Shown here: positions 1-64,000 of the stretch, piece after piece
Numbering within the stretch: the stretch's first letter is position 1
Layout: every line of letters starts with the position of its first letter
Assembly (NCBI GenBank): GCA_937864235.1
Contig: CALMJI010000014.1
Coordinates: 5,769 to 69,768, forward strand
Direction of reading: 5' to 3'
Length of the DNA: 64,000 nt
DNA from: an uncultured bacterium
GTDB lineage: Bacteria; Patescibacteriota; Minisyncoccia; SW-4-49-11
The notes under the pieces: generated by a model
What the model was told of the DNA's origin: nothing
Databases searched by the model: none
Seen by the model: the letters and a program-made list of their open reading frames with translations, nothing else
Made by a program: the position numbers and the translations under genes

Positions 1-189
1 TATGTCTTAGAATTGTCTAGATTGTCTATATCTTGCATAATAGTTGGGCTACTGATGTCAAAATTAATAGCTCCAGCTATATGTCCTTGCTGATATTCTA
101 CTTCTGTCCTAACATCTAGCAAGACTTCATCTAATGTTAGATACTTAACGCTTTGTTGTAACTCCTCTATAGTTTGGATTGATTTCATA
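1..189 (-). CDS. Rhodanese-like (sulfurtransferase) domain protein, partial at window edge (MKSIQTIEELQQ...LLDVRTEVEYQQGHIAGAINFD)
   Basis: Manual reverse-complement translation from ATG at 187-189; rhodanese-like motif 'DVR..EY..GHI.GA.N'. Not in the ORF track because it is truncated. Confidence 0.4.
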
Positions 190-346
190 CCTTAATGTTG
201 ACTACTTGTATTATAATATGAATGGCTTATTGTTTCAAATAAACCTACTATTATACCGCTTAAATATTGACTTATTTTGATTTTATTGCTACTGTGCTAA
301 TAGGTATCCTTATCTGGGTACTGTCCTTTCACAATCAGAGGAAACC

Positions 347-1540
347 ATGCCTTCAAGATTCAAGGTGGAACAATTTCTGGAAAAAGCAGGGGTAAGACCT
401 AATATATTCTCTGCCGAACCTAGTTTCTATACTGGTTTTAACCATCTATTTACTCTTGGGTGGGGTGATGCTTATATCCAGGAAAAATTCTGTATTGATG
501 ATGAAGATTTGATACATATGTTTACACATGTCTTCCGAGCTTTTAGCGCTTGTATACAGGGCAATGACTATGCTGGGTTCAAAATTTTGAACTTTCATCG
601 TCTTTACAAGCTAATCAATGCCACCCAGATTATCAACTGGCAACGCATCAGAGCCAAGTACTTTGCAGATATTCACTATGAATTGCCACATCAGCTTTAC
701 GTGGCGATGCTTGGTGAGTCTAGGGCTTATAGCTCTGGATACTGGCCCAAAGGGATTACTACATTGGATGAATCCCAAGATGCCAAATTTGACTTAATCA
801 TCCGAAAACTTGATCTCAAAGCCGGAGACACTATCCTGGACTTTGGGTGTGGCGCAGGATCACTAGGTAGATATGCTGGAGAGCTTGGGATTAAAGTTGT
901 TGGCCTTAATATCTGCAAAGAACAGCTTGAATACGCTCGTAAACATAACGATCAAGAAGTGCCTGCAATATATCTGGACTTCAATCTAGTAACTCAGAGT
1001 GTAGCTGAGCTCAGGGATAAACTTAAGCCATATGGAATTACAGAGTTTGATGCTGTGACATTTGTTGGCTCAATTGAGCATGTAGGCTGGAAAAACTATG
1101 AAGACCTATTCAAGAAGCTCAATACTTTGCTTAAACCAGATGGGAGAATTCTTTGCCATACTATTGGCTCATATCAGCCTCTACCAGTGGCAGACCCCTA
1201 TATCATGACCAAGATATTCCCTGACTCACAGCTTGTAGTGACAAGTGAAATTACTCGGGCAACTGAAATATCTGGATTCAAACTGATGGATTGGCACAAT
1301 ATGGAAACAGATATTCATTCATATGCCAAGACACTGAGATGCTGGCTTCATAATTTTCAACAAAACTGGCCAAGTATCAAGCCATATATGCCTCATAAAG
1401 ACAAGGAGGCTTTTTACAGAGAGTGGGTATTTTACTTGATGCTCTGTATCGGTGGATTTGAAGCAGACAACTTCATTAATGTCGGACACTATCTGCTGCA
1501 AAAAATCAACAACACCAGTGGCATTAATATTATTAGGTAA
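347..1540 (+). CDS. cfa: Cyclopropane-fatty-acyl-phospholipid synthase family SAM-dependent methyltransferase
   Basis: 397 aa; SAM-binding motif 'ILDFGCGAGSLGRYAGELG' and overall length and architecture typical of CFA/mycolic-acid cyclopropane synthases. Confidence 0.6.
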   Translation: MPSRFKVEQFLEKAGVRPNIFSAEPSFYTGFNHLFTLGWGDAYIQEKFCIDDEDLIHMFTHVFRAFSACIQGNDYAGFKILNFHRLYKLINATQIINWQRIRAKYFADIHYELPHQLYVAMLGESRAYSSGYWPKGITTLDESQDAKFDLIIRKLDLKAGDTILDFGCGAGSLGRYAGELGIKVVGLNICKEQLEYARKHNDQEVPAIYLDFNLVTQSVAELRDKLKPYGITEFDAVTFVGSIEHVGWKNYEDLFKKLNTLLKPDGRILCHTIGSYQPLPVADPYIMTKIFPDSQLVVTSEITRATEISGFKLMDWHNMETDIHSYAKTLRCWLHNFQQNWPSIKPYMPHKDKEAFYREWVFYLMLCIGGFEADNFINVGHYLLQKINNTSGINIIR

Positions 1541-1557
1541 TTAAACCTATATTTCAA

Positions 1558-1590
1558 GGGGAGACTTCAAAGCTCCCCTTTTCATTTTAT
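1558..1590 (+). terminator. Rho-independent terminator after cfa-like gene
   Basis: GGGGAG/CTCCCC stem with a 9-nt loop followed by a T-tract (ggggagacttcaaagctcccctttt cattttat). Confidence 0.5.
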
Positions 1591-1658
1591 TATATTGTAA
1601 ATATACACAAAATATATTATAATATAGCGGTTGTTAAAAATTAAATACACTAAATTAT

Positions 1659-2018
1659 ATGAAAAATTTGGGTATAGAGATTGTGGGTGATCTCAAGGGT
1701 ATTGATAAGGGTTTTTTGGCTAATCTACAAACTGAGGAGCTAAAAATTCAAATTTCTGCTTTGATCAAAAAGCACGGTTTCAATGAACTTGGAGATTATT
1801 ATCATTCTTTTGAACCTGGTATTACCGGAGCGGTGGTCTTAGCTGAATCCCATATTGCTTTTCATACTTGGCCTGAATTTGGTTATGTGAGTTTGAATGT
1901 TTTTACCTGTAATTATACTAAGGATAATGATGAGAATGCCAAAAGTCTATTTGATGAAATAGCTAAAATATTCCAAGCTACTGAAATTGACAAACAAATT
2001 GTAATTAGAAATCATTAG
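1659..2018 (+). CDS. speH: S-adenosylmethionine decarboxylase proenzyme (small, pyruvoyl-dependent SpeH type)
   Basis: 119 aa; self-processing motif 'LAESHIAFHTWPE' characteristic of class 1 AdoMetDC. Confidence 0.7.
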   Translation: MKNLGIEIVGDLKGIDKGFLANLQTEELKIQISALIKKHGFNELGDYYHSFEPGITGAVVLAESHIAFHTWPEFGYVSLNVFTCNYTKDNDENAKSLFDEIAKIFQATEIDKQIVIRNH

Positions 2019-2021
2019 AAA

Positions 2022-2440
2022 AATTAAAATCCCCCCGAGCATAGCTGGGGGGATGAGTGTTGGGGGGGGGCTCAGATGATGTCTCCAGACACCTGAGCTG
2101 GTGAGGAGGGAATTTTGGGGGATGTTGGATCAGCCCCCATAAGGGCTGATAAAGACATCGCCATGATAGCGACGGACATACCTCCGACAAGGAGGTTTCC
2201 CCAAAAACTGGAAGGGGGGCGAGAGGGGCGTGACCCGATGGCCACTATCTGGCCATTGGGTTTTTTTACTTGACCCCGTCCCTGTACCTTTCTCCTAGAG
2301 GATGAGTTAGACGGGAGCCGAGGCTCCGTCTGGACTCGGAGCACATGCTCTGGGTCACTCACACTTGTGAGGAAAGGGGGAAGTTGGACTTGATCCCTAG
2401 AAGGGGGAATGGTGAAAGAAATGCCTTCTGACATCAGTGT
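2022..2440. other. About 420-bp GC-rich, hairpin-dense non-coding element between speH and alr; possible structured ncRNA, or a large member or relative of the GC-rich repeat class
   Basis: Sharp compositional island in an AT-rich genome. It contains many short GC stems (ccccccgagcat/agctgggggg; cagccc..gggctg; tggcca..tggcca; gacgggagcc..ggctccgtc; cccctagaaggggg). The only ORF is a P/S/R-rich antisense reading frame (2072..2434). Confidence 0.45.
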
Positions 2441-2575
2441 AAAAAGAGCAAATTACCATTATCATATATACCACAAAATTATAATTTTGTCAAGTTATGA
2501 TAACACAAAGTTTATGCTTTTATTGCATATTTTATTAAAAAGTTTATACTAATACTATATATATTAATAATTGTT

Positions 2576-3721
2576 ATGAATTTTGGGGCAATAATTCGCA
2601 AAGTTAAATCTAGGGTTTTACCGCTTAATCTCCCCTCTTTGATTACTATTTATGTTGATAAAAGTGCTATTTTGGATAATCTAGCAGCTTATAGACAGGC
2701 TTATCCTGAGCTAGAATTTGCCCCTGTACTCAAAAGTAATACCTATGGTCATAGTTTGGTGCCTGTAGCGAGGATTTTAAACTCTCAGCGACTTCCCTTT
2801 TTAATTGTAGATTCTTATTATGAGGCGAGGTTGTTGCGTGATAATAATATTAAGACCCCGATTCTGATTATTGGGTATGTAGAGCCTCAGATTATGCTAA
2901 GGTCTAGATTAGCTAAAATTAGCTTCTGTATTACTAGCCTAGAGCAATTACAGCAAATTGCTGGGTCTAGTAGAAAGCTAAATCTTCACCTCAAAATTGA
3001 TACAGGTATGCATAGACAGGGAGTGTTAATCTCTCAATTGGAGCAGGTGATTCAAATTCTCAAAGATAATAACAATCTAAATCTAGAAGGGATCTCCTCT
3101 CATCTGTCTGATGCGGATAATATTGAGAGCAAATCTGTATCCAAGCAACTCAAAAATTGGACTAAAGCTCGGGATATAATGCAACAAAATTTCCCAACTA
3201 TCACCTACTCTCATATCTCAGCTACAGCTGGAGTTTTGCATACTGATGATAATATTCATAATTTAGCTAGATTGGGATTGGGTTTATATGGTATTAGCCC
3301 AGCTGACAATACTAAAATAAATCTCAAGCCCGCTCTATCTATGCAGACTATAATCAGCGGGGTTAAAAAGATTTCTAAAGGTGATACTGTTGGCTATAAT
3401 AATACTTTTGTCGCTCCCCGAGATATGCTAATCGCTATCATCCCAGCTGGTTATGCCGAAGGTGTAGATAGACGACTGTCTAACAGAGGTCAAGTAGAGG
3501 TCAATGGTATTCTCTGCCCTATTATTGGCAGAGTTAGTATGAATATTACCACCATAGATGTCTCGGCTGTACCAGCAGTCAAACTAGGAGACACCGTCAC
3601 CATAATTAGTGATGACAATGCCTCCCCGATTTCAATTAGCAATATTGCCACAACCTGCCAGACTATCCCCTATGAAATTCTAGTCCATATTCCCGCCCAT
3701 CTCCGGCGAGTGATTAGGTAG
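2576..3721 (+). CDS. alr: Alanine racemase
   Basis: PLP-lysine region 'VLKSNTYGHSL', C-terminal 'GRVSMNITTIDVS'; 381 aa. Confidence 0.75.
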   Translation: MNFGAIIRKVKSRVLPLNLPSLITIYVDKSAILDNLAAYRQAYPELEFAPVLKSNTYGHSLVPVARILNSQRLPFLIVDSYYEARLLRDNNIKTPILIIGYVEPQIMLRSRLAKISFCITSLEQLQQIAGSSRKLNLHLKIDTGMHRQGVLISQLEQVIQILKDNNNLNLEGISSHLSDADNIESKSVSKQLKNWTKARDIMQQNFPTITYSHISATAGVLHTDDNIHNLARLGLGLYGISPADNTKINLKPALSMQTIISGVKKISKGDTVGYNNTFVAPRDMLIAIIPAGYAEGVDRRLSNRGQVEVNGILCPIIGRVSMNITTIDVSAVPAVKLGDTVTIISDDNASPISISNIATTCQTIPYEILVHIPAHLRRVIR

Positions 3722-3730
3722 TATTTGAGA

Positions 3731-4111
3731 TTATTTAGATAAATTGAGTTCTAGCTCTTTGAGCATTAGTGGATTTAGAATTGATTCTTTGATGCATTTT
3801 GCAATAAATTCTTCTAGCAAATTAGTTCCTCTGCTGGTGAGGCTATATATTTTCCAATTTGGTCCTGAGGGATTATGTTTGTCCTCATAAGTGACAAGAC
3901 CAGATTCATATAATTTTCTCAGGGCTCTATATAGACTCATTCTATCTATTTGGAAGTTTTGCTGACTGTATCTGACCATAAACTCTTCCATCTCCTCTAC
4001 TTTTTTTGGCTTAGATTTTAGGCTAAATAATATCCAAAAAGTGGACATACTTTTCATAAAAACTTGTTTCCAACCATTGAATAATTGTTGCTCTTGTTTT
4101 GATAATTCCAT
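3731..4111 (-). CDS. PadR family transcriptional regulator
   Basis: Winged-HTH signature 'SLYRALRKLYESGLVTYEDK...KIYSLTSRGTNLL'. Confidence 0.55.
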   Translation of the reverse strand: MELSKQEQQLFNGWKQVFMKSMSTFWILFSLKSKPKKVEEMEEFMVRYSQQNFQIDRMSLYRALRKLYESGLVTYEDKHNPSGPNWKIYSLTSRGTNLLEEFIAKCIKESILNPLMLKELELNLSK

Positions 4112-4123
4112 ATTATAGTTAAT

Positions 4124-5023
4124 TTATTTGAAGAACACTTCTGATTTTTTGGACTCTAAAGCTCTTTCTAAGAAAACTTTTTGGAATTCTGCTGGATTAT
4201 TTCCCTTTTTGTACCAGACATACAGTGAACAAGAGACTATAATAGAAGCTAAAACTCTATAGAATAATACTGCCACTATTGCTAACATAAAGGATAATAT
4301 ACCAAATATCATATAATTATTCCAAAGTGTAATAATCCAATTACCCTCGAGTCCTGGAGTGTTGATAATAGCTGTATTAACATCTAAAGCATAGAATATT
4401 ATAAACCCTCCTGCTAATAAAATAATCAAATAAAGTAATAAGACTGCTATTGAAGCTATGGTTAAATAGGCTTGAGAGAATACAGCATAACCTGCAGTTT
4501 TATTAAACATATCTTTATTGTCTTGCAAAGTTTGTTTGAGAGATTTATCTGGATTATCTAGTACAGTGGCTGGGATAAGTGAAGTAATAGCTGGGACAGT
4601 CATACCATATACCCCACCCAATACTCCTGGTAGCAAGTTTGCCAATGTATCTAACCCGAAGCTAAGCCCTGTATATGTCATAACTTTTGGGAATATATTA
4701 CTTTTTTGAGATTTATGATTATAATACTTTAATAAAGTTCTAGTAATTATAAATTCAAAATAGTGACTAATAAAAGTTCCCCAGATAATGGATATGATCA
4801 AAGCGATAATAGTAATGATGGAAAAACTTCCATTCCAATTACCAGCAAAAAATGCATCTATATCTGCACTAGAATATTGAGATATAATCCAACCCCATAA
4901 AGCTATGATTGGGACTAACATCAGAGTAAAGAAAAATATTGCTTGTAGTATAATACGAGGATTATCTTTGATAGTTTGTAAAGTGGCTTTACTAATTAGA
5001 CTAACCTTGGTGAAGTTGTTCAT
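4124..5023 (-). CDS. Polytopic membrane protein of unknown function (likely co-transcribed with PadR)
   Basis: 299 aa with multiple hydrophobic helices; 12 nt downstream of the PadR gene on the same strand. Confidence 0.4.
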   Translation of the reverse strand: MNNFTKVSLISKATLQTIKDNPRIILQAIFFFTLMLVPIIALWGWIISQYSSADIDAFFAGNWNGSFSIITIIALIISIIWGTFISHYFEFIITRTLLKYYNHKSQKSNIFPKVMTYTGLSFGLDTLANLLPGVLGGVYGMTVPAITSLIPATVLDNPDKSLKQTLQDNKDMFNKTAGYAVFSQAYLTIASIAVLLLYLIILLAGGFIIFYALDVNTAIINTPGLEGNWIITLWNNYMIFGILSFMLAIVAVLFYRVLASIIVSCSLYVWYKKGNNPAEFQKVFLERALESKKSEVFFK

Positions 5024-5103
5024 AATAGATAAACTTAATTATTATACATATAGTATAATACATCTGGTAAATTTTGTCAAGGGGATCTCAAAAGGATTGA
5101 GTT

Positions 5104-5325
5104 GTGAGTGGATTTATGGTATTGTGTAAGGGTTGTAAATTCCTTCTAAACATGGATGATTCTAATTTTGTTTTACTTGGTGAATTTACCCCTGAAGAAG
5201 CTCAGGATATAGCTATTACTTGGGATTCTTTCAAGCAAGATCCTCCTATAAATGGTTTAGTTGCAATATATGTATGCCCAGAAGAAAAAGCTTGGAGAGA
5301 AACCCAGCGTTCATCTGACATCTAA
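5104..5325 (+). CDS. Hypothetical small protein
   Basis: 73-aa ORF followed by a GC hairpin plus T-tract; no recognisable motif. Confidence 0.2.
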   Translation: MSGFMVLCKGCKFLLNMDDSNFVLLGEFTPEEAQDIAITWDSFKQDPPINGLVAIYVCPEEKAWRETQRSSDI

Positions 5326-5355
5326 AAATCTTTACCAAATCAAATTCGCCCAACC

Positions 5356-5392
5356 CAGCCCCGGAGCAAATTCGGGGTTGCTAACTTTTTAT
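5356..5392 (+). terminator. Putative intrinsic terminator
   Basis: ccccgg/tcgggg stem with a 7-nt loop, followed by ttgctaacttttta. Confidence 0.35.
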
Positions 5393-5455
5393 TAGACAAA
5401 AGTTTATAGGTTATGATATATTATTTATATGTGAAATTAATAAATAATTAAATTT

Positions 5456-6283
5456 ATGAATGATAATAAAAAAACTTCTAAGTCTAATAATACTCCTATA
5501 GTTCTTGCTTTAATTATAATACCTATCCTATTTATATTCGGGACAATGATGATTATAGCTATTGTAATGACTACTAATAGACCTACTCTAAAATTAACAT
5601 TATCTGAGCCTACTAATATTACAGATGCTTCTGCTGACTTTAGTGTAAGTATTGAGGGAGATAAAGATAAAATTCAGAAAAAAGGTTTTGCCTATGGAAC
5701 ATCTAGTAATCCTGAGGTAAAAGCTTCTTCTGGACAAACTAATCCATTTTATGACTTTTTTAATGGTTATAGTTATTCTAACTTAACAGGAACCTATGTG
5801 GAGACTTTTGAAAATCAAAATAATACTACAGCTACTGATTTAATCCCTGAGACTAAATACTATGTAAGAGCCTATGCTGTGACTGGTTCTGGAATTACTT
5901 ATAGTAATGAATTATCTTTTACGACTAAGAAAAGGGTATCTTCAGCAAATGACGATATAAGAAGAAGTGATGTGAGCTTTATTTTAGATTTAGTAATAAA
6001 TTTAAAAAGAGATAGGCCTGATATTTTTAATAATAGAAATGGGTTAGTAAAAAATATAAGAACTAGTGGTTATGGAGATTGCTATTCTTCTACAATAAGA
6101 GATGCTGATTCTTTATTATATTTTGAATTAGTAGAAAGATTGGGATACTCATTACCTAGCGATCCTAACGCAAAGTCGAGTGGATGTTCAGATTACGGGA
6201 TAACTGTAAGCTCCAACAATATTACTATAACGGCTCCTAATGCAGAATATGGACCTATATCTGTATCATCTGATAGAAGATAA
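5456..6283 (+). CDS. Hypothetical membrane-anchored or secreted protein with FN3-like beta-sandwich segment
   Basis: N-terminal TM helix; segment 'TKYYVRAYAVTGSGITYSNELSFTT' resembles fibronectin-III-like domain ends. Confidence 0.3.
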   Translation: MNDNKKTSKSNNTPIVLALIIIPILFIFGTMMIIAIVMTTNRPTLKLTLSEPTNITDASADFSVSIEGDKDKIQKKGFAYGTSSNPEVKASSGQTNPFYDFFNGYSYSNLTGTYVETFENQNNTTATDLIPETKYYVRAYAVTGSGITYSNELSFTTKKRVSSANDDIRRSDVSFILDLVINLKRDRPDIFNNRNGLVKNIRTSGYGDCYSSTIRDADSLLYFELVERLGYSLPSDPNAKSSGCSDYGITVSSNNITITAPNAEYGPISVSSDRR

Positions 6284-6359
6284 ATTATCCACATTGACTT
6301 TTTTATAAATATTTCTTATACTTAATTTAGTACTATTATAAAAAATTAATATTAAACTT

Positions 6360-6899
6360 ATGTTTGAAGAATTTAGTCCAAGATTTGAATCAGCTTTCAG
6401 AACCTTTTTAATGATTTGGGTTGTAGGCTGGGCAGCTGTAAATGGATTTAGTGCACTTGGTAGTTATGCTCAGTTTAGTGTATCTAATTATTCTGGTGAT
6501 GCACAATTATTGGAATGGTGGTTCAAAATTATAGTTTCTATTTTAGCCTTAACTTTGGGTATAGTCTTATTATTCTGGTCATCTAATGTTCCTAATAGAA
6601 TTAAAAAATTAAGGCCAATTAATAATATTTCTCTATTTATTGGATTAACTATAGTGTACTATCTATTTCCTACAGTTGCCAATATCTTAGTTGATCTTGC
6701 TTTTAATACAGATAGCACTTCTGCTTTACAGTTATTCGTATTTCAGACAGCTTGGTTATTTCCTAGTATTATTGTCTTAGTTTTTCATATGTTGTATTAT
6801 GTGAACATAAACAAATATAATGAAATGTTGGAAGAGTCTCAAAATCAAACACAAAATCAAAACTCTAATCCTATTCAAGATAATATTGCAGTAGAATAA
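6360..6899 (+). CDS. Hypothetical integral membrane protein
   Basis: 179 aa, four or more hydrophobic helices, Q/N-rich C-terminal tail. Confidence 0.3.
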   Translation: MFEEFSPRFESAFRTFLMIWVVGWAAVNGFSALGSYAQFSVSNYSGDAQLLEWWFKIIVSILALTLGIVLLFWSSNVPNRIKKLRPINNISLFIGLTIVYYLFPTVANILVDLAFNTDSTSALQLFVFQTAWLFPSIIVLVFHMLYYVNINKYNEMLEESQNQTQNQNSNPIQDNIAVE

Positions 6900-6916
6900 T
6901 ATTATAAAAAATTAAT

Positions 6917-7717
6917 ATGAGCAAATTAGTATCCGGTAAGTTAAAGTTTGTACTTGGTATTCCTGTAGCACTTATAGTATTATGGTTGTTAGCATCTCTT
7001 TATTTAACAAGCCAATCTACTGTATTGATCTTTAATAATACAGTAAGTTGGGCTCCTGTTCCTAACTTTGGTTATAAATTAGAGTTTTTGAGAGATTCTA
7101 AAGATAGAGCTATATCTGTCTGGACATTTGATAACCCTCAATCTAATAAAACTATACTTTATTTACACGGAAATTCTGGTAGAATTAATGACTTTTTTGT
7201 TGATTTAAAAAAATATGGGAATGTAGTCTCTCCTGCTTACCCTGGATATCATGAATCAGAGGGTACTCCTGATACTGAGGGAGTGTATGAGGCTGCTTTA
7301 TTAGCCTACGATGATTTGGTCAAAAATAAAGGTGTTAGCCCAAAAAGTATAGTTATTATGGGACATTCTATGGGAGGATCTCCTGCTGTATATGTAGCCA
7401 GCCAAAGGCCAGAAGCTAAAAAATTAATTTTGATCAATACCTTTAGTAGTATAAAAAGTATGTGTGAGAGGCAGTATTCTATACTTTGTGGATTTACTGG
7501 TGATATTCTTCCTACTACGACTTATGCTACAAAAGTTACTATCCCTGTAAGACAATTTGTCTATAAAGGAGACCTTAGCGTACCACCAGCAGAAGGTAAA
7601 AAATTATTTGAAAACTTCACCTCAAGTAATGATAAAGTTATTGTGGAGTTAGATAAATATACTCATACTTATCCTGATTTAAATGAAGTTTTTGCTCAAG
7701 CTGGAGAAGCTAATTAA
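6917..7717 (+). CDS. Alpha/beta hydrolase (serine hydrolase)
   Basis: Nucleophile elbow 'IMGHSMGGSPA' (GxSxG); N-terminal TM anchor. Confidence 0.55.
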   Translation: MSKLVSGKLKFVLGIPVALIVLWLLASLYLTSQSTVLIFNNTVSWAPVPNFGYKLEFLRDSKDRAISVWTFDNPQSNKTILYLHGNSGRINDFFVDLKKYGNVVSPAYPGYHESEGTPDTEGVYEAALLAYDDLVKNKGVSPKSIVIMGHSMGGSPAVYVASQRPEAKKLILINTFSSIKSMCERQYSILCGFTGDILPTTTYATKVTIPVRQFVYKGDLSVPPAEGKKLFENFTSSNDKVIVELDKYTHTYPDLNEVFAQAGEAN

Positions 7718-7719
7718 AC

Positions 7720-8385
7720 TTACTTTCCTAACAATTTTTGTTCACTGAGTTTGCGATATGTTCCTTCGGGCATATCGTTTAACTCTATATTACCTATTCT
7801 AATTCTGAGTAAATCTATTACATTATATTTGAGAGACTTCGCCATTCTTCTAATTTGTCTGTTTTTGCCTTCTATTAGAGTGATTTTGACAATATCCTCA
7901 GCTAGTCTTTTGACTCGGCAAGGTTTTGTATAATAGCCTGTATCTAATTTGACCCCATCTCTTAATTTAGCTATATCATTATTGGATATTGATCTATTTA
8001 AGGTAACTATATATTCTTTTTCTAATCTAAGCTCTGGATTTAGGATTTTTTTGGTAATTCTACCATCATTGGTGAGTATGATGAGACCTCGAGAATCTTT
8101 ATCTAATCTTCCGACTGGGAATACATCTGAGTCAAAATTTGTAATATTTTGTATAGACTGCTCACCTGCTTGTGGACTGTGGGTGACTATTCCCATTGGT
8201 TTGTGATAAGCATAATATACATAGTTTTTATGATAACCCACTACTTCTACCTTGTCCTCATCACTGACATCTAAACCTAGTGTAGCTATTTTGCCATTAA
8301 CTAAAATTTTGCCTTCTTGAATTAATTTATCTGCTTCTCGTCTTGAGCAGATGTCTTGGCTTGCTAAATACTTATTGATCCTCAT
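7720..8385 (-). CDS. rRNA pseudouridine synthase, RsuA/RluB family
   Basis: N-terminal S4 domain 'MRINKYLASQDICSRREADKLIQEGKILVNG' and catalytic 'VGRLDKDSRGLIILTNDG'. Confidence 0.7.
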   Translation of the reverse strand: MRINKYLASQDICSRREADKLIQEGKILVNGKIATLGLDVSDEDKVEVVGYHKNYVYYAYHKPMGIVTHSPQAGEQSIQNITNFDSDVFPVGRLDKDSRGLIILTNDGRITKKILNPELRLEKEYIVTLNRSISNNDIAKLRDGVKLDTGYYTKPCRVKRLAEDIVKITLIEGKNRQIRRMAKSLKYNVIDLLRIRIGNIELNDMPEGTYRKLSEQKLLGK

Positions 8386-8448
8386 AAAAATACTGCTTAT
8401 ATGCCCAATACTAGCATATTTTGTGATTTATAGTAAGGGTATATACTA

Positions 8449-8645
8449 GATGAGGTAATTGTCGACAAAAGGGATTATATACATTACTATACTAATAACA
8501 GTAAATTGGGTGGTAATTGTCCTCCTTTGCCTGCCTGCGGTAGGCAGTGAGGAGGTGGCACAGAGTGCCGGAGGTGGATAGATTTCTAGTTTATGTTTTA
8601 TCCACCCCCGCCTTTCAGGCTTCCCCCTCCGAAGGGGGACAAAAC
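8449..8645. repeat. GC-rich modular hairpin repeat, copy R1 (carries the AT-rich 5' leader 'gatgaggtaatYgtcgacaaaagRgat')
   Basis: Shares the leader and the modules gtcctcc..aggaggtggcac, ggcacagagtgccgg, ggaggtggat..atccaccc and cccctccgaagggggac with the copies at 44676 and 48925. Confidence 0.6.
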
Positions 8646-8774
8646 TAATATTTTTTTGTCACAACCACTCAAGCAAATATAATGTCCACTTACGTAACTC
8701 GTAAATTGTCTACGATCCTTCTTATCTTATTCAGGGTATGATATAATATAAAAGTTATAAATAAACATAAATCT

Positions 8775-9614
8775 ATGCAGATTGAACCTGGAACTTCTCC
8801 AAAACATCGTTATGAGTTAATAAAATCTACTCTACTGGTCATTATTGGGGCTCTGATTACTATTACTGTAATCTATGGGATTGACTATTTTAGCCCGAAA
8901 GCAGAACCTGATCCTATAGCAGTAGTGGAACCAGTATCTCAAACAGAGCCTGTTGTGGAAGAAAAATCTACTCCTACTACCACCCCTACTCCAGAAGCTC
9001 CTAAAGAAAAAGTTTATTCTCAAGATGAACTGAATAAAATATTCGAGATGGATAAGAAAAAACCTGGTACTAAATTATTCTATTCTGATAAACTTGGGGT
9101 TGGGTTTACTTATGCTCCAAGAAAAGATTTTCCCGAACTAACTCCTGATACTGTAACAGAAATAGACAATATAATTTATTTATCTGAAAAGGAATCCGCT
9201 ACCCCTTCTAAATTAAAAGAAGGTTATGGGTTAAGTTTAGAAGTATTTACAAAAGACCCTAAAGATACTCTTGATCAGGCTGTTACCAAAGAGTTCTTAG
9301 CTGGAGCTGATTCTAAAAATTGTTTTATTGTTTCACAAAAAGACTCTAAGATTCCTTATGCTAAGAATGGTCCATTTGTTATTTCTGAGATTGGTTATCC
9401 ACCATCAGAGGACAGTGCTATTGTTGGAGATAAGTGTCCCCTCAAAGCTCAGCCGTACGCTCAAACAAATGCTGCTCAATTTTTCTTTGCTGAGAAAAAA
9501 GATTCATCTCAATATGGATTTTTAGGTCTAGGACAAGGAGCTTTTACTGCTGATTCCGGAATTAATGGAGATAATGTTGGGTCTTGGACCGACACTATCC
9601 GCTTCTTAAAATAA
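8775..9614 (+). CDS. Hypothetical secreted or membrane-anchored protein
   Basis: N-terminal TM helix, then a P/T/E-rich linker; no recognisable catalytic motif. Confidence 0.3.
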   Translation: MQIEPGTSPKHRYELIKSTLLVIIGALITITVIYGIDYFSPKAEPDPIAVVEPVSQTEPVVEEKSTPTTTPTPEAPKEKVYSQDELNKIFEMDKKKPGTKLFYSDKLGVGFTYAPRKDFPELTPDTVTEIDNIIYLSEKESATPSKLKEGYGLSLEVFTKDPKDTLDQAVTKEFLAGADSKNCFIVSQKDSKIPYAKNGPFVISEIGYPPSEDSAIVGDKCPLKAQPYAQTNAAQFFFAEKKDSSQYGFLGLGQGAFTADSGINGDNVGSWTDTIRFLK

Positions 9615-9626
9615 ATCTTGCCTAAT

Positions 9627-9660
9627 AAAAAGAGGGAGCGAACCACTCCCCTTTTTTATT
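9627..9660. terminator. Bidirectional intrinsic terminator between convergent genes
   Basis: A-tract, then gggag..ctccc hairpin, then T-tract (aaaaagagggagcgaaccactcccctttttt). Confidence 0.45.
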
Positions 9661-9682
9661 TTGATTTATAAAGTTAAATTTT

Positions 9683-11485
9683 CTAACTCTCCCCGTCTTT
9701 GGTTTTGATAAGATTTAGGGCATGTTGGAAGTCTTCGGCTGGGGTAAGTATTCCTTGATTAATAAAGAATATCTGGTCGGCTTTTTTGATAGTATTAAGC
9801 CTATGAGCGATTATGACTTTGGTGGTGGTATCTGGTAATTGATTGATTATATCTTGTAGATTTTGCTCGGTGACCGTATCTATATTGGCGGTAGCTTCGT
9901 CTAAAATCAATAATTGTGGGCGCCTTAGTAAAACTCTAATAAAAGAAATAATTTGTTTTTGACCTATACTGATAGCGTTATTTTCTATATTAGTGGCTAC
10001 TCCATATTCAAAATCAGATATTAAATCTAATAGATTATTGTCTTTGAGTATTTCGATTAGTTCAGCATTACTTTTATTAGCTAAATCTGGATTTCCATAT
10101 CTAATATTATCACCTATAGTACCTGAGAATAGGAATGGCTCCTGTAAAATAAAACCTATGGCTTTGGTTCTATCCTCTGCAGTATGAGTCCTGATATCTT
10201 TATTATATAATTTAACTAGACCTTTTTGTGGATCATAAAGACGTGCCATCAGGGAAGCAGTGGTACTTTTACCTCCTCCGGTTGGTCCAACTAGGGCATA
10301 AGTTTTTCCTTGTTCTAGATTGAAATTCATATTTTTGAGAATTTGTTTTTCATCATATCCAAAACTAACATTTTCAAATTCTAAAATATGTTTAGTTTTT
10401 CTCTTTTTTAAGCCTGATTTATCTTCTTCTAAAATTAAATTAGATTCTAAGCTAATAATTTCCTGAACTCTAGTCCAGGCGGCTAGAGCTCCCTGTAGAC
10501 TGCCTACTATGGAACCTAAAATTCTCAATGGCTCAAAGAATTTTTGAGCATAAGCTAAGAACCCTATCAATAAACCAATTGTAATACTACCTGATAAGAT
10601 AAAACTAACTCCTATTGCGAGCAGGATAATTTGTGATAAGTTAGCTACAAAGGTATATAATGGAGCTATACTGTCATTGAGAATATTGGTTTGAATTTTT
10701 GAGCTATATACAGCTTGGCTAATCTTATTGAAATTATTTTGATAATAATCTTGAATCTGAAAAGCTACTATGGCATTAAAATTAAGTAAGCCCTCTTGTA
10801 CTTCTGAAGATAATGCTCCCTGATTTTCTAAACCAACTTTATTGACTCCTTCTATAAATGGAGTAGCAATTCTAGTAATAATCAAAATTATAGCTGTTAA
10901 AATAAAGACTATACTTGCTAATTGCCAATTTAGATAAAGCATCATAGCAGCTATTCCTATTAAAGAAAAGAAAAGTGAGGTAAATCTCAAGACTCCCTCT
11001 GATAAAAATTGATTGATTTTATTGGTGTCATTGTTAATTCTAGAAATTAAATCACCTGCTTTATTACGGTTAAAGAAGTCTATTGGTAAACTCTGTAGAG
11101 AAGAAAAGACTTTGGCTCTTAGTCTAAACAAAACTCTTTGTGAAACATAGCCCATAATTCTAGCTTGGCCATAAGCTGCAATAGCTGAGATAATATACAA
11201 TATTACTAATCCTAGAGACATTATGGCTAAAGTTTGTATATCTTTATTGGCAATAGGACCATCTATGGCTCTAGTAATGATATATGGGGTTATAACTCCT
11301 GTTCCAATATTTATAAGTACAGTGATTATAATAATAATTAAATTCCTAGTCTCTCCTACAAAAAGCGGTAAAATTGTAGCCAAAGACTCCTCAAAAGAGG
11401 GTGGTTGATTGTGATTTTGTGATAATTTATAGGGGTTTTTCATACTAGGTGGTTTGTTGACTTTGCCATATTTGAGCATATTCAA
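9683..11485 (-). CDS. ABC transporter ATP-binding/permease protein (exporter half-transporter)
   Basis: Six-helix TMD plus NBD with Walker A 'GPTGGGKST', signature 'ISIGQKQ', Walker B 'LILDEAT'. The annotated 5' end overlaps the upstream gene by 41 nt, so the real start is probably internal. Confidence 0.7.
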   Translation of the reverse strand: MNMLKYGKVNKPPSMKNPYKLSQNHNQPPSFEESLATILPLFVGETRNLIIIIITVLINIGTGVITPYIITRAIDGPIANKDIQTLAIMSLGLVILYIISAIAAYGQARIMGYVSQRVLFRLRAKVFSSLQSLPIDFFNRNKAGDLISRINNDTNKINQFLSEGVLRFTSLFFSLIGIAAMMLYLNWQLASIVFILTAIILIITRIATPFIEGVNKVGLENQGALSSEVQEGLLNFNAIVAFQIQDYYQNNFNKISQAVYSSKIQTNILNDSIAPLYTFVANLSQIILLAIGVSFILSGSITIGLLIGFLAYAQKFFEPLRILGSIVGSLQGALAAWTRVQEIISLESNLILEEDKSGLKKRKTKHILEFENVSFGYDEKQILKNMNFNLEQGKTYALVGPTGGGKSTTASLMARLYDPQKGLVKLYNKDIRTHTAEDRTKAIGFILQEPFLFSGTIGDNIRYGNPDLANKSNAELIEILKDNNLLDLISDFEYGVATNIENNAISIGQKQIISFIRVLLRRPQLLILDEATANIDTVTEQNLQDIINQLPDTTTKVIIAHRLNTIKKADQIFFINQGILTPAEDFQHALNLIKTKDGES

Positions 11486-13172
11486 TAGAGCTATGTAAAA
11501 GCTTTTTATGTTTCCCGGTGGCTAATAACTCTCCTTCCATAATTACTATGATTTGATCATAATCTTGGATTGGTTCAATTTTTTGAGTAATTGAGATTAA
11601 AGTTAAATCCGGATAATTCTGTGCTAATGATGATATTATTTCTTTTTCAGTTCTAATATCTACTCTGGCTGTAAAATCATCTAGGAGCAATATATTTGGG
11701 TTCCTAACTAGGGCGCGAGCTAACATTATTCTTTGTTTTTGCCCTCCTGATAGATTGGTCCCTCTTTCACTTATTTTAGTTTCTATACCTTCTGGTAAAG
11801 ATTGGATTATTTCTGTCACATTGGAGGTTTTGAGTGCTTTTGTATAATATTCTTCTGAGACTTCATTATTAAAGACTATATTCTCTCTAAGAGAGGTATT
11901 AAACAAAATACTTTCTTGAAATACAAGCCCCATATTTTTAAAAATATAGTCTGGATCCCATTGGCTAAGAGGGATATCGTCGATTAAAATTTGTCCTGAA
12001 GTGGGTTGAATTAAGCCTGTAATTAGTGACAGGATAAGGCTTTTACCAGAACCAGTTGGGCCTATAATAGCATTTTTACTCTGTGGGTTAATACTAAAGG
12101 ATATGTCTTTTAATAAAGTTTTACCCTTAATTTCATAAGAGACTTGCTCAAAGGTAATTTTGCCTTTGACTGGATTTCTGATTAGATTTTTTTTAGCTTT
12201 CTTTTGTATTTCTGGTGAATTTAGAACTGTTTGTATTCTGGATAAAGAGACAAGTCCTCTGGAGATAAAATTACTTACAAAACCAAGAATAAAAATTGGG
12301 GTAATCAACAGATTAAAATAAGAGATAAAAGCACTAAATTCTCCTAAAGTTAAATCTTCTACCATAACTTGTCTTCCTCCAAACCAGATAATAGTGACAA
12401 TTGCAAAGTTAGAGACTAGATTGATAGTCGGGATAAGGCTTGCAAAAACATTTATAATTTGAAGTCCTACATCTCTTCCTTCTTTATTTACATTATCAAA
12501 TTTTATATTCTCATAATTTTGGGAATTCAGTACTCTGATTAGCATAGATCCCATTACACTCTCATTAATAACTTTATTGATTTTAGATAATATTTCTTGA
12601 GAAGAGCGGAATAATTTGAATATATTCTTAAAAATAAAAGCAAAAACTGCTATTATAATTGGTAAAGAAATAATAGCAATCAAAGCTAATCTGACATTGA
12701 TGGTAAACAACAAGACTACACTACCAATTAAAATTATTAAGGCGGAGAATATACTAGCAAAACCCTGCGATATTATATCCTTAACCTGTTCTACATCTGA
12801 TGTAATATTGGTAAATAATTCAGAAGAATCTTTCTCTTCAATAAAACTAATTGGTTGGGCTAGAATTTTTTTAATTAAAGAATCTCTCAAATCCTTGGCT
12901 ACTCTCTCGGCTATATAGACACTAATTACTGTCTGTACTAAACTTATTAAAACTACAGAGATTGCAATTATAGACAATAGCCATATATCTGGAGATAATT
13001 TGTATAAATCTCTATTTTGGCTAAAGTTGTCTATGCTATCTCCTAATATTCTTGGGATAAGTAAATTAGCTCCGTTAGAGATGAAAATAAGCAAAGTTAA
13101 AAAAATTGTCCAACCTATATAGGGCTTTAAAAATCTTAAATCTATTTTTGATTTATTAGTATTTTTTGACAT
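11445..13172 (-). CDS. ABC transporter ATP-binding/permease protein (partner half-transporter)
   Basis: TMD plus NBD with Walker A 'GPTGSGKS', signature 'LSGGQKQR', 'LLLDDFTA'; adjacent to a paralogous half-transporter, suggesting a heterodimeric exporter. Confidence 0.7.
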   Translation of the reverse strand: MSKNTNKSKIDLRFLKPYIGWTIFLTLLIFISNGANLLIPRILGDSIDNFSQNRDLYKLSPDIWLLSIIAISVVLISLVQTVISVYIAERVAKDLRDSLIKKILAQPISFIEEKDSSELFTNITSDVEQVKDIISQGFASIFSALIILIGSVVLLFTINVRLALIAIISLPIIIAVFAFIFKNIFKLFRSSQEILSKINKVINESVMGSMLIRVLNSQNYENIKFDNVNKEGRDVGLQIINVFASLIPTINLVSNFAIVTIIWFGGRQVMVEDLTLGEFSAFISYFNLLITPIFILGFVSNFISRGLVSLSRIQTVLNSPEIQKKAKKNLIRNPVKGKITFEQVSYEIKGKTLLKDISFSINPQSKNAIIGPTGSGKSLILSLITGLIQPTSGQILIDDIPLSQWDPDYIFKNMGLVFQESILFNTSLRENIVFNNEVSEEYYTKALKTSNVTEIIQSLPEGIETKISERGTNLSGGQKQRIMLARALVRNPNILLLDDFTARVDIRTEKEIISSLAQNYPDLTLISITQKIEPIQDYDQIIVIMEGELLATGKHKKLLHSSIEYAQIWQSQQTT

Positions 13173-13202
13173 ATAATATTAGAAAGCTAAATATATTGTA
13201 GC

Positions 13203-14858
13203 TTAGCTTCGGTCTATAAATTCCTCTCGGGAGCAGGGATCTGGCTTGATCAGATGTTGTGGAATCATAGCTTGTAATAATGATTCACTATTAGCTCCTA
13301 ATTTGGCTATATCATAAGCTAATTGTCTATAATTAATATGTCCTCCCGGTCTGACTCTAAGTTGTGTCATATAGCTAATTTCCTTAGGGGAAGCATGGAA
13401 AAATGAAGTAAAAATATGAGCAAATGGGAGTAGTTGAGTATAAATATATTGAGGGAACCAATCATATTGTGAACTTAAATCTACAAATTCTTGTAATTTG
13501 GTATAGTATTGTTGCAAATCCTGCTCAAATTCTTGTCTAATCTCTTTGAGAGCTGGGTTTTTGGTCAAATATAACGGTAAAGTATACCCTGTATAGAGAC
13601 TTGCTTTATAATTACTAGTGTTCAAAATTGGAATGTATCTACCCCAAGCTCGATGCCGATTCAAGTCTCTTAATTCAGAGTTAGAGCAAGTGAGTACAAA
13701 ACTATGGGTATTGACTCGAAATAAATTACCCATTTGTTTGTGATGATTGAAGTCTTTGAACAAAATTTTAGAAATATATGCCTTTTGTTCTATATTCAAA
13801 TTATCTATGAATTGTAAAATTGAATGAATATTGGCATTGGGATATATAGTTATAATATGTTGTAATAAAATTATAGTTCCCGCACTTAAACTCATATCTA
13901 ATAAGTCTGCTTTGAGTTTATGGCAAGTAATAGTATTTGCAAACTCTAAAGATTGGGTGATTTTTAGATGTTCTTCTAGATACTGCTGTAGTATATTCAA
14001 GTTTTGATTGGTAATAGTATCTGCCTCAGTATGCCTGATTAAATCTGGAGCTTCTGGAGTGTATTTTAGCTCTTGAGCTACACTTTCTTCTGGGGCAAAA
14101 AGTACTTCTAATTGCTCAGCAAGACAGACTAAATTATATTCATTGGAAGCCTTGAAAACTGAGATCAATCTAGCCCATTCTCTGGCTGAGGTTATATAGG
14201 CTAATGAAGTCTTATTCATCAGACCAGAGGGTAAAAAGTATCTAGTAGAGTCAAAAACTCTGGCTGTCAGAGCTCCTGCTTCTGACTTATTATTTTCATC
14301 TATGTTATATACTCTTGTGTATTCTGAGGTTAATTTGTCTTGGTAGTATTTATACTTTTCTAGAGAATATTGCTGTAAATCTAATAATTTCTGGTTAATT
14401 GTATCAAAGTTTTCTGAAGTTGTATCTACTCCTAGGCTATCAAGTCCCAGAGGCTTACTACTGCCAAAATCCTGATACCTAGTAGATCTTTGTTGCCCTC
14501 CTCCGACACTACTTTCATTAAAAAATATAGTAGAATAATGGTCTGGAATTTGCTCTATATAGGCAAAAAGTTGTGCCATATCTGCTACTGAGGAGTGGCC
14601 ATAATTACGAAAAATATTGGCTAGCTTTTCATTAGCATTACTGCCTGCTTTTCTAATTTCTTGGAATAACTCCTCTGCTGATAGGGCTGACCTTGAAAAT
14701 CTAGCCCCTGCAAAAGCCATAATAGATGCAGTTTGTTTGCCTGAATTTGGCAAAGCGGTTCTGACTGTATAGCCGGTACGAGAATCAGTAACCGAGACTA
14801 TAACTAAATCTGTTTTATCCTTGTCCGAGATACTAAATTTAAAGTTTGATTTATTCAT
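13203..14858 (-). CDS. thyX: Flavin-dependent thymidylate synthase ThyX-like protein (long, probably duplicated-domain form)
   Basis: 'QQRSTRY' in the N-terminal half and 'NRHRAWGRY' in the C-terminal half, matching the ThyX RHR...SxRY signature; immediately followed by dcd on the same strand. Confidence 0.45.
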   Translation of the reverse strand: MNKSNFKFSISDKDKTDLVIVSVTDSRTGYTVRTALPNSGKQTASIMAFAGARFSRSALSAEELFQEIRKAGSNANEKLANIFRNYGHSSVADMAQLFAYIEQIPDHYSTIFFNESSVGGGQQRSTRYQDFGSSKPLGLDSLGVDTTSENFDTINQKLLDLQQYSLEKYKYYQDKLTSEYTRVYNIDENNKSEAGALTARVFDSTRYFLPSGLMNKTSLAYITSAREWARLISVFKASNEYNLVCLAEQLEVLFAPEESVAQELKYTPEAPDLIRHTEADTITNQNLNILQQYLEEHLKITQSLEFANTITCHKLKADLLDMSLSAGTIILLQHIITIYPNANIHSILQFIDNLNIEQKAYISKILFKDFNHHKQMGNLFRVNTHSFVLTCSNSELRDLNRHRAWGRYIPILNTSNYKASLYTGYTLPLYLTKNPALKEIRQEFEQDLQQYYTKLQEFVDLSSQYDWFPQYIYTQLLPFAHIFTSFFHASPKEISYMTQLRVRPGGHINYRQLAYDIAKLGANSESLLQAMIPQHLIKPDPCSREEFIDRS

Positions 14859-14865
14859 AATATTT

Positions 14866-15444
14866 TTAATCTTTTATTTTCTCAAAATTTTTATGCATAT
14901 CACTAGCTTGCACTCCTCTGGAATCATAATATTTACTACCAAGAGATGATGTTCCGTAAGGTTTTTGAGCTGGGGTTTTGAGTTCATAAAACGCAATTTG
15001 AGCAATTTTCATCTCTGGATACAGCCTAATTGGGACGGTATTGGTATTTACAAATTCCAAAGTAGCATTAAGCTTATTGCCTGGATCAATAAATCCTGCC
15101 GTAGTATGCACGATTAAACCATACCTGGCTAGCGAACTTTTGCCCATAATTTGACAGGCATACTTTTCATTACAACCAAAATAATCTTTGGTTACTCCTA
15201 ATATAAATTGCCCTGGATGAATTACAAAATACTCATCTGGACTAGATAATACAACTTTTTCCATAAAGTTATGTATTGGTTTTTTGGGATCTATACATTC
15301 AAATTTATGATTATTGAATATCATAAACTCATATCCCAAAAGCACATCATAGCTAGCTGGTTGTAATCTATTCTCATCAAAATCATTAATTATAATATCT
15401 CCTACTTCTAGTGCTTGCTTTATATCTATATCTGATAATTGCAT
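14866..15444 (-). CDS. dcd: dCTP deaminase
   Basis: 192 aa; N-terminal 'ASYDVLLG' and dUTPase-like fold motifs. Confidence 0.7.
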   Translation of the reverse strand: MQLSDIDIKQALEVGDIIINDFDENRLQPASYDVLLGYEFMIFNNHKFECIDPKKPIHNFMEKVVLSSPDEYFVIHPGQFILGVTKDYFGCNEKYACQIMGKSSLARYGLIVHTTAGFIDPGNKLNATLEFVNTNTVPIRLYPEMKIAQIAFYELKTPAQKPYGTSSLGSKYYDSRGVQASDMHKNFEKIKD

Positions 15445-15456
15445 ATCTCTTTTGAC

Positions 15457-16386
15457 CTAAACTTTAAGATATCTATTAATTGCAATAAGACTACTTCCAA
15501 CTCCTAGAATAATACCAACGACTAATTGTATACCAATAATTAGGAAGGATTTATTCAATACATATTCACTTGGTGATTGAGCTCCTGAGATAAAACTAGT
15601 AATAGTCTGTGAAATCAATAATACCACCACGAATAATATCAAAAAGCTAATAAATGTTCCAAAAACTCCGAACAAAACTCCTTCTACAAAAAACGGGCCT
15701 TTAATTTGTGAATCACTAGCTCCCACTAGTCTCATAATTTCAATTTCTTGGCGATAAGAGTATAATGTCAAACGAATAGTATTATAGGTAATAAGCACAG
15801 CAATAGTAGCTAATACCACAATCACACTAATCCCCACATTGCGAGTAACCCTAATAACATTATTTAATCTATCAATAATTTCTTTAGAGGTGCTTTTTTG
15901 GTAATCTGTTTCTTGAATAGTCGATTCTTTATACTCTGAGGCTAATAAAGTATCATTAATGCTTTGATAAAAATCACTACTTTCAGCTTTAATGGTCAAG
16001 GTTACAGGAAGCGGATTTTCATCTAGAACTTGTAGGGATTGTATAATGGAAGGATTATCCTTATAGGTTTCTTTAAACTTTTCTAAAGCCATTTCTTTGG
16101 TAATCAAATTTGTCTCTCTAACTCCCTCTATTGATTTTACATAGCTTATAAAATCATTAACTTGTGATTCCTCAAGGCCTTCTTTCAAATATACACTGAT
16201 ATCAACTCTGTCCTGTATCCCACTCAAAGCATCACTACTAATCTGATTAATTACCATAAAAAATCCAAGCCCAAACAAAGTCAAGACCATTATACTGGTA
16301 GTAGCAATAGATAAGAAAATATTGCGTCCAAAGTTTTGAAATCCGTATTTTATACTGCGAATAATAGTAGAGAAGAATAAGTCCAT
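15457..16386 (-). CDS. ftsX: Cell division permease FtsX
   Basis: N-terminal TM, a large extracytoplasmic domain and three C-terminal TM helices; directly downstream of ftsE. Confidence 0.65.
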   Translation of the reverse strand: MDLFFSTIIRSIKYGFQNFGRNIFLSIATTSIMVLTLFGLGFFMVINQISSDALSGIQDRVDISVYLKEGLEESQVNDFISYVKSIEGVRETNLITKEMALEKFKETYKDNPSIIQSLQVLDENPLPVTLTIKAESSDFYQSINDTLLASEYKESTIQETDYQKSTSKEIIDRLNNVIRVTRNVGISVIVVLATIAVLITYNTIRLTLYSYRQEIEIMRLVGASDSQIKGPFFVEGVLFGVFGTFISFLILFVVVLLISQTITSFISGAQSPSEYVLNKSFLIIGIQLVVGIILGVGSSLIAINRYLKV

Positions 16387-16403
16387 ATAATTAATGTTTA
16401 TCT

Positions 16404-17090
16404 TTATATAATATATTTACCATCAAGACTATCTCGAATAATCTTACCTTTATCAAGGCTAATAACTCTTTTATTAATACTATTTACAACCTCTTTGTTA
16501 TGTGTAGCAAAGATAATAGTAGTTTTGAGCTGTTCATTGATTTTAAGTAATAAATTTACAATATCCCAACTATTAAATACATCTAAGTTACCAGTTGGCT
16601 CATCAGCTAATAATACTTTTGGCTCATTGATTAAGGCTCGGGCAATAGCTATTCTTTGCCTTTCTCCTCCAGACATTTGACTAGGAAATTTATTGGCCTT
16701 CGCCCCCATACCAACAATATTCAAGAATCTAGGAACTTTTCTACTAATTTCTAAATTATCCTTCCCTAATATCTCCATAGCAAAAGCAATATTTTCAAAG
16801 GCTGTTTTACTTGGTAAAAGTTTAAAATCTTGAAATATAATACCTAAAGACTGTCTATGTCTTGGCATATCTCCATACCTTAGATCATTAACTCTGGTTT
16901 TACCCAAGAAAACTTCTCCCTTATCTGGCTTTTGCTCTCCTGTAATTAATTTCATCAAAGTAGACTTTCCAGCCCCGCTCTGCCCTACCAGAACTACAAA
17001 TTCACCATCTTCAATCTTTAAGTTTATATTTTCTATAGCAAAAGATTCCTCTTCGCCGTATTTTTTGGTTACATTTTTAAATAAAATCAT
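16404..17090 (-). CDS. ftsE: Cell division ATP-binding protein FtsE
   Basis: Walker A 'GQSGAGKST', signature 'MSGGERQR', Walker B 'LLADEPTGNLD'; 228 aa. Confidence 0.7.
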   Translation of the reverse strand: MILFKNVTKKYGEEESFAIENINLKIEDGEFVVLVGQSGAGKSTLMKLITGEQKPDKGEVFLGKTRVNDLRYGDMPRHRQSLGIIFQDFKLLPSKTAFENIAFAMEILGKDNLEISRKVPRFLNIVGMGAKANKFPSQMSGGERQRIAIARALINEPKVLLADEPTGNLDVFNSWDIVNLLLKINEQLKTTIIFATHNKEVVNSINKRVISLDKGKIIRDSLDGKYII

Positions 17091-17098
17091 ATTTCTAA

Positions 17099-18181
17099 TT
17101 AATGTTTATCTTTTTTGATAAGTACTGAGGTGATAATTTCATCCAAATCACCAGACAAAATCTTATCTACATCAGTTGTCTCAAAACCACTTCGCTGGTC
17201 TTTTACCAATTTATATGGATTCATTACATAAGATCGAATATGATTACCCCATGAAATAGAGACATCCTCCGTATGAGATTGCAGCTCCTGTTTATGCTCG
17301 GATTGCCTCAACTCCCATAGCTTTGATTTCAAGATATTCATAGCCAATGCTTTATTCTGCAACTGCGACCTCTCGGTCTGAATAGCCACCACAATACCAG
17401 TCGGAATATGAGTGATTCTGACCGCTGAGTCAGTGGTATTAACACTTTGTCCCCCAGCACCCTGAGAGCGATAGACATCCACCTTGATATCATTAGGATT
17501 AACAACAATATCACTAGAGCTAATTTCATCTATTTCGGGCAAAACCTGCACCATCACGAAGGAGGTATGCCTTAGTCCAGCTGCATTAAATGGAGAAACT
17601 CTCACTAATCTATGCACTCCTCGCTCTTGGCGAAAAATCCCATAAGCATATTGACCTTTGATCTGTAATAAGGATCTTTTTATACCAGCCTCTTGGCCTT
17701 GTATATATTCTATCACATCTATTTCAAAATTTCGAGACTTTCCGTAGGCAATATACATTTTAGTGATTATTTCAGCGAAATCTTGAGCATCTACTCCACC
17801 AGCTCCGGCCTGTATAAACACAAGAGCATTACCCTCATCGTATTTCTCATCAAAGAACATCTCCTGCCAATAGGTATTAATTTGTTTTTCTAAATTTTTT
17901 AATTCTGACTCAAAATCAGTATCTGGCTCTAAAATTAACTGCTCCGTAAATTCAATACTCTCAGGAATGTTCTCCAAATCCTGTAGTTTTTTTTGAGTAT
18001 GAGAGAGTTTTTTTAAGATAATTTGAGCCTGCTCTGGGTTATCCCAAAGACTTGGATTTTCCGACTCTTTGACATATAAATTTAAGTCTTGTTTTAGCTT
18101 ATCAAAGTCAATACCAAGCTCAATTTGTTGCCATTTCTCTTTTATTTCACTTAAAATGTGCTGAGCTTGATCGAGGGTCAT
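17099..18181 (-). CDS. prfB: Peptide chain release factor 2
   Basis: 'SPF' tripeptide (RVSPFNAAG) and GGQ motif (SQGAGGQSVN). It is a single 360-aa ORF with no internal programmed +1 frameshift site. Confidence 0.75.
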   Translation of the reverse strand: MTLDQAQHILSEIKEKWQQIELGIDFDKLKQDLNLYVKESENPSLWDNPEQAQIILKKLSHTQKKLQDLENIPESIEFTEQLILEPDTDFESELKNLEKQINTYWQEMFFDEKYDEGNALVFIQAGAGGVDAQDFAEIITKMYIAYGKSRNFEIDVIEYIQGQEAGIKRSLLQIKGQYAYGIFRQERGVHRLVRVSPFNAAGLRHTSFVMVQVLPEIDEISSSDIVVNPNDIKVDVYRSQGAGGQSVNTTDSAVRITHIPTGIVVAIQTERSQLQNKALAMNILKSKLWELRQSEHKQELQSHTEDVSISWGNHIRSYVMNPYKLVKDQRSGFETTDVDKILSGDLDEIITSVLIKKDKH

Positions 18182-18204
18182 TATTTTAGATTACGAATCA
18201 CTTC

Positions 18205-18423
18205 TCATACATGTCTTACAGCCCTATTGGCAGTGGCGGAGTCGTGAGAATATAGATTTTGCTCTATTTGTCTTCCGTATCGCATAGTACTCGCCTTGGT
18301 GACCATCTTATATTCAGATCCATAGACGCTAGTCACAGCGTGGTGAACAGCATCAGCCTCTCTACTTCCTCTTACAAATCCTCCAGCTTCACAAATTTGT
18401 TTAATAACATCTTTTACCACCAT
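18205..18423 (-). CDS. Hypothetical small protein
   Basis: 72-aa ORF with moderately elevated GC; no motif recognised. Confidence 0.2.
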   Translation of the reverse strand: MVVKDVIKQICEAGGFVRGSREADAVHHAVTSVYGSEYKMVTKASTMRYGRQIEQNLYSHDSATANRAVRHV

Positions 18424-18433
18424 ATAATTATAT

Positions 18434-18709
18434 TTAATCTAACTCTCTTTCTATAGCTTTAGATAAGACTTCTATATCTTGCTCAGTTAGAATGTCTTTT
18501 TTATTAGATAATAGATTGTCTTTAATCTCTTGCCATTCTTCAATAGTAGCTAATTCTCTAGCATCCCCATAATTATCAAAAGCATCATCAAAAATAACTT
18601 TTATATACTCTTTCTTTTGCTCATTAGTAGCTCCAGAAGTGAACATTCCTGGTCCTTTAAAATAAAGTCTCTTTAATATGATATCAAATCTTGATTTGGA
18701 TATAGTCAT
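18434..18709 (-). CDS. Hypothetical protein
   Basis: 91-aa acidic protein; no motif recognised. Confidence 0.25.
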   Translation of the reverse strand: MTISKSRFDIILKRLYFKGPGMFTSGATNEQKKEYIKVIFDDAFDNYGDARELATIEEWQEIKDNLLSNKKDILTEQDIEVLSKAIERELD

Positions 18710-18778
18710 AAATTTATAATTTATATTATATTTATTATACCATAGATTTAGGAAATTGTGAATTGTAAATTATTAATA

Positions 18779-19045
18779 GTGGATCTCGTGAATCGCAGGG
18801 GCAACCTTGCAGTCACCTGTGTTTTTGTATTATGACCTTTTGAATTTCTGTCCTCCTTCGGAGGAGGTGGCACAGAGTGCCGGAGGTGAATTGAGCTAAA
18901 AATTAAATTCTATCCACCCTCCCCCTTACGGGTACTCCCTCCAAAGGGAGGCAAAAGCTCCGGTACAAAAATACCTCGGGCGACATAAGGTCGCATCTAC
19001 GAACACAAAACTCAATGGAGGGATAACCTCTCCACTACGACTCTC
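18779..19045. repeat. GC-rich modular hairpin repeat, copy R2 (abuts ychF stop codon)
   Basis: Modules gtcctccttcggaggaggtggcacagagtgccggaggtg, ccctccaaagggagg and gggcgacataaggtcgcatctacgaa. Confidence 0.6.
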
Positions 19046-20113
19046 CTACACATTAAACTTAAAGTGACAGACATCTCCATCTTGGATAATGTAAGACTTA
19101 CCTTCTTGTCTCAACTTACCGTTTTGCCTGGCCCCTACCTCGCTACCGCAATCGACAAAATCTTGATATGAGATTATATCTGCCATTATGAAGCCTCGCT
19201 CTATATCTGAATGTATAACTCCTCCAGCTTGTGGGGCTAAGGTTCCTTGTTTGACTGTCCAAGCTTTGGTCTCCTGTACTCCAGTGGTAAGAAAAGATAT
19301 TAAGTCTAATAATTTATATCCCTCTTGAATTAGGGTGTCTAGCCCACTCATTTCTCGTCCTAGCATTGTTAGATATTCGGTTTGCTCCTCTGCTTCCATC
19401 AGACAGATTTCAGATTCGATTTTGATAGATAGTGGGATTATATTAGTAAATTTATCTTGTAATTCTGGGCTAAGCTGATATGTCTCATCGGTATTAGCTA
19501 CATACATCATTGGCTTAGCGGTTAGAAAATTATAGGATTTTATAATTTCTAGCTCCTCTGGGGCTAGTTCAGCATCTCTAATTGGGGTACCAGCTTCTAT
19601 GCGTGGTAATATTTTTTGTAAAATTGGGAGAGTTTCTAAGGCTAATTTGTCTTTGGACTTAGCTTTTTTTTCTACCTGTGGTAGAGCTTTGGTGATCTGA
19701 TCTAAATCAGCTAATAGTAATTCAGTATTGATAATATCAGCATCTTCAATCGGGTTAATTCTATTCTCAACATGAGTAATATCATCATTATGAAATACTC
19801 TAATCACATGACAAATAGCATCTACTTGCCTAATATTAGCAAGAAATGCGTTTCCCAAACCTTCACCTTTGGAAGCACCTTTGACTAATCCAGCTATGTC
19901 TATGAATTCTATGGTAGTGGGGATTACTTTGGCAGATTTGGAAATTTGAGCCAGTACATCTAGTCTTTGGTCCGGTACTGGAACACCTCCAACATTAGGC
20001 TCAATAGTACAAAAGGGGTAATTCTCCGCTGATACTTGCTTTTTGGTAAGAATTTGAAATAGAGTAGATTTACCAACATTAGGTAGACCAACAATACCAA
20101 TGGATAAGGACAT
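19046..20113 (-). CDS. ychF: Ribosome-binding ATPase YchF (Obg-family GTPase)
   Basis: G1 'GLPNVGKST', TGS-like C-terminus, 355 aa. Confidence 0.8.
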   Translation of the reverse strand: MSLSIGIVGLPNVGKSTLFQILTKKQVSAENYPFCTIEPNVGGVPVPDQRLDVLAQISKSAKVIPTTIEFIDIAGLVKGASKGEGLGNAFLANIRQVDAICHVIRVFHNDDITHVENRINPIEDADIINTELLLADLDQITKALPQVEKKAKSKDKLALETLPILQKILPRIEAGTPIRDAELAPEELEIIKSYNFLTAKPMMYVANTDETYQLSPELQDKFTNIIPLSIKIESEICLMEAEEQTEYLTMLGREMSGLDTLIQEGYKLLDLISFLTTGVQETKAWTVKQGTLAPQAGGVIHSDIERGFIMADIISYQDFVDCGSEVGARQNGKLRQEGKSYIIQDGDVCHFKFNV

Positions 20114-20175
20114 ATTCTGATCACTTATATAATATTTGCTAGTATTATACTATAAAATTACTGATTCGGCTAGAT

Positions 20176-20440
20176 TGGGGAGGGTGGATGTATTTTTGTA
20201 ATTTAAGATTTTGCTCTGTAATTTAATAGGGGCGACTTTTCAGTCGCCCCTATTGTCCTCCTCCGTCACCTACGGTGACACCTCCCCCAAGGGAGGGAAA
20301 AAACTGTCCCTCGCCGGCGAGGGGGGACCGCGTAGAGGTGGGTGTGGACAGTCGACTTACAGGTCGCCCCTACGAATACATAAAACAATGGAGGGATAAA
20401 CCCCATCACAAATAAAGTATGTGATGACCTCAAACCCTCC
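20176..20440. repeat. GC-rich modular hairpin repeat, copy R3 (in the ychF / rpsF divergent region)
   Basis: Modules ggggcgacttttcagtcgcccc, gtcctcctccgtcacctacggtgacacctcc, gtccctcgccggcgaggg and ggtcgcccctacgaa. Confidence 0.6.
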
Positions 20441-20499
20441 GCTACGATATTTCATAATTTACCATTCATAATTTATAATTGATGATTTTATACATACCC

Positions 20500-20528
20500 T
20501 TGCTAAAAGCTTTATTTTATGCTATAAT
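20500..20528 (+). promoter_or_regulatory. Sigma-70-like promoter upstream of the rpsF operon
   Basis: TTGCTA, a 17-nt spacer, then TATAAT. Confidence 0.4.
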
Positions 20529-20609
20529 GTATTTAATCTTTCGCCAGTTCTTTATTGATTACTTCACCTAAATCTGAGTATCTACAGATTTAATGCCCAT
20601 TTATTATTA

Positions 20610-21029
20610 TTGTACAGAATAATGTTATACGAAATCACCTATATCCTAAAACCAGAGTTAACTAATGAAGAACAAGCTGCAGTTAACTCAAAAGTGGCTG
20701 GTTTAATCCAGTCATTAGAAGGAACTGCTAATCCTGCTGAGAGAACTTTTTCAGTAGAAAGAGGTGGGACTGATGAGAATAATCTTCGTAAATTTGCTTA
20801 TCCTATTAAGCATTATAGACAAGGTTATTATTACACTTCTACCTTCGAATTAGCTCCGGCTAAATTAAAAGAACTTGAGTCTATTCTGCAAAGAGAAGCT
20901 GATATTCTAAGGTTTTTGATAGTCAAAGACTTTATTAATCTAAGTGAAATACCTGTAGAATCTAAACCTGAAGAGTCAGAGCCTACCAAGTCAGAGGAAA
21001 AACCAGCTAAGTCTAGTAAAAAAGATTAA
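20610..21029 (+). CDS. rpsF: 30S ribosomal protein S6
   Basis: N-terminal 'YEITYILKP' S6 fold with a charged C-terminal tail; gene order rpsF-ssb-rpsR. Confidence 0.65.
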   Translation: MYRIMLYEITYILKPELTNEEQAAVNSKVAGLIQSLEGTANPAERTFSVERGGTDENNLRKFAYPIKHYRQGYYYTSTFELAPAKLKELESILQREADILRFLIVKDFINLSEIPVESKPEESEPTKSEEKPAKSSKKD

Positions 21030-21047
21030 TCAATAACACCAAACTAT

Positions 21048-21527
21048 ATGTATCTTAACAAAGTCTATCTTATCGGTAATCTTACCCAAGACCCAGAATT
21101 CAAGGCTCTACCTAGCGGCTCATCTGTAGCTAGTTTTAGCCTAGCCACTAATAGAACTTGGACTGATAAACAAGGTCAAAGACAAGAAACCGCTGAGTAT
21201 CACAATATTGTAGCTTATGGTAAACAAGCCGAAACTATTAGCCAATATTTGAGAAAAGGGTCTCTTCTATTCGTAGAGGGTAGATTACAAACCAGATCTT
21301 GGGAAGCTCAAGACGGTCAGAAAAAATATAGAACTGAGATTATTGTAGATACATTTCAATTTGGACCAAAAGGCTCAGGTACAGGTAGTGTAGCTAGTCA
21401 ACCTAGACCAGCAGCTAGTACTCCAAACTCTAGTCCTAAATCTACTCCATCTAGTATGCCTCAGGAGGAATTACCAACTGTCAATCTAGATGAAGACGAG
21501 ATTGATTTAGAAGAAATCCCATTTTAA
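21048..21527 (+). CDS. ssb: Single-stranded DNA-binding protein
   Basis: OB-fold 'VYLIGNLTQDPEFK', low-complexity linker, acidic C-terminal 'DLEEIPF' tip. Confidence 0.8.
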   Translation: MYLNKVYLIGNLTQDPEFKALPSGSSVASFSLATNRTWTDKQGQRQETAEYHNIVAYGKQAETISQYLRKGSLLFVEGRLQTRSWEAQDGQKKYRTEIIVDTFQFGPKGSGTGSVASQPRPAASTPNSSPKSTPSSMPQEELPTVNLDEDEIDLEEIPF

Positions 21528-21545
21528 TTAGTTAATTATATATTT

Positions 21546-21767
21546 ATGCGAAATAATAAGAAGAAAGCTCCTAAAGTCTGCTACTTCAGCACAAATAATG
21601 TAGCTATAGACTATAAAGATGCTATCACCTTAAAGATGTTCATCACTCCACAGGCTAAAATAGTACCATCCCGAAGAACTGGAACTCGAGCTAATCACCA
21701 GAGAAATCTATCTAAAGCTATGAAAAGAGCTAGATTTCTATCTATTATTCCTTATGTAACTAGATAA
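21546..21767 (+). CDS. rpsR: 30S ribosomal protein S18
   Basis: '[23 protein letters not shown]...[29 protein letters not shown]'. Confidence 0.8.
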
Positions 21768-21771
21768 ATAT

Positions 21772-22041
21772 ATGCCTATTACACAATCTGCTATCAAAGC
21801 CCACAGACAATCTCTCAAGAAAAATGCTGAGAATAATATTGTCAAAAAGAGACTCAAAGCTACTGTCAAAGAATTTGTAGGTTACCTATCTACTGACATT
21901 GAGAAAGCTAAAGAGTTAATCCCTAGACTATACAAAGCTATTGATAAAACCGCCAAAAGAGGAATCTTGAAAAAGAACTCTGCTGGCCGTAAGAAATCTC
22001 GTCTAATGGCTAAGTTAAATCAAGCTGTAGCTGGGAAATAG
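21772..22041 (+). CDS. rpsT: 30S ribosomal protein S20
   Basis: 'SAIKAHRQSLKKNAENNIVKKRLKATVKEF' typical S20 helical protein. It occupies the position where rplI (L9) usually follows rpsR. Confidence 0.65.
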   Translation: MPITQSAIKAHRQSLKKNAENNIVKKRLKATVKEFVGYLSTDIEKAKELIPRLYKAIDKTAKRGILKKNSAGRKKSRLMAKLNQAVAGK

Positions 22042-22101
22042 AGATATTCTGCAACCCTGTATTGGCCAAGACACCTCCAGATTTGTGGGAGGTTTTTTGG
22101 T

Positions 22102-23124
22102 TTATGGTAATAATATCCCCAACTCTCTCAATTTATCATAAGGGCTTTGACCTTGGAATTTGATGGCAGAGTCGCCGTCGATGAGGTTTAGATATATTTT
22201 TTTGAGGTCTTGAGAGTTCCAAGTGCGGATATTTTGAGCAGTGATTTGGAGTACATAGGGATGTCCTTTGGTATAATTTGAATATTGTAATCCCTTTTCT
22301 TGAGCTAATTTTATAATTAAAGCATTTTTTATTTGGCTAATTATTAAACCATAAAGGGCAATACCTTCTATACCACTTTTTTCTATATATTTAAGAGCTG
22401 TTAAGTATTTTCCATAATTATGGCTATAAATATACTCTGTAAGAGAGAATATACTATATGTATCTAAATTTGGAAAAATCAACTCTAGCATTGATTTACT
22501 TATATTATGCTTCTCCCCATAATAATTATATATTTGGTTAAACATAGATTCTATTTTATAAAAATCTATTCTAAATGGTGATTTTTTGGCTTTATTAGTT
22601 TCTTTTTCTTGAGTTTGTTTATGCTCTTGTTTTTGTAAGTCTATTAAATACATTATTCCCTCTCTATTTATATCCAAACCTTGCTCTAAACTCATTTGTT
22701 GTATATAGACTATAGCTTTAGGTTCTGGCAAGTAATCATACTGAGTTTGTTTGGCTTGTAAATCGATTAAAGTTTTAGCTAATGGGTGAGTTTTAGGTAT
22801 ATTATTGGTATTATAAAATACAATTATAATTTCACTATTATCTTTGAGAGTCTGTAATGTTTTTTTAACTTTTGGATATAATGCTTTAGGTAGAAGTACT
22901 AAATCTTTAATAATAATTAGTCTTTTTTCGCTGAATAATGAGCTAGTGTTGAAGCTTTGTTTTAATTTGGCTAATAAAGTATCTTCTGTATCTGGTAATT
23001 CTATATCTTCAAAGTGAAATATCTCTTGTTTAGCTTGTTTTTGTAAGCCAAGTTGTTGAATGGATTTTAACTTTTGACGAGAGCGATAAGTATCTGGTCC
23101 TGCAATTGATATAATCATATTCAC
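22102..23124 (-). CDS. holA: DNA polymerase III subunit delta (HolA)-like
   Basis: N-terminus 'MIISIAGPDTYRSRQKL' is typical of small-genome HolA; 340 aa. Confidence 0.45.
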   Translation of the reverse strand: MNMIISIAGPDTYRSRQKLKSIQQLGLQKQAKQEIFHFEDIELPDTEDTLLAKLKQSFNTSSLFSEKRLIIIKDLVLLPKALYPKVKKTLQTLKDNSEIIIVFYNTNNIPKTHPLAKTLIDLQAKQTQYDYLPEPKAIVYIQQMSLEQGLDINREGIMYLIDLQKQEHKQTQEKETNKAKKSPFRIDFYKIESMFNQIYNYYGEKHNISKSMLELIFPNLDTYSIFSLTEYIYSHNYGKYLTALKYIEKSGIEGIALYGLIISQIKNALIIKLAQEKGLQYSNYTKGHPYVLQITAQNIRTWNSQDLKKIYLNLIDGDSAIKFQGQSPYDKLRELGILLP

Positions 23125-23147
23125 TTATCTATCGTGAAAAATTCTTT

Positions 23148-24287
23148 TTAATTTAACTCCCATTTTAGATTTTGTCCTGGTTCTATTACTTGAATAAATG
23201 TCTGCCCCGGTACCAATAAAATCTCTTTCCCATCTTCTCCATAAAATCTCAAAGTATCTTTGAATCCTTCTTTTTTCCAAGTGATATTTTTCTCTTGTCC
23301 ATTATGATAAATTTTACCTTCTCCTTTACCATAAATTGTAACTTCATTATACTGTCCTTCAATTTGTCTTGATGAAGCTCTCATTACTACTATATTTTTG
23401 GCCTTAATTTCAGCATCATTATTACCTCTATCTACATCTTTTTGTCCTGCCCAATATCTAGTATAGGTATTATCTTCCTTATTATACTCCCAACTGGTGG
23501 CAAATACTCCTGCAAAACCTACATATAATTTACCCTCTTTAGCATCTTTTTTCTCAGCTTCAATAGTTTTTTGGCTTTTGAATTTATACCCATCTAGATT
23601 AGTTTCTAAAGTATATTCTCTTTTCTTTGCCAAATCAATAACTTTTGGTAATGATACAAAACCATTATGTGGGGCTGGGACTGTACTTTTTCTAAAGAAT
23701 TGACCACTTGATGAAATAGCATCAATATCTGGCACTTTACCTAAATCCTCACCAGTATATCTTTTTCCTGTTTTAAGCTCATCTAGAGCGAAGTGAGACC
23801 CTCCCCAGTGCACATAAATTGCATCCCAACCTCTTACTAAACTAATATAATCGTGTCTAGCACTACGAATTGAACCAACTTCATCTGGAAGGTTACAAAC
23901 ATAAACTCCCATCAATCTAGTAACACTTCCAGTAATAACAGGCATTTCTACTACTATTTCTGCTTGGCTCAAACCTGATAGAGGTCTTGCTACGGCATCT
24001 CCTGCCATCATTACCGCTATTGGTCTTTGTTTATAGTTATCACATTGAACTCCTGTCAATGGACTAGCATTGGTTAGTTTCTCCTCACTAGGCTCTAGCA
24101 TTCCTTCGGCTTCATCAGTTTCTTTTTTGTCTTCTTTAGTCTCTTTATTTGTGTCTGTATTATTACCAACTCCACTAAAAGCATATACTCCCACTCCTAT
24201 AATTCCAATAATAAGAAATAATGAAAATATTACTATATATTTTTCTTTTTTAGTTAAGGTAGACCATCTTTTTAGAAATGTTTTCAT
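23148..24287 (-). CDS. DUF3048-like secreted or lipoprotein
   Basis: N-terminal TM or signal segment, then 'RPIAVMMAGDAVARPLSGLSQAEIVVEMPV' resembling the DUF3048 (YerB-like) core. Confidence 0.4.
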   Translation of the reverse strand: MKTFLKRWSTLTKKEKYIVIFSLFLIIGIIGVGVYAFSGVGNNTDTNKETKEDKKETDEAEGMLEPSEEKLTNASPLTGVQCDNYKQRPIAVMMAGDAVARPLSGLSQAEIVVEMPVITGSVTRLMGVYVCNLPDEVGSIRSARHDYISLVRGWDAIYVHWGGSHFALDELKTGKRYTGEDLGKVPDIDAISSSGQFFRKSTVPAPHNGFVSLPKVIDLAKKREYTLETNLDGYKFKSQKTIEAEKKDAKEGKLYVGFAGVFATSWEYNKEDNTYTRYWAGQKDVDRGNNDAEIKAKNIVVMRASSRQIEGQYNEVTIYGKGEGKIYHNGQEKNITWKKEGFKDTLRFYGEDGKEILLVPGQTFIQVIEPGQNLKWELN

Positions 24288-24292
24288 ATAAT

Positions 24293-24727
24293 TTAAGTTA
24301 ACTTATTAATTTTAGCTACTATTTCAGTAGGAGAATAATGTGATTTGACTATATAGTCGACTGCTCCGAGTTTGAGGCATTCTGTAATTTTATCTTGCTC
24401 GCTAAGATTACTCATTACTATAATTTTGGGTTGATAATTAGCAGATTTTTTGGCATTAAATTCAGATAAAATTTCTAGTCCAGTTTTATTTGGGACCATT
24501 AAATCTAGTAGAACAATATTATAGTTCTCTGTTAATAGTTTCTGAATACCGTCCTCTCCATCTGAGGATTCTGTAACTTTATATTTAACCTCTCTTAGCT
24601 TCATACTCACTAATTCTCTTACAAAAATATCATCTTCTATAATTAATAAGGTTTTTTTATTGTTTTCTAGCATAGTATATTGATTTATCATATGATTAAT
24701 TATAGGATATTTTATAGTTTTTAGCAA
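24293..24727 (-). CDS. Stand-alone response regulator receiver domain protein
   Basis: 'LLIIEDD...VLLDLMVPNKTGLEIL' and a conserved Lys region; no output domain. The true start is probably the internal Met 'MLENNKK'. Confidence 0.6.
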   Translation of the reverse strand: MLKTIKYPIINHMINQYTMLENNKKTLLIIEDDIFVRELVSMKLREVKYKVTESSDGEDGIQKLLTENYNIVLLDLMVPNKTGLEILSEFNAKKSANYQPKIIVMSNLSEQDKITECLKLGAVDYIVKSHYSPTEIVAKINKLT

Positions 24728-24795
24728 ACTTAAATATCTTTAATTTATAATATTTTGAATTGTAATACTGTGATTTAATGTTATAATAATAGGAT

Positions 24796-26829
24796 ATGAA
24801 GTTCAAAATCTCTTCTCACTATCAGCCCAAAGGAGACCAACCACAAGCTATCGCTAAACTAAGTGACGGCTTATCTCAAGGTAAACAACATCAAACCCTA
24901 CTAGGAGTAACTGGTTCTGGAAAAACGTTCACTATGGCTCATTTGATTGAAAAATATCAAAAGCCAACTCTTATTATATCACACAACAAAACTCTAGCAG
25001 CTCAATTATATCAAGAATTTAGAGACTTTTTTCCTGAGAATAATGTACATTATTTTGTATCTTATTACGATTATTATCAGCCAGAGAGTTATTTGCCTTC
25101 TTCGGACACTTATATTGAGAAAGAGTCTATGACTAATGCTCAAGTGGAGAGACTTAGGCATGCAGCGACCCAAAGCCTTCTGTCTAATCCCGACACTATT
25201 ATTATCTCGTCGGTGTCTTGTATTTATGGTATTGGGTCTCCTGAGGATTATGGAAATTTATCTTTAATTATAGAAGTTGGACAAAAGATTCAGAGGGATG
25301 ATTTTATTCGGAGTCTGATTGCAATTCAATATAGTCGTAATGACATAGATTTTAAACCTGGATGTTTTAGAATCAAGGGCGATGTGGTAGAAATTCATGA
25401 ACCTGGAGAAAAAAGATTGATTAAAATTAGTTTTTGGGGTGATACTATTGAGAGTATTTCTTATAATGAATATCAGGATTCAATTTTGGAGCAATTGCCG
25501 GCCAAATATATCGATGATTATAGGATTTTTCCTGCTACTCACTGGATTTCTACAAGAAGCAAAGTAGATAATATGATTCCTTTGATCAGGGAAGAGATGG
25601 TGGATAGAGTGAAATTTTTCAAAAAATATAGCAAATTAGTAGAAGCTCAAAGAATTGAAGAGCGAGTTAATTATGACCTTGAAATGCTATCTGAAGTTGG
25701 GTTTACAAAAGGTATTGAGAATTATTCTAGATATTTGACTGGCCGAGCTCCGGGAGAGCCTCCTTATACTTTGATTGATTACTTTTTAGAGGCTGATGCT
25801 GATTTCTTAACTCTAGTAGATGAATCTCATATTACTTTACCTCAAATTCGTGGTATGCATAATGGTGATGCTGCACGCAAAAAGAATTTGATTGACTTTG
25901 GTTTTAGATTACCCTCAGCCGCTGATAATAGACCGCTAAAATTCTATGAATTTGAAGCTAAAATTCCTCATATTGTGTATGTCTCAGCAACTCCAGGAGA
26001 GTATGAGTTATCTAATTCTAGTGATGATAAAATTCATTCTATACCAGAATTACAAACTTTCAAAGAATTACCAGAGGGTATTGCTGAGCAAATTATTCGT
26101 CCAACTGGACTACTAGAACCAAGTATTGAAATTAGACCTGTCGACAATCAAATTCAAGATGTGATTGACGAGATTGGGAATATTATTCCAAAGGATGAGC
26201 GGGTGCTGATTCTGACTCTCACTAAGAGAATGGCGGAGGATATTGCAGATTTCTTGAAAGAGAAAAATATTAAAACTGAGTATTTGCACTCGGATATTGA
26301 TACTTTAGATAGGCCTGAGATTTTGACTAAGTTAAGGCAAGGAGAATTTGATGTTTTGGTTGGAATTAATTTATTACGAGAAGGTTTGGACTTGCCAGAG
26401 GTGTCTCTAGTAGCTATTTTGGATGCAGATAAAGAAGGATTCTTGAGAAATGAGACTTCACTTATTCAGACTATCGGTCGAGCCGCTAGACATAAAAATG
26501 GGAAGGTTATCTTGTATGCCAATAAAATAACCAGATCTATTGACCGTGCTATATCTGAAACAGACCGTAGACGAGCTATTCAGACAGCTTATAATAAGAA
26601 GAATAATATTGTGCCTGAGGGAATTAAGAAAGACATCAGATCAAGTATAGTTAAAGATAAGAAAAAAGAATTACAAGAGCAAAAAGTAGCTGCTCTAGAT
26701 ATCACTGAGAGAGAGTTTATGATAGAAGAATTAACCAAACAAATGAATCAAGCAGCTCAGGCTCTAGATTTTGAGCGAGCCAAAGATTTAAGGGATGAAA
26801 TTGCTTTGATTAAAAATTTAGACGAATAA
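24796..26829 (+). CDS. uvrB: Excinuclease ABC subunit B
   Basis: Walker A 'GVTGSGKTFTMA', helicase motifs, C-terminal UVR domain 'DFERAKDLRDEIALIKNL'; 677 aa. Confidence 0.9.
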   Translation: MKFKISSHYQPKGDQPQAIAKLSDGLSQGKQHQTLLGVTGSGKTFTMAHLIEKYQKPTLIISHNKTLAAQLYQEFRDFFPENNVHYFVSYYDYYQPESYLPSSDTYIEKESMTNAQVERLRHAATQSLLSNPDTIIISSVSCIYGIGSPEDYGNLSLIIEVGQKIQRDDFIRSLIAIQYSRNDIDFKPGCFRIKGDVVEIHEPGEKRLIKISFWGDTIESISYNEYQDSILEQLPAKYIDDYRIFPATHWISTRSKVDNMIPLIREEMVDRVKFFKKYSKLVEAQRIEERVNYDLEMLSEVGFTKGIENYSRYLTGRAPGEPPYTLIDYFLEADADFLTLVDESHITLPQIRGMHNGDAARKKNLIDFGFRLPSAADNRPLKFYEFEAKIPHIVYVSATPGEYELSNSSDDKIHSIPELQTFKELPEGIAEQIIRPTGLLEPSIEIRPVDNQIQDVIDEIGNIIPKDERVLILTLTKRMAEDIADFLKEKNIKTEYLHSDIDTLDRPEILTKLRQGEFDVLVGINLLREGLDLPEVSLVAILDADKEGFLRNETSLIQTIGRAARHKNGKVILYANKITRSIDRAISETDRRRAIQTAYNKKNNIVPEGIKKDIRSSIVKDKKKELQEQKVAALDITEREFMIEELTKQMNQAAQALDFERAKDLRDEIALIKNLDE

Positions 26830-27963
26830 ACTAATAGCTCCAAATGTAAACATTGTAATCATAATAATTCCAACCCATTTGAAATGCCCCAAACTATAGA
26901 CTGGAGGAATCTCTCCCTCAGATTTAGCCCTCCAAAATGTCAAAATTATCAGAATAGATATTATACTCACTCCTATTCCTCCTGCATATTGTATTATTGT
27001 ATCAAATTGAGCCCAATCAAATACTAGTAATGCCATTGGAGGAAAAGTTGTGAGAATAATAGCAATACTTCTCTTTAGCTTTCCAAAACTCATATATGAC
27101 TCTATCATTGATAGTCCCATAGTTATAAAAGTTGTGATAATAGCAAATAGAGCAAATATTGATATTGTTATAAGAGTTTCATAACCTAATTTATCGCCTA
27201 ATGAAAGAATAGATAGAGGATCAATTAATTTACCAGTAACGCCAATTATTAAAGTTATAAATAGACTATAAAGTAAAATTATCATTGTATTACTCAAAGT
27301 TATAGCTGACTGAATTTGAGCATAATTACTTTTAGAAAATATAGATTTTACTTGTGGAATAGCAATCACTCCAAAATATGAAAACAACACTATTCCATAA
27401 GGTTGTATTGTGTTCTCAAGACTAGAAAATGGTTCTAGTCTAAACTGATTCCAATCAACAGTATTAGTATAAAGTGCTTTCATCCACAAAGTCAAAATAA
27501 TTAATGCCATACCAGATACAAAAATAACTTCCCATTTACTTACAAATTTTAATCCTTTAATTATAAAATAAGTACTAATAGCAAAGAATACTACCGACCA
27601 ATTAAAAGAGGTAGCTGGTATCAAATTATTCATAATATCTCCAGCAGCTCTAAGATAAGCTGTAAGTGCTCCATAAATAATAATAAAAAGTGCTGTTATA
27701 GCTAATAAATAGCCTTTTCTGCCTAAATATAATTTGATAAGCTCCGGAATAGGTAGATTTTTTTTGGTTCTTAGTACAATTTCACCCAACATCAAATTAA
27801 GTATCATCGCCATAATACCAAAGATTGCTAAATACAAAGCTCCAACCCAATAGCCGGCATTATAAACTGCATAAGGTATAGCTAAAACTCCAGCTCCTAT
27901 AGTGGTACCGGTGAGAGTAGCTACTGCTTTTATAAATTGGTATTGTTTAGTTTTGGAGGACAT
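26818..27963 (-). CDS. Amino acid permease (HAAAP / Trp-Tyr permease-like)
   Basis: 381 aa, about 11 TM helices, N-terminal 'TLTGTTIGAGVLAIPYA' typical of aromatic amino acid transporters. Confidence 0.5.
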   Translation of the reverse strand: MSSKTKQYQFIKAVATLTGTTIGAGVLAIPYAVYNAGYWVGALYLAIFGIMAMILNLMLGEIVLRTKKNLPIPELIKLYLGRKGYLLAITALFIIIYGALTAYLRAAGDIMNNLIPATSFNWSVVFFAISTYFIIKGLKFVSKWEVIFVSGMALIILTLWMKALYTNTVDWNQFRLEPFSSLENTIQPYGIVLFSYFGVIAIPQVKSIFSKSNYAQIQSAITLSNTMIILLYSLFITLIIGVTGKLIDPLSILSLGDKLGYETLITISIFALFAIITTFITMGLSMIESYMSFGKLKRSIAIILTTFPPMALLVFDWAQFDTIIQYAGGIGVSIISILIILTFWRAKSEGEIPPVYSLGHFKWVGIIMITMFTFGAISLFV

Positions 27964-27997
27964 TATGTATTTATTATATATTTTATATTATAACAAA

Positions 27998-28666
27998 TTA
28001 TTCCAAATAAGCATAGACTGATATATTAGGGTGATTATATAAATATTCTAATGGCCAGTTTTTGACTCCGGTTAGGTTTTGTAGCTGATTCTGTAGTTGA
28101 GCATATTTGTCTTGCCCTTTGATTAGAATTATAATTTGCTCTGAGTTATAGATATATTCTGGACTCAAACTCAATCTATCTCTAGTGGGGTAATTAGCTG
28201 GAGCTTGAGTAATTATAGCTTTATCTAAGTTAGGGTTATCCCAATATTCTCCCCCGGCAAAAAGTGAGGCAAAATGCCCGTCTAATCCCATACCTAGTAT
28301 AGTAAGACCGAGTTTAGGTGGAAGTTGAGATTGTAGTTGAGATAATGTATTTTGAATTTGGTCTAAATATTCAAATCTAATAATCTGTCTAAAATCTACT
28401 CCCTCAAAACTCTTATATACATTTTGCCAATTAGATTCTGGACTAGATTTTGGGACATATCGCTCATCTACTTGGATTAAATCAATTTGTGAGAAGTTTA
28501 GAACTTGCTGAGCTAATTCCTGATAGATTACAAAAGGAGTAGTGCCCCCTGACACAGCTAAATTAGCCTCACCTTTGGCTTGAATTTGTTCATATAAATT
28601 ATTAGCTATTTCCTCCGTGCTAGCCTGAATCCAATCTGCTTCTTGAGTAAAGGTTTGTATATTCAT
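27998..28666 (-). CDS. pgl: 6-phosphogluconolactonase (NagB/Pgl family)
   Basis: 'LAVSGGTTP' and 'GMGLDGHFASLF' motifs. Confidence 0.6.
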   Translation of the reverse strand: MNIQTFTQEADWIQASTEEIANNLYEQIQAKGEANLAVSGGTTPFVIYQELAQQVLNFSQIDLIQVDERYVPKSSPESNWQNVYKSFEGVDFRQIIRFEYLDQIQNTLSQLQSQLPPKLGLTILGMGLDGHFASLFAGGEYWDNPNLDKAIITQAPANYPTRDRLSLSPEYIYNSEQIIILIKGQDKYAQLQNQLQNLTGVKNWPLEYLYNHPNISVYAYLE

Positions 28667-28704
28667 AGGGTATATATTAATTGTGAATTATGAATTGTTT
28701 TCCT

Positions 28705-28915
28705 AGTGGAGGTTTTTAGTCCATCCCATACCTTGTTTGGGATAGGATTTATCCCTCCAGTTTTTCGTAGGGGCGACCTTTCAGTCGCCTTAAATTCCCC
28801 TCGTTGAGGGGTGCCCGTAGGGCGGGGTGGAGTGTTTTGTTTTTCATATTTATTCCACCCCGTCAGGCAAGCCTGCCACCCCTCAATTTATCTCCCGTAG
28901 GGATGAGAGGGAAAT
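28705..28915. repeat. GC-rich modular hairpin repeat, copy R4 (pgl / dnaE divergent region)
   Basis: Modules ggggcgacctttcagtcgcc, cccctcgttgaggggtg and ccaccccgtcaggcaagcctgccacccctcaa. Confidence 0.6.
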
Positions 28916-29006
28916 TTTTAAGAAGATATCACATAATTCAATTCTCTACCCATTATTATACCACATTATAAATATGCTATAATATATAAAAGGAAATATT
29001 TATTAT

Positions 29007-32000
29007 ATGCAAGAATTTGTCCATCTCAATACTCGCTCTCATTATAGCATTCTAGAAGCCATTGGCTCTATTGGAGATATTATCACCAAAACTCAAGAAT
29101 TGGGCTTTGAGGCTATTGCTCTTACGGATAACAATAATATGTTCGGGGCGATTGAATTTTATGAAAAAGCTTCCAAAGCGAATATCAAGCCAATTTTGGG
29201 AGTTAATTTATCTGTAGCTGGCATAGATGGTGGTACTTCTAAGCCTTATTTTATAACTTTATTGGCTAAATCTTATCAAGGATATACTAACTTGATTGAA
29301 TTAGTGTCTTTAGTTAGACTGAATTCTAATCAGCCGATTTCAATAGAAAATTTAACTAAATATAGTAAGGATTTGATTTGTCTTTCTGGTAATTATCAGA
29401 GTGAATTAAATTATTATCTTTTACATAATTCTAAAGAAGCTCAAAATTGGGTAGATATTTATAGCCAAATTTTTACAGATAATTTATACTTGGAGCTATT
29501 ACCTCTTACTAACACTCCTGAGCAGATTAAAGCGAATAAAAACTTAATCAAATTATCTAAAAAGTCTAATTTGCCTCTGGTTTTGACAGCTCAGAGTATG
29601 TATCTAAACTCTAATCAGAGAACTGCTCATGATATTATGCTAGCTATAAAAAATAAAACTAATATTCAAAATCCTGATCGGATAACGGTAGCACATGAAG
29701 ACTATTCTCTCAAATCTACTGAAGAGATGTATAATTTAGCTCAGCAACTCAATATACCAGAGGAAGCTCTTACTAATACCAAAGTTATTGCTGAGAAATG
29801 TAATGTAGAGATTCCTCTGTACCAAATTCAACTCCCAAAGTTTGAGGTACCTCCTCTAGAATCTGGAGAAATTCTAGATAATGAGAGCTATTTAAGGTTT
29901 TTATGTGAAGAGGGAATTTCAAAAAGATATAAAGACCAAGACCAGACTCAAATTCGAGAAAGGTTAGAATATGAATTTGGAGTTATCAAAAATGCTGGAT
30001 ATATTGATTATTTTCTCATCGTATCTGACTTTATAACTTGGGCTAAAAATAATGGGGTTTTAGTCGGTCCTGGGAGAGGTTCAGCAGCTGGTAGTTTGGT
30101 AGCCTATTTATTAGCTATTACGGATATTGATCCTCTTGCCTATCAGCTTCTTTTTGAGAGATTCTTGAACCCAGCTCGAGTCTCTATGCCCGATATTGAT
30201 ATTGACTTTCAAGATAATAAAAGAGAATTGGTGTTAAATTATGTTGCCCAAAAATATGGACAAGACCATGTTGCTCAGATTTGTACTTTTGGAACAATGG
30301 CGGCCAAAGCAGCAATTCGAGACACTGGTAGGGCTCTTGGGTATTCTTATGGATTATGTGATTCTATTGCTAAATTAATTGACCAAAAAACCATAGCTAA
30401 GTCTCTTGCTAACTCTAGGGAACTCAGAAGTCGCTATGAACAAGAAGAAAAAGTTACTACTTTGATTGACACTGCCCAGCAATTAGAGGGCTCCATAAGA
30501 CACACCTCTACCCATGCTTGTGCAGTGGTGATATCTCCGCAGAAACTCACTAATTATACTCCCCTACAAGTCTCTGAATCTGGAGGTAAAACATCTATCA
30601 CCACTCAATATGAAATGCATGCCATTGAAGATTTGGGACTACTTAAAATGGACTTTTTGGGATTGTCTAACCTCTCTACTATTGAGTCAACTTTGAATTT
30701 GATTGAGTCTCAGACTGGAACCAAAATAGATATAGATAATCTAGAGACCGATGATAAATTAACTTATAAATTATTTCAAAAAGGGCAGACCACTGGAGTA
30801 TTCCAATTTGAATCTCAAGGAATGAAAAAAGCCTTAATCGGACTGAAGCCTTCTGAATTTGACGATTTGATTGCGATGGTATCACTATATAGACCAGGGC
30901 CGATGGAACTAATCCCAACTTACATTGCCCGTAAACACAAAAAAGAAAAGGTTGAATATTTACACCCCAATTTAGAAGCTATTCTAAAGCCAACTTATGG
31001 GATTATGATTTACCAGGAACAGCTGATGCAAGCCTCACAGGCAGTAGCTGGATTTTCTTTACCAGAAGCTGATACCCTGCGAAAAGCCGTCGGTAAAAAA
31101 ATCAAAGAATTAATGGAAGAGCAAAAAATCAATATTATTGAAGGTACGGTCAAACAAGGAATACCAAAAGAAATTGGAGAAAAACTCTGGGAGCTAATAG
31201 AACCTTTTGGAGATTATGGATTCAATAAATCTCATGCTGCTTGTTATGCTATGATAGCCTATCAGACGGCTTATCTCAAAGCTCATTATCCTCTACAATT
31301 TATGGTAGCCCTACTCAATAGCGATGCTAAAGATATGGCAAGAATTGCAATAGATATCACTGAGGCTAGACAACTAGGATTAGAAATAAAACCACCAAGT
31401 ATTAATATTAGTCAAGCTAATTTTACAGGTAGTAACAAGACTATATTTTATGGGCTTGGAAGTATCAAGAATATGAGTAGTAATTTAGCTGAATATATAG
31501 AGCAGGAGAGAAAAGAAAATGGACAGTTCAAGTCATTAGAAGATTTCCTAACTAGAATTCCAGCAAAAGAACTGAATAAAAAGAATCTAGAAGCCCTTGT
31601 AAAAGCCGGAGCTTTAGATGAATTTGAGCCAAGATATATTCTGATTCATAATTTAGATAATATTTTAGCCTTTATAAAAACCCTAGCCAATCAAAATACT
31701 GCCAATATACCTCAAAATTCACTTTTTGGAGCTACGGTTAGCATTAAGCCAAGTTTAGAATTGGAGAATATAGAAGCCAGTCCTACTGAAAACTTGAATC
31801 AAATCTTAGAATTAGAGAATATATATTTAGGGCTTTGGATATCTACTCACCCAATTGATGAATATAAAGATATCTTAGAAGAACTAAAATTACCTAATAT
31901 CAAAGAAATCAAAGAAGCTAAGAGAAAATCTAATCTAATACTCACCGGTGTAATCAAAGATATGAAGACAATCTCCACCAAAAGTGGGGCTAAGATGGCT

Positions 32001-32531
32001 TTTTTGAATGTGGAGGATATGGTAGATAATATTGAGGTTATAATTTTCCCTAGTATATATAGGAGTGTTGGTGATAATTTAATAGCAGGAGCTGGTTTTG
32101 CTATTAAAGGCAAGCGACAAGACAAAGATGGAGTGACTCAATTCATAGCCTCAGAGGTCAAGGAACTCAAAGACGAAGATATTATAAAATGGACAAATAC
32201 CAAAACTTCACCTAGTCTCAATAATTCAGTAGAGGAAATCGGATTAGATATACCCGAGAATCCAGACACAGACTATAGCCCACAAGTTCCAACCACACAA
32301 GATGGAGTAGAAATAGTCGGAATCAATATAATAATCCCCCCTCACACTACTCCTGAAGCTTTAATTAAAGTCAAAGAAATACTAACCCGTGAAGCCCGTG
32401 GTAAATGCCCCGTCTACCTAATCGCCAATTATAATACTCCCAAAATGCAAGTCAAAGCGACCAACTTCTCTGTCCACTATTCCGATGAATTAGTGGCTAG
32501 AATCAAATATATTCTCAGTAATCCAGAATAA
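29007..32531 (+). CDS. dnaE: DNA polymerase III subunit alpha
   Basis: 1174 aa; PHP domain, polymerase core 'GLLKMDFLGL' and 'PDIDIDF', OB-fold C-terminus. Preceded by an extended -10 'tgctataat'. Confidence 0.9.
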   Translation: MQEFVHLNTRSHYSILEAIGSIGDIITKTQELGFEAIALTDNNNMFGAIEFYEKASKANIKPILGVNLSVAGIDGGTSKPYFITLLAKSYQGYTNLIELVSLVRLNSNQPISIENLTKYSKDLICLSGNYQSELNYYLLHNSKEAQNWVDIYSQIFTDNLYLELLPLTNTPEQIKANKNLIKLSKKSNLPLVLTAQSMYLNSNQRTAHDIMLAIKNKTNIQNPDRITVAHEDYSLKSTEEMYNLAQQLNIPEEALTNTKVIAEKCNVEIPLYQIQLPKFEVPPLESGEILDNESYLRFLCEEGISKRYKDQDQTQIRERLEYEFGVIKNAGYIDYFLIVSDFITWAKNNGVLVGPGRGSAAGSLVAYLLAITDIDPLAYQLLFERFLNPARVSMPDIDIDFQDNKRELVLNYVAQKYGQDHVAQICTFGTMAAKAAIRDTGRALGYSYGLCDSIAKLIDQKTIAKSLANSRELRSRYEQEEKVTTLIDTAQQLEGSIRHTSTHACAVVISPQKLTNYTPLQVSESGGKTSITTQYEMHAIEDLGLLKMDFLGLSNLSTIESTLNLIESQTGTKIDIDNLETDDKLTYKLFQKGQTTGVFQFESQGMKKALIGLKPSEFDDLIAMVSLYRPGPMELIPTYIARKHKKEKVEYLHPNLEAILKPTYGIMIYQEQLMQASQAVAGFSLPEADTLRKAVGKKIKELMEEQKINIIEGTVKQGIPKEIGEKLWELIEPFGDYGFNKSHAACYAMIAYQTAYLKAHYPLQFMVALLNSDAKDMARIAIDITEARQLGLEIKPPSINISQANFTGSNKTIFYGLGSIKNMSSNLAEYIEQERKENGQFKSLEDFLTRIPAKELNKKNLEALVKAGALDEFEPRYILIHNLDNILAFIKTLANQNTANIPQNSLFGATVSIKPSLELENIEASPTENLNQILELENIYLGLWISTHPIDEYKDILEELKLPNIKEIKEAKRKSNLILTGVIKDMKTISTKSGAKMAFLNVEDMVDNIEVIIFPSIYRSVGDNLIAGAGFAIKGKRQDKDGVTQFIASEVKELKDEDIIKWTNTKTSPSLNNSVEEIGLDIPENPDTDYSPQVPTTQDGVEIVGINIIIPPHTTPEALIKVKEILTREARGKCPVYLIANYNTPKMQVKATNFSVHYSDELVARIKYILSNPE

Positions 32532-33308
32532 TTACTCCTCCAGTTGAGCTTTGCCAGCTTGGAGGTCTCTATAATATTGTGAGACTGTCATCAAATCATC
32601 TTTAGTATAAAATTTTAGTTCTGGGTAAGTTGAGATAAGGGAAGTATCTAGTATCCCTACAGCTTGATCTAGAGTTTTTAGTCTATGAGCTACTACAAAA
32701 GTGACTGATTTTTGGGATAATTCATCTATCATTTGAGTAATTGCCAGCTCACTAATTTCATCTAGTGAGGAAGTCGGCTCATCAATCAGGATTAAACTTG
32801 GTTTATAATGTTTAGCCCTGAGGTAAAGTCCTGCAAAGTTCAATCTTTGTCTCTGCCCTCCAGATAAATTCACCCCTCCTTCTCCGATTAGTGTATTAAG
32901 ACCATCTTTTGGCTCAAACAGACTCCAGAGCCCAACTTTTTTTAAGATATCAATCAGGTTTTTATCACTACATAATTTCTCATCACTAATAATCCCGAAT
33001 ACCAAATTCTCTCGCAAAGTCCCACGAAGGGCGGTAGCTGTCTGCATTTGAACTGAAATTATATCTCTTCTAGTTTTATCTCCAACTTTATAAATATTCA
33101 CTTTATCAATCAAAACCGTACCTGTTTTAGGATTTAATTGCCCCCCCAAGATAGATAAAAGAGTTGTCTTACCTGTACCAGATGGACCAATAATACCATA
33201 GAGTTTATTAGCCTGATTTTTGGGAATTTCTAAGTTTAGGAAGTTATTATTGAATACTTCTATACTGTCATAAGAGTGATTGAGGTTTTGGATTTGAATA
33301 GAATACAT
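32532..33308 (-). CDS. ABC transporter ATP-binding protein
   Basis: Walker A 'GPSGTGKTT', signature 'LSGGQRQR', Walker B 'ILIDEPTS'. Confidence 0.7.
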   Translation of the reverse strand: MYSIQIQNLNHSYDSIEVFNNNFLNLEIPKNQANKLYGIIGPSGTGKTTLLSILGGQLNPKTGTVLIDKVNIYKVGDKTRRDIISVQMQTATALRGTLRENLVFGIISDEKLCSDKNLIDILKKVGLWSLFEPKDGLNTLIGEGGVNLSGGQRQRLNFAGLYLRAKHYKPSLILIDEPTSSLDEISELAITQMIDELSQKSVTFVVAHRLKTLDQAVGILDTSLISTYPELKFYTKDDLMTVSQYYRDLQAGKAQLEE

Positions 33309-33317
33309 ATTTTTAAG

Positions 33318-34337
33318 CTAAACTGGATAACTAGAGTCTCCGTACTCTCGAATATAGGTGTATAGGTTTTTGATTTTTTCTATATTAGAAACTAATCTTT
33401 CAACATCTCGACCCGCTAATACAATACTATAAGTTGAGATATACATAGTAATTAGAGCAATAGCTGTAATTAAATCTAAGTCTCCTATTTTAACCAGATT
33501 TACGATAAGTAAAGCTATGCTCATAAAGAAAATCCCATATAAAATTCTTGGGATAAAAGCTGTTGAAATAAAACTCATCCAAACCGTAGCTTGTACTTCT
33601 CCAGTTCTAATATTAGTCTTTCGGATTTTCTTGATATGTTCTGGAGTAGCGAAGCTAGACCTGATTAAAGCTACTTGTTGCAAACTTTCTACCTCTACTT
33701 GCTGTTGTATATCACCTTGATCATTGTCTTTATTAATCACATTTTTAGCTATAAAAATCTGGCTTATTGTAGATATAGTTAACATTATTATTAAGCTAAC
33801 AGCAGCTATCATACCTATTGTAAAGTCATAGTATACAAATGAGACTAGAATTACAATAATTTGAATTATAAATTGCAATATATTAAATGTTATTATATCT
33901 GTAGTGTTTTCATAAGCCCCTACAGCTCTATTAATTTTGGAAATAACCTTACCCGACTCTCTAGTGCTATGGTGAACTGGGTCAACTTTGACAAAAAATT
34001 TATAGGCTGAATTGGAGACACTACCCATAATACCAACCTCTGCCAAAACATAGTTTCTCATATGAGTTTGCACTATTATAGATAACATCATAAAAACAAT
34101 TCCCAAAGATACGACTAAAGTTATATTTTGGGTTTTAATCGCATAGTTTATAATCAAAGGTAGGGTAGTAAAAAACACCCAAACTATAATCTCTGCTATC
34201 AAAGACACTACCAATCTCAACCAATATCTCTTATAAATACTATACCAAGGCAAATTAAAATCTACTGGATGGATTTCGATATTCCCCACCATTCCAAATA
34301 ATTTCTCTAGAAAGTTATAGACTTTCAAATCTTGCAT
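33318..34337 (-). CDS. ABC transporter transmembrane domain protein (partner of the downstream NBD)
   Basis: 339 aa, six hydrophobic helices, exporter-type TMD; gene immediately upstream of the NBD gene. Confidence 0.5.
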   Translation of the reverse strand: MQDLKVYNFLEKLFGMVGNIEIHPVDFNLPWYSIYKRYWLRLVVSLIAEIIVWVFFTTLPLIINYAIKTQNITLVVSLGIVFMMLSIIVQTHMRNYVLAEVGIMGSVSNSAYKFFVKVDPVHHSTRESGKVISKINRAVGAYENTTDIITFNILQFIIQIIVILVSFVYYDFTIGMIAAVSLIIMLTISTISQIFIAKNVINKDNDQGDIQQQVEVESLQQVALIRSSFATPEHIKKIRKTNIRTGEVQATVWMSFISTAFIPRILYGIFFMSIALLIVNLVKIGDLDLITAIALITMYISTYSIVLAGRDVERLVSNIEKIKNLYTYIREYGDSSYPV

Positions 34338-34497
34338 AGCTTAAAATATATTATATATAAGCTCATTATAGACTATATTTAGATTTTTGTAAAATTTTAT
34401 TTGCAAAAAATTTAATTTTAATTTATAATACGATATAGTCTTAAATTAGACCTTATTTGTTATAGTTAACTATAAACCCTGTTTTATTTTTTATTTT

Positions 34498-35520
34498 ATG
34501 TCAAGAAATGCTTATCTAAGTTCAGTCATTAATCTAACGTCTAAAATTTTATCCAATAAGGACAAGGTTGCCTCTCATACCTCTTGTGATTCTTATCGTA
34601 GTGTAGAGTGGGCAAAATATGCTCAAACTTATCATAATCTGTTATATAGCAACCCTGTATCTGAAGTTTTAGGGGTAAAAGAGTTTTTGCATCTTGATGG
34701 TACAAAATATAGGTCAGAGTATAAATATAACTTAAATCTAGATAAAATTCTCAAAGACAGCCTTGTAAAAAGACCAAAAATGATTTGGCTACCTTGTATT
34801 GATGAGAGAATACAATATTTGACCGCTTCTCATCATGCTTTATCCCTTGGAATTCCTGGTTGTGAATGCTTGATGTCAGCAGAGGAAAAATTACAAATGG
34901 CAGATAATATAATCGCTGTGTGTGAAGATAATCCAACTATTGAGGAAATTGTAGTCTCATCTCACTCTAAATGCGGAGCTGTAGCTCATACTCTAGCTAA
35001 TAAAAGTTCTAAGCCAGTTTTGAATAAAATTTTAGATAAATTTCAAAATCAAGATAAAGTCCTAGATTCAGCCAGTGAGCGATATGCTTCTGGCTTTGCT
35101 AGTATTCTAGCCACTAGATTACAAGAGCAAAATTCTGCAGTCTCTGTGAGAACCCATCACTTCCATTTTCAAGAATTACATTCCAAGCATTTACATCATG
35201 CCTTTGGAGTAATTGTAAACTTTAACCCCCTACTCAATGGAGCTGAATTAGAAGAAAATTTGGAAGTTCCAATGTTTAATATTTATGCCGGTGGGCAAAC
35301 TGCCAACCAAATTATGCAAAATATTGAATTAGCAATAGATATAGCTTCTAGCTCTGAAGGATTTAGCTGTGAATATATTAATCAAGACAATCCATTTATA
35401 TTATTATTCACTATACCAAAAGAGAATAGCTCTATTATGTCCAAAATCCAAGCTGTAATAGACCAAATTCAAGATAAACATTATCCTTTGGAATTAGTTT
35501 ACACTGTTTTAGAGGGGTAA
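34498..35520 (+). CDS. Hypothetical protein with beta-carbonic-anhydrase-like Cys/Asp/Arg...His/Cys motif pair
   Basis: 'LPCIDERIQY' and, about 57 aa later, 'SSHSKCGAVAH' match the spacing of the beta-CA zinc ligands (CxDxR ... HxxCG). The rest is unrecognised; 340 aa. Confidence 0.3.
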   Translation: MSRNAYLSSVINLTSKILSNKDKVASHTSCDSYRSVEWAKYAQTYHNLLYSNPVSEVLGVKEFLHLDGTKYRSEYKYNLNLDKILKDSLVKRPKMIWLPCIDERIQYLTASHHALSLGIPGCECLMSAEEKLQMADNIIAVCEDNPTIEEIVVSSHSKCGAVAHTLANKSSKPVLNKILDKFQNQDKVLDSASERYASGFASILATRLQEQNSAVSVRTHHFHFQELHSKHLHHAFGVIVNFNPLLNGAELEENLEVPMFNIYAGGQTANQIMQNIELAIDIASSSEGFSCEYINQDNPFILLFTIPKENSSIMSKIQAVIDQIQDKHYPLELVYTVLEG

Positions 35521-35810
35521 GTTTCCGTAGGTGCGACCTTCTTAGTCGCCCGTAAATCCACCCCGTCTCTATACTATAAAAATATAGTATAGATCACCCC
35601 TCAAGAGGGGAATTTAGCTCAGTCCACACCCGGCACTCCGTGCCACCCTCGCCGGCGAGGGACAAAATTACTGTCCTCCCTTGCCTGCCTGCGGTAGGCA
35701 GGGGGGAGCTTTCAGTCCCTCCTATATTTATATAGGAGGGGGTGGCCATCAGGCAGGAGGAGGACAAGTGGACGACTGAAAGGTCGCCCCTACGAAAGAA
35801 ATTATCCCGT
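35521..35810. repeat. GC-rich modular hairpin repeat, composite copy R5
   Basis: Modules gtgcgaccttcttagtcgccc, ccaccccgtc, cccctcaagagggg, ggcactccgtgcc, ccctcgccggcgaggg, gtcctccc..cctgcctgcggtaggcagg and ggacgactgaaaggtcgcccctacgaa. Confidence 0.6.
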
Positions 35811-35876
35811 CATACAACTTTTTATAATTTCTCCATTTATATGCTATAATAGGATTAGTTATAAATTGATAAAAAT

Positions 35877-37064
35877 ATGCAAAAGTCTAAACTAAAACCC
35901 AAAAAGCTAATTATTTTCTCAGTTTTTGGGGTGATTATAGTTGTTATTGTAGTTTTCCTTATTAATTACACTGCTATTCTACAGTCTCCTCAAATTGAAA
36001 CTGGGGCTAAGTTGGAAGTAGATAGTAATAGTATTTCTAAAAGTGTCGATTATAAATATACTGCTGTAGCTTCTAATCTTTATGTTCCTTGGAGTATTGT
36101 ATTCCCGACTGAGAATAGTATGTATATTGCTCAGAGATCGGGGGAGATATTATATTATAAAAACTCTCAACCTCAAGCTAATTTTTATAAATTTTCTGAG
36201 ATTAGTGCAACCAATGAAGAGGGGCTGATGGGTATGGTACTGGATCCTGATTATCCCAATTCACCGTATATCTATACTTCTCTAGCCTATGAGGAGAATA
36301 ATCAGATGTTTGTAAAGGTAGTGAGATTGACTGATGTTAATAATCAGACTACAGAGACTAAAATATTATTAGATAAAATTCCAGCAGCTAAATTTCACGC
36401 GGGATCTAGACTTAGATTTGGACCAGACCAAAAATTATATATAACTACCGGAGATGCTACCAAAAAAGAAATTGCTCAAGACCTAAATTCACTAGGTGGC
36501 AAAATTCTAAGAATGAATAAAGATGGTAGTATTCCAGAAGATAATCCTTTTGATAATTCTTATGTATATTCTTATGGGCATCGAAATCCTCAAGGGATAG
36601 ATTTTGACCCAGTTTCTGGAGTTTTATTCTCTACTGAGCATGGCCCCTCATTATTCGATGGAGCAGCTGGAGGAGATGAGGTTAATCGTATTCTCGCTGG
36701 TAAAGAATACGGTTGGCCAAAAGTATCTCATACAGAATCTACACCTGAGGCTATTGATCCCCTTCTAGTATTCACCCCTGCGGTAGCCCCAGCCTCTGGA
36801 GTATTCTATACTGGAGATAAATATCCAAGTCTCAAAAATGCTTTTTTATTCGGAGGACTGAGAGGAGAGGGAATATTTGCAATTTATTTAGATGAATCCA
36901 GACAAAAAGTAAAGTCTTATGAGAAATTAAATATAGCTGAAGGTAGAATCCGAGAAATAGCCGTCTCACCTGATGGATATATTTATTTTAGCACTTCTAA
37001 TCGAGATGGTAGGGGAAATACTAATGATAAAAGTGATCAGATTTTTAGGTTAGAGCCTAAATAA
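35877..37064 (+). CDS. PQQ-dependent sugar dehydrogenase (glucose/sorbosone dehydrogenase family beta-propeller)
   Basis: 'HGPSLFDGAAGGDEVNRILAGKEYGWP' and 'GLMGMVLDPDY' motifs; N-terminal TM anchor. Confidence 0.65.
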   Translation: MQKSKLKPKKLIIFSVFGVIIVVIVVFLINYTAILQSPQIETGAKLEVDSNSISKSVDYKYTAVASNLYVPWSIVFPTENSMYIAQRSGEILYYKNSQPQANFYKFSEISATNEEGLMGMVLDPDYPNSPYIYTSLAYEENNQMFVKVVRLTDVNNQTTETKILLDKIPAAKFHAGSRLRFGPDQKLYITTGDATKKEIAQDLNSLGGKILRMNKDGSIPEDNPFDNSYVYSYGHRNPQGIDFDPVSGVLFSTEHGPSLFDGAAGGDEVNRILAGKEYGWPKVSHTESTPEAIDPLLVFTPAVAPASGVFYTGDKYPSLKNAFLFGGLRGEGIFAIYLDESRQKVKSYEKLNIAEGRIREIAVSPDGYIYFSTSNRDGRGNTNDKSDQIFRLEPK

Positions 37065-37112
37065 AAACACGAGCCAGAATTTGACTCGTGGTGATAGGTG
37101 AAAGATGTAATT

Positions 37113-37367
37113 TTAATCATCTTTATATTCTCTACTATTTAAAAACTCTATATTTTTAATATTTTTTCCTACAATGCTATAAGGTAGTCCTTCTATAGAA
37201 TTAATATCTATACACTCATATAGTTCTGCAGGGTTAATTTCATCTGTGTAGCAGTCAAACCTTACATTAATATTTTGACCTTTATGAAAAATAATTCCTT
37301 GAAATATTTTAACAACTTTTTGAGAATTCTTTTGAATAGAAACTGTCATGATGCTAGTAAAAAACAC
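37113..37367 (-). CDS. Hypothetical protein
   Basis: 84-aa ORF, no motif recognised. Confidence 0.2.
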   Translation of the reverse strand: MFFTSIMTVSIQKNSQKVVKIFQGIIFHKGQNINVRFDCYTDEINPAELYECIDINSIEGLPYSIVGKNIKNIEFLNSREYKDD

Positions 37368-37448
37368 CTAAACTAAAATACACTAATTCACAAAATTTGT
37401 AAAGTATTGCATACTTTGTTAAAATATAAATAATTAAAATTATATACT

Positions 37449-37724
37449 ATGAATAAATTAAATTCTAATGAAATACTAGCCCAAATCAGCTCTAATTGGA
37501 AGTTATCCGAGAATAATGATCTTATATCTCGAAGTTTTGAACTTAATAACTTCGCTGAAGCTCTGGAGCTCGTCAATAAAATTGGAGAATTAGCAGACTC
37601 CGAGCAGCATCATCCAGACATTAACTTAGGTTGGGGTTATGTGGAAGTTTATCTTAGCACCCATGATATAGGAGGAATATCAGATAAAGACATTACTCTA
37701 GCTCAAGCTATAGATAAGATTTAA
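37449..37724 (+). CDS. Pterin-4-alpha-carbinolamine dehydratase (PCD/DCoH)
   Basis: 'W.L..N.LISRSFEL.NF.EAL.LVNKIGELAD...HHPD' core. Confidence 0.7.
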   Translation: MNKLNSNEILAQISSNWKLSENNDLISRSFELNNFAEALELVNKIGELADSEQHHPDINLGWGYVEVYLSTHDIGGISDKDITLAQAIDKI

Positions 37725-37739
37725 TATTAATATTTTTAT

Positions 37740-38033
37740 CTAAATTACATCAACTAAAAACGTAATAAATAATACTATACTTAATAATAAAAATATTATA
37801 GAAGATATAATCATAATATAATAAGAATAGCCTAAATTAGAAAGTATACTATTTAAAATTATTAAATATATTATAGATAGTATATATATTGATAAATATT
37901 TGAATAATAATTTGAAAACATTTTTTTTAGGTTTAATAAAGTCATTTAATATCTTATCTTTATAAAAATCCTTAACTTCTTGTAAGTTATTGTTGTTTAA
38001 ATTCTGATCTTGATTTAGATTTATTTTATTCAT
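37740..38033 (-). CDS. Hypothetical small membrane protein
   Basis: 97 aa, N/K-rich N-terminus and two hydrophobic helices; very AT-rich, so weak. Confidence 0.2.
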   Translation of the reverse strand: MNKINLNQDQNLNNNNLQEVKDFYKDKILNDFIKPKKNVFKLLFKYLSIYILSIIYLIILNSILSNLGYSYYIMIISSIIFLLLSIVLFITFLVDVI

Positions 38034-38337
38034 ATAGTATATAATATAGTTATATAAAAATATTATATACTATATTTATAATAGTGTAAAATTGTGAGAA
38101 TATTTTATTTATTTTTGCTATTAATTTTTGTCAAAAGTAAACAAAAGTTTTATATATACTTATTTTACTAAGTGTGAATTATTTCAGAGCATATATTTAT
38201 GCTATATTTTACTTAAGATTAAAATTTTATCAGTATTAGATTAAAGCAATACTGTCAAGTTATACACATTTAGACTTATTTAGTACTTTTATAATACCTA
38301 TAAAAACTTATGTTTAAGCCATATTTTGGTATTTTTC

Positions 38338-38366
38338 TTGACAAGTTTTAGCATATAGTATATAAT
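38338..38366 (+). promoter_or_regulatory. Consensus sigma-70 promoter upstream of the LysM/M23 peptidase gene
   Basis: Perfect TTGACA, a 17-nt spacer, then TATAAT. Confidence 0.45.
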
Positions 38367-38449
38367 ATTTTTGAATCTAAAATCATTAGACAAGGTTGAT
38401 TTTGAGTCAAGACTTATGTCTGTTTGTTCCGTTTTGAAGTTCGAATTCC

Positions 38450-39580
38450 TTGTATTTAGTTAAGAATCCTATTAGTACCGTTGTTTTTAAATTATCCAAA
38501 AACCAGGTGACACGATTCATAAAAAGTGCTACTAAGCACACACAAGATAAAATTAGTTGGTTTATTCTTACCATTGTGGTAGGTCTAGTTGTGTTCAGTA
38601 ATATAGCTTATGCTGGAAGACTTCCAATTAGTTCAACTCTTCTAAATAATAGTAATTTAGGAGGTCCATTAGATGCTTCTCTAGCTTCTGCTGGGGTATT
38701 GCAAGCTAATGGAATATTAGGTCTTCCAAGTGATGAAGAATTAAATTCTAATATCAATACCACAGACTCCAATATTATAAATGGTATTAATGCCCTTGAA
38801 GGGTATATTGAATATTCCTCAAACCCAATAATTAGAGAATATATTGTACAAGAAGGAGATACTCTAGAAAGTATTGCTCAGAAGTTTAGTATTTCGGTAG
38901 AGACTATAGCTATTGCTAATAATATCAAAGATTTGAAGCAAAATCCTGCAGCTAACTCTACACTTTCTATTTTACCTAAAAATGGAGTTCAAACTAATAT
39001 TACTGAGGATCAATCTCTTGCTCAAATTGCTTCTAAATATAGTGTTTCTGAGCAAGCTATTAGAGATTATAATAATCTTCAAGCTGATATAGCTGTGGGA
39101 ACCAATATTATTGTACCTGATGCTGTAGTTCCAAATGAAGATAAACCTTTCCCTACAGAACCAGTAGCAAAACCTAAACCTAGACTATTACCTAGAAGAA
39201 ATAATGTTGCTAGAGCTAGTAATTTACCAGCTAATGACGGGTACTTTGCCTTCCCTACTACTGGTAACAATTATGGAAGAATTCACTCTAATAATGGTGT
39301 AGATATTAGTAACTCTTGTGGTACTCCTATTTATGCCTCTGCTGATGGTGTGGTCACAACTTCTCAAAATGGATGGAATGGCGGATATGGAAACTATATT
39401 AAAATAACTCATCCAAATGGAGTTGTTACTTTATATGCTCATCTTAGTTCTCGTGATGTTCAGGTAGGTGCTAATGTTAAAAAGGGTCAATATCTTGGAG
39501 CTATGGGAACTACAGGAAATTCTAGTGGATGTCATTTACATTTTGAAGTAAGAGGAGCTAGAAATCCTCTGGCTAGATAA
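38450..39580 (+). CDS. LysM-domain M23 family metallopeptidase (peptidoglycan hydrolase)
   Basis: Two LysM repeats ('YIVQEGDTLESIAQKF', 'TNITEDQSLAQIASKY') and C-terminal M23 'GTTGNSSGCHLHFEV'. The annotated start is TTG; GTG at about 38506 is an alternative. Confidence 0.75.
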   Translation: MYLVKNPISTVVFKLSKNQVTRFIKSATKHTQDKISWFILTIVVGLVVFSNIAYAGRLPISSTLLNNSNLGGPLDASLASAGVLQANGILGLPSDEELNSNINTTDSNIINGINALEGYIEYSSNPIIREYIVQEGDTLESIAQKFSISVETIAIANNIKDLKQNPAANSTLSILPKNGVQTNITEDQSLAQIASKYSVSEQAIRDYNNLQADIAVGTNIIVPDAVVPNEDKPFPTEPVAKPKPRLLPRRNNVARASNLPANDGYFAFPTTGNNYGRIHSNNGVDISNSCGTPIYASADGVVTTSQNGWNGGYGNYIKITHPNGVVTLYAHLSSRDVQVGANVKKGQYLGAMGTTGNSSGCHLHFEVRGARNPLAR

Positions 39581-39603
39581 TATAAATTTCGTACGTTTAT
39601 AGA

Positions 39604-39632
39604 AAGAGGTGTCAAAACCTCTTTTTTATTTT
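39604..39632. terminator. Bidirectional intrinsic terminator between peptidase and yifB
   Basis: aagaggt/acctctt 7-bp stem, 6-nt loop, T-tract. Confidence 0.5.
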
Positions 39633-41154
39633 AAGATGTCTTTTCTCTATATTGTAAAGCTTCGGCAATATGATTGATTGTGATTGAGCTTGAATTAGAT
39701 AAATCAGCTATAGTACGGGAAATTTTTAGTATTCTATTATAGGCTCGGGCGGATAAATTCATCTTATTGACTGCTTGAGATAATAATTGCTGTGATGGTT
39801 TATCCAAAATACAAATTTCTTGGATTTGTTTGATATTCATTGAACTATTGGTTTTGATATTCCAATCTTTAAATCTTTGTCTTTGAACTTCTCTTGCCTT
39901 TTCTACTCTTTTTCGAATTTCCTTTGAGGATTCTTCTAAAACTTCGGATGACTGAATTAGCTCTTCAGTTTTGACTTTTTCTATATTAATAATCATATCT
40001 ATTCTATCTAAAAGTGGGCCTGAGATTTTTTGCTGATATCTTACAATTTGAGCTTGGGAGCAAATACATTCTCTATCATTATCCGTAAGATAACCACAAG
40101 GACAGGGGTTTTGACTAGCAATAAGCATAAAATCTGCTGGGAAAGTGAGCGAACCTTGAGCTCGTGAAATTGTAATAATTCTATCTTCCAAAGGTTGTCT
40201 CAAACTTTCTAAAACTAATCTTGGAAATTCTGGAAATTCATCCATATATAAGACACCTCGGTGAGATAGACTAATTTCTCCCGGTTTTGGAAAACTCCCT
40301 CCACCGATTAAAGAAATTGAAGATGCTGTATGATGTGGTGCTCTAAATGGTCGGCTAGTTATAAGTGGTTGTTCAGAATTTAAATTACCAGCAATACTAT
40401 AAAGCTGAGATACTTCCAAAACCTCTTCTCTATCCATCATTGGTAAAATAGTTGGGATTGTCCTAGATAATAAAGTTTTACCGGCTCCCGGAGGACCTGT
40501 CATCAAAACATTATGTCCACCAGCCGCCGCAATTTCCAAAGCTCTTTTGGCTAATTTTTGACCACGAATATATGCCATATCTATATCACTAATATGAGCG
40601 GTAGGGATATAGTCATATTTGGGAGTGGATTGTATTGTTGTTTGCACTTTTGGGTCAAAATGGTCAATAATTTCTTGAATATGCTTAATAGCCAGAATAT
40701 TAACTCCCTCCACTAGAGAAGCTTCTTTAGCATTATTAGCTGGGATAATTAAATTAGGGATATTATTTTCTTTAGCATAAACCGTAATTGGTAAAATTCC
40801 CTGTACGGCTCTAATAGATCCATCTAAGCCTAATTCTCCTAGTATAATATAATCTTTTTCTGGAAATTGTATTAATTCTAAAGCTTTGAGAATTGCAATA
40901 GCCATTGGCAAATCATAGGCTGTACCAATTTTTTTGACTTCAGCTGGAGCAAGATTCAAAACAAATCTTTTCTGTGGCAAAATAATACCACTATTTTTAA
41001 GTCCTAATCTAATTCTCTCTTTAGCCTCATTGATAGCTGTATCTGGAAGTCCAACAATAGTAATTCCAGGTAAACCCTGAGTCATATCTACCTCAATCTC
41101 TATTTTCTGACCATTCAGACCAAGAGTTGAAGCTGACTGTACTCTGGATAACAT
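39631..41154 (-). CDS. YifB/ComM family Mg-chelatase-like AAA+ ATPase
   Basis: Lon-like N-domain, Walker A 'GPPGAGKT', 'LLDRIDMIINIEKV', C-terminal ChlI region; 507 aa. Confidence 0.75.
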   Translation of the reverse strand: MLSRVQSASTLGLNGQKIEIEVDMTQGLPGITIVGLPDTAINEAKERIRLGLKNSGIILPQKRFVLNLAPAEVKKIGTAYDLPMAIAILKALELIQFPEKDYIILGELGLDGSIRAVQGILPITVYAKENNIPNLIIPANNAKEASLVEGVNILAIKHIQEIIDHFDPKVQTTIQSTPKYDYIPTAHISDIDMAYIRGQKLAKRALEIAAAGGHNVLMTGPPGAGKTLLSRTIPTILPMMDREEVLEVSQLYSIAGNLNSEQPLITSRPFRAPHHTASSISLIGGGSFPKPGEISLSHRGVLYMDEFPEFPRLVLESLRQPLEDRIITISRAQGSLTFPADFMLIASQNPCPCGYLTDNDRECICSQAQIVRYQQKISGPLLDRIDMIINIEKVKTEELIQSSEVLEESSKEIRKRVEKAREVQRQRFKDWNIKTNSSMNIKQIQEICILDKPSQQLLSQAVNKMNLSARAYNRILKISRTIADLSNSSSITINHIAEALQYREKTS

Positions 41155-41158
41155 ATTT

Positions 41159-42268
41159 TTAATCCCGAATAGGCATTATAAGATAATAGAAGTCGGGAGT
41201 CTCGGAGCTTTTGATAATAACCGGAGAATCAGTATCATTGAGATGGAATTGTATAGCACCTTCTTTGAATAACTGAATACCATCTAAGAGATAATTATAG
41301 TTAAAAGTAATTGTGAGTCCAGTGTCTCCTGTACTATGAACAGGGATTTTGGTTTTATTAGATCCTGTTTGAGAATCTGAAGAGCTTACATTTAGATTTT
41401 TGTCGTCTTGCAAGTTTAATTTCACATCATTGACGGCATTTTGAGAAAAAACAGATGCTAATTTGATAGCTTGTACCAATTCTTGACTATCACAATCAAA
41501 AGTTGTTCTAAAAGATTGTGGAATTAATCCCTCATATTGTGGAAAATTACCGTCAATTAATTTGGATATAATCTCGACAGTATCAGCCAATAATTTAATT
41601 TGGGATGAACCAAATTGAAAAGTAACTTCAGTTTCCTCAATAGTATCCAAAACTCTAATCATCTCAGCTACAGTTTTGCTAGGAATAATTACTGAAAAAT
41701 CACTGCCTTCTAAATTATTTAGATTGAATTTTTTTTCACTCAATCGAAATCCATCAGTTCCCACAAAGACTAATTGATTTCCTTTTTTGGCTAGATAAAC
41801 ACCAGAAATTTCAGGACGAAACTCATTTCTTGGTAACGATCCATATACAGTTTTCAACCCTTGTTTCAAATCATTACTATTAATAGATATTTGATTCTCT
41901 ACTTCTATTTCTGGTAAATTAGGAAAGTCCTCAGCAATAATTCCTTTGAATTGAGCTGAGATATCATCACCTTGCTCTACAGTTAATTCATCATTCACAA
42001 CACTCAAATTAAGTTTATCCTGTGGCAAGTTCCTAATATAGGCTAATAATGTATCTTGAGGGATACAAATTGCCCCCTCTGAATCTTCTTTACCCCGAAT
42101 ATGGACTCTGATACCAATTTCAAGATTAGTAGAGGTTATAGTTAGAGATCCTTGCTTTCCTTGTAATAAAAAGGTTTGTAAAATTGGTAAAGTTGTAGCT
42201 CGAGAAGAACTTTGACGAGCAATATTTAATCCTTTTAAAAGATTTTCTTGCAAACAGGTAAATTTCAT
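41159..42268 (-). CDS. dnaN: DNA polymerase III subunit beta (sliding clamp)
   Basis: 369 aa, three-domain clamp architecture, located immediately downstream of dnaA. Confidence 0.8.
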   Translation of the reverse strand: MKFTCLQENLLKGLNIARQSSSRATTLPILQTFLLQGKQGSLTITSTNLEIGIRVHIRGKEDSEGAICIPQDTLLAYIRNLPQDKLNLSVVNDELTVEQGDDISAQFKGIIAEDFPNLPEIEVENQISINSNDLKQGLKTVYGSLPRNEFRPEISGVYLAKKGNQLVFVGTDGFRLSEKKFNLNNLEGSDFSVIIPSKTVAEMIRVLDTIEETEVTFQFGSSQIKLLADTVEIISKLIDGNFPQYEGLIPQSFRTTFDCDSQELVQAIKLASVFSQNAVNDVKLNLQDDKNLNVSSSDSQTGSNKTKIPVHSTGDTGLTITFNYNYLLDGIQLFKEGAIQFHLNDTDSPVIIKSSETPDFYYLIMPIRD

Positions 42269-42429
42269 ATCTTATCTATCTTAAACTATACTATAATTAT
42301 ACCTTGAATAAACTTTTTTTACTAGATTTGTATTTTTGTTCTTTTTTTATTATATATATAATAGTAGATAATAGTGTCTGTGGAAAAGCTGAAAACTACT
42401 TTTTAGTAGCATAAATACACGATGTCAAG

Positions 42430-42574
42430 TGTGGATAATATTTGGGATAAGTGTTTGTAAAGTTTGGGGATAAATAAACTTGATATTGAAGTCTGTGGAT
42501 TACTTTGAATTTATACACAATTTTATTCACATAAAAAGTGTAATTTTGGATAACTTATACACAGGTTATACACA
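42430..42574. promoter_or_regulatory. DnaA-box cluster in the dnaA-dnaN intergenic region (candidate oriC)
   Basis: Perfect TGTGGATAA (42430..42438). One-mismatch boxes tgtggatta (42494..42502) and ttatacaca at 42511, 42555 and 42566, within a 400-bp AT-rich spacer. Confidence 0.5.
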
Positions 42575-42668
42575 ATGGGTGTTTTAAAATTATTATGAGT
42601 TATAAAATATTATCCTCCAAAGGGAGACAAAAACACAAATCAAAATTTATTAAAAAACAACTCTATCC

Positions 42669-44108
42669 CTAAGAATTTTTAGGGTTTTCTTCATTATACA
42701 GTTTATTTTTAATCATCGCTATATCTTGTTCTAGAGTATAATTGGAGACTAAATCTTTTTTGATCTTATTCCAAGCATGCATAACTGTGCTGTGATCTTT
42801 GCCACCCAAAGCTTCTCCAATATTAGGAAAGGTTAATTTTAATTCTTCTCGAATCAAATACATAGTAATTTGTCTTGGTACCGCAATATCTTTTTTACGG
42901 CTTTTGGATAAAATATCTTCTTTTTTAATATGAAAATGTTCAGCTACAATATTCAAAATTGTATCAGTATTGACAATTCTCTGAGAGTGAATTTGTCCTC
43001 CTTCAATCAATTTATCTACTAATTCAGGAGTAATTTGAGTATTTAATAATTGCACTCTAGCAATAATTTTATTCAAAGCACCTTCTAATTCACGGACATT
43101 GCTTTTGATTCTCTCGGCAATAACATAAATAATCTCATCGTCTAAATCAAAATGTTTTTGAATACATTTACTTTTCAAAATAGCTACTCTAGTCTCAAAT
43201 TCAGGAATAGCTACATCCACAATCATCCCTCCTTCAAAACGAGATTTCAATCTATCATTAAGAGTCTTAATAGCACTAGGAGGTCTATCGCTAGTAAATA
43301 CAATTTGTTTATTATGAGCATATAATTCATTAAAAGTATTAAATACTTCATATTGAGTAGCTTCTTTCCCACCAATAAATTGAATATCGTCAATTATAAG
43401 CAAATCTACAGCTCTATGGCGAGCTTTAAAATCATCCATTTTCCCATTTTTGAGAGAATTCATCAAATCTGAGATAAAGATATCCGAAGTCACATATAGT
43501 ATATTTTTATTATTTTTAGCTAATTTATTAGCAATAGCTTGAATCAAATGAGTTTTACCCAAACCAACTCCACCATAGATAAACAGAGGATTATATCTAG
43601 TTCCAGGTTCATTAGCTACCGACTGAGCAGCCGCATGAGCCAGCTCATTGGAAGATCCCACAATAAAGTTTTCAAAAGTGTAATTTTCTTTCAAAAGAGA
43701 AGTTCCATTTGGTCTTTGAGGCTGTACAAAATTATTCCCAGACTCAGAATTAAAGCCACCATTAGATATAGATGTGGCAGATAAAGCTTCTTTTTGAGAC
43801 TGTAACTCTTGATCCTTTAGATTAATAACTGATTTTATAGATTTGGAATTAGTCTTTTGATTATTCTGAACTACATATCTAACCCTTTTAACAGAGCCAG
43901 TAATTTTTTGAATAGAATTAAGAATAGTAAGATTGAATTTATTCTCTAGCCAATTACGAGTAAAAGCACTAGGTACGCAAATTACAATCTCAATCTCATC
44001 CATACTAATAGGATAAGTATTTTTGATCCAAGTATTGAATTGAGGCTTACTAATATTAAGCTCTATCTCTCCTAATACTGAATTCCAAACTCTTTGTTTC
44101 TCGTCCAT
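42669..44108 (-). CDS. dnaA: Chromosomal replication initiator protein DnaA
   Basis: AAA+ Walker A 'GGVGLGKTHL' and C-terminal DNA-binding domain 'IAMIKNKL'; 479 aa. Confidence 0.9.
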   Translation of the reverse strand: MDEKQRVWNSVLGEIELNISKPQFNTWIKNTYPISMDEIEIVICVPSAFTRNWLENKFNLTILNSIQKITGSVKRVRYVVQNNQKTNSKSIKSVINLKDQELQSQKEALSATSISNGGFNSESGNNFVQPQRPNGTSLLKENYTFENFIVGSSNELAHAAAQSVANEPGTRYNPLFIYGGVGLGKTHLIQAIANKLAKNNKNILYVTSDIFISDLMNSLKNGKMDDFKARHRAVDLLIIDDIQFIGGKEATQYEVFNTFNELYAHNKQIVFTSDRPPSAIKTLNDRLKSRFEGGMIVDVAIPEFETRVAILKSKCIQKHFDLDDEIIYVIAERIKSNVRELEGALNKIIARVQLLNTQITPELVDKLIEGGQIHSQRIVNTDTILNIVAEHFHIKKEDILSKSRKKDIAVPRQITMYLIREELKLTFPNIGEALGGKDHSTVMHAWNKIKKDLVSNYTLEQDIAMIKNKLYNEENPKNS

Positions 44109-44139
44109 TGCAATCGTCTAATTGATGATGTTTATAAAC

Positions 44140-44148
44140 TGTGGATAA
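44140..44148. promoter_or_regulatory. DnaA box in the dnaA promoter region
   Basis: Perfect TGTGGATAA 32 nt upstream of the dnaA start. Confidence 0.4.
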
Positions 44149-44286
44149 GTTAATTCCATTATACTCTATTAGAGAATTTTTGCAATAATATAACAAAACA
44201 TATAGCATAAATATAACAAAAAACACACTTTTCACTTTTATTTCACTTTTGAGCATTAAAGAAAAAACCCCATCCGAAGATGGGTG

Positions 44287-44616
44287 TTAGTAGTTAAAGT
44301 ACATGATTTTTCCATAAATCATAATATATCTCGAATTTCTACCTATGTGTAAAGGCACACAAACCGTACCACTCTCAGAAACCTGTATATGATTTTTATT
44401 TACATTATCATAACCCAGAGCTTCTAGTTTTGAGTATAACTCTTCTATTGTTAGGGATGTCCTAATAAGAAGTTCTATAATTTTTTCATCATTATCATAC
44501 TCAACTTGATTGAGAGCAAATCTTTTTGCAAGTTTAGGCATGGGAAAATTTATTATAGCTGATAGAACTTGAAACTCTTGATCTGGAGAAGGTTTTTTAG
44601 AAAGAACTGATGACAT
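44287..44616 (-). CDS. Hypothetical protein
   Basis: 109-aa ORF upstream of dnaA; no motif recognised. Confidence 0.25.
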   Translation of the reverse strand: MSSVLSKKPSPDQEFQVLSAIINFPMPKLAKRFALNQVEYDNDEKIIELLIRTSLTIEELYSKLEALGYDNVNKNHIQVSESGTVCVPLHIGRNSRYIMIYGKIMYFNY

Positions 44617-44675
44617 AGTTACCTCAAACTTGCAAACTCAACCATAACACAAAAACAAGAATTTAGCAAGTTGGT

Positions 44676-44900
44676 GTACGAGATGAGGTAATCGTCGACA
44701 AAAGAGATTGTATACATTACTAGTCTACTAACATTAAGTTCCGATAGTAGTTGTCCTCCTTTGGAGGAGGTGGCACCGTAGGTGACGGAGGAGGACAAGA
44801 TATCAAGATTATATTTAATATAATAGAATAATATTAATCTTTAAAATATATAGTCCACACCCACCACCTCGTGGTCCCCCCTCGCCAGCGAGGGACATAA
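44676..44900. repeat. GC-rich modular hairpin repeat, copy R6 (with AT-rich 5' leader)
   Basis: gtacgagatgaggtaatcgtcgacaaaagagat leader, then gtcctcctttggaggaggtggcaccgtaggtgacggaggaggacaag, then cccctcgccagcgagggac. Confidence 0.6.
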
Positions 44901-45012
44901 TATAATAGTTACTCAATTCCAAATATTTTCTATGATATCCTAATCTCGTACAAAACCTTGACTTTATATCTAATATGAGGTATAATGTTGTTTAATTATG
45001 TATTTATAGATT

Positions 45013-45147
45013 ATGGTAAAAGGAGCTGCAAGTAAGAATCGTAAAAGAAATCGCCGTCACGGATTTTTATCTCGTATGGCTACCAAAGCAGGTAGAGCTG
45101 TGATAAATCGCCGAAGAGCTAGAGGAAGAGCTAAACTTTCTGTTTAA
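45013..45147 (+). CDS. rpmH: 50S ribosomal protein L34
   Basis: Manual translation [44 protein letters not shown] (44 aa). It is below the ORF-track length cutoff; the classic rpmH-rnpA-yidC arrangement lies divergent from dnaA. Confidence 0.8.
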
Positions 45148-45177
45148 TTTTTATAGGATTTAAAATTAATATTTTTA

Positions 45178-45495
45178 ATGCAAAGGCTTCATCAGTCATC
45201 AGACATAGCCGCAATGTTTGCTCAGATAAAACCTCAATATCTGGATAACTTTCAGATATATTGTATAAAAAATAATTTACTAGATCATAGAGTGGGAGTA
45301 ATTATTGCCAAAAAACATATTCCCTTAGCCGTGGATAGAAATTGTCTCAAAAGACAAATTCGAGAACTATGTCGACGAAATTTGATTACAAAAAGCAATA
45401 AATATGATATACTAGTACTAGTTAGGACTAAAATTACCACTAGTAAAGCTAATTTTTTATCTCAACTTAATAATTATATTAATAATTTAACTTAA
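45178..45495 (+). CDS. rnpA: Ribonuclease P protein component
   Basis: 'AVDRNCLKRQIRE' RnpA motif; follows rpmH. Confidence 0.7.
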   Translation: MQRLHQSSDIAAMFAQIKPQYLDNFQIYCIKNNLLDHRVGVIIAKKHIPLAVDRNCLKRQIRELCRRNLITKSNKYDILVLVRTKITTSKANFLSQLNNYINNLT

Positions 45496-45505
45496 AAAAT
45501 CTGTT

Positions 45506-46270
45506 ATGGGATGGCTATTCAATGAATTACTATATCGACCATTATTTAATTCTATGGTGTTTTTTTATAACACTATTCCGGGAGCTAATATTGGTTTAGC
45601 AGTCATTCTAACTACACTAGTAGTTAGAATACTTATGATACCTCTATATAGGGCTAGTATCAAAAGTCAAAGAGAAATGACAATAATTCAACCAATTGTT
45701 AAGGAATTGCAGACCAAATATAAAGATGATAGACAAAAACTATCCGAGGAAATGCTAAAAGCTTACAAAGAGCATAATGTTAATCCTTTTGCTGGAATTT
45801 TATTGTTATTTGTACAAATTCCAGTTTTAATAGCTATTTATCAGGTGTCTTTGAATATTTTTAAACCAGAAACTTACCCTGCTTTATACTCTTTTATAAC
45901 CCTACCAGAGAATTTTGATCCTAATTTTTTTGGATTATTGAATGTCGCAGATGCTAGAAATATTATCTTAGCTCTTATTGTTGGAATATCTCAGTATTAT
46001 CAGATTAAGCTTATAATGAAGCGAAATCAACCTGCTAAGCCAAAAGATACTAAGAAATCTAAAAATAAAAAATCAAAGCAACCAGAAGAGCCAGATTTTG
46101 CTACCACTCTTAATAAACAAATGTTATTCTTGATGCCAATTTTGGTAACTATTTTTGCCTATTCTTTCCCAGCCGCTATGAGTTTATATTGGATTACTAC
46201 AACTTTATTTACCATAGGACAGGAATTTATCTTAATCAAACAAGTAGATAAGGCTGAGGGAATCAAATAA
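45506..46270 (+). CDS. yidC: Membrane protein insertase YidC (short form)
   Basis: 254 aa, five TM helices; 'LVVRILMIPL' and conserved C-terminal helices; follows rnpA. Confidence 0.7.
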   Translation: MGWLFNELLYRPLFNSMVFFYNTIPGANIGLAVILTTLVVRILMIPLYRASIKSQREMTIIQPIVKELQTKYKDDRQKLSEEMLKAYKEHNVNPFAGILLLFVQIPVLIAIYQVSLNIFKPETYPALYSFITLPENFDPNFFGLLNVADARNIILALIVGISQYYQIKLIMKRNQPAKPKDTKKSKNKKSKQPEEPDFATTLNKQMLFLMPILVTIFAYSFPAAMSLYWITTTLFTIGQEFILIKQVDKAEGIK

Positions 46271-46279
46271 TTCTCGCTT

Positions 46280-47707
46280 ATGACTTTGAATAAAAAATTA
46301 GCTCTGAATAGTGTTATCCAGATTTTGGGTAAATTTGTGATGATTGGAGTTGGTTTTGTGTCTATTTTTATCTTAACTTATTTTTTAGGAGTTGAGGGTT
46401 TTGGAGCTTATACTACGATTACAAATTATCTAATTATAGCTACAGTCTTGGCTGAATTTGGTTTTAATGCTCTATTAACTACCGAAATTGCAGGTAAAAA
46501 TGAAAAGCAAATATCTCATATAGTTAATAATTTATTCACCTTTAGATTGGTGATGGCGATTTTGGTAATTGGTATGATTGCCTCTACTTCGGTTTGGTTA
46601 ATCCCAGCTTATACAGTAGAAATTAAGACTTTAGTGGCTTTGGGAGCGATTGGATCGATTGGGGCTTCTTTGTCTCAAGTAGTGATTGGAGTTTTTCAGA
46701 CCAAACTTCGTACAGATAGAATCACAATTGGAGATTTTTTGGCTAGAATTACCTTGATGTTGGGAGTTTTAGCTTTGGCTCTAATTGGGCAGGTGAATTT
46801 GTTTTGGGTTATGGTCTGGTATAGTGTGTCTGGCATTGTACAAGCTATATTTATGATTTCAGCTACTTATAAATATTATCCAATTAGATTAAGTATAGAC
46901 TGGACTTATTGGAAAAGTATTATAAAAAAAGCTTTACCCCTATTTGTAATTATTACCTTTAATCTAATTTATTATCGCATAGATACCGTGATGTTGTCAG
47001 TGATGAAAGATCAGACCGCAGTCGGACTTTATGGTATATCTTATAAAATCTTAGAGATACTGATTGCTATTCCAGGGATGTTTATGGGCTTATTATTACC
47101 ACTATTTACTAAATATTATCTACAAGATAAGGCTAGATTTCAGCATATTTTTCAACAAGCCTTTAATATTCTAGTTAGTGTGGCTGTACCTTTGGCGGTA
47201 GCAGGGATATTGCTATCTACTCAAATTCTAGCACTTTTTGGACAAGATTTTACACCAGCTACTAGTACCTTACAAGTTTTATTCATCGGGATTGGGTTTA
47301 TATTCCTTGGTAATCTTATGGGACATATTCTAATAAGTGCGGAATTACAAAGTAAAAGTATGTATATTGCAATTATGGGAGCTTTATTCAATGTATGCCT
47401 AAACCTTTATCTAATCCCAAAATATTCTTATTTAGGAGCAGCTACAGCTACAGCGATCACAGAAGGTTTGGTATTATTAAGTTATATTTATCTTGTTCGC
47501 AAACATATAAAATATTTCCCAAAATTACAATTTATACATTTAATTACTATCTTAGCAACTACTTTGATGGGACTTGCTATATACTTTAGCTCAAGCTGGA
47601 ATGTATTCTTGCAGACAATTTTGGCAATAGTGGTATTTGGGTTAGTTATATTACCTCTAGGAGTCAAGAGATTAAAACAATATTATGCCATCAATATTCA
47701 AGAATAA
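46280..47707 (+). CDS. Polysaccharide biosynthesis protein / oligosaccharide flippase (MOP/Wzx-like)
   Basis: 475 aa, about 12-14 TM helices, N-terminal 'LNSVIQILGKFVMIGVGFVSIFILTYFLGVEGFGAY' typical of Wzx/MurJ-like flippases. Confidence 0.6.
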   Translation: MTLNKKLALNSVIQILGKFVMIGVGFVSIFILTYFLGVEGFGAYTTITNYLIIATVLAEFGFNALLTTEIAGKNEKQISHIVNNLFTFRLVMAILVIGMIASTSVWLIPAYTVEIKTLVALGAIGSIGASLSQVVIGVFQTKLRTDRITIGDFLARITLMLGVLALALIGQVNLFWVMVWYSVSGIVQAIFMISATYKYYPIRLSIDWTYWKSIIKKALPLFVIITFNLIYYRIDTVMLSVMKDQTAVGLYGISYKILEILIAIPGMFMGLLLPLFTKYYLQDKARFQHIFQQAFNILVSVAVPLAVAGILLSTQILALFGQDFTPATSTLQVLFIGIGFIFLGNLMGHILISAELQSKSMYIAIMGALFNVCLNLYLIPKYSYLGAATATAITEGLVLLSYIYLVRKHIKYFPKLQFIHLITILATTLMGLAIYFSSSWNVFLQTILAIVVFGLVILPLGVKRLKQYYAINIQE

Positions 47708-48473
47708 AAAAATATCTTTTATAATAGTTTCTTATAAAAGTAAAAAATTCTTAACAGATTGTGTGAATTCAATTATTAAATATACCTCTGGAGAGTATGA
47801 AATTGTTATTGTAGACAATAATTCAGGGGAAAATTTAGATGAAATTCAAAACTTATCCACATCTAAAATTAAAATTATATATTCTCAAAAAAATGCCGGA
47901 TTTGGCTCTGGGGTGAATCTAGGAGCTACTCAAGCTACAGGAGATTGGCTATGTATAATTAACCCAGACACACGAATACAAGGAGATATCCACACATTAT
48001 CCACAATTGACAAAAACACTAAGCTGATTGGTCTGGCTCTAGTCAATCAAGAAAATCAAATTCAGGCTTATCAGTATGGAGACTTCCCTACTCCCAAGAG
48101 TATAATTAGTAATAGGGCTAAAAAACAATGGCAAAACCCAACACAAGAGACAATATCCACTGATTGGATTAGTGGAGGCTCAATTTGTATAGAGGCAAAA
48201 CTTTTCCAAGAGCTCGGAGGATTTGATGAGAGATTTTTTATGTATTATGAGGATATAGACTTATGCTATCGAGCTAAACAAGCCGGACATCAAGCTTATT
48301 GGACACAACAGGTTACAATTTGGCATTATGAAGGCGGCTCCGAGAGTAGAATTATAAATACCAAAAAAAGATATTACAAATCCCAAAGACAATACATAGC
48401 TAAGTGGTATGGTCAAATCTGGACAATATTGCTGTACCCCTTGCATTTGATACAGTTGGTGAGACTAAAATAA
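47685..48473 (+). CDS. Family 2 glycosyltransferase
   Basis: 'ISFIIVSYKS...YEIVIVDNNSGEN' GT-A N-terminus and DxD-type 'YYEDIDLCYRA'. Confidence 0.65.
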   Translation: MPSIFKNKKISFIIVSYKSKKFLTDCVNSIIKYTSGEYEIVIVDNNSGENLDEIQNLSTSKIKIIYSQKNAGFGSGVNLGATQATGDWLCIINPDTRIQGDIHTLSTIDKNTKLIGLALVNQENQIQAYQYGDFPTPKSIISNRAKKQWQNPTQETISTDWISGGSICIEAKLFQELGGFDERFFMYYEDIDLCYRAKQAGHQAYWTQQVTIWHYEGGSESRIINTKKRYYKSQRQYIAKWYGQIWTILLYPLHLIQLVRLK

Positions 48474-48475
48474 AT

Positions 48476-48640
48476 TGTCCTCCTTTACCTGCCTACCGCA
48501 GGCAGGCGAAGGGGGACAAAATAAACTGTCCTCCCTTGGGGGAGCTTTAAGTCCCTCCTATATTTATTTAGGAGGTGGGTGGCACCGCAAGGTGACGGAG
48601 GAGGACAAGCTGGAGACCTTTTAGGAGTCCCTCCTAAAAT
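48476..48640. repeat. GC-rich modular hairpin repeat, copy R7
   Basis: gtcctcctttacctgcctaccgcaggcagg..gtcctcccttggggg..ggagg..ggcaccgcaaggtgacggaggaggacaag. An inverted, near-identical copy lies at 58353..58495. Confidence 0.6.
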
Positions 48641-48721
48641 ATTCACAAAACCCTTTACAAAAAAACTTAAGTAATGATAAAATAAAAAAGTAGTCTTTAT
48701 GAGTACTACAATTCATATTTT

Positions 48722-48768
48722 GTTTGGGAACTGAGTGTTTAATTGAAGCCTTTACACTCAGTTCTTTT
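48722..48768 (+). terminator. Intrinsic terminator downstream of flippase/GT2 genes
   Basis: aactgagtgt/acactcagtt 10-bp stem followed by ctttttttg. Confidence 0.45.
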
Positions 48769-48924
48769 TTTGTTCAAGATAATAATGATTTTGCTAAGGT
48801 AAAGAAAAAGCTCGAGTCATTGCTCGAGCTTTCACAATGATCACCAGAGTTAGACTCTGGATCGGTGGGTAACTCCAAAAGCAATATAATAATATAAGAA
48901 TATTTTGCTTTTGTCGATACAATG

Positions 48925-49105
48925 TACGAGATGAGGTAATCGTCGACAAAAGGGATAGATACATTACTAAACTAATAACAGTAAATTGGATAGTAATTGT
49001 CCTCCTTTGGAGGAGGTGGCACGGAGTGCTGGAGGTGGATTGAGTTCTAGTTTATGTTTTATCCACCCTCCCCCTACGGGTACTCCCTCCTAAGGGAGAC
49101 AAAAT
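48925..49105. repeat. GC-rich modular hairpin repeat, copy R8 (with AT-rich 5' leader), upstream of mod
   Basis: gtacgagatgaggtaatcgtcgacaaaagggatagatacattactaaactaataacagtaaattgg leader, then gtcctcctttggaggaggtggcacggagtgctggaggtggat..atccaccc and cgggtactccctcctaagggag. Confidence 0.6.
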
Positions 49106-49256
49106 TAAGAACTCTTTTTATAACCATATAAACTACTTTCATGTGTCACCTATAAAAGTAACAACTTATATACGATGTATCTCATCTTATTCATACAACC
49201 CCTATTTTTTTATCTAAAAAATTGATATAATTTAGCTAAAGATATATATTAGTTTT

Positions 49257-51581
49257 ATGAATAATACAGTCAAAAATTTGAAAAGTTTAATCAAAAGCAC
49301 TTTGAAGGGTGATGAGAGATTATGGTTTGTCAATCAAGATAATGAACAGGAATTCAATCAAACTTTGCTTTTGGATTTGGTAGAAAAAGTAGATAATAAA
49401 ATTATTAGTCTATTATTACAAGAGGAAGTATTAAGAGAGAAGTTTTTTGTCAAAATTGTTCCACCCCGTCCAGCAAAGCTGTCCACCCCTCAAGAGGGGA
49501 ATTTTTCCTATGTCTTCAAAACTAATGAATTTAGATTCTTTATGGAGGAGAACAAAGTAGATAATTCATATACTAGTTTCAAAAATCGCATCGGGCTTAC
49601 TGATGGTAAAAAATTCCTCAAAGATAGTGGCGATATTGTATTAGATTGGCCGTATAAAGACTGTGTGCTAGAAGGTGGGCAAAGTACGGAGGAAGGATCA
49701 GATATTTATTTTGAATATGACACTAAATCCACCCCGTCAGGCAAGCCTGCCACCCCTCAAGAGGGGAATTATATCAAGAAGCAAGGTAAGAGAAAAGAAA
49801 TATTTTTCAATCAAGTTCTAGCTCAAGATGAGATAGATAGATTGCTAGATCCAAAGGCTTTGGTTAATTGGAAAAGATTTGATAAAAATGGTAAAACTCC
49901 CCTCTTGAGTGGTGGCGACGAAGTCGACGGGGTGGATGCTCTCAAAAGAAATGAAGACGGCACTATTGCTGAGAATTTGATTATAAAAGGCAATAATCTC
50001 TTAGCTCTACACTCTCTCAAAAAACAATTCCGAGGCAAAGTCAAGCTGATTTATATTGACCCACCTTATAATACTGGTAATGATGGCTTCAAATATAATG
50101 ATAACTTCAATCACTCCACTTGGCTGACTTTTATGAAAAATAGATTGGAAGTGGCAAGAGAGCTATTGCGGGAGGATGGGGTGATCTTTGTGCAATGTGA
50201 TGATAATGAGCAAGCATATTTGAAGGTTTTAATGGATGAGGTGTTTGGGAATAATTTTTTGAATACTATATCTGTAAAAGCAAAAGTTAGTGCAGGAGCA
50301 AGCGGAGGAGGTGAGGATAAAAGACTTAAAAAGAATATAGAGTATATACATTGTTACTTTAAGAAAGATTTTATTGTTTTTAACGATTTATACAAAGAAA
50401 CAGAAATAGTTTCATATATACAACAGATGAAAAATGAAGGGAAAAGTTTTAAATATACTCAGGTTTTAATTTCTACTGGTGAAAAAGAAATATTAAGAGT
50501 TATTAAAGATGGTTCTGGAGAAGATATTACAATCTATAAACACTCAGGAGTTGTAATTAAAACAATCTCTCAATTAATAAAAGAAGAGAATCTTTCTGTA
50601 AAGGAGGTATATAAAAAATATTTCAATAAAATTTTCACAACAACGAATGCACAAAGTTCAATTCGCCAAAGAGTTTGGGATGCAACTGGTAAAAACAATG
50701 ATTTTTTTAGTATTGAATATATTCCAAAATCAGGAAGAAATAAAGATAAATTAACCACACAATTTTATACAGGAAATAAAAAGGTTCTTCTAATATGGTT
50801 TAGCGATACAGCTATAATTGATAGTAAAGGAAATGTAATTAAAAAAGAAAAATACGGTACATTTTGGGATGGAATTGACTATAATAACTTAAATAAAGAG
50901 GGCGATAATATTTTTTCTTCTGGTAAAAAACCAGAAAAACTTATTCAAAGGATAGTTGAAATGAGTACAGAAAAAGGCGACATTGTGCTTGACTATCATC
51001 TTGGCTCTGGGACTACTTGTGCAGTGGCTCATAAAATGGGTCGGCAGTATATTGGAATTGAGCAAATGGATTATATTGAGACTATCGCTGTGGAGAGGTT
51101 AAAGAAAGTAATTAGGCAATCCACCTCCCCCGCTAAAGCGGGTACTCCTCAAGATGAGAATATTCCCCTCGTTGAGGGGTGGACTGCGAAGCAGGACGGG
51201 GTGGATTCTTTTGACACAGGAGGAATATCCAAAGCTATAAATTGGCAAGGTGGTGGCGATTTTATCTATTTTGAACTAGCTAAATGGAATCAGCAGGCTA
51301 AAGAAATAATTCAAGCAGCTGAGAGTTTGGAGGAGATGATTGGATGTTTGGATGAATTATCTGATAAATATTTCCTCAATTATAATCTCAAAATGCAAGA
51401 ATTTCGAGAAAAGGTAATCTTGGAGGCTGAGTTCCAAACTTTATCTCTAGAGAGCCAAAAAGCTATATTTATGGCTATGCTGGATAATAATCAGATGTAT
51501 GTCAATAAAAGTGAAATGGCTGATGAGAAATTTGGTATTAGTGAAGAGGAGCAGAAATTGACAGAGGAGTTCTATAAGTAA
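49257..51581 (+). CDS. mod: Type III restriction-modification system methyltransferase (Mod; beta-class N6-adenine/N4-cytosine MTase)
   Basis: Motif IV 'IYIDPPYN' upstream of motif I 'VLDYHLGSGTT' (beta-class order); 774 aa; a res gene lies downstream. It carries four in-frame GC-rich repeat modules. Confidence 0.8.
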   Translation: MNNTVKNLKSLIKSTLKGDERLWFVNQDNEQEFNQTLLLDLVEKVDNKIISLLLQEEVLREKFFVKIVPPRPAKLSTPQEGNFSYVFKTNEFRFFMEENKVDNSYTSFKNRIGLTDGKKFLKDSGDIVLDWPYKDCVLEGGQSTEEGSDIYFEYDTKSTPSGKPATPQEGNYIKKQGKRKEIFFNQVLAQDEIDRLLDPKALVNWKRFDKNGKTPLLSGGDEVDGVDALKRNEDGTIAENLIIKGNNLLALHSLKKQFRGKVKLIYIDPPYNTGNDGFKYNDNFNHSTWLTFMKNRLEVARELLREDGVIFVQCDDNEQAYLKVLMDEVFGNNFLNTISVKAKVSAGASGGGEDKRLKKNIEYIHCYFKKDFIVFNDLYKETEIVSYIQQMKNEGKSFKYTQVLISTGEKEILRVIKDGSGEDITIYKHSGVVIKTISQLIKEENLSVKEVYKKYFNKIFTTTNAQSSIRQRVWDATGKNNDFFSIEYIPKSGRNKDKLTTQFYTGNKKVLLIWFSDTAIIDSKGNVIKKEKYGTFWDGIDYNNLNKEGDNIFSSGKKPEKLIQRIVEMSTEKGDIVLDYHLGSGTTCAVAHKMGRQYIGIEQMDYIETIAVERLKKVIRQSTSPAKAGTPQDENIPLVEGWTAKQDGVDSFDTGGISKAINWQGGGDFIYFELAKWNQQAKEIIQAAESLEEMIGCLDELSDKYFLNYNLKMQEFREKVILEAEFQTLSLESQKAIFMAMLDNNQMYVNKSEMADEKFGISEEEQKLTEEFYK
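49460..49505 (+). repeat. In-frame GC-rich repeat module inside mod (encodes PPRPAKLSTPQEGN)
   Basis: ccaccccgtccagcaaagctgtccacccctcaagaggggaat, the same module as intergenic copies R4, R5 and R14. Confidence 0.55.
49729..49770 (+). repeat. In-frame GC-rich repeat module inside mod (encodes STPSGKPATPQEGN)
   Basis: ccaccccgtcaggcaagcctgccacccctcaagaggggaat, nearly identical to R4 at 28856..28885. Confidence 0.55.
49897..49940 (+). repeat. In-frame GC-rich repeat module inside mod, inverted orientation (encodes PLLSGGDEVDGVD)
   Basis: cccctcttgagtggtggcgacgaagtcgacggggtggat. It contains the reverse complement of the ccaccccgtc and cccctcaaga modules. Confidence 0.45.
51121..51200 (+). repeat. 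In-frame GC-rich repeat module inside mod C-terminal region (encodes STSPAKAGTPQDENIPLVEGWTAKQDGVD)
   Basis: ccacctcccccgctaaagcgggtactcctcaag..cccctcgttgaggggtgg..gacggggtggat. It shares gggtactcc, cccctcgttgagggg and ccaccccgtc motifs with R2, R4 and R8. Confidence 0.5.
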
Positions 51582-51590
51582 TTATGAATT

Positions 51591-52628
51591 ATGAAAAAAG
51601 AGAAAAAACAATTATCTCAAATCATACAATCAAGTACAGCTCAGTATTTGACTTTTGTGTCGGCCAATGGTGATGATTCGTCTAGTATAGAAGTAAGATA
51701 TGAGGATGAGAATATTTGGATGACTCAAAAAATGCTGGCGGAACTGTATGATGTATCTGTGTCGGCCATCAATCAGCATATTAAGAAATTAACAGAAGAT
51801 AATGAGATAAACGATTCAGTTATTAAGCAATACTTAATAACTGCTAGTGATGGTAAGAAATATAATACGGCTCACTACAATCTTCAAACAATTATTTCTA
51901 TTGGATTTAAAATAGAAAATGAAAGAGCGGTACAATTTCGTAAATGGGCAAGAGAAATAGTAAAAGAGTATACTATTAAGGGTTTTGTAATGGATGATGA
52001 GAGGCTCAAAAATGGAGGTACCACTTTAACTAAAGAGTTTTTTGAACAACTTCTTGAAAGAATTAGAGAAATAAGGCTATCGGAGAGAAAGTTTTATCAA
52101 AAAATTACTGATATTTATGCAACAGCGATTGATTATGATTCTAGTGCAGAGACGACAAAAAAGTTTTTTGCTATGGTACAAAACAAGCTTCACTGGGCAA
52201 TTCATGGACAAACAGCCTCTGAATTGATCTATACTCGGGCAAATTCAGAAAAAGAAAATATGGGGCTTACTTCTTGGAAAGATGCACCAAAAGGGAAAAT
52301 TCAAAAATTTGATGTGAGTATTGCCAAAAATTATCTTACTGACAAAGAACTTGCAAGTTTACAAAGAATAGTATCGGCATATCTGGATATCGCAGAAGAT
52401 ATGGCAGAGAGAAATATCCCAATGACAATGCAAGATTGGGCAAAAAGACTCAATACCTTTATAGAGGCAGCAGATAGAAAAGTGCTTCAAGATGCTGGGA
52501 AGATTACCGCACAAATAGCAAAGGACTTTGCAGAAAGTGAATTTGAAAAATATAGAATTGTGCAAGATAGATTGTTTGAATCAGATTTTGACCGTGAGAT
52601 AAAAAAACTTTTAGAAAACAATTTATAA
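51591..52628 (+). CDS. RhuM-family (virulence-protein RhuM-like) HTH protein embedded between mod and res
   Basis: N-terminal 'TQKMLAELYDVSVSAINQHIKKL' HTH and conserved RhuM-like core 'RAVQFRKWAREIVKEY'; 345 aa. Confidence 0.5.
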   Translation: MKKEKKQLSQIIQSSTAQYLTFVSANGDDSSSIEVRYEDENIWMTQKMLAELYDVSVSAINQHIKKLTEDNEINDSVIKQYLITASDGKKYNTAHYNLQTIISIGFKIENERAVQFRKWAREIVKEYTIKGFVMDDERLKNGGTTLTKEFFEQLLERIREIRLSERKFYQKITDIYATAIDYDSSAETTKKFFAMVQNKLHWAIHGQTASELIYTRANSEKENMGLTSWKDAPKGKIQKFDVSIAKNYLTDKELASLQRIVSAYLDIAEDMAERNIPMTMQDWAKRLNTFIEAADRKVLQDAGKITAQIAKDFAESEFEKYRIVQDRLFESDFDREIKKLLENNL

Positions 52629-52631
52629 TAT

Positions 52632-53474
52632 ATGAAAACACAATTAATTCACCAACTTACGGCCAATTTCGAAGATTTATCACATCAGACAAATTATGGA
52701 GTAGAGTTTTGGTTGGCAAGAGACTTACAACATCTTTTGGGCTATGATAAATGGGATAATTTTAAGAATATTATTAGTAAAGCAAAAACAGCTTGTGAAA
52801 TTTCTGGGCAGAAAGTTACAGACCATTTTGCCGACGTCGGGAAAATGGTCTCTATAGGTTCAGGTGCTGAAAAAGAAATAGAAGACTTAATGTTAACTCG
52901 CTATGCTTGTTATCTCATTGCTCAAAATGGAGACTCAAGAAAACAGGAAATTGCCTTTGCTCAGACTTATTTTGCAGTACAAACCAGAAAAGCTGAAATT
53001 ATAGAACAAAAAATCCTTGAATATGAAAGAGTTCAGGCTAGAAATAAACTTGCAGAAACTGAAAAAGAGCTATCTCAAGTAATATTTGAACAAACAGGAA
53101 GTGATCAAAACTTTGCACTAATTAGAAGTAAAGGTGATCAAGCTTTATTTAATCAAACTACTCAACAAATGAAGGGTAAATGGGGAATTAAGAATAAGCC
53201 TCTTGCTGATTTTATGCCAACCATATTACTGAAAGCTAAAGATTTTGCTACTGAAATTACTATTTTTAATGCCAAAGAAAAAAAGATGCAAACAGAGCAT
53301 CAAATTTCAAATGAGCATATTACTAACAATAAATCTGTGAGACATACTCTTATTACTCGTGGTATTACTCCAGAAAATTTACCACCTGAAGAAGATGTCA
53401 AAAAAATTGCCAGAAAACTAAAAAAAGAGGAGAAAAAAACTATTAAAACAGATGATACCTTTGGTAATTCATAA
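52632..53474 (+). CDS. dinD: DNA-damage-inducible protein D (DinD)-like protein
   Basis: 'GVEFWLARDLQHLLGYDKWDNFKNIISKAKTACEISGQKVTDHFADVGKMV...LTRYACYLIAQNGDSRKQEIAFAQTYFAVQTRKAE' aligns closely with the E. coli DinD N-terminal domain. Confidence 0.6.
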   Translation: MKTQLIHQLTANFEDLSHQTNYGVEFWLARDLQHLLGYDKWDNFKNIISKAKTACEISGQKVTDHFADVGKMVSIGSGAEKEIEDLMLTRYACYLIAQNGDSRKQEIAFAQTYFAVQTRKAEIIEQKILEYERVQARNKLAETEKELSQVIFEQTGSDQNFALIRSKGDQALFNQTTQQMKGKWGIKNKPLADFMPTILLKAKDFATEITIFNAKEKKMQTEHQISNEHITNNKSVRHTLITRGITPENLPPEEDVKKIARKLKKEEKKTIKTDDTFGNS

Positions 53475-53489
53475 CTTATAATTAACACT

Positions 53490-56261
53490 ATGTCAGAGAT
53501 CAAAAATCTATATGAAATCATCGGAGAAAAGGCTTATAGGCTAAGATTGCCTTATCCTGAAATTCCAGATTATATTACTGATAATCTGAAATATAGTTTT
53601 TTTGATTGGCAAAAGTCGGCTTTTGAGAATTTTTTGACTTATCAGGCGATTAAGGACATTGAAACTCCTAATGAGCCGACTCATCTGATGTTTAATATGG
53701 CCACAGGTACTGGTAAAACTATGCTGATGGCAGCTACTATTTTGTATTATTATAAGCAGGGGTATCGGCATTTTTTGTTTTTTGTGAATCAAAATAATAT
53801 TGTAGATAAGACGGAGAATAATTTTATAGATAATGCTCATAATAAGTATTTGTTTCAGGATAAAATTGTTATTGACAGAGAAACGGTGGAATTAAAGAAA
53901 GTTGAGGTGTTTAGTGATAATCCGACTGGAATTGAGATTAAGTTTACTTCGATTCAAAAATTGTATAATGATATTCATTTGCAAAAAGAGAATCAGACTA
54001 CCTTGGATGATTTGATGTCTCGTGATTTGGTGATGTTGGCAGATGAGGCTCATCATTTTAACACTGATACCAAAAAAGCTAAATTGCAGACTAATTTGAT
54101 TGAGGCGGAATTAAATAATAAATCTAGTGAAAATTTGATTGAAAAGTTGGGTTGGGAGCATACGGTTATAGAGTTGATTTTGAAAAGAAATAATTCACAA
54201 GATCATCTGCGGGCGAATAAAAATGTGCTTTTGGAATTCACGGCGACTATTCCAGCTACGGCGAGTGTGGCTAAAAAATATGAGGATAAAATCATTTATA
54301 AATTTGGCTTAAAGGAGTTTTTACAAGCAGGTTATACTAAGCAAATTAATCTTATTTCGTCGAATTTGGAGAAAAAGGATAGAATTTTGCAGGCTTTGCT
54401 TTTCCATTGGTATCGGCATAAAGTAGCTCTAGATGCTGGTATTCCTAATTTTAAGCCAGTGATTTTGTTTAGAAGCAAGACTATTGAGGAGTCTAAACAG
54501 GATTATGAGGAATTTGTGGATATGGTATCTAATTTGTCTTTGGAGGATTTGAAATTCTTGGATTATATTTTGGAGAATTTTAAGTTTGCTAATCATAGTC
54601 TGTATGAGCAAGGTAAGAATAGAACGGAGCAATTGGTGGATTATATACAGGTGAATAAAATTAGCCGTAGTGAGATTATAGATTTTATTAAGCATAATTT
54701 TCAAGAGAAAAATATAATTATTACTAATTCCAAAAGTAATAAAACCAAAAAAGAGAAAACTGATGCTGAGGTGGAGCGATTATTGAATAATCTAGAGGAT
54801 AAGAATAATCATATTCGGGCTATTTTTACGGTGGAGCGATTGACTGAAGGTTGGGATGTCTTGAATTTGTATGATATTGTCCGGCTGTATGAAGGGCAAA
54901 ATACGGGTGGCTCAAACTTTAAATCTAATAAAACTCCAGAGTCAACTACAAAGGAAAAACAGCTGATTGGGCGAGGGGTGAGATATTATCCTTTTGATTA
55001 CCCAGAAAAGGATAGGCATAAGCGAAAATTTGATAATGATACTCAAAAGCGAGAGCGAATTTTGGAGGAGCTATTCTTTTATAGTGTGAATGAAAGTAGA
55101 TATATTTCAGAGCTAAAAACCGAGTTAAAAAGGGAGGGGTTTATTGATGAGAATCGGAATATTAGAACTTTTGAATTAAAAGAAAATTTCAAAAAGACAG
55201 ATTTTTATAAGCAATTCAGAGTCTGGCAAAATAAAAAAATCCCTAATCCTAATCGGCGAAAAAACACTTTAGCTGACTTGAAGCAGGACAAGAATTATTT
55301 TATTGCTCCTTTTCAAGTGCAAAATTATAGTGTCAAAGAGTACGGAGTGGATTTTAATAACCCTGAAAAGGAAATTAGGCAGAATCAGATGGCAAATCCT
55401 AATGCTAATTATACGATTAAATTAACTAAAGTGGAGAGGCATATTTTTTATAAGGCGATTCATATTCTGGCTAAGCAAGAAAATTCTCTGTATAGATTCG
55501 ATAAATTGAGTCAGGAATTGGCTATCAATAGTATTGATGACTTGTTAAAACCAGAATTTTTGGGGGATATGGAGGTGGCTTTCAAGCTCCCAGCAAAGAT
55601 GAGTTATCTGGATTTGGATAATAAGCATAAATTGAATGCGGTGATTTTGTTTTTGGCAGATATTGAGAGTAGATTAACTGAGTCTATTAGTGAATATATA
55701 GGTAGTCGGGAGTTTTATCCTAAGAGTCTGGATAGTATTTTTGGAGCTCCTAAAGCTAAAGTTATTGATGAGCTAAATGAAAATACCGAATTTGCTGAGC
55801 AAAATGATTGGTATGTATTGAATAATTTTGTGGGCACAGATCAGGAGCGATATTTGGTGGAATTTATCAAAGACTCTATGTCGCAGTTGGAGCAGCAATA
55901 TAAAGAGATTTATCTTTTGCGAAACGAGGAGATTTATGGGATTTATGATTTTGATAAGGGTAGAACTTTTATGCCAGATTTCTTGCTGTTTTTGAAGACT
56001 AAAGATAAAAAGAGTGTCGGAGTGGCAAATACAGAATTATATTATCAGGTATTTATCGAGCCAAAAGGTGAGCAATTATTATCTTTGGATGCTTGGAAAA
56101 ATGATTTTCTGAATAAAATTCAAAAAGATTATGGTCCTGAGAATATTATTCAAGCTGAGAATCCTAATTATAGGTTAATTGGATTGCCTTTATTTAATCA
56201 ACAACTGAGTGCTGAATTTAGAGATAAATTTTCAAAATTAATGGAAACTAATAACAGCTAA
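53490..56261 (+). CDS. res: Type III restriction enzyme, Res subunit (SF2 helicase plus PD-ExK nuclease)
   Basis: Walker A 'MATGTGKT', DEAH box 'MLADEAHH', helicase motif VI region, and C-terminal PD-(D/E)xK-like 'MPDFLLFL...VFIEPKG'; 923 aa. Confidence 0.8.
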   Translation: MSEIKNLYEIIGEKAYRLRLPYPEIPDYITDNLKYSFFDWQKSAFENFLTYQAIKDIETPNEPTHLMFNMATGTGKTMLMAATILYYYKQGYRHFLFFVNQNNIVDKTENNFIDNAHNKYLFQDKIVIDRETVELKKVEVFSDNPTGIEIKFTSIQKLYNDIHLQKENQTTLDDLMSRDLVMLADEAHHFNTDTKKAKLQTNLIEAELNNKSSENLIEKLGWEHTVIELILKRNNSQDHLRANKNVLLEFTATIPATASVAKKYEDKIIYKFGLKEFLQAGYTKQINLISSNLEKKDRILQALLFHWYRHKVALDAGIPNFKPVILFRSKTIEESKQDYEEFVDMVSNLSLEDLKFLDYILENFKFANHSLYEQGKNRTEQLVDYIQVNKISRSEIIDFIKHNFQEKNIIITNSKSNKTKKEKTDAEVERLLNNLEDKNNHIRAIFTVERLTEGWDVLNLYDIVRLYEGQNTGGSNFKSNKTPESTTKEKQLIGRGVRYYPFDYPEKDRHKRKFDNDTQKRERILEELFFYSVNESRYISELKTELKREGFIDENRNIRTFELKENFKKTDFYKQFRVWQNKKIPNPNRRKNTLADLKQDKNYFIAPFQVQNYSVKEYGVDFNNPEKEIRQNQMANPNANYTIKLTKVERHIFYKAIHILAKQENSLYRFDKLSQELAINSIDDLLKPEFLGDMEVAFKLPAKMSYLDLDNKHKLNAVILFLADIESRLTESISEYIGSREFYPKSLDSIFGAPKAKVIDELNENTEFAEQNDWYVLNNFVGTDQERYLVEFIKDSMSQLEQQYKEIYLLRNEEIYGIYDFDKGRTFMPDFLLFLKTKDKKSVGVANTELYYQVFIEPKGEQLLSLDAWKNDFLNKIQKDYGPENIIQAENPNYRLIGLPLFNQQLSAEFRDKFSKLMETNNS

Positions 56262-56264
56262 TTT

Positions 56265-57272
56265 ATGGCCTATATATTCACCCTTTTATTCTTAATCTCT
56301 TGTGTCTGTCTAGTGGTGGGTCTGATTAGGCCGAGGGTTTTTGCGGGATTATTCCAGGGTAAGTCTACCAGAAAGCAGATTGGGATTATGTTTGGGATGC
56401 TGATTTTTGTCTCATTTGTTTTGGTGGCTGCTAGTCCTCTTCCAGAGGGTTATGAAGAACAGTCTAATGAGCCAAAAGCAGAGGAAGTGGTAATTCCAGA
56501 GACTGAGGTTGCTAACTCTGAGCCAGAAGAGGTGAAACCTGAGGAAGTACAAGAGGAAAACACCCCTGTAGAGGCAAATTTGCCTGCTCCAGTGGCAGTT
56601 CAAGACAACACTAGTATTACAGAGGCAGAAGTAAAACCTGAGCCAAAAGAGGAGCAAAACCAGGTTAAGGATTTATTCCAAGTGACGGAGGTAGTGGATG
56701 GAGATACGATTAAAGTTAGTCTTCTTGGAACTTTACGGCTAATTGGGATAGACACTCCAGAGACTAGAGACCCAAGGAAGCCAGTGCAGTGTTTTGGAAG
56801 AGAAGCTAGTAATAAAGCAAAAGAATTATTGAGTGGTAGAAAAGTGTATTTGGAATATGATCCTGCTAACAAAAAAGATAAGTATGGGCGGACTTTGGCT
56901 TATGTCTATCGGGAAGATGGGTTGTTTTATAATGCTGAGATGATAAAACAGGGTTATGCCCACTCTTATGTACAATTCCCACATCCTAGATTAGATGAGT
57001 TTAATATTTATCAGCGAGAGGCTAGAGAAAATGAACGAGGCTTTTGGGCGACTAATACTTGTAATGGAGATACAACTAAGGCTGCTTCTGGATCAAAGCC
57101 TAAATCTACTACTCCCCTACCAATTAGTCCAGAATTCAATAAAGATGGATTTATAGCAGGAACTTGTGCTAGTCTCAAAAAATTGGGTTTGGGTAATTTT
57201 AGAGAGGGTGACCCGAATTATACTAAATCAAGGGACGGGGACGGAGATGGGGTCGCTTGTGAGATGAATTAA
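56265..57272 (+). CDS. Membrane-anchored staphylococcal-nuclease (SNase/thermonuclease) domain protein with C-terminal Excalibur Ca-binding domain
   Basis: Two N-terminal TM helices, E/P-rich linker, SNase core 'VVDGDTIKV...LRLIGIDTPE...GRTLAYVY', C-terminal 'DGDGDGVACE' Excalibur motif. Confidence 0.75.
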   Translation: MAYIFTLLFLISCVCLVVGLIRPRVFAGLFQGKSTRKQIGIMFGMLIFVSFVLVAASPLPEGYEEQSNEPKAEEVVIPETEVANSEPEEVKPEEVQEENTPVEANLPAPVAVQDNTSITEAEVKPEPKEEQNQVKDLFQVTEVVDGDTIKVSLLGTLRLIGIDTPETRDPRKPVQCFGREASNKAKELLSGRKVYLEYDPANKKDKYGRTLAYVYREDGLFYNAEMIKQGYAHSYVQFPHPRLDEFNIYQREARENERGFWATNTCNGDTTKAASGSKPKSTTPLPISPEFNKDGFIAGTCASLKKLGLGNFREGDPNYTKSRDGDGDGVACEMN

Positions 57273-57328
57273 GAAAAAACCCCTACAAAATAGGGATTTG
57301 GGTTGTTATTGAGTTGTTGGATCGGGAC

Positions 57329-58033
57329 TCAGCCAACGAGTGCGGCTGCTGCCATTCGAGCTATTTCACGGTTTTCAAATCCGATATCCATCAGAGCTTC
57401 CTGATAGGAACTGAGGAAATCAGCCATCAGGTCTTCCTTGTCCATGTGAAGCGCTTTAGCATCCACAGCCACCTGGTCGAGCATTTTGCGAACCAAGGGC
57501 AGATTGTCCCGGTTAGCCTGCTTCAATTCCTCCCGACTGGCATTGAGATTGGCCTTCAGCCATTCCTGTCCGTAGTTGAGATGAGTGTATTCATCTTTGA
57601 CCACCCGTTCTGTGATCTTGCGGGCAAATGGATCGGCCACTGGGATATAAATGTGGTAGGCGGAAATCGCAAAGGCTTCGATCAAGATTGCCTGAATCAA
57701 CATGCAGGTCACCACTTTGCCATCAGTGATGGCCTTCTGAAAATTGCCATGCAATGGAGCGAAGAACTCCTTTGCAAACGGCATATCTGCTGTCACACCG
57801 AGGTTGTTGGCACAGGCGGTGAAACCTTTCATATGCTTGAGCTCCATGCGGGCCAGCTTGACAAGCTCCTCCACCTGGTCTGGCATCAGGGTGCCAATAG
57901 CGATGTAGTTGTCATGAGCCTCCTGTTCACCCTTGATTACGATGGCATTGATGCGACTGTAGGCATCTTTGTAGGTGTCACTTGTGAAGTCTGGGAGATC
58001 AGATTGTTCACCGGTAATTGATACTGCTGTCAA
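57329..58033 (-). CDS. ado: Aldehyde-deformylating oxygenase (ADO, cyanobacterial-type ferritin-like di-iron enzyme), N-terminally truncated, apparent TTG start
   Basis: Near full-length match to the cyanobacterial ADO family signature blocks 'DFTSDTYKDAYSRINAIVIKGEQEAHDNYI', 'KGFTACANNLGV', 'CMLIQAILIEAFAISAYHIYIPVADPFARKITERVVKDEYTHLNYGQEWLKAN'. The ORF sits in a ~770-bp block of about 50% GC, against about 30% background. Confidence 0.8.
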   Translation of the reverse strand: MTAVSITGEQSDLPDFTSDTYKDAYSRINAIVIKGEQEAHDNYIAIGTLMPDQVEELVKLARMELKHMKGFTACANNLGVTADMPFAKEFFAPLHGNFQKAITDGKVVTCMLIQAILIEAFAISAYHIYIPVADPFARKITERVVKDEYTHLNYGQEWLKANLNASREELKQANRDNLPLVRKMLDQVAVDAKALHMDKEDLMADFLSSYQEALMDIGFENREIARMAAAALVG

Positions 58034-58352
58034 GGTGCTAGCTGGGAGTTTAACCCAGGCTATAGGACATTTTTATACTATACCTTTTTGATAGTTTTGT
58101 ATATAGTATAAAATAAAAGGAGGGTTTTTATACCCTCATATGAATAAATAGCATTTTGATAAAAATTGTAAGTGCGTAAAATGAAAGAATTACAGCGGCG
58201 GTGGCAGATAAGAATCTTATAAGTCTAAAGTCCATATATCAAAACTTCATAGGTCAATTCTAAACCAGCATTTTTTATAAGATAATTCAAGATTGGGTGA
58301 ATTTAAAATATGTGGAGATGGATATCCACCTCAGAATGGTAACATAATATAA

Positions 58353-58495
58353 GTCCTCCTCCGTCACCTACGGTGCCACCCACCTCCTAAATAAATATAG
58401 GAGGGACTTAAAGCTCCCCCAAGGGAGGACAGTAATTTTGTCCCTCGCCAGCGAGGGACAAAATACAACAGGCGACTGAAAGGTCGCCCATACAA
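58353..58495. repeat. GC-rich modular hairpin repeat, copy R13 (inverted orientation relative to R7)
   Basis: gtcctcctccgtcacctacggtgccacccacctcctaaataaatataggagggacttaaagctcccccaagggaggac is the reverse complement of 48530..48610. It is followed by gtccctcgccagcgagggac and ggcgactgaaaggtcgccc. Confidence 0.6.
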
Positions 58496-58499
58496 AAAA

Positions 58500-58820
58500 C
58501 TACTCCGCCTCTGACTCCTCTCCTCCACCAATAGTGAAAGCTGAGATTAGCTGTTCCCGAACGGCCTCAATATTAGCTTGGATAATTTCTGAGACTATAT
58601 TACTAGCTTCTTGTTGTCCTTGTTCTATTCCTTCTTGAACAATTTTCTCCCCTTCAGCTACGATTGGTTGGGATATTTCGGCTACTGGTTGAGTTACGGT
58701 AGCTAGATTTGGTTTTATAAAAGTATTAAATACAATTACACCTCCAACAATTGAGAGTATTAGAAAGACTCCAATTCCAGCAATGATGAAAGTGAAGATT
58801 TTAGGCATCATTTTAGGCAT
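58500..58820 (-). CDS. Hypothetical small membrane-anchored protein
   Basis: 106 aa; N-terminal TM helix, E/Q-rich C-terminal region. Confidence 0.3.
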   Translation of the reverse strand: MPKMMPKIFTFIIAGIGVFLILSIVGGVIVFNTFIKPNLATVTQPVAEISQPIVAEGEKIVQEGIEQGQQEASNIVSEIIQANIEAVREQLISAFTIGGGEESEAE

Positions 58821-58902
58821 AATATTATTGTTTATTGATACCTTTTTATTATAATATAGATTATTTATTTAGAAAAGAGTATAATAATGGTATAAATTTA
58901 GA

Positions 58903-60087
58903 TTGAATATGTTTGGGTATTGGGTTTTGATTGTTAGTGTAATTACGGGTCAAATTACTAGAATTGGTGATTTTGGGGTTTTGACTGATTTTTTGATTCC
59001 TATTTATTTGGGTTTTTGGTGGTTGACTAGGGATAAACATAAGCCCTTACCTTATTCCTCAAATATTATTTTAGTTGTAATTTGGCTATTGTATTTATTA
59101 GGGAATCTCTTTATAAATTTGAATTTTATACCTGCCACTGGAGGAGAGATAGGCTCTATTCTTTATTGGGTAAGGTTAGCCGCCTATATGTCTCTTTTAC
59201 TACCCTTGATAGATTATAGGTCTCAAAACCCAGAAAAAGTTGACAATCAGTTATGGTATATGGTCTTTGTGTCGTCAGTGACTTTGTCTGTCTTGGGATT
59301 TGTGCAACTAATTTTATTTCCGGATTTCTCTTTTATGGCTCAATATGGTTGGGACCCACATCAGGGGAGACTATTATCCACTTGGTATGACCCGAATTTC
59401 TTGGGTGGATTTTTGGGGTTGGCTGCAGTAATTATTTTGAGTAGGATTTTGGTTTTTTTGAGAGAAAATAAGCTTTGGAATAATAAAAATATAATTTTAT
59501 TGTCTAGTTGGATAATTGGGCTTGGTATTGTAGTAGGAGCCTTGATGCTTACCTATTCTAGAAGTGCTCTATTATCTTTCTTGATTGGAGTTACTATCGT
59601 TACAATTCTAATCTCAAGGCAAACTTTTATCTTGGTGATGATAATTTTATCTCTGATTGTAATCTCTAATCCTAGACTGCAAAACCGTATTCAAGGTGCA
59701 ATTCAAGTTGATGTGACAGCTTCACTTAGAATTCAATCTTGGCTGGAGACTTTGGATGATATTGATAAAAATCCAATTTGGGGTATTGGTTATAATACTA
59801 TTAAGTATCAGACTATTGTCCCATCTGAGCTAAACTCAGCTTCTGGACGAGATAGTAGCCTCTTAACTCTCTGGCTGACGGGAGGGATTATTGGGCTTGG
59901 ATTATTTATACTAATTATAATCAATTCTCTATTAATATCTTGGCAAAAAGTCTCTAAGTCAGGTCTAGAAAGAGTTTGGGGGGTATCGATTATTGCTGGC
60001 TGGGCTTTGATTCTAGTGCATTCGATGTTTGTAAATAGTATTTTCTTCCCACATATTCTTATATTTATTTTATTTTTATTATTATGA
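58903..60087 (+). CDS. O-antigen ligase/polymerase-like (Wzy_C family) membrane protein
   Basis: 394 aa, about 10-12 TM helices with a Wzy_C-like loop 'YSRSALLSFLIG'. Confidence 0.45.
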   Translation: MNMFGYWVLIVSVITGQITRIGDFGVLTDFLIPIYLGFWWLTRDKHKPLPYSSNIILVVIWLLYLLGNLFINLNFIPATGGEIGSILYWVRLAAYMSLLLPLIDYRSQNPEKVDNQLWYMVFVSSVTLSVLGFVQLILFPDFSFMAQYGWDPHQGRLLSTWYDPNFLGGFLGLAAVIILSRILVFLRENKLWNNKNIILLSSWIIGLGIVVGALMLTYSRSALLSFLIGVTIVTILISRQTFILVMIILSLIVISNPRLQNRIQGAIQVDVTASLRIQSWLETLDDIDKNPIWGIGYNTIKYQTIVPSELNSASGRDSSLLTLWLTGGIIGLGLFILIIINSLLISWQKVSKSGLERVWGVSIIAGWALILVHSMFVNSIFFPHILIFILFLLL

Positions 60088-61319
60088 GTAGAATATTCTT
60101 TGGACTTGGTTTGATTATTCCGCTATATGTGATTAGATTTACAGTTTTTGGTATTCCGACTAATGTTTTGGAAGTTGGGATTGGATTTGTATTACTAATA
60201 TTTTTGATACAATTTAGAGATTATAAAAATTTATTCCATATTTCTAATTATTGGAATCCAAAGACTCTAATTTTTGGTAGTTTATTAATTTTGGCTAGCA
60301 TAGGGGTGTTTGTAAGTGAGGAATTGAGGTCAAGTCTAGGAATTTGGAAAGCATATTTTGTCTTGCCAATTTTGCTTTTATTAATATTGTCTCAAATGGG
60401 GTCAAAATATTATTTCTCGCTAATTAGGGGAATTATTGGCAGTGGTTTGGTGGTATCTATTATAACTATTGCACAAGTGGTGGTATTGGGACTGGATGGA
60501 GGGTTTAGACCGACGGCTTTATATGCTCTGGGGCTTGATCCAGCTGTGGCACAAGGAGGTTTTGCTAATTATATTGCGATGTATTTGGTGCCAATTTTTG
60601 TCTTGAGTTTGTCTCGTCGAAATATCCCAGTAGAGTTAAGATGGTTTGTAATAGCTGTGTTATTCACAGGTATTATGACAACTCAATCCTACGCGGGCAT
60701 TTTTGCCCTTATAGGGGTATTAGGAATATGGATATTGACTAGAATATCTATTGGCCAAAAAAATAGACAAAATATAATTACTAATCCAATATTAAAACAA
60801 TACCTATTGCCAATTCTGGGAGTGATTATAATTAGCTTAATAGGATTTGGAATATGGCAATTTAATACTCCAAAATTTCAGAGTTTGCTCGATATGAATA
60901 ATCGCAATTCTATAACTACTAGAATCCAAATTTGGGACACTTCAATTTCAATAATTAAAGATAATCCAGTGCTAGGAATAGGTCTTGCCGACTTTCAGAG
61001 AGTCTATGCTGATACTATTCCTTATAAATACTTCCCTCCTTATGAATGGTTAGTACCAGAGCCTCATAACTTATACTTTGCTTTTTGGCTACATCTAGGG
61101 TTGGCAGGTATAATTTGGCTTATTTATGTGCTAAAATATATAATCTTAAGGTTAATTAAATCTATAAAGTCCAACCAATGGGAGATATATTGGCTTAGTC
61201 TAAGTCTCTTGTCTATATTCCTTTACGGGATATTAGATACTCCTTTTTGGAAAAATGATTTATCTCTAGTATTCCTCGTGATCCTATATGGAGTTATGGG
61301 GAAAAGGAAAAAGCCGTAG
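60084..61319 (+). CDS. O-antigen ligase/polymerase-like (Wzy_C family) membrane protein, paralogue
   Basis: 411 aa polytopic membrane protein; start overlaps the preceding gene by 4 nt (translational coupling). Confidence 0.45.
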   Translation: MSRIFFGLGLIIPLYVIRFTVFGIPTNVLEVGIGFVLLIFLIQFRDYKNLFHISNYWNPKTLIFGSLLILASIGVFVSEELRSSLGIWKAYFVLPILLLLILSQMGSKYYFSLIRGIIGSGLVVSIITIAQVVVLGLDGGFRPTALYALGLDPAVAQGGFANYIAMYLVPIFVLSLSRRNIPVELRWFVIAVLFTGIMTTQSYAGIFALIGVLGIWILTRISIGQKNRQNIITNPILKQYLLPILGVIIISLIGFGIWQFNTPKFQSLLDMNNRNSITTRIQIWDTSISIIKDNPVLGIGLADFQRVYADTIPYKYFPPYEWLVPEPHNLYFAFWLHLGLAGIIWLIYVLKYIILRLIKSIKSNQWEIYWLSLSLLSIFLYGILDTPFWKNDLSLVFLVILYGVMGKRKKP

Positions 61320-61337
61320 GGTAGCTACGGCTTTTGT
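61313..61337 (+). terminator. Intrinsic terminator after the O-antigen-ligase-like gene pair
   Basis: gccgtag/ctacggc stem, 5-nt loop, then ttttg. Confidence 0.5.
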
Positions 61338-61351
61338 GGGTTGAGCTAAGT

Positions 61352-61735
61352 CTAGCTCATAGGGGGATTTGGTGTATGAAAGAGACCCCATAATAGTGTG
61401 ATATATTCTTCCATTTTTTCCTCATCACTACATATTGTTAGAGAATAATTCTCGCTCAACTTTCTCAAGCTCTGAGCTTGAAAGGAGTATTTAAAATGTT
61501 CTAGATCTAACAGGAGTAATGATATATTGGAGTCAGGTTTAAAGTCTAAAGTCAGATATGAGATGAAATCTCGGTTTTCTAGAAAACCTGGAACACACTT
61601 CATACCTTTACTCAAGGCAATTGCCAGCATCCTGGCAGTGCTTTTGTAGTGATGGAAACGGAATCTTACTAATTCTTTCTCCCTCTTCTTTTTGCCAGTA
61701 ATTTTGTCAAAAAGACGGGTGATGGAGTTAGCCAT
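61352..61735 (-). CDS. Hypothetical protein (possible mobile-element remnant)
   Basis: 127-aa basic protein 'KITGKKKREKELVRFRFHHYKSTARMLAIALSKG'; no confident family assignment. Confidence 0.2.
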   Translation of the reverse strand: MANSITRLFDKITGKKKREKELVRFRFHHYKSTARMLAIALSKGMKCVPGFLENRDFISYLTLDFKPDSNISLLLLDLEHFKYSFQAQSLRKLSENYSLTICSDEEKMEEYITLLWGLFHTPNPPMS

Positions 61736-61842
61736 AACGGTGCTCTGTGAGCAGGGAACGAAAAAACTATATCATAAAAACTATAAAATGTCAATAGCTA
61801 TAGACAATATACTTTAATATAGATATTCTTTTATAACAATCT

Positions 61843-61870
61843 AAAAGAAAAAAGTAGCTCAGGGAGCTAC
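61843..61870 (-). terminator. Putative intrinsic terminator (minus strand)
   Basis: gtagctc/gagctac stem followed on the minus strand by ttttttctttt. Confidence 0.4.
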
Positions 61871-62349
61871 TTAGGTTTATCTTTTCTATTTCTTGAGGAT
61901 CTAGGGTATATTATTAGTATAATACCTATACAGATCAGAAATATACTTAGATATAAATTGATATTTTGATGGTTAAATTTATTTTGAAATATATTTTTTA
62001 CTCCAAAAAATCCAGTATATATACCTAGTAAAATCCCCAACTGATATTTATTATATTGTTTAATGAAATTTTGAAACAGTTTTTTCATTGTTTTAACAAA
62101 GAAGCCAATATAATATACTATAAATTTAGCTAATTGATAAGAGTGTGTGTTGGGATTGAAAATTGAGGGATAGTTTTTTTTGTCCTCCTTTCTACCTACG
62201 GCAGATAAATGGAGGAGGTGGTCTTTAGGTCGGAGGTGGATTTGAGCTAAATTCCCCTCTTGAGGGGTGGACAGCTTTGCTGGACGGGGTGTAAAATAAA
62301 ATATATTCAAATTATAAAAATACTCCACCCCACCGCCTAAAGACGGCAC
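61867..62349 (-). CDS. Small membrane protein; the annotated N-terminal about 50 aa are encoded by repeat R14 (true start probably an internal Met, e.g. MKKLFQNF)
   Basis: The C-terminal two-thirds is AT-rich with two TM helices. The N-terminus 'FTPRPAKLSTPQEGN' is the same peptide encoded by the in-frame repeat at 49460 in mod. Confidence 0.3.
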   Translation of the reverse strand: MPSLGGGVEYFYNLNIFYFTPRPAKLSTPQEGNLAQIHLRPKDHLLHLSAVGRKEDKKNYPSIFNPNTHSYQLAKFIVYYIGFFVKTMKKLFQNFIKQYNKYQLGILLGIYTGFFGVKNIFQNKFNHQNINLYLSIFLICIGIILIIYPRSSRNRKDKPK

Positions 62350-62455
62350 CCCTCAAGAGGGGAATTTTTTAGAGCAAACAGGCGACTGAAAGGTCACCCC
62401 CTCCTAAACTAATAAAGTATGGGAGGGACAAAAGCCTACTAAGGGAGACAAAATT
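62181..62455. repeat. GC-rich modular hairpin repeat, composite copy R14
   Basis: gtcctcctttctacctacggcag..ggaggaggtgg, ggaggtggat, cccctcttgaggggtggacagctttgctggacggggtg (inverted module), ccaccccacc, cccctcaagaggggaat and ggcgactgaaaggtcacccc. Confidence 0.6.
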
Positions 62456-62474
62456 ACAGGAAAAAAAGGCACCT

Positions 62475-63581
62475 CTACCTCAACGGGACTTTGTATAAAT
62501 TATTGTCTCGGCGGTTTATAAAGAATAACTCGGTTCCTGCGGAGTTGAGGAATAAATCTCTAGAATCTACACTTCCAATATTACTAGATAATTGACTGGC
62601 TGTAGCTGTATCTATATCTATTTTATATAAACTTTCATTAAATTCTCCTAAATTAGAGGTGTAATAGTCATCAGGTAAAATTTTAGTATTAGCAACTTCT
62701 GGTTTGGTGAAATAAGCGGTTTTACTGTCTGAGCTCCAAACTATTTTCTCAGCAATAGTTCCTACATCTGGAATTTTGGATAATTCAAAACCAGCTTTAT
62801 CCACTATGGATAGGGCTAATTGTCCGCTACCCCTCTCGGTATTATAGGATATAATTCCAATTTCTCCATTAGGTGACCAAGAGATATTCAGCCCATTTTT
62901 CTCATCTAGAACGGAAGTTGCTTGCCCAGTATCTATATTGATGATTCTAAGAGCAGAGGCTCTATAACTACTAGGTACTAGAGTTTGGCTAATACTATTT
63001 TTTAAAGGTATAGTTTTTAGAAATACTGCATTTGAGCTTAGAGTTATAATTTTTGTCCAATTAGATCCATCAGCATTACTAACGGATAAATCTACAGTGC
63101 CATCTTTATTTTGAAAGGTATAAAAAACTCTATTATCTGATAAAAATTGAGCTGAGCTAACATCAATTGGGAAAGCATAAGATATATTCTCAGCATAATT
63201 ATAGCTATAAACTCTATTTTGAATTTTGGTTAAGACATATGGAGAAGTTGGTGCCCAAGAAACTGATGTCAGTCCAGTCAAAACAGTCTCATCTAATATG
63301 GTAGACTCTCCCCCACTGGCAGGAATTCTAAAAGTTTGTCCTTTATCTAATGAATAATATCTAATACTATTTTTATCATCAATAGTAGCATTAACTATGG
63401 TAATATCTACTAATTTTGATGCTGTTAAAGCTGTTGTTTTATTCTCAGTTTCCTCAGATTGGGTCTCTTTAGGTTTAGGGGCTTCTGGAGGACGAGAACT
63501 ATATTGAAATATCAAAAAGCCAACTATACCTAAAGGTATTATTGTAATAGCTAGAATAAGTAATAATTTTGTTTTAGACAT
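62475..63581 (-). CDS. Hypothetical secreted or membrane-anchored protein (beta-rich, possible propeller)
   Basis: N-terminal TM helix, P/E-rich linker, then a long S/T/N-rich region with repeated beta-strand-like segments. Confidence 0.3.
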   Translation of the reverse strand: MSKTKLLLILAITIIPLGIVGFLIFQYSSRPPEAPKPKETQSEETENKTTALTASKLVDITIVNATIDDKNSIRYYSLDKGQTFRIPASGGESTILDETVLTGLTSVSWAPTSPYVLTKIQNRVYSYNYAENISYAFPIDVSSAQFLSDNRVFYTFQNKDGTVDLSVSNADGSNWTKIITLSSNAVFLKTIPLKNSISQTLVPSSYRASALRIINIDTGQATSVLDEKNGLNISWSPNGEIGIISYNTERGSGQLALSIVDKAGFELSKIPDVGTIAEKIVWSSDSKTAYFTKPEVANTKILPDDYYTSNLGEFNESLYKIDIDTATASQLSSNIGSVDSRDLFLNSAGTELFFINRRDNNLYKVPLR

Positions 63582-63585
63582 AAGT

Positions 63586-63990
63586 TTATAAATTTAGGGT
63601 AAATATATCATCGGATACAGCTTCCTCATCCATTTGAGCTTTAGCTGCTTGAATTTTGAGTAATTGTTCAGGGTCTGAAGTTATGATTTGGTCTTCTCCA
63701 TAAGATGCAACTACTTTTATAGCTGCGTGTTTTAATCCAGCAAAGAAAATACCTTCTCCTACATCTGACTCTAGTAATAAGAATTTTTCTTCTTCAGTTA
63801 GATAAAAGGTATCTTTAATAATATCGATTGAGGCTGGTGATTGTTTTAGTAAAATCTGAATGGAAGAATTGGTAAGAATAGCCTTCCCATATTCAGAAGC
63901 TAGGAAATCCGCAATATCCTGAGTAATAGTAGTAAGCCCAAGATAGTATTTACGCGCTCTTTTGGCTAGAGAGAATAGGAAAGATGCCAC
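63586..63990 (-). CDS. C-terminal fragment of a VirB4/TrbE-like conjugative or type IV secretion ATPase (partial at window edge)
   Basis: 'LGLTTITQDIADF...ILLKQSP' resembles the C-terminal region of VirB4-family ATPases; the N-terminus lies beyond the window. Confidence 0.3.
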   Translation of the reverse strand: MASFLFSLAKRARKYYLGLTTITQDIADFLASEYGKAILTNSSIQILLKQSPASIDIIKDTFYLTEEEKFLLLESDVGEGIFFAGLKHAAIKVVASYGEDQIITSDPEQLLKIQAAKAQMDEEAVSDDIFTLNL

Positions 63991-64000
63991 TGCTTTATCC

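Follow-up and report, generated by a model that had tools for sequence, protein, structure and literature searches.

RhuM-family and DinD genes at the mod–res junction of a Type III restriction–modification operon, a putative exchangeable slot for defence cargo

Five genes lie on the + strand of the 64,000-nucleotide stretch of DNA analyzed here (the window), in the order mod, RhuM-family gene, dinD, res and SNase/Excalibur nuclease gene, with successive spacers of 9, 3, 15, and 3 nt (Table 1). An ORF check of the window recovered all five at exactly the coordinates given beforehand. The original prediction, that mod and res are split by co-oriented RhuM and DinD genes with 3–15-nt spacers, agrees with coordinates and profile matches; PADLOC assigns the first four genes to MTase_III, PDC-S05, PDC-S13 and REase_III, respectively. 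The nuclease ORF had been thought to overlap the res stop codon, but its start lies 3 nt beyond it. A terminator scan revealed no convincing internal + strand terminator in the five-gene operon, and the RhuM gene and dinD would be co-transcribed with mod and res from a promoter upstream of mod, where a promoter-like hexamer pair, recognized by consensus match only, is located at 49222-49250. The first ~125 nt of the leader (48782-48906) match positions 5737-5859 of a related locus, L091, at 82.5% (blastn), suggesting that this segment relocated with the module in that genome; the remainder holds a ~200-nt dispersed repeat (48910-49105; repeat families D1, D2, D7, and D10). Downstream, terminator-like sites at 57281-57295 (+) and 57299-57277 (-) form a hairpin at which the operon probably ends.

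Table 1. Positions of the genes, domains, insertions and flanking elements in the window
Feature	Position	Strand	Basis
Leader and probable promoter region of the module	48782..49256	+	blastn, repeat families, hexamer pair
mod, Type III methyltransferase/specificity subunit	49257..51581	+	PF01555, PF12564, TypeIII_RM_meth, PADLOC MTase_III
Mod insertion 1, residues 68-84, VPPRPAKLSTPQEGNFS	49458..49508	+	dispersed ~48-nt repeat, families D3, D4
Mod insertion 2, ~residues 158-172	49727..49773	+	~48-nt repeat, families D3, D4; alignment
Mod insertion 3, ~residues 214-223, TPLLSGGDEV	49893..49937	-	reverse-orientation half-copy; inverted pair I11
Mod target-recognition domain (TRD), ~residues 381-535	50397..50861	+	tblastn, alignment
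Mod insertion 4, ~residues 629-662	51120..51205	+	palindrome of two head-to-head repeat copies; I8, D14
RhuM-family gene, PADLOC candidate PDC-S05, cargo cassette 1	51591..52628	+	PF13310, PDC-S05
dinD, PADLOC candidate PDC-S13, cargo cassette 2	52632..53474	+	NF008573, Bro-N, PDC-S13
res, Type III restriction subunit, HI_1054-like family	53490..56261	+	ResIII, REase_III, PF27159, PF27365
SNase/Excalibur nuclease gene	56265..57272	+	PF00565, PF05901, hydropathy, motifs
Hairpin between convergent nuclease and aldehyde-decarbonylase-like genes	57277..57299	.	terminator-like on both strands

Mod (774 aa) matches PF01555 (E = 2.6e-48) and PADLOC MTase_III (2e-216), and has the beta-class order of DPPY motif IV (residues 268-271), TRD and LGSGT motif I, the last conserved in the Mod alignment as DYHLGSGTT. 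Res (923 aa) is full length, spanning 99-100% of homologues of 907-945 aa, and matches ResIII (2.3e-24) and REase_III (5e-109); PF27159 and PF27365 HI_1054 were matched on a protein identical to Res. Its motifs GTGKT (73-77), DEAH (185-188), QxxGRxxR (491-498), and PD...EPK (829-859) indicate an SF2 helicase with a C-terminal PD-(D/E)xK nuclease. The structure of EcoP15I Res has been solved; phmmer matched the present Res to none of the solved chains at E <= 0.01. The order of Mod motifs, the helicase and PD-ExK motifs of Res, and the position of mod before res on one strand are shared with the EcoP15I/EcoP1I paradigm and the Haemophilus HI1054-1056 family, from which this operon differs by the 1.9 kb of cargo that holds the core genes apart in this genome and by four repeat-derived insertions in Mod. 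Catalytic motifs are preserved in Mod, Res and the SNase-domain nuclease. The Type III operon thus appears intact and is probably active; Mod and Res would methylate host DNA and cut unmethylated incoming DNA. Matches to relatives in tblastn span Mod residues 7-380 and 536-773 only, leaving the TRD uncovered, and the TRD block is unconserved in the Mod alignment; the TRD of the sister-species locus L098 equals that of L094. As the TRD is unrelated to those of the closest relatives, the recognition sequence is presumably different.

The Mod insertions, correctly anticipated in the original prediction, derive from a dispersed, GC-rich, palindromic ~48-nt repeat, of which four copies or half-copies are present in frame, all at alignment gaps of homologous Mods. 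Of 12 homologous Mods, 11 have a gap at the position of insertion 1, which forms inverted pair I4, being 98% complementary to 62249-62294. Insertions 3 and 4 are also present in the sister-species Mod (L098). The centre of the insertion-4 element is occupied in L091 and L099 by a different RhuM gene, which splits mod, and in L091 the Mod C-terminus is encoded downstream of this RhuM' (tblastn). These insertions could impair Mod, but all are in frame and in loops that are gapped in homologous Mods. A repeat scan of mod detected no simple-sequence tract of the phase-variation type.

Both embedded ORFs gave strong profile matches. The RhuM protein (345 aa) matches PF13310 (1.6e-107; 358.9 bits against a cut-off of 33.7) and PDC-S05 (3e-144). 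The family part of its earlier designation as a RhuM-family HTH protein therefore stands, whereas the HTH part is represented by weak matches below Pfam cut-offs. In PADLOC, a PDC-S05 profile of 468 positions combines RhuM with a Bro-N domain of the DinD type. A search for a solved structure of the RhuM domain found none, and the quality of AlphaFold models was too low for use. Homologues are 70-83% identical across phyla. Like the family of Salmonella SPI-3 RhuM (PF13310), this gene encodes a full-length, high-scoring member in an R-M context, but RhuM is normally found in Type I operons, which are the commonest context among the neighbours of its closest relatives: HsdM is upstream in 19/72 and HsdS downstream in 12/69, whereas beta-class (Type III-like) methyltransferases are only 2/72 of the upstream neighbours. 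Around the closest 80 RhuM genes, DinD is nearby in one and this Res in none.

DinD (280 aa) consists of a Bro-N domain (7e-11) followed by the conserved DinD C-terminal domain, and matches PDC-S13 (1.2e-116). "DinD-like," its previous description, was right in homology but too weak in wording, as the match to NCBIfam NF008573, "DNA damage-inducible protein D," reaches equivalog level (369 bits against a cut-off of 242) across the whole length; this is the family of E. coli DinD/PcsA, the SOS-induced RecA-filament inhibitor. The protein also matches the DinD-HsdS fusion profile PDLC03083 (2.3e-51) over the N-terminal 275 of 717 HsdS-profile positions. DinD homologues are ~80% identical across phyla. 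Embedding of DinD within R-M loci is documented for Type I, e.g., gonococcal NgoAV; unlike the E. coli and NgoAV-type genes, the present dinD lies in a Type III junction. Its 3-nt spacer leaves no space for a promoter, so that LexA control of its own is unlikely. Relatives of DinD also stand alone (L178 and L179), lie between the res and mod genes of a distinct Type III architecture (L180-L183), and occur on >100 viral contigs away from R-M genes. Because DinD is found alone on chromosomes and on viral contigs, its role may be unrelated to restriction. In the literature, no test of DinD as a defence gene was found.

The mod–res junction could be assessed in 74 loci with a related Res. In 43 of them the two genes are neighbours, whereas 31 carry 0.7-4.5 kb of co-oriented cargo between them. 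DinD (85-86% identical) occupies the junction in L125, L126, and L154, in which Res is only 57% identical to that of this genome; RhuM/PDC-S05 cargo is found in L134, L105, and L091, and PDC-S13 cargo in L098 and L099. Thus, DinD (L125, L126, and L154) and RhuM (L134 and L105) recur at the mod–res junction itself, and the expectation that such genes recur within R-M operons is borne out by these loci and by the literature, in which embedding of genes in R-M and other defence systems is already described (PMC3710099; PMC9881135; bioRxiv 10.1101/2024.01.29.577857). Other cargo in the slot includes AbiJ/Abi_C, a SMODS cyclase with a 1TM CBASS effector (minimal CBASS), AAA_13 (PrrC/RloC-like), PIN, HEPN, AAA_14 and STAND-like ATPases, Schlafen/AlbA_2, and a ClpP-like protein. 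The variety of co-oriented cargo in 31 of 74 loci suggests that the junction is an exchangeable slot for defence cargo. As most relatives of this R-M system lack both RhuM and DinD, these proteins would not be R-M subunits.

A role of RhuM and DinD as controllers of the R-M genes, regulating or delaying res expression like C proteins for safe establishment in a new host, would be in keeping with their putative DNA-binding N-terminal domains and their location exactly between mod and res, where delayed Res synthesis would help. This role is highly improbable, as the relatives with no intervening gene include those of 60% identity, the same slot elsewhere holds enzymes and toxins that cannot be regulators, and C proteins are far smaller than RhuM and DinD, which have conserved non-HTH C-terminal domains.

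Comparison with the sister species shows cassette exchange at the mod–res junction. Its orthologous locus (L098) has the same flanks at 78-80% nucleotide identity, but its slot holds a different PDC-S13 gene and no RhuM; homology to the window resumes ~40 nt or less from the cargo start, and at the res start. Swapping would proceed by recombination between the conserved mod 3' end and res 5' end. The pairing of RhuM with DinD is seen in only 1/80 closest RhuM loci and 1/80 viral DinD loci, and the order mod-rhuM-dinD-res only in this organism's own population. This unconserved pairing suggests that the R-M system carries its two cargo cassettes independently of each other, rather than having co-evolved with them as a five-gene machine; of the composite defence module proposed earlier, the link of the cargo to R-M holds, whereas the conserved unit does not extend beyond this population.

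The same turnover of cassettes between sister genomes and lack of a conserved pair would also be expected if RhuM and DinD were selfish hitch-hikers with no defence role, kept by a selected, addictive R-M system at an insertion-tolerant "genomic sink," DinD being a housekeeping RecA modulator. A sink with selfish benefit has been discussed by Payne et al. (bioRxiv 10.1101/2024.01.29.577857), and in E. coli dinD belongs to the chromosomal SOS genes, besides standing alone in the two loci noted above. This explanation is nonetheless quite unlikely: the slot cargo consists overwhelmingly of recognized defence genes (AbiJ, CBASS, PrrC-like ATPases, PIN, HEPN, and STAND-like ATPases), no transposases or metabolic genes were seen in the slot across relatives, every cargo is co-oriented with tight spacers, RhuM and DinD are very highly conserved across phyla, and one PDC-S05 gene has reported anti-phage activity.

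Overall, with a probability of roughly 0.7, the locus is an intact, probably active HI_1054-like Type III R-M operon whose mod–res junction is an exchangeable cargo slot, with RhuM and DinD as independent single-gene cassettes. RhuM would be a second-line effector causing growth arrest upon phage infection, with an N-terminal winged-helix/Bro-N-like part for sensing or DNA binding and a conserved helical C-terminal domain as the predicted toxin. In keeping with this, Anantharaman et al. (2013, PMC3710099) predicted that the RhuM of R-M/PrrC neighbourhoods functions as a toxin, and a single PDC-S05 gene, reported to be protective without an R-M system, cut T7 and T5 plating ~1000-fold (bioRxiv 10.1101/2024.09.26.614923). 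In E. coli, DinD is an inhibitor of postsynaptic RecA filaments (Uranga et al. 2011, cited in PMC4457935); by analogy, DinD here might act on RecA filaments on duplex DNA, either lessening recombinational rescue of restricted DNA or tempering self-damage. The DinD-HsdS and Bro-N-RhuM fusion profiles, together with a reported dinD+RhuM fusion CDS within a Type I operon (PMC9881135), provide sequence-level evidence that the cargo is functionally linked to R-M.

"Guilt-by-embedding" (Payne, Hughes, Fineran & Jackson, bioRxiv 10.1101/2024.01.29.577857) likewise describes co-oriented, tightly nested defence or candidate-defence cargo; across Type I R-M, BREX, DISARM, and Hma hosts, 96.7% of the embedded genes are co-oriented and the set is enriched in defence functions, and PDC-S05 and PDC-S13 belong to the PDC set which that study added to PADLOC. 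In contrast to those hosts, the host here is Type III, and two different candidates lie side by side in a single mod–res junction. The locus is thus a clean Type III case of the embedding known from other defence systems, Type III hosts having been studied less.

The same fusion profiles might instead reflect physical contact with R-M specificity subunits, as in a PrrC-type guardian: the Mod–Res complex would hold RhuM and/or DinD inactive until a phage anti-restriction protein disables the enzyme and frees them as toxins, making the five genes one sensor–effector machine. In EcoprrI, the anticodon nuclease gene prrC is likewise an accessory gene within a (Type IC hsd) R-M operon, a position mirrored by RhuM and DinD; the mod–res slot of relatives holds PrrC/RloC-like AAA_13 genes (L155 and L163), which also lie alongside DinD in L180-L183, and in R-M/PrrC neighbourhoods RhuM stands where Doc toxins otherwise do (PMC3710099). 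However, RhuM and DinD are unrelated to the ABC-ATPase/HEPN anticodon nucleases PrrC and RloC, and masking by the R-M enzyme with an anti-restriction trigger is hypothetical for them. In addition, DinD (~80-86%) and RhuM (70-83%) are near-identical beside Type I systems, beside two Type III architectures or with no partner, a pattern that fits poorly with a co-evolved interface between proteins, and protection by a PDC-S05 gene alone argues for separate action. The guardian arrangement is therefore regarded as unlikely.

The nuclease (335 aa) comprises two N-terminal hydrophobic segments (~residues 1-30 and 36-62; hydropathy), an acidic Pro/Glu-rich linker, an SNase domain (2.6e-24) with catalytic DTPE and GRTLA motifs, and a C-terminal Excalibur Ca-binding domain (2.4e-9). 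These profiles agree with its previous description as a secreted or membrane-anchored thermonuclease, anchoring being predicted from the hydrophobic segments. Nuc/NucI and EcnA share the SNase fold, the DTPE and GR.LA motifs, Excalibur, and a predicted N-terminal membrane anchor, although the present protein does not reach the equivalog cut-off of either NucI or EcnA; no description of such enzymes being genetically linked to an R-M operon was found, whereas here the gene adjoins res. Extracellular nucleases can limit DNA uptake, e.g., Vibrio Dns. The present enzyme, exported and tethered to the membrane as predicted, would most plausibly degrade DNA outside the cytoplasm before entry.

Because it is predicted to act there, it may also be a DNA-scavenging or biofilm enzyme outside immune function, simply carried along when the R-M block moved. 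This falls just short of even odds. In line with it, no SNase gene adjoins res in more distant Type III relatives, a single distant, non-adjacent SNase match was found among loci outside the narrow lineage, and the PADLOC match reaches only the SNase domain of a CBASS effector. Against it, the gene follows res after 3 nt, with no terminator between, and an orthologue (67-69% identical) is kept directly 3' of res in L091, L098, L099, and L100, at two chromosomal sites. In L091 and L100, the leader, mod, res and SNase genes lie at another site, between genes that are adjacent in this window (~20160 and 20477), and the L091 flanks map to window positions 17141-20160 and 20477-22820 (blastn). The block common to the window and L091 stops at 57275 (blastn), 3 nt past the nuclease stop codon, indicating that the nuclease gene is co-mobile with the R-M module.

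The five co-oriented genes of the module, in the order mod, RhuM-family gene, dinD, res and nuclease gene, are located where the original prediction had placed them, and their matches to Pfam, PADLOC and NCBIfam profiles are unambiguous. The naming of the two embedded ORFs is confirmed by the same searches, with PF13310 and the PADLOC candidate defence family PDC-S05 for RhuM, and NF008573 and PDC-S13 for DinD. One detail was incorrect: the nuclease ORF does not overlap the res stop codon but starts 3 nt past it, and the intergenic spacers across the module are 9, 3, 15, and 3 nt. Mod has motifs in the beta-class order, i.e., DPPY (motif IV) at residues 268-271, a TRD, and then motif I LGSGT. 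Res is full length, with GTGKT, DEAH, TAT, QxxGRxxR and a C-terminal PD-x27-EPK, and a public protein identical to it bears HI_1054 families. The nuclease contains DTPE (residues 163-166) and GRTLA (208-212), corresponding to the Ca-site/catalytic residues of SNase (D-T-P-E, R...GR.LA). The Type III R-M gene pair is intact, and the catalytic signatures of Mod, Res, and the nuclease are kept. The canonical adjacency of Type III genes is absent, as mod and res are separated by 1908 nt with two genes; this separation is the anomaly studied here and no argument against the Type III assignment. The RhuM and DinD genes have the properties of embedded cargo, being nested within R-M core genes, co-oriented with these, and neither mobility nor housekeeping genes.

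Features of the Type III R-M module, repeats of the ~48-nt family, and cargo between mod and res in related loci (L-numbers are loci in other genomes, metagenomes or viral contigs)
Feature	Position or locus	Strand	Description
mod	49257-51581	+	774 aa; PF01555, 165 bits; PF12564 (Type III N-terminal domain), 29.9 bits; PADLOC MTase_III, 2e-216
RhuM-family gene	51591-52628	+	345 aa; PF13310, 358.9 bits (cut-off 33.7), residues 76-327; PDC-S05 PDLC04851, 3e-144, residues 7-341
dinD	52632-53474	+	280 aa; NF008573 equivalog, 369.2 bits (cut-off 242), residues 1-274; Bro-N, 43 bits; PDC-S13 PDLC04919, 1.2e-116
res	53490-56261	+	923 aa; ResIII; PADLOC REase_III, 5e-109; 99-100% coverage of homologues
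Nuclease gene	56265-57272	+	335 aa; SNase PF00565, 86 bits; Excalibur
Mod repeat insertion 1	49458-49508		Residues 68-84
Mod repeat insertion 2	49727-49773		Residues ~158-172
Mod repeat insertion 3	49893-49937		Residues ~214-223
Mod repeat insertion 4	51120-51205		Residues ~629-662
Further ~48-nt repeat copy	28835-28886
Further ~48-nt repeat copy	35595-35617
Further ~48-nt repeat copy	62243-62369
Slot cargo	L125, L126, L154		DinD, 85-86% identical to window DinD; Res there only 57% identical
Slot cargo	L134, L105		RhuM/PDC-S05
Slot cargo	L169 2232-4107, L172, L177		Complete minimal CBASS between mod and res: 1TM effector and SMODS/AGS_C cyclase
Slot cargo	L164, L170, L173, L175		AbiJ/Abi_C and 254-aa partner
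Slot cargo			AAA_13 (PrrC/RloC-like) ATPases
Slot cargo			PIN toxin and small partner
Slot cargo			HEPN; STAND-like AAA_14 ATPase; Schlafen/AlbA_2; ClpP-like protein
Slot cargo	L117, L159, L160, L162		Proteins without Pfam or PADLOC match

Conservation of the mod-rhuM-dinD-res order in relatives holds for the slot between mod and res and not for its exact contents. By exact-protein look-up, the five-gene cluster, which is located ~5 kb from dnaA-rpmH-rnpA-yidC, occurs only in the organism's own population (many metagenomes), whereas the slot is recurrently filled in relatives. A metagenome scan with Res yielded 80 related loci, and in 74 of these the end of mod and the beginning of res are both visible. 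Among the 74, mod directly adjoins res in 43, and the other 31 have 0.7-4.5 kb of cargo between the two genes, always co-oriented. Cargo is present in 9/52 loci of clades with Res identity of at least 44% and in 22/22 loci of the clade at 35-37%; in loci with Res homologues ~60% identical (L094-L097), mod and res are adjacent and the nuclease gene is absent. The cargo comprises about two dozen unrelated families that include known defence systems, so that this Type III family has a recurrent defence-cargo slot at its mod-res junction. The window module is one occupant state of this slot, with two cassettes. As both families are found in the same junction of relatives, RhuM and DinD are linked with R-M units as proposed, and are not chance neighbours. 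Pure hitch-hiking of the two genes with the R-M unit, and a role for them as R-M controllers, are both less likely readings because of the other occupants of the slot. The unmatched cargo proteins and the AbiJ partner are possible new defence candidates.

Turnover of the cassettes can be seen in close relatives. In a sister species, the orthologous locus (L098) shares both flanks at 78-80% nucleotide identity and has the order mod, a gene for a 305-aa Bro-N protein, res, and the nuclease gene. This 305-aa protein belongs to PDC-S13 (subfamily PDLC04920, 4e-130), and BLASTP detects no similarity between it and the window DinD, though both match PDC-S13 profiles. Homology between the two loci is regained no more than ~40 nt from where the cargo starts and again at the beginning of res, as expected of cassette exchange via recombination in conserved flanks. 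Cassettes are exchanged at the mod-res junction, and a PDC-S13-type gene before res is a theme common to these relatives.

The R-M unit is also found at a second site. In another related genome (L091, L100), a leader-mod-res-nuclease block, shared with L091 from window position 48782 to 3 nt past the nuclease stop codon, lies between genes that are adjacent in the window (~20160 and ~20477). The window segment 20160-20477 is a 317-nt intergenic region rich in small repeats, and L091 has at the corresponding site a 10.4-kb island consisting of the R-M module, an AAA_15/AAA_21 ATPase gene, and two small ORFs; the window segment looks like an empty defence-island hotspot. A different RhuM gene, 25% identical to that of the window, is inserted within mod in L091 (7700-9360) and in L099 (769-2920), a locus with the same split mod, leaving a 590-aa N-terminal ORF and the last ~130 Mod residues in a separate downstream 169-aa ORF. 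This R-M lineage has therefore acquired RhuM-type genes on two or more independent occasions.

The window is full of short GC-rich palindromic dispersed repeats, and the repeat insertions noted earlier in Mod are real, being four copies or half-copies of one ~48-nt family that lie in frame within mod. The core of this mostly intergenic family is CCACCCCTCAAGAGGGGAAT. Each insertion adds 10-34 residues, all four correspond to gap positions in an alignment with twelve Mod homologues, and the last two are common to the Mod of the sister species. The insertion point of the RhuM gene in L091 and L099 is the centre of the palindromic repeat forming insertion 4, so that one of the Mod repeat insertions marks where a sibling genome has received a gene cassette. 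Repeats within a gene recall the Rickettsia palindromic elements. The Res of the sister species also has a repeat copy (L098 7705-7760, corresponding to window 62309-62366). The central TRD of Mod (~residues 381-535) is unrelated to that of its closest relatives by tblastn and alignment, and another specificity is therefore expected. Phase variation of mod was rejected, as it contains no simple-sequence tract.

RhuM and DinD are independently mobile, very highly conserved candidate defence genes. Among species-representative genomes, the 80 closest RhuM homologues have identities of 47-78% and are spread over many phyla; the nearest relatives of RhuM and of Res include Patescibacteria. Near these 80 genes, a Type III-like Mod is found in five cases, this DinD in one, and this Res and the nuclease in none. 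The commonest family immediately upstream of RhuM is HsdM (19/72) and that downstream is HsdS (12/69), and a beta-class methylase is upstream in only 2/72; the recurrent R-M context of RhuM is thus Type I. DinD homologues ~80% identical occur across Bacteroidota, Kapabacteria, Endomicrobia, and the window organism, either alone (L178, L179) or between res and mod of another Type III architecture, with a PrrC/RloC-like AAA_13 gene next (L180-L183). An alignment-based scan of IMG/VR viral contigs found 103 DinD relatives, mostly without R-M neighbours; a scan of viral contigs with the single DinD sequence gave no match. On one viral or prophage contig of IMG/VR (L242 4855-6810), a RhuM gene 40% identical to that of the window is directly upstream of a DinD gene. 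Among the loci examined, this contig and L025 are the only instances of RhuM-DinD adjacency besides the window, and a conserved RhuM-DinD pair was rejected on the neighbour counts (one of 80 RhuM loci, and L242 as the single viral contig). Profile-profile comparison gave no support (probability 0.2) for a shared ancestry of the N-terminal domains in RhuM and DinD. PDB searches with RhuM, DinD, and Res, by single sequence and by profile, returned nothing meaningful. The AlphaFold2 models had mean pLDDT values of 43.6 for RhuM (56-sequence alignment) and 55.5 for DinD (39-sequence alignment), too poor for a fold search; these alignments were shallow because the homologues at hand are 70-89% identical.

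A scan for terminators gave no convincing one on the + strand inside the five-gene cluster, and a terminator-like hairpin on both strands (57277-57299) separates the nuclease gene from a convergent aldehyde-decarbonylase-like gene. The best promoter-like hexamer pair 5' of mod, a consensus match only, is TTGATA-17-TATATT (49222-49250), ending 7 nt before the ATG; if it is the promoter used, the mRNA would be leaderless or nearly so. E. coli dinD is LexA-regulated (SOS) from its own promoter, whereas the window dinD, with only 3 nt to the preceding RhuM-family gene, has no room for one.

In the mechanism proposed here, the module would be co-transcribed from a promoter 5' of mod, and Mod/Res would restrict unmethylated DNA. 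For RhuM and DinD, whose mechanisms we infer, the former would be a stand-alone second-line effector. The latter, by analogy with E. coli DinD, would act on RecA filaments, and in this way could limit the rescue of restricted DNA by recombination or moderate damage to the cell itself. RhuM has been predicted to be a toxin beside R-M and PrrC (Anantharaman et al., PMC3710099), and one PDC-S05 representative alone, unrelated to the window gene, is reported to lower plating of T7 and T5 ~1000-fold and to be active against T4 as well (bioRxiv 10.1101/2024.09.26.614923). E. coli DinD is described as inhibiting postsynaptic RecA filaments (Uranga et al., 2011, as cited in PMC4457935).

Of the alternative mechanisms, the foremost is a PrrC-type guardian function, in which RhuM and/or DinD would be held inactive by the R-M complex and freed by a phage anti-restriction protein. 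Fusion profiles give hints in this direction: DinD aligns with the N-terminal part of an HsdS profile in PADLOC, another PADLOC profile joins a Bro-N domain to RhuM, and both hint that proteins of these types may act near R-M specificity subunits. One published report also describes a dinD-RhuM fusion CDS within a Type I operon (PMC9881135). The guardian model is weakened because near-identical RhuM and DinD proteins are found beside very different partners, or none, and effectors acting on their own remain the proposed reading. A wider combination of ideas seems improbable to us. It would make the Type III mod-res junction a dedicated, recombination-driven cargo slot, like the hsd locus or an integron, for swapping second-line immune genes. 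PDC-S05 (RhuM) and PDC-S13 (DinD-like) proteins would act as genuine R-M guardians, docking on the specificity/methylase subunit and firing once restriction is blocked, and the small palindromic repeats, found across the genome and in frame within mod, would be landing pads for cassettes, as the RhuM gene at the repeat centre within mod of L091 and L099 suggests.

The putatively exported nuclease would destroy DNA before cell entry. The N-terminus has two hydrophobic segments round a basic loop, with 19-residue windows of mean Kyte-Doolittle value >1.6 starting at residues 1-12 and 36-44. An acidic Pro/Glu-rich linker comes after these, and an Excalibur domain is present. From the segments, loop and linker, the protein is predicted to be exported and membrane-tethered, with its catalytic domain outside the cytoplasm. 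The presence of the nuclease gene in the block at the second site in L091 and L100 indicates that it has travelled together with the R-M unit on one or more occasions, and it is co-mobile to that extent. Among the Res-related loci compared, the nuclease-res linkage is specific to this lineage, and a putative defence role for the nuclease is the weakest link in the scheme.

R-M operons with embedded accessory genes are already an established kind of arrangement. One such case is prrC within EcoprrI, RhuM and Doc toxins have been found in R-M neighbourhoods (PMC3710099), and dinD and RhuM have been found between Type I core genes (PMC9881135). Payne et al. (bioRxiv 10.1101/2024.01.29.577857) derived 145 PDC candidates, including those behind the PDC-S05 and PDC-S13 models of PADLOC, from genes nested within BREX, DISARM, and Type I R-M systems, with an approach first applied to Hma; the embedded genes were 96.7% co-oriented. 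The hosts in that survey do not include Type III systems, whereas the window host is a Type III R-M, and a search of open-access literature found no account of a cargo slot between the mod and res genes of Type III systems. The novelty is modest and lies in the Type III host, the predicted exported nuclease co-moving with the module, and the in-frame repeat insertions of Mod. With the comparative data, a Type III family joins Type I R-M, BREX, DISARM, and Hma as a host of embedded defence, and the understanding of R-M and defence islands is left unchanged. The candidate defence genes RhuM/PDC-S05 and DinD/PDC-S13 are abundant and very highly conserved but lack a mechanistic explanation, and the module is a compact natural construct for testing both beside their host R-M. 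The mod-res junction could also serve as a cheap handle for discovering new immune genes.

The convergent gene next to the module (57329-58033, - strand) is a full-length match to long-chain fatty aldehyde decarbonylase (PF11266, 1.9e-114), a family usually held to be cyanobacterial. A neighbouring gene of acyl-ACP reductase size is not apparent, as the ~300 nt downstream on its own strand have only a 106-aa ORF, and no photosynthesis genes were found among the window ORFs sampled. A cyanobacterial host was rejected on this last result, on the Patescibacteria among the nearest RhuM and Res relatives, and on a MAG labelled Candidatus Parcubacteria whose DnaA falls in the same 90%-identity cluster; the host may belong to Patescibacteria. 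The + strand ORF at 57314-58021 is a shadow of the decarbonylase gene. GC skew is strongly positive at 50000-57000 (0.24-0.34, compared with ~0 to 0.1 over most of the window), which is compatible with a foreign origin of the module or with a strong strand/coding bias of the island. An Rfam search gave no family at or above its gathering score in any part of the window. A composite dispersed element of ~200 nt, itself with no Rfam match, is present in three copies (8431-8644, 44664-44800, and 48910-49105, segments 65-97% identical), the last being directly 5' of mod. A perfect 63-nt inverted repeat (48525-48587/58371-58433, 100% complementary, 9783 nt apart) encloses the R-M module and the aldehyde-decarbonylase-like gene. 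This inverted repeat is a member of a dispersed family with another copy at 35702-35742.

Follow-up and report, generated by a model that had tools for sequence, protein, structure and literature searches.

A cyanobacterial-type aldehyde-deformylating oxygenase gene in a freshwater CPR bacterium

The 64-kb stretch of DNA analysed here (the window) carries a bona fide cyanobacterial-type aldehyde-deformylating oxygenase (ADO) inside an AT-rich, non-cyanobacterial genome, and the bearer of the gene is a freshwater CPR/Patescibacteria bacterium close to Candidatus Elulimicrobium humile. We consider it probable that this is a functional gene, captured by an Elulimicrobium-like freshwater CPR lineage from a freshwater picocyanobacterium and long kept.

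The ADO gene and its genomic setting

The features of the locus, in coordinates of the window, are:

57329..58033, minus strand: ADO gene (product 234 aa, start codon TTG), designated allele A; the CPR set numbers at least ten
57280..58499, no strand: variable cassette, the 1,227-bp segment from the SNase stop to the hyp106 stop; an unrelated 425-bp segment replaces it in ADO-less relatives
56265..57272, plus strand: SNase-Excalibur nuclease, secreted or membrane-anchored, 335 aa (PF00565, 2.6e-24; PF05901, 2.4e-09)
58500..58820, minus strand: hyp106, a small membrane protein and the conserved flank upstream of ADO; no Pfam match
49257..56261, plus strand: island with type III R-M methylase, RhuM, Bro-N and ResIII helicase (Pfam and gene tables)

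Both family models are matched over their whole length and above their curated cut-offs. The ORF scores 381.5 bits (E 1.9e-114; cut-off 28) against positions 1–218 of the 218 in Pfam PF11266 (Ald_deCOase) and 390.5 bits (cut-off 222.65) against positions 1–220 of the 220 in NCBIfam TIGR04059, an equivalog model for 'aldehyde oxygenase (deformylating)'. Twenty PDB ADO chains are matched by the protein, among them that of Prochlorococcus MIT9313 (PDB 2OC5; E 1.5e-112, residues 5–233 against 15–243 of 244). Identity to 2OC5/4KVQ (P. marinus MIT9313) is 74.7% across 229 aligned residues; the protein is thus closely similar to an ADO whose structure is solved and whose activity has been demonstrated. 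These three comparisons bear out the full-length match claimed in the original prediction, and the ligand-helix motifs quoted there are present. Alignment with 2OC5 places E36, E64, H67, E119, E148 and H151 at the six positions that we take, from ADO structures, to be the di-iron ligands; they form the two E-x28/29-E-x2-H motifs of a non-haem di-iron site, and the set is complete in 7/7 CPR alleles checked (A–G, the window's being A). No residues common to the CPR alleles but rare in cyanobacteria, which would be a sign of neofunctionalisation, were found, so the alleles give no sign of an altered active site. The window protein also has a weak match to the ferritin-like EncB.

Orthologues of ado and aar have been described as exclusive to cyanobacteria and tied to a photoautotrophic lifestyle (PMC11376386; PMC3903477). 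This restriction fails here, since the contig that carries ADO also carries housekeeping genes of CPR type: dnaA, dnaN, dnaE, uvrB, RF2 and yidC are all present, with dnaA about 13 kb from the ADO slot. The 90%-identity cluster mates of the contig's housekeeping proteins belong to Candidatus Parcubacteria bacterium and Candidatus Elulimicrobium humile, and locus L087 is assigned to a Minisyncoccia bacterium. A cyanobacterial–CPR assembly chimera, or else a very recent, truncated and decaying transfer fragment, had been suggested by the jump in GC content, by a TTG start codon preceded by an in-frame stop, and by the lack of acyl-ACP reductase (AAR). A chimeric join is contradicted by the finding of the same ADO junctions in at least 20 contigs from independent studies and assemblers (Logan, JGI, ENA and NCBI; many samples). 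Because the alleles in these assemblies are diverse, a shared contaminated reference behind all of them is excluded.

The window is homologous to the empty sites (L090 and L099) as far as just past the SNase stop codon and again from the hyp106 stop codon onward. The SNase-Excalibur gene is convergent with ADO and ends 56 nt past the ADO stop, in keeping with the nuclease gene end originally noted there; it adjoins ADO in every CPR locus that extends that far. The hyp106 protein is 75–94% identical in relatives and is found both with and without ADO. Envelope polysaccharide and defence genes do lie nearby, as predicted, in the form of two Wzy_C genes, one GT2 gene and one flippase gene and of the type III R-M/RhuM/Bro-N island. 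The island is missing from L005 and L007 and is a lineage-specific insertion beside the slot, outside the ADO cassette. Scans of the window found no Rfam families or tRNAs, and a scan of viral contigs found no ADO relative and hence no evidence for a phage vector.

Start codon and flanking signals of the cassette

Three features surround the ORF within the cassette:

58034..58118, minus strand: conserved 5′ UTR and promoter-like region, with a TATAGT box (58082->58077) 44 nt upstream of the start
57277..57299, minus strand: terminator-like hairpin and T-run directly after the ADO stop, with a 10-pair stem and the tail TTTCTTAATT
58120..58491, minus strand: four terminator-like hairpins (58491–58468, 58420–58401, 58332–58315 and 58137–58120) between hyp106 and the ADO promoter region

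About 85 nt upstream of ADO can be aligned in 7/7 alleles (A–G), reading CTATATACAAAAnTATCAAAAAGGTATAGTATAAC...CTGGGTTA..CCCAGCTAGCACC up to the TTG of the window, and the short N-terminus is likewise common to all seven. Conservation of this segment suggests that it may serve as a promoter; a simple sigma-70 consensus scan called no minus-strand promoter upstream of ADO. No Shine–Dalgarno sequence precedes the gene, which is usual in this genome, where the motif stands before only 2 of 30 host ORFs. The TTG start, by comparison, is atypical, as all 30 long host ORFs in the window begin with ATG. An in-frame stop does lie upstream of it, at 13 codons, as had been stated in support of an N-terminus cut by the junction. 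The N-terminus is nevertheless whole: the family profile is covered in full, the TTG aligns with the cyanobacterial ATG at the nucleotide level and allele D retains ATG at that position. An assignment of the TTG to Leu4 of the donor protein was dropped, as the nucleotide alignment and the ATG of allele D equate it with the donor ATG.

The hairpin that follows ADO is bidirectional and terminator-like, serving the convergent SNase gene as well. Six of the seven aligned alleles (A, B, C, D, F and G) have it, with its T-run, at this position, and they also have in common the downstream stretch of about 60 nt that contains it; both are absent in E. The region holds seven terminator-like sites against 1.4 expected, and the four upstream terminator-like hairpins insulate ADO, leaving it monocistronic.

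Homology of the CPR loci to cyanobacteria ends at the ADO stop codon, and any cyanobacterial remnant beyond the ORF amounts at most to loose similarity just past the stop and at the start (GCTAGCACC before the TTG, compared with GGTAGCC before the ATG). Only the ORF was integrated, along with no more than a few tens of nucleotides, and its site is a single intergenic slot bordered by the SNase-Excalibur and small membrane-protein genes. There it forms a monocistronic cassette with a conserved AT-rich promoter-like region, an ATG mutated to TTG and a terminator hairpin.

Amelioration, selection and the history of the alleles

A GC-rich block in AT-rich surroundings is real, as originally described, and it corresponds essentially to the ORF and about 40 nt of 5′ UTR. 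The window ORF has a GC content of 0.501 and a GC3 of 0.58–0.61, whereas the flanks are at 0.30–0.36, 1-kb windows across the 64 kb at 0.25–0.41 and the genome at about 35% GC; cyanobacterial ADO genes range from 0.50 to 0.66. The block is not, however, un-ameliorated. GC3 of the CPR alleles (0.49–0.72) falls between the donor mean of 0.84 and the host-gene value of 0.28, and third-position changes in these alleles run from GC to AT in 44–82 cases versus 1–3 from AT to GC. Intermediate composition is thus combined with directional substitution, and the codon composition of CPR ADO is shifted half-way toward the AT-rich host. No cyanobacterial gene is closer than about 0.80–0.82 in nucleotide identity, and patches of high GC3, the expected mark of a recent import from cyanobacteria, are absent save for a modest rise in allele E. 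Lineages with host genes at dS 0.4–1.1 from one another carry ADO in the same slot. Horizontal transfer from picocyanobacteria accordingly stands, on the GC3 shift and the nearest relatives, but its description as recent does not.

The alleles, of which there are at least ten, are divergent, all intact and spread across a genus-level CPR clade. Their dN/dS is 0.06–0.25 overall (0.20–0.25 at dS 0.25–0.33 and 0.06–0.12 at dS >0.8), compared with cyanobacterial ADO medians of 0.126 and 0.082, so that purifying selection on ADO is as strong in CPR bacteria as it is in cyanobacteria. Frameshifts, stops, truncation and relaxed selection are absent from the ten alleles, and with the ligands kept and the full profile covered there is nothing of the decaying pseudogene that had been envisaged. 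The reading as a recent fragment or a chimera is refuted, leaving it the faintest of chances: the junctions recur in many independent assemblies, ten alleles are intact, the whole HMM is covered, GC3 is half-way ameliorated, purifying selection is evident and the start codon TTG is the homologue of the donor's ATG. Each CPR allele has drifted independently toward the AT-rich composition of its host while the protein remained under selection.

CPR strains swap ADO alleles by homologous recombination with breakpoints within the ORF. One such exchange is evident in the window:

57404..57944, minus strand: gene-conversion tract inside the ADO ORF (gene nt 90–630), with 137 mismatches (~72% identity) to allele J

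The window (A) and locus L104 (J) are identical at ADO nt 1–89 and 631–705, so that the difference is confined to nt 90–630, and about 1.6 kb downstream (SNase and the ResIII 3′ end) is identical bar one mismatch. Similarly, alleles B and C have flanks at dS 0–0.03 and ADO genes that are 100% identical to nt ~250 and then 77–80% identical through the SNase 3′ end. The cassette has also been lost in some lineages, as a WzyC1 tree places L090 and L099, both with empty sites, amid lineages that carry ADO. The locus therefore offers a clean natural example of foreign-gene amelioration together with intragenic allele shuffling.

The nearest relatives of the window protein, at 85–89% amino-acid identity, are from freshwater Cyanobium, Vulcanococcus, Synechococcus CS-13xx and lake MAGs, and the best 80 named genomes are freshwater picocyanobacteria (79–87%). 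The expectation of cyanobacterial best matches was thus correct, but the marine affinity was not, marine Prochlorococcus MIT9313 being only 74.7% identical. These similarities point to freshwater Cyanobium/Vulcanococcus-type picocyanobacteria, including the Synechococcus 5.2 type, as the donors. In NJ trees on 220 sites the CPR ORF cores never form one clade among cyanobacterial ADOs (0/100 bootstraps) and split into 4–7 groups. As they are not monophyletic, one capture and simple vertical descent thereafter do not account for their history.

It is possible, although we lean against it, that the cassette was installed once and its ORF core then overwritten more than once by DNA of different picocyanobacterial lineages, through homologous recombination of incoming host DNA with the resident gene, leaving alleles with different cyanobacterial ancestors. 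Besides the absence of monophyly, each allele is nearer to some cyanobacterial ADO (0.87–0.94 amino-acid identity) than to most other CPR alleles (0.80–0.86), CPR-specific residues are lacking, sharing of derived silent changes exceeds expectation only about 1.2-fold and recombination tracts confined to the ORF do exist. Quartet site counts (9:2:0 for A and C, 9:1:1 for B and E, 9:1:1 for C and E, 10:2:0 for D and E) are rare in a single-ancestor, homoplasy-rich simulation (P 0.002–0.008), but the simulation model is crude, the choice of nearest neighbours biases the counts and the NJ trees have only their 220 sites. Moreover, no segment of any allele has cyanobacterial-level GC3 or >~88% nucleotide identity to a sampled cyanobacterial gene, so any overwriting would be old, and both traceable recent conversions had CPR donors, one tract including SNase and the other being already ameliorated.

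Substrate, host cell and relation to known systems

AAR and ADO, as the first and second enzymes, form the cyanobacterial alkane operon according to Schirmer et al. 2010, as cited in PMC11376386. AAR follows ADO in 78/79 cyanobacterial (picocyanobacterial) loci, and in locus L081 its identity was verified with TIGR04058 (604 bits). A tblastn search of the window and 22 CPR loci (277,640 bp, much of it redundant) gave no AAR match (best E 3), and no AAR or AAR fragment stands beside any of the ten CPR ADO alleles, confirming its predicted absence at the locus. With AAR missing from the CPR loci searched, the ADO–AAR pathway as defined is incomplete here. A Pfam scan of the window ORFs likewise revealed no ferredoxin or ferredoxin-NADP reductase.

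To our knowledge, CPR bacteria are generally without fatty-acid synthesis and acyl-ACP. Their metabolism is reduced in general (PMC11665869). Both points weigh against a complete pathway in which a gene elsewhere in the CPR genome supplies AAR or a different fatty acyl reductase, acting on the cell's own or scavenged acyl chains, as do the absence of any trace of AAR beside ten alleles when it follows ADO in 78/79 cyanobacterial loci and the end of cyanobacterial homology at the ADO stop. FAAR-type reductases are widespread (PMC3903477), and the AAR search covered 64 kb of this genome and related loci, ~278 kb with much redundancy; even so, we think such a pathway improbable.

Ligand conservation and dN/dS suggest that CPR ADO is catalytically active, and, with O2 and four electrons supplied by a donor of the ferredoxin type, it would split a long-chain fatty aldehyde (Cn) into a Cn-1 alkane and formate. 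ADO is slow and accepts a broad range of aldehydes. These properties, the lack of an AAR to supply substrate and the weak ferritin-like EncB match would suit a different job, in which the protein mainly removes toxic aldehydes or acts as an O2-consuming or iron-binding ferritin-like protein and alkanes are incidental. Constraint is cyanobacteria-like, however, CPR-specific substitutions are absent and all di-iron ligands are kept, so that we give this alternative little chance.

For the functional, captured enzyme that we favor, a host cell would most likely be the source of the aldehyde, whether taken up as such or derived from lipids, because no AAR lies alongside and CPR bacteria generally lack fatty-acid synthesis. 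Picocyanobacteria may be that host cell because they are the donor of ADO, and the freshwater habitat is consistent with such a link. Candidatus E. humile has been detected from July to October, months from which a seasonal argument for the host link may be drawn. More speculatively, and in our judgment unlikely as a whole, Elulimicrobium-like CPR bacteria could be epibionts or parasites of freshwater picocyanobacteria that take up host DNA, have sampled ADO more than once into a fixed expression cassette and make alkanes from host aldehydes or lipids for very small, highly curved and wholly scavenged membranes. If this were true, ADO would be the first example of an alkane-forming enzyme from outside the cyanobacteria, and as a genomic marker it would reveal the host of a candidate phylum that has yet to be cultivated.

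The enzyme family is known; in the literature searched we found no report of ADO outside cyanobacteria or linked to CPR/Patescibacteria. That an ultrasmall bacterium which scavenges lipids and does not photosynthesise carries a conserved ADO under selection breaks the link between ado and photoautotrophy and raises the question of what use alkane formation or aldehyde removal has outside thylakoid-bearing cells. For a candidate phylum represented by MAGs alone, it also yields a concrete host prediction that can be tested, namely picocyanobacteria, and meta-omic surveys that use ado as a marker of the cyanobacterial hydrocarbon cycle should expect a small non-cyanobacterial signal.

Compared with cyanobacterial ADOs (PMT1231, which is 2OC5, and Synechococcus elongatus orf1593), the window protein is alike in its full-length match, length class, six ligands in two E...EXXH motifs and range of dN/dS, with 74.7% identity to 2OC5 and 85–89% to freshwater Cyanobium-/Vulcanococcus-type ADOs. 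It differs in lying in a CPR/Patescibacteria chromosome, as a monocistronic gene with a host-type AT-rich promoter-like region and a TTG start, and in having no adjacent AAR or accA, a shorter N-terminal variable region and a codon composition half-way to that of the AT-rich host. With the ado–aar operon it has the second pathway enzyme in common, whereas the first, AAR, is missing from every CPR locus. Horizontal transfer is known to shape Patescibacteria metabolism (PMC12455944), and a haem-copper oxidase operon in CPR/Patescibacteria was acquired from Proteobacteria (PMC9166423). Like other acquisitions by CPR epibionts or parasites from hosts, ADO is a single metabolic gene of an unrelated phylum kept in a reduced genome; unlike them, it has a cyanobacterial donor, was previously deemed exclusive to that phylum and persists as a cassette that is polymorphic at the population level and whose many alleles diverge deeply.

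The ADO gene and its chromosomal setting

As judged from sequence, a complete, conserved and insulated aldehyde-deformylating oxygenase (ADO) gene is maintained under selection in a CPR genus. The window ORF matches PF11266 over the entire model (1-218 of 218, E 1.9e-114; Pfam) and the NCBIfam equivalog TIGR04059, 'aldehyde oxygenase (deformylating)', over 1-220 of 220 at 390.5 bits (cut-off 222.65). Its top solved-structure match is Prochlorococcus marinus MIT9313 ADO (2OC5/4KVQ; E 1.5e-112), with 74.7% identity between residues 5-233 and residues 15-243 of 244. All six di-iron ligands (E36, E64, H67, E119, E148 and H151, window numbering) are present, and they are kept in each of the seven alleles checked (A-G of ten CPR alleles, A-J, where A is the window). 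The ORF has 50.1% GC, its flanks have 30-36%, and every other 1-kb stretch of the 64 kb is at or below 41%, so the original prediction of a cyanobacterial-type ADO on a GC-rich block stands.

Features of the window referred to here
57329..58033, minus strand: ADO ORF, 234 aa, TTG start
58120-58491: four G+C-rich terminator-like hairpins, between hyp106 (a small membrane-protein gene) and the ADO promoter-like region
42669-44108: dnaA

The same prediction held that the native N-terminus had been cut, but the TIGR04059 profile is covered from position 1 and, when CPR and cyanobacterial upstream regions are aligned as nucleotides, the TTG aligns with the cyanobacterial ATG (cyanobacterial ..GGTAGCC ATG GCG ACC.. 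versus CPR ..GCTAGCACC TTG ACA ACC..), which allele D retains. The CPR N-terminal region is a shorter form of one whose length also varies among cyanobacteria. TTG is the sole start codon in 8 of 10 alleles; G and I have an additional in-frame GTG or ATG upstream. Long ORFs of the window start with ATG (30 of 30), only 2 of 30 having a GGAG/GAGG/AGGA motif upstream, and ADO with its TTG is the exception.

The window is otherwise an ordinary bacterial chromosome, with dnaA, dnaN, dnaE, uvrB, RF2, yidC, ribosomal protein S6, ssb, FtsX and ABC exporters. Its DnaA, DnaE and RF2 fall in 90%-identity clusters shared with Candidatus Parcubacteria bacterium (a MAG) and Candidatus Elulimicrobium humile. 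The latter is a Patescibacteria/CPR lineage described from the Chattahoochee lakes, at low abundance and with detections from July to October only (10.1101/826941). Besides ADO, this genome, which is expected to scavenge its lipids, encodes a second lipid-modifying enzyme, a cyclopropane-fatty-acyl-phospholipid synthase (CMAS) homologue at 347-1540. A 551-aa ORF (13203-14858, minus strand), unusually long for a ThyX-like protein, adjoins a dCTP deaminase gene; its sole match, a weak one, is to ThyX (Thy1) across residues 47-241. A 1.4-kb stretch at 25-27% GC (37065-38449) holds no ORF of at least 120 aa, and tRNA and Rfam scans gave no match anywhere in the window. Type IV secretion-like genes (TraC-like; VirB4/DUF87 ATPase, 609 aa; unknown, 368 aa) lie 4-6 kb from ADO, at window 62475-63990 and at 1936-5559 of the retrieved locus L002; T4SS of Patescibacteria have been tied to monoderm conjugation machinery (PMC12102498).

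A chimeric assembly join can be set aside. A protein identical to the window ADO occurs on 13 further contigs, and the order Wzy_C, Wzy_C, hyp106, ADO and convergent SNase-Excalibur nuclease recurs in many independent assemblies: in L001-L009 (Logan, JGI and ENA; differing samples and assemblers), in 5 of 12 loci fetched through the neighbouring Wzy_C anchor (L091, L093, L094, L095, L100), in three short contigs that were top matches of unknown context (L102-L104) and in L087, a CPR locus entered in GTDB as 'Minisyncoccia bacterium'.

Donor and direction of transfer

Among species-representative genomes, the best 80 matches are freshwater picocyanobacteria at 79-87% amino acid identity (Cyanobium, Vulcanococcus, Synechococcus CS-13xx and lake MAGs), with L087 the one exception. 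The expected cyanobacterial affinity is thus found, but 'marine' was imprecise. Five of the GTDB representative MAGs ('JJ-' series; L035, L044, L051, L055, L063) have ADO and AAR (acyl-ACP reductase) in flanks of 63-71% GC and are titled Mesorhizobium carmichaelinearum, Pimelobacter simplex, Bradyrhizobium ivorense, Chitinophaga pinensis and Asaia bogorensis; they look like picocyanobacteria, and the titles are therefore evidently wrong.

Cyanobacterial ADO genes have 50-66% GC (mean GC3 0.84) and flanks of 58-72%, whereas the CPR alleles have 47-55% GC (GC3 0.49-0.72) and flanks of about 35%; GC3 of host genes in the window is 0.28. Across third positions with the same base in 60% or more of cyanobacterial genes, individual CPR alleles carry 44-82 GC-to-AT changes but only 1-3 in the AT-to-GC direction. 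This excess and the intermediate composition indicate transfer from a cyanobacterium to CPR. Far from un-ameliorated, the gene is roughly half-way ameliorated, and the top nucleotide identity between any CPR allele and any sampled cyanobacterial gene is about 80-82%.

The origin of the ORF cores allows more than one reading. Placed among cyanobacterial sequences, CPR cores form a single clade in 0 of 100 NJ bootstraps and fall into 4-7 separate groups. Quartet site counts (9:2:0, 10:2:0) favour differing cyanobacterial affinities for differing CPR alleles, with P about 0.002-0.008 in a homoplasy-rich single-ancestor simulation scored alike, and derived silent changes are shared among CPR alleles at only about 1.2 times the independence expectation. 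Either the alleles radiated very soon after the capture or, less probably in our judgement, the core was long ago overwritten by DNA from different picocyanobacteria.

The cassette, its probable losses and its recombination

About 85 nt upstream of ADO are common to all seven aligned alleles: an AT-rich stretch with a TATAGT box 44 nt 5' of the start, then a GC-richer 5' UTR. Downstream, about 60 nt ending in a hairpin and T-run are common to six of the seven and missing in E. The region around the hairpin cluster has seven terminator-like sites versus 1.4 expected, and the cluster has no Rfam match. Homology to cyanobacterial DNA ends at the ADO stop codon. AAR (TIGR04058) accompanies ADO in 78 of 79 cyanobacterial loci (verified in L081 at 604 bits); as predicted, none was found in the window and 22 CPR loci (277,640 bp in total; best E 3).

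In two ADO-less CPR loci, L090 and L099, an unrelated 425-bp segment replaces the 1,227-bp segment from the SNase stop to the hyp106 stop. In the Wzy_C tree the lineages with this empty site branch from among ADO-bearing ones, and ADO is present in the most basal of the sampled lineages that reach the slot, that of allele G, so that loss is the best reading of the absence. Alternative small ORFs occupy the variable slot: one of 61 aa (MSHFVINGEP...) in the ADO-less slot (L090 644-829, L099 3219-3404) and one of 51-55 aa (MKESVNLKIGQSF...) upstream of ADO in lineages B, C and J (L005 9736-9891, L093 5347-5514, L104 223-378). The window has neither.

Lineages B and C have 20-kb loci that are 99-100% identical (dS 0.008 for VirB4, 0 for GT2), but their ADO genes are fully identical for the first ~250 nt only and 77-80% identical thereafter, with divergence running past the ADO end, across a 1.5-kb indel, into the SNase 3' end. 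Between the window and L104 (allele J), SNase, ResIII and ADO nt 1-89 and 631-705 are identical, whereas nt 90-630 hold 137 mismatches. The imported interior has itself shifted towards AT, and its identity to any sampled allele does not exceed ~80%, so it came from another CPR genome. L005 and L007, otherwise 99-100% identical, also differ in short patches at 54-86% identity:

L005 1913-2280: divergent patch
L005 6281-6853: divergent patch
L005 7054-7253: divergent patch
L005 19244-19591: divergent patch

Such patches in the B-C comparison suggest frequent short-tract recombination with divergent relatives, a patchy exchange that also affects other parts of these genomes and for which ADO would be no special case. 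The neighbouring island of type III R-M methylase, RhuM, Bro-N and ResIII helicase (window 49257-56261) is a lineage-specific insertion: GT2 directly adjoins SNase in L005 and L007, only a 44-aa methylase N-terminal remnant lies beside SNase in L094 and L102, and of the island L100 has only ResIII.

Selection, function and novelty

All ten CPR alleles have an intact ORF, and their dN/dS values, together with the ligands kept in A-G, speak against the decaying pseudogene that had been proposed.

dN/dS of ADO in two ranges of dS
dS 0.25-0.33: CPR alleles A, H and I, 0.20-0.25; cyanobacteria, median 0.126 (IQR 0.036-0.213)
dS above 0.8: CPR alleles, 0.06-0.12; cyanobacteria, median 0.082

The CPR alleles have no residue in common that is rare among cyanobacterial ADOs, so nothing suggests a changed activity. 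We consider it probable that a functional ADO passed from a freshwater picocyanobacterium to an Elulimicrobium-like CPR bacterium and was long kept. The enzyme would run the standard reaction, aldehyde + O2 + 4 e- to alkane + formate. CPR bacteria generally obtain their lipids from hosts; given this dependence and the lack of an AAR with ADO, the aldehyde probably comes from host material. Metabolism in CPR is generally reduced (PMC11665869). The product may serve membrane properties (alkanes) or formate supply, or the reaction may detoxify aldehydes. As candidate host, picocyanobacteria are the obvious choice in view of the donor's identity, the habitat and the occurrence in late summer, and other freshwater CPR (Gracilibacteria) have been observed in association with picocyanobacteria by CARD-FISH (PMC9166423).

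Orthologues of ado and aar have been reported exclusively from cyanobacteria (PMC11376386, 2024), and ADO has been described as unique to them (PMC3903477). In the literature searched, nothing relevant connects Patescibacteria or CPR with ADO or aldehyde decarbonylase, and the paper that describes Ca. E. humile makes no mention of an ADO gene. The CPR protein is a further member of a known family, and the novelty lies in the host that carries it, in its uncoupling from AAR and in its population genetics.
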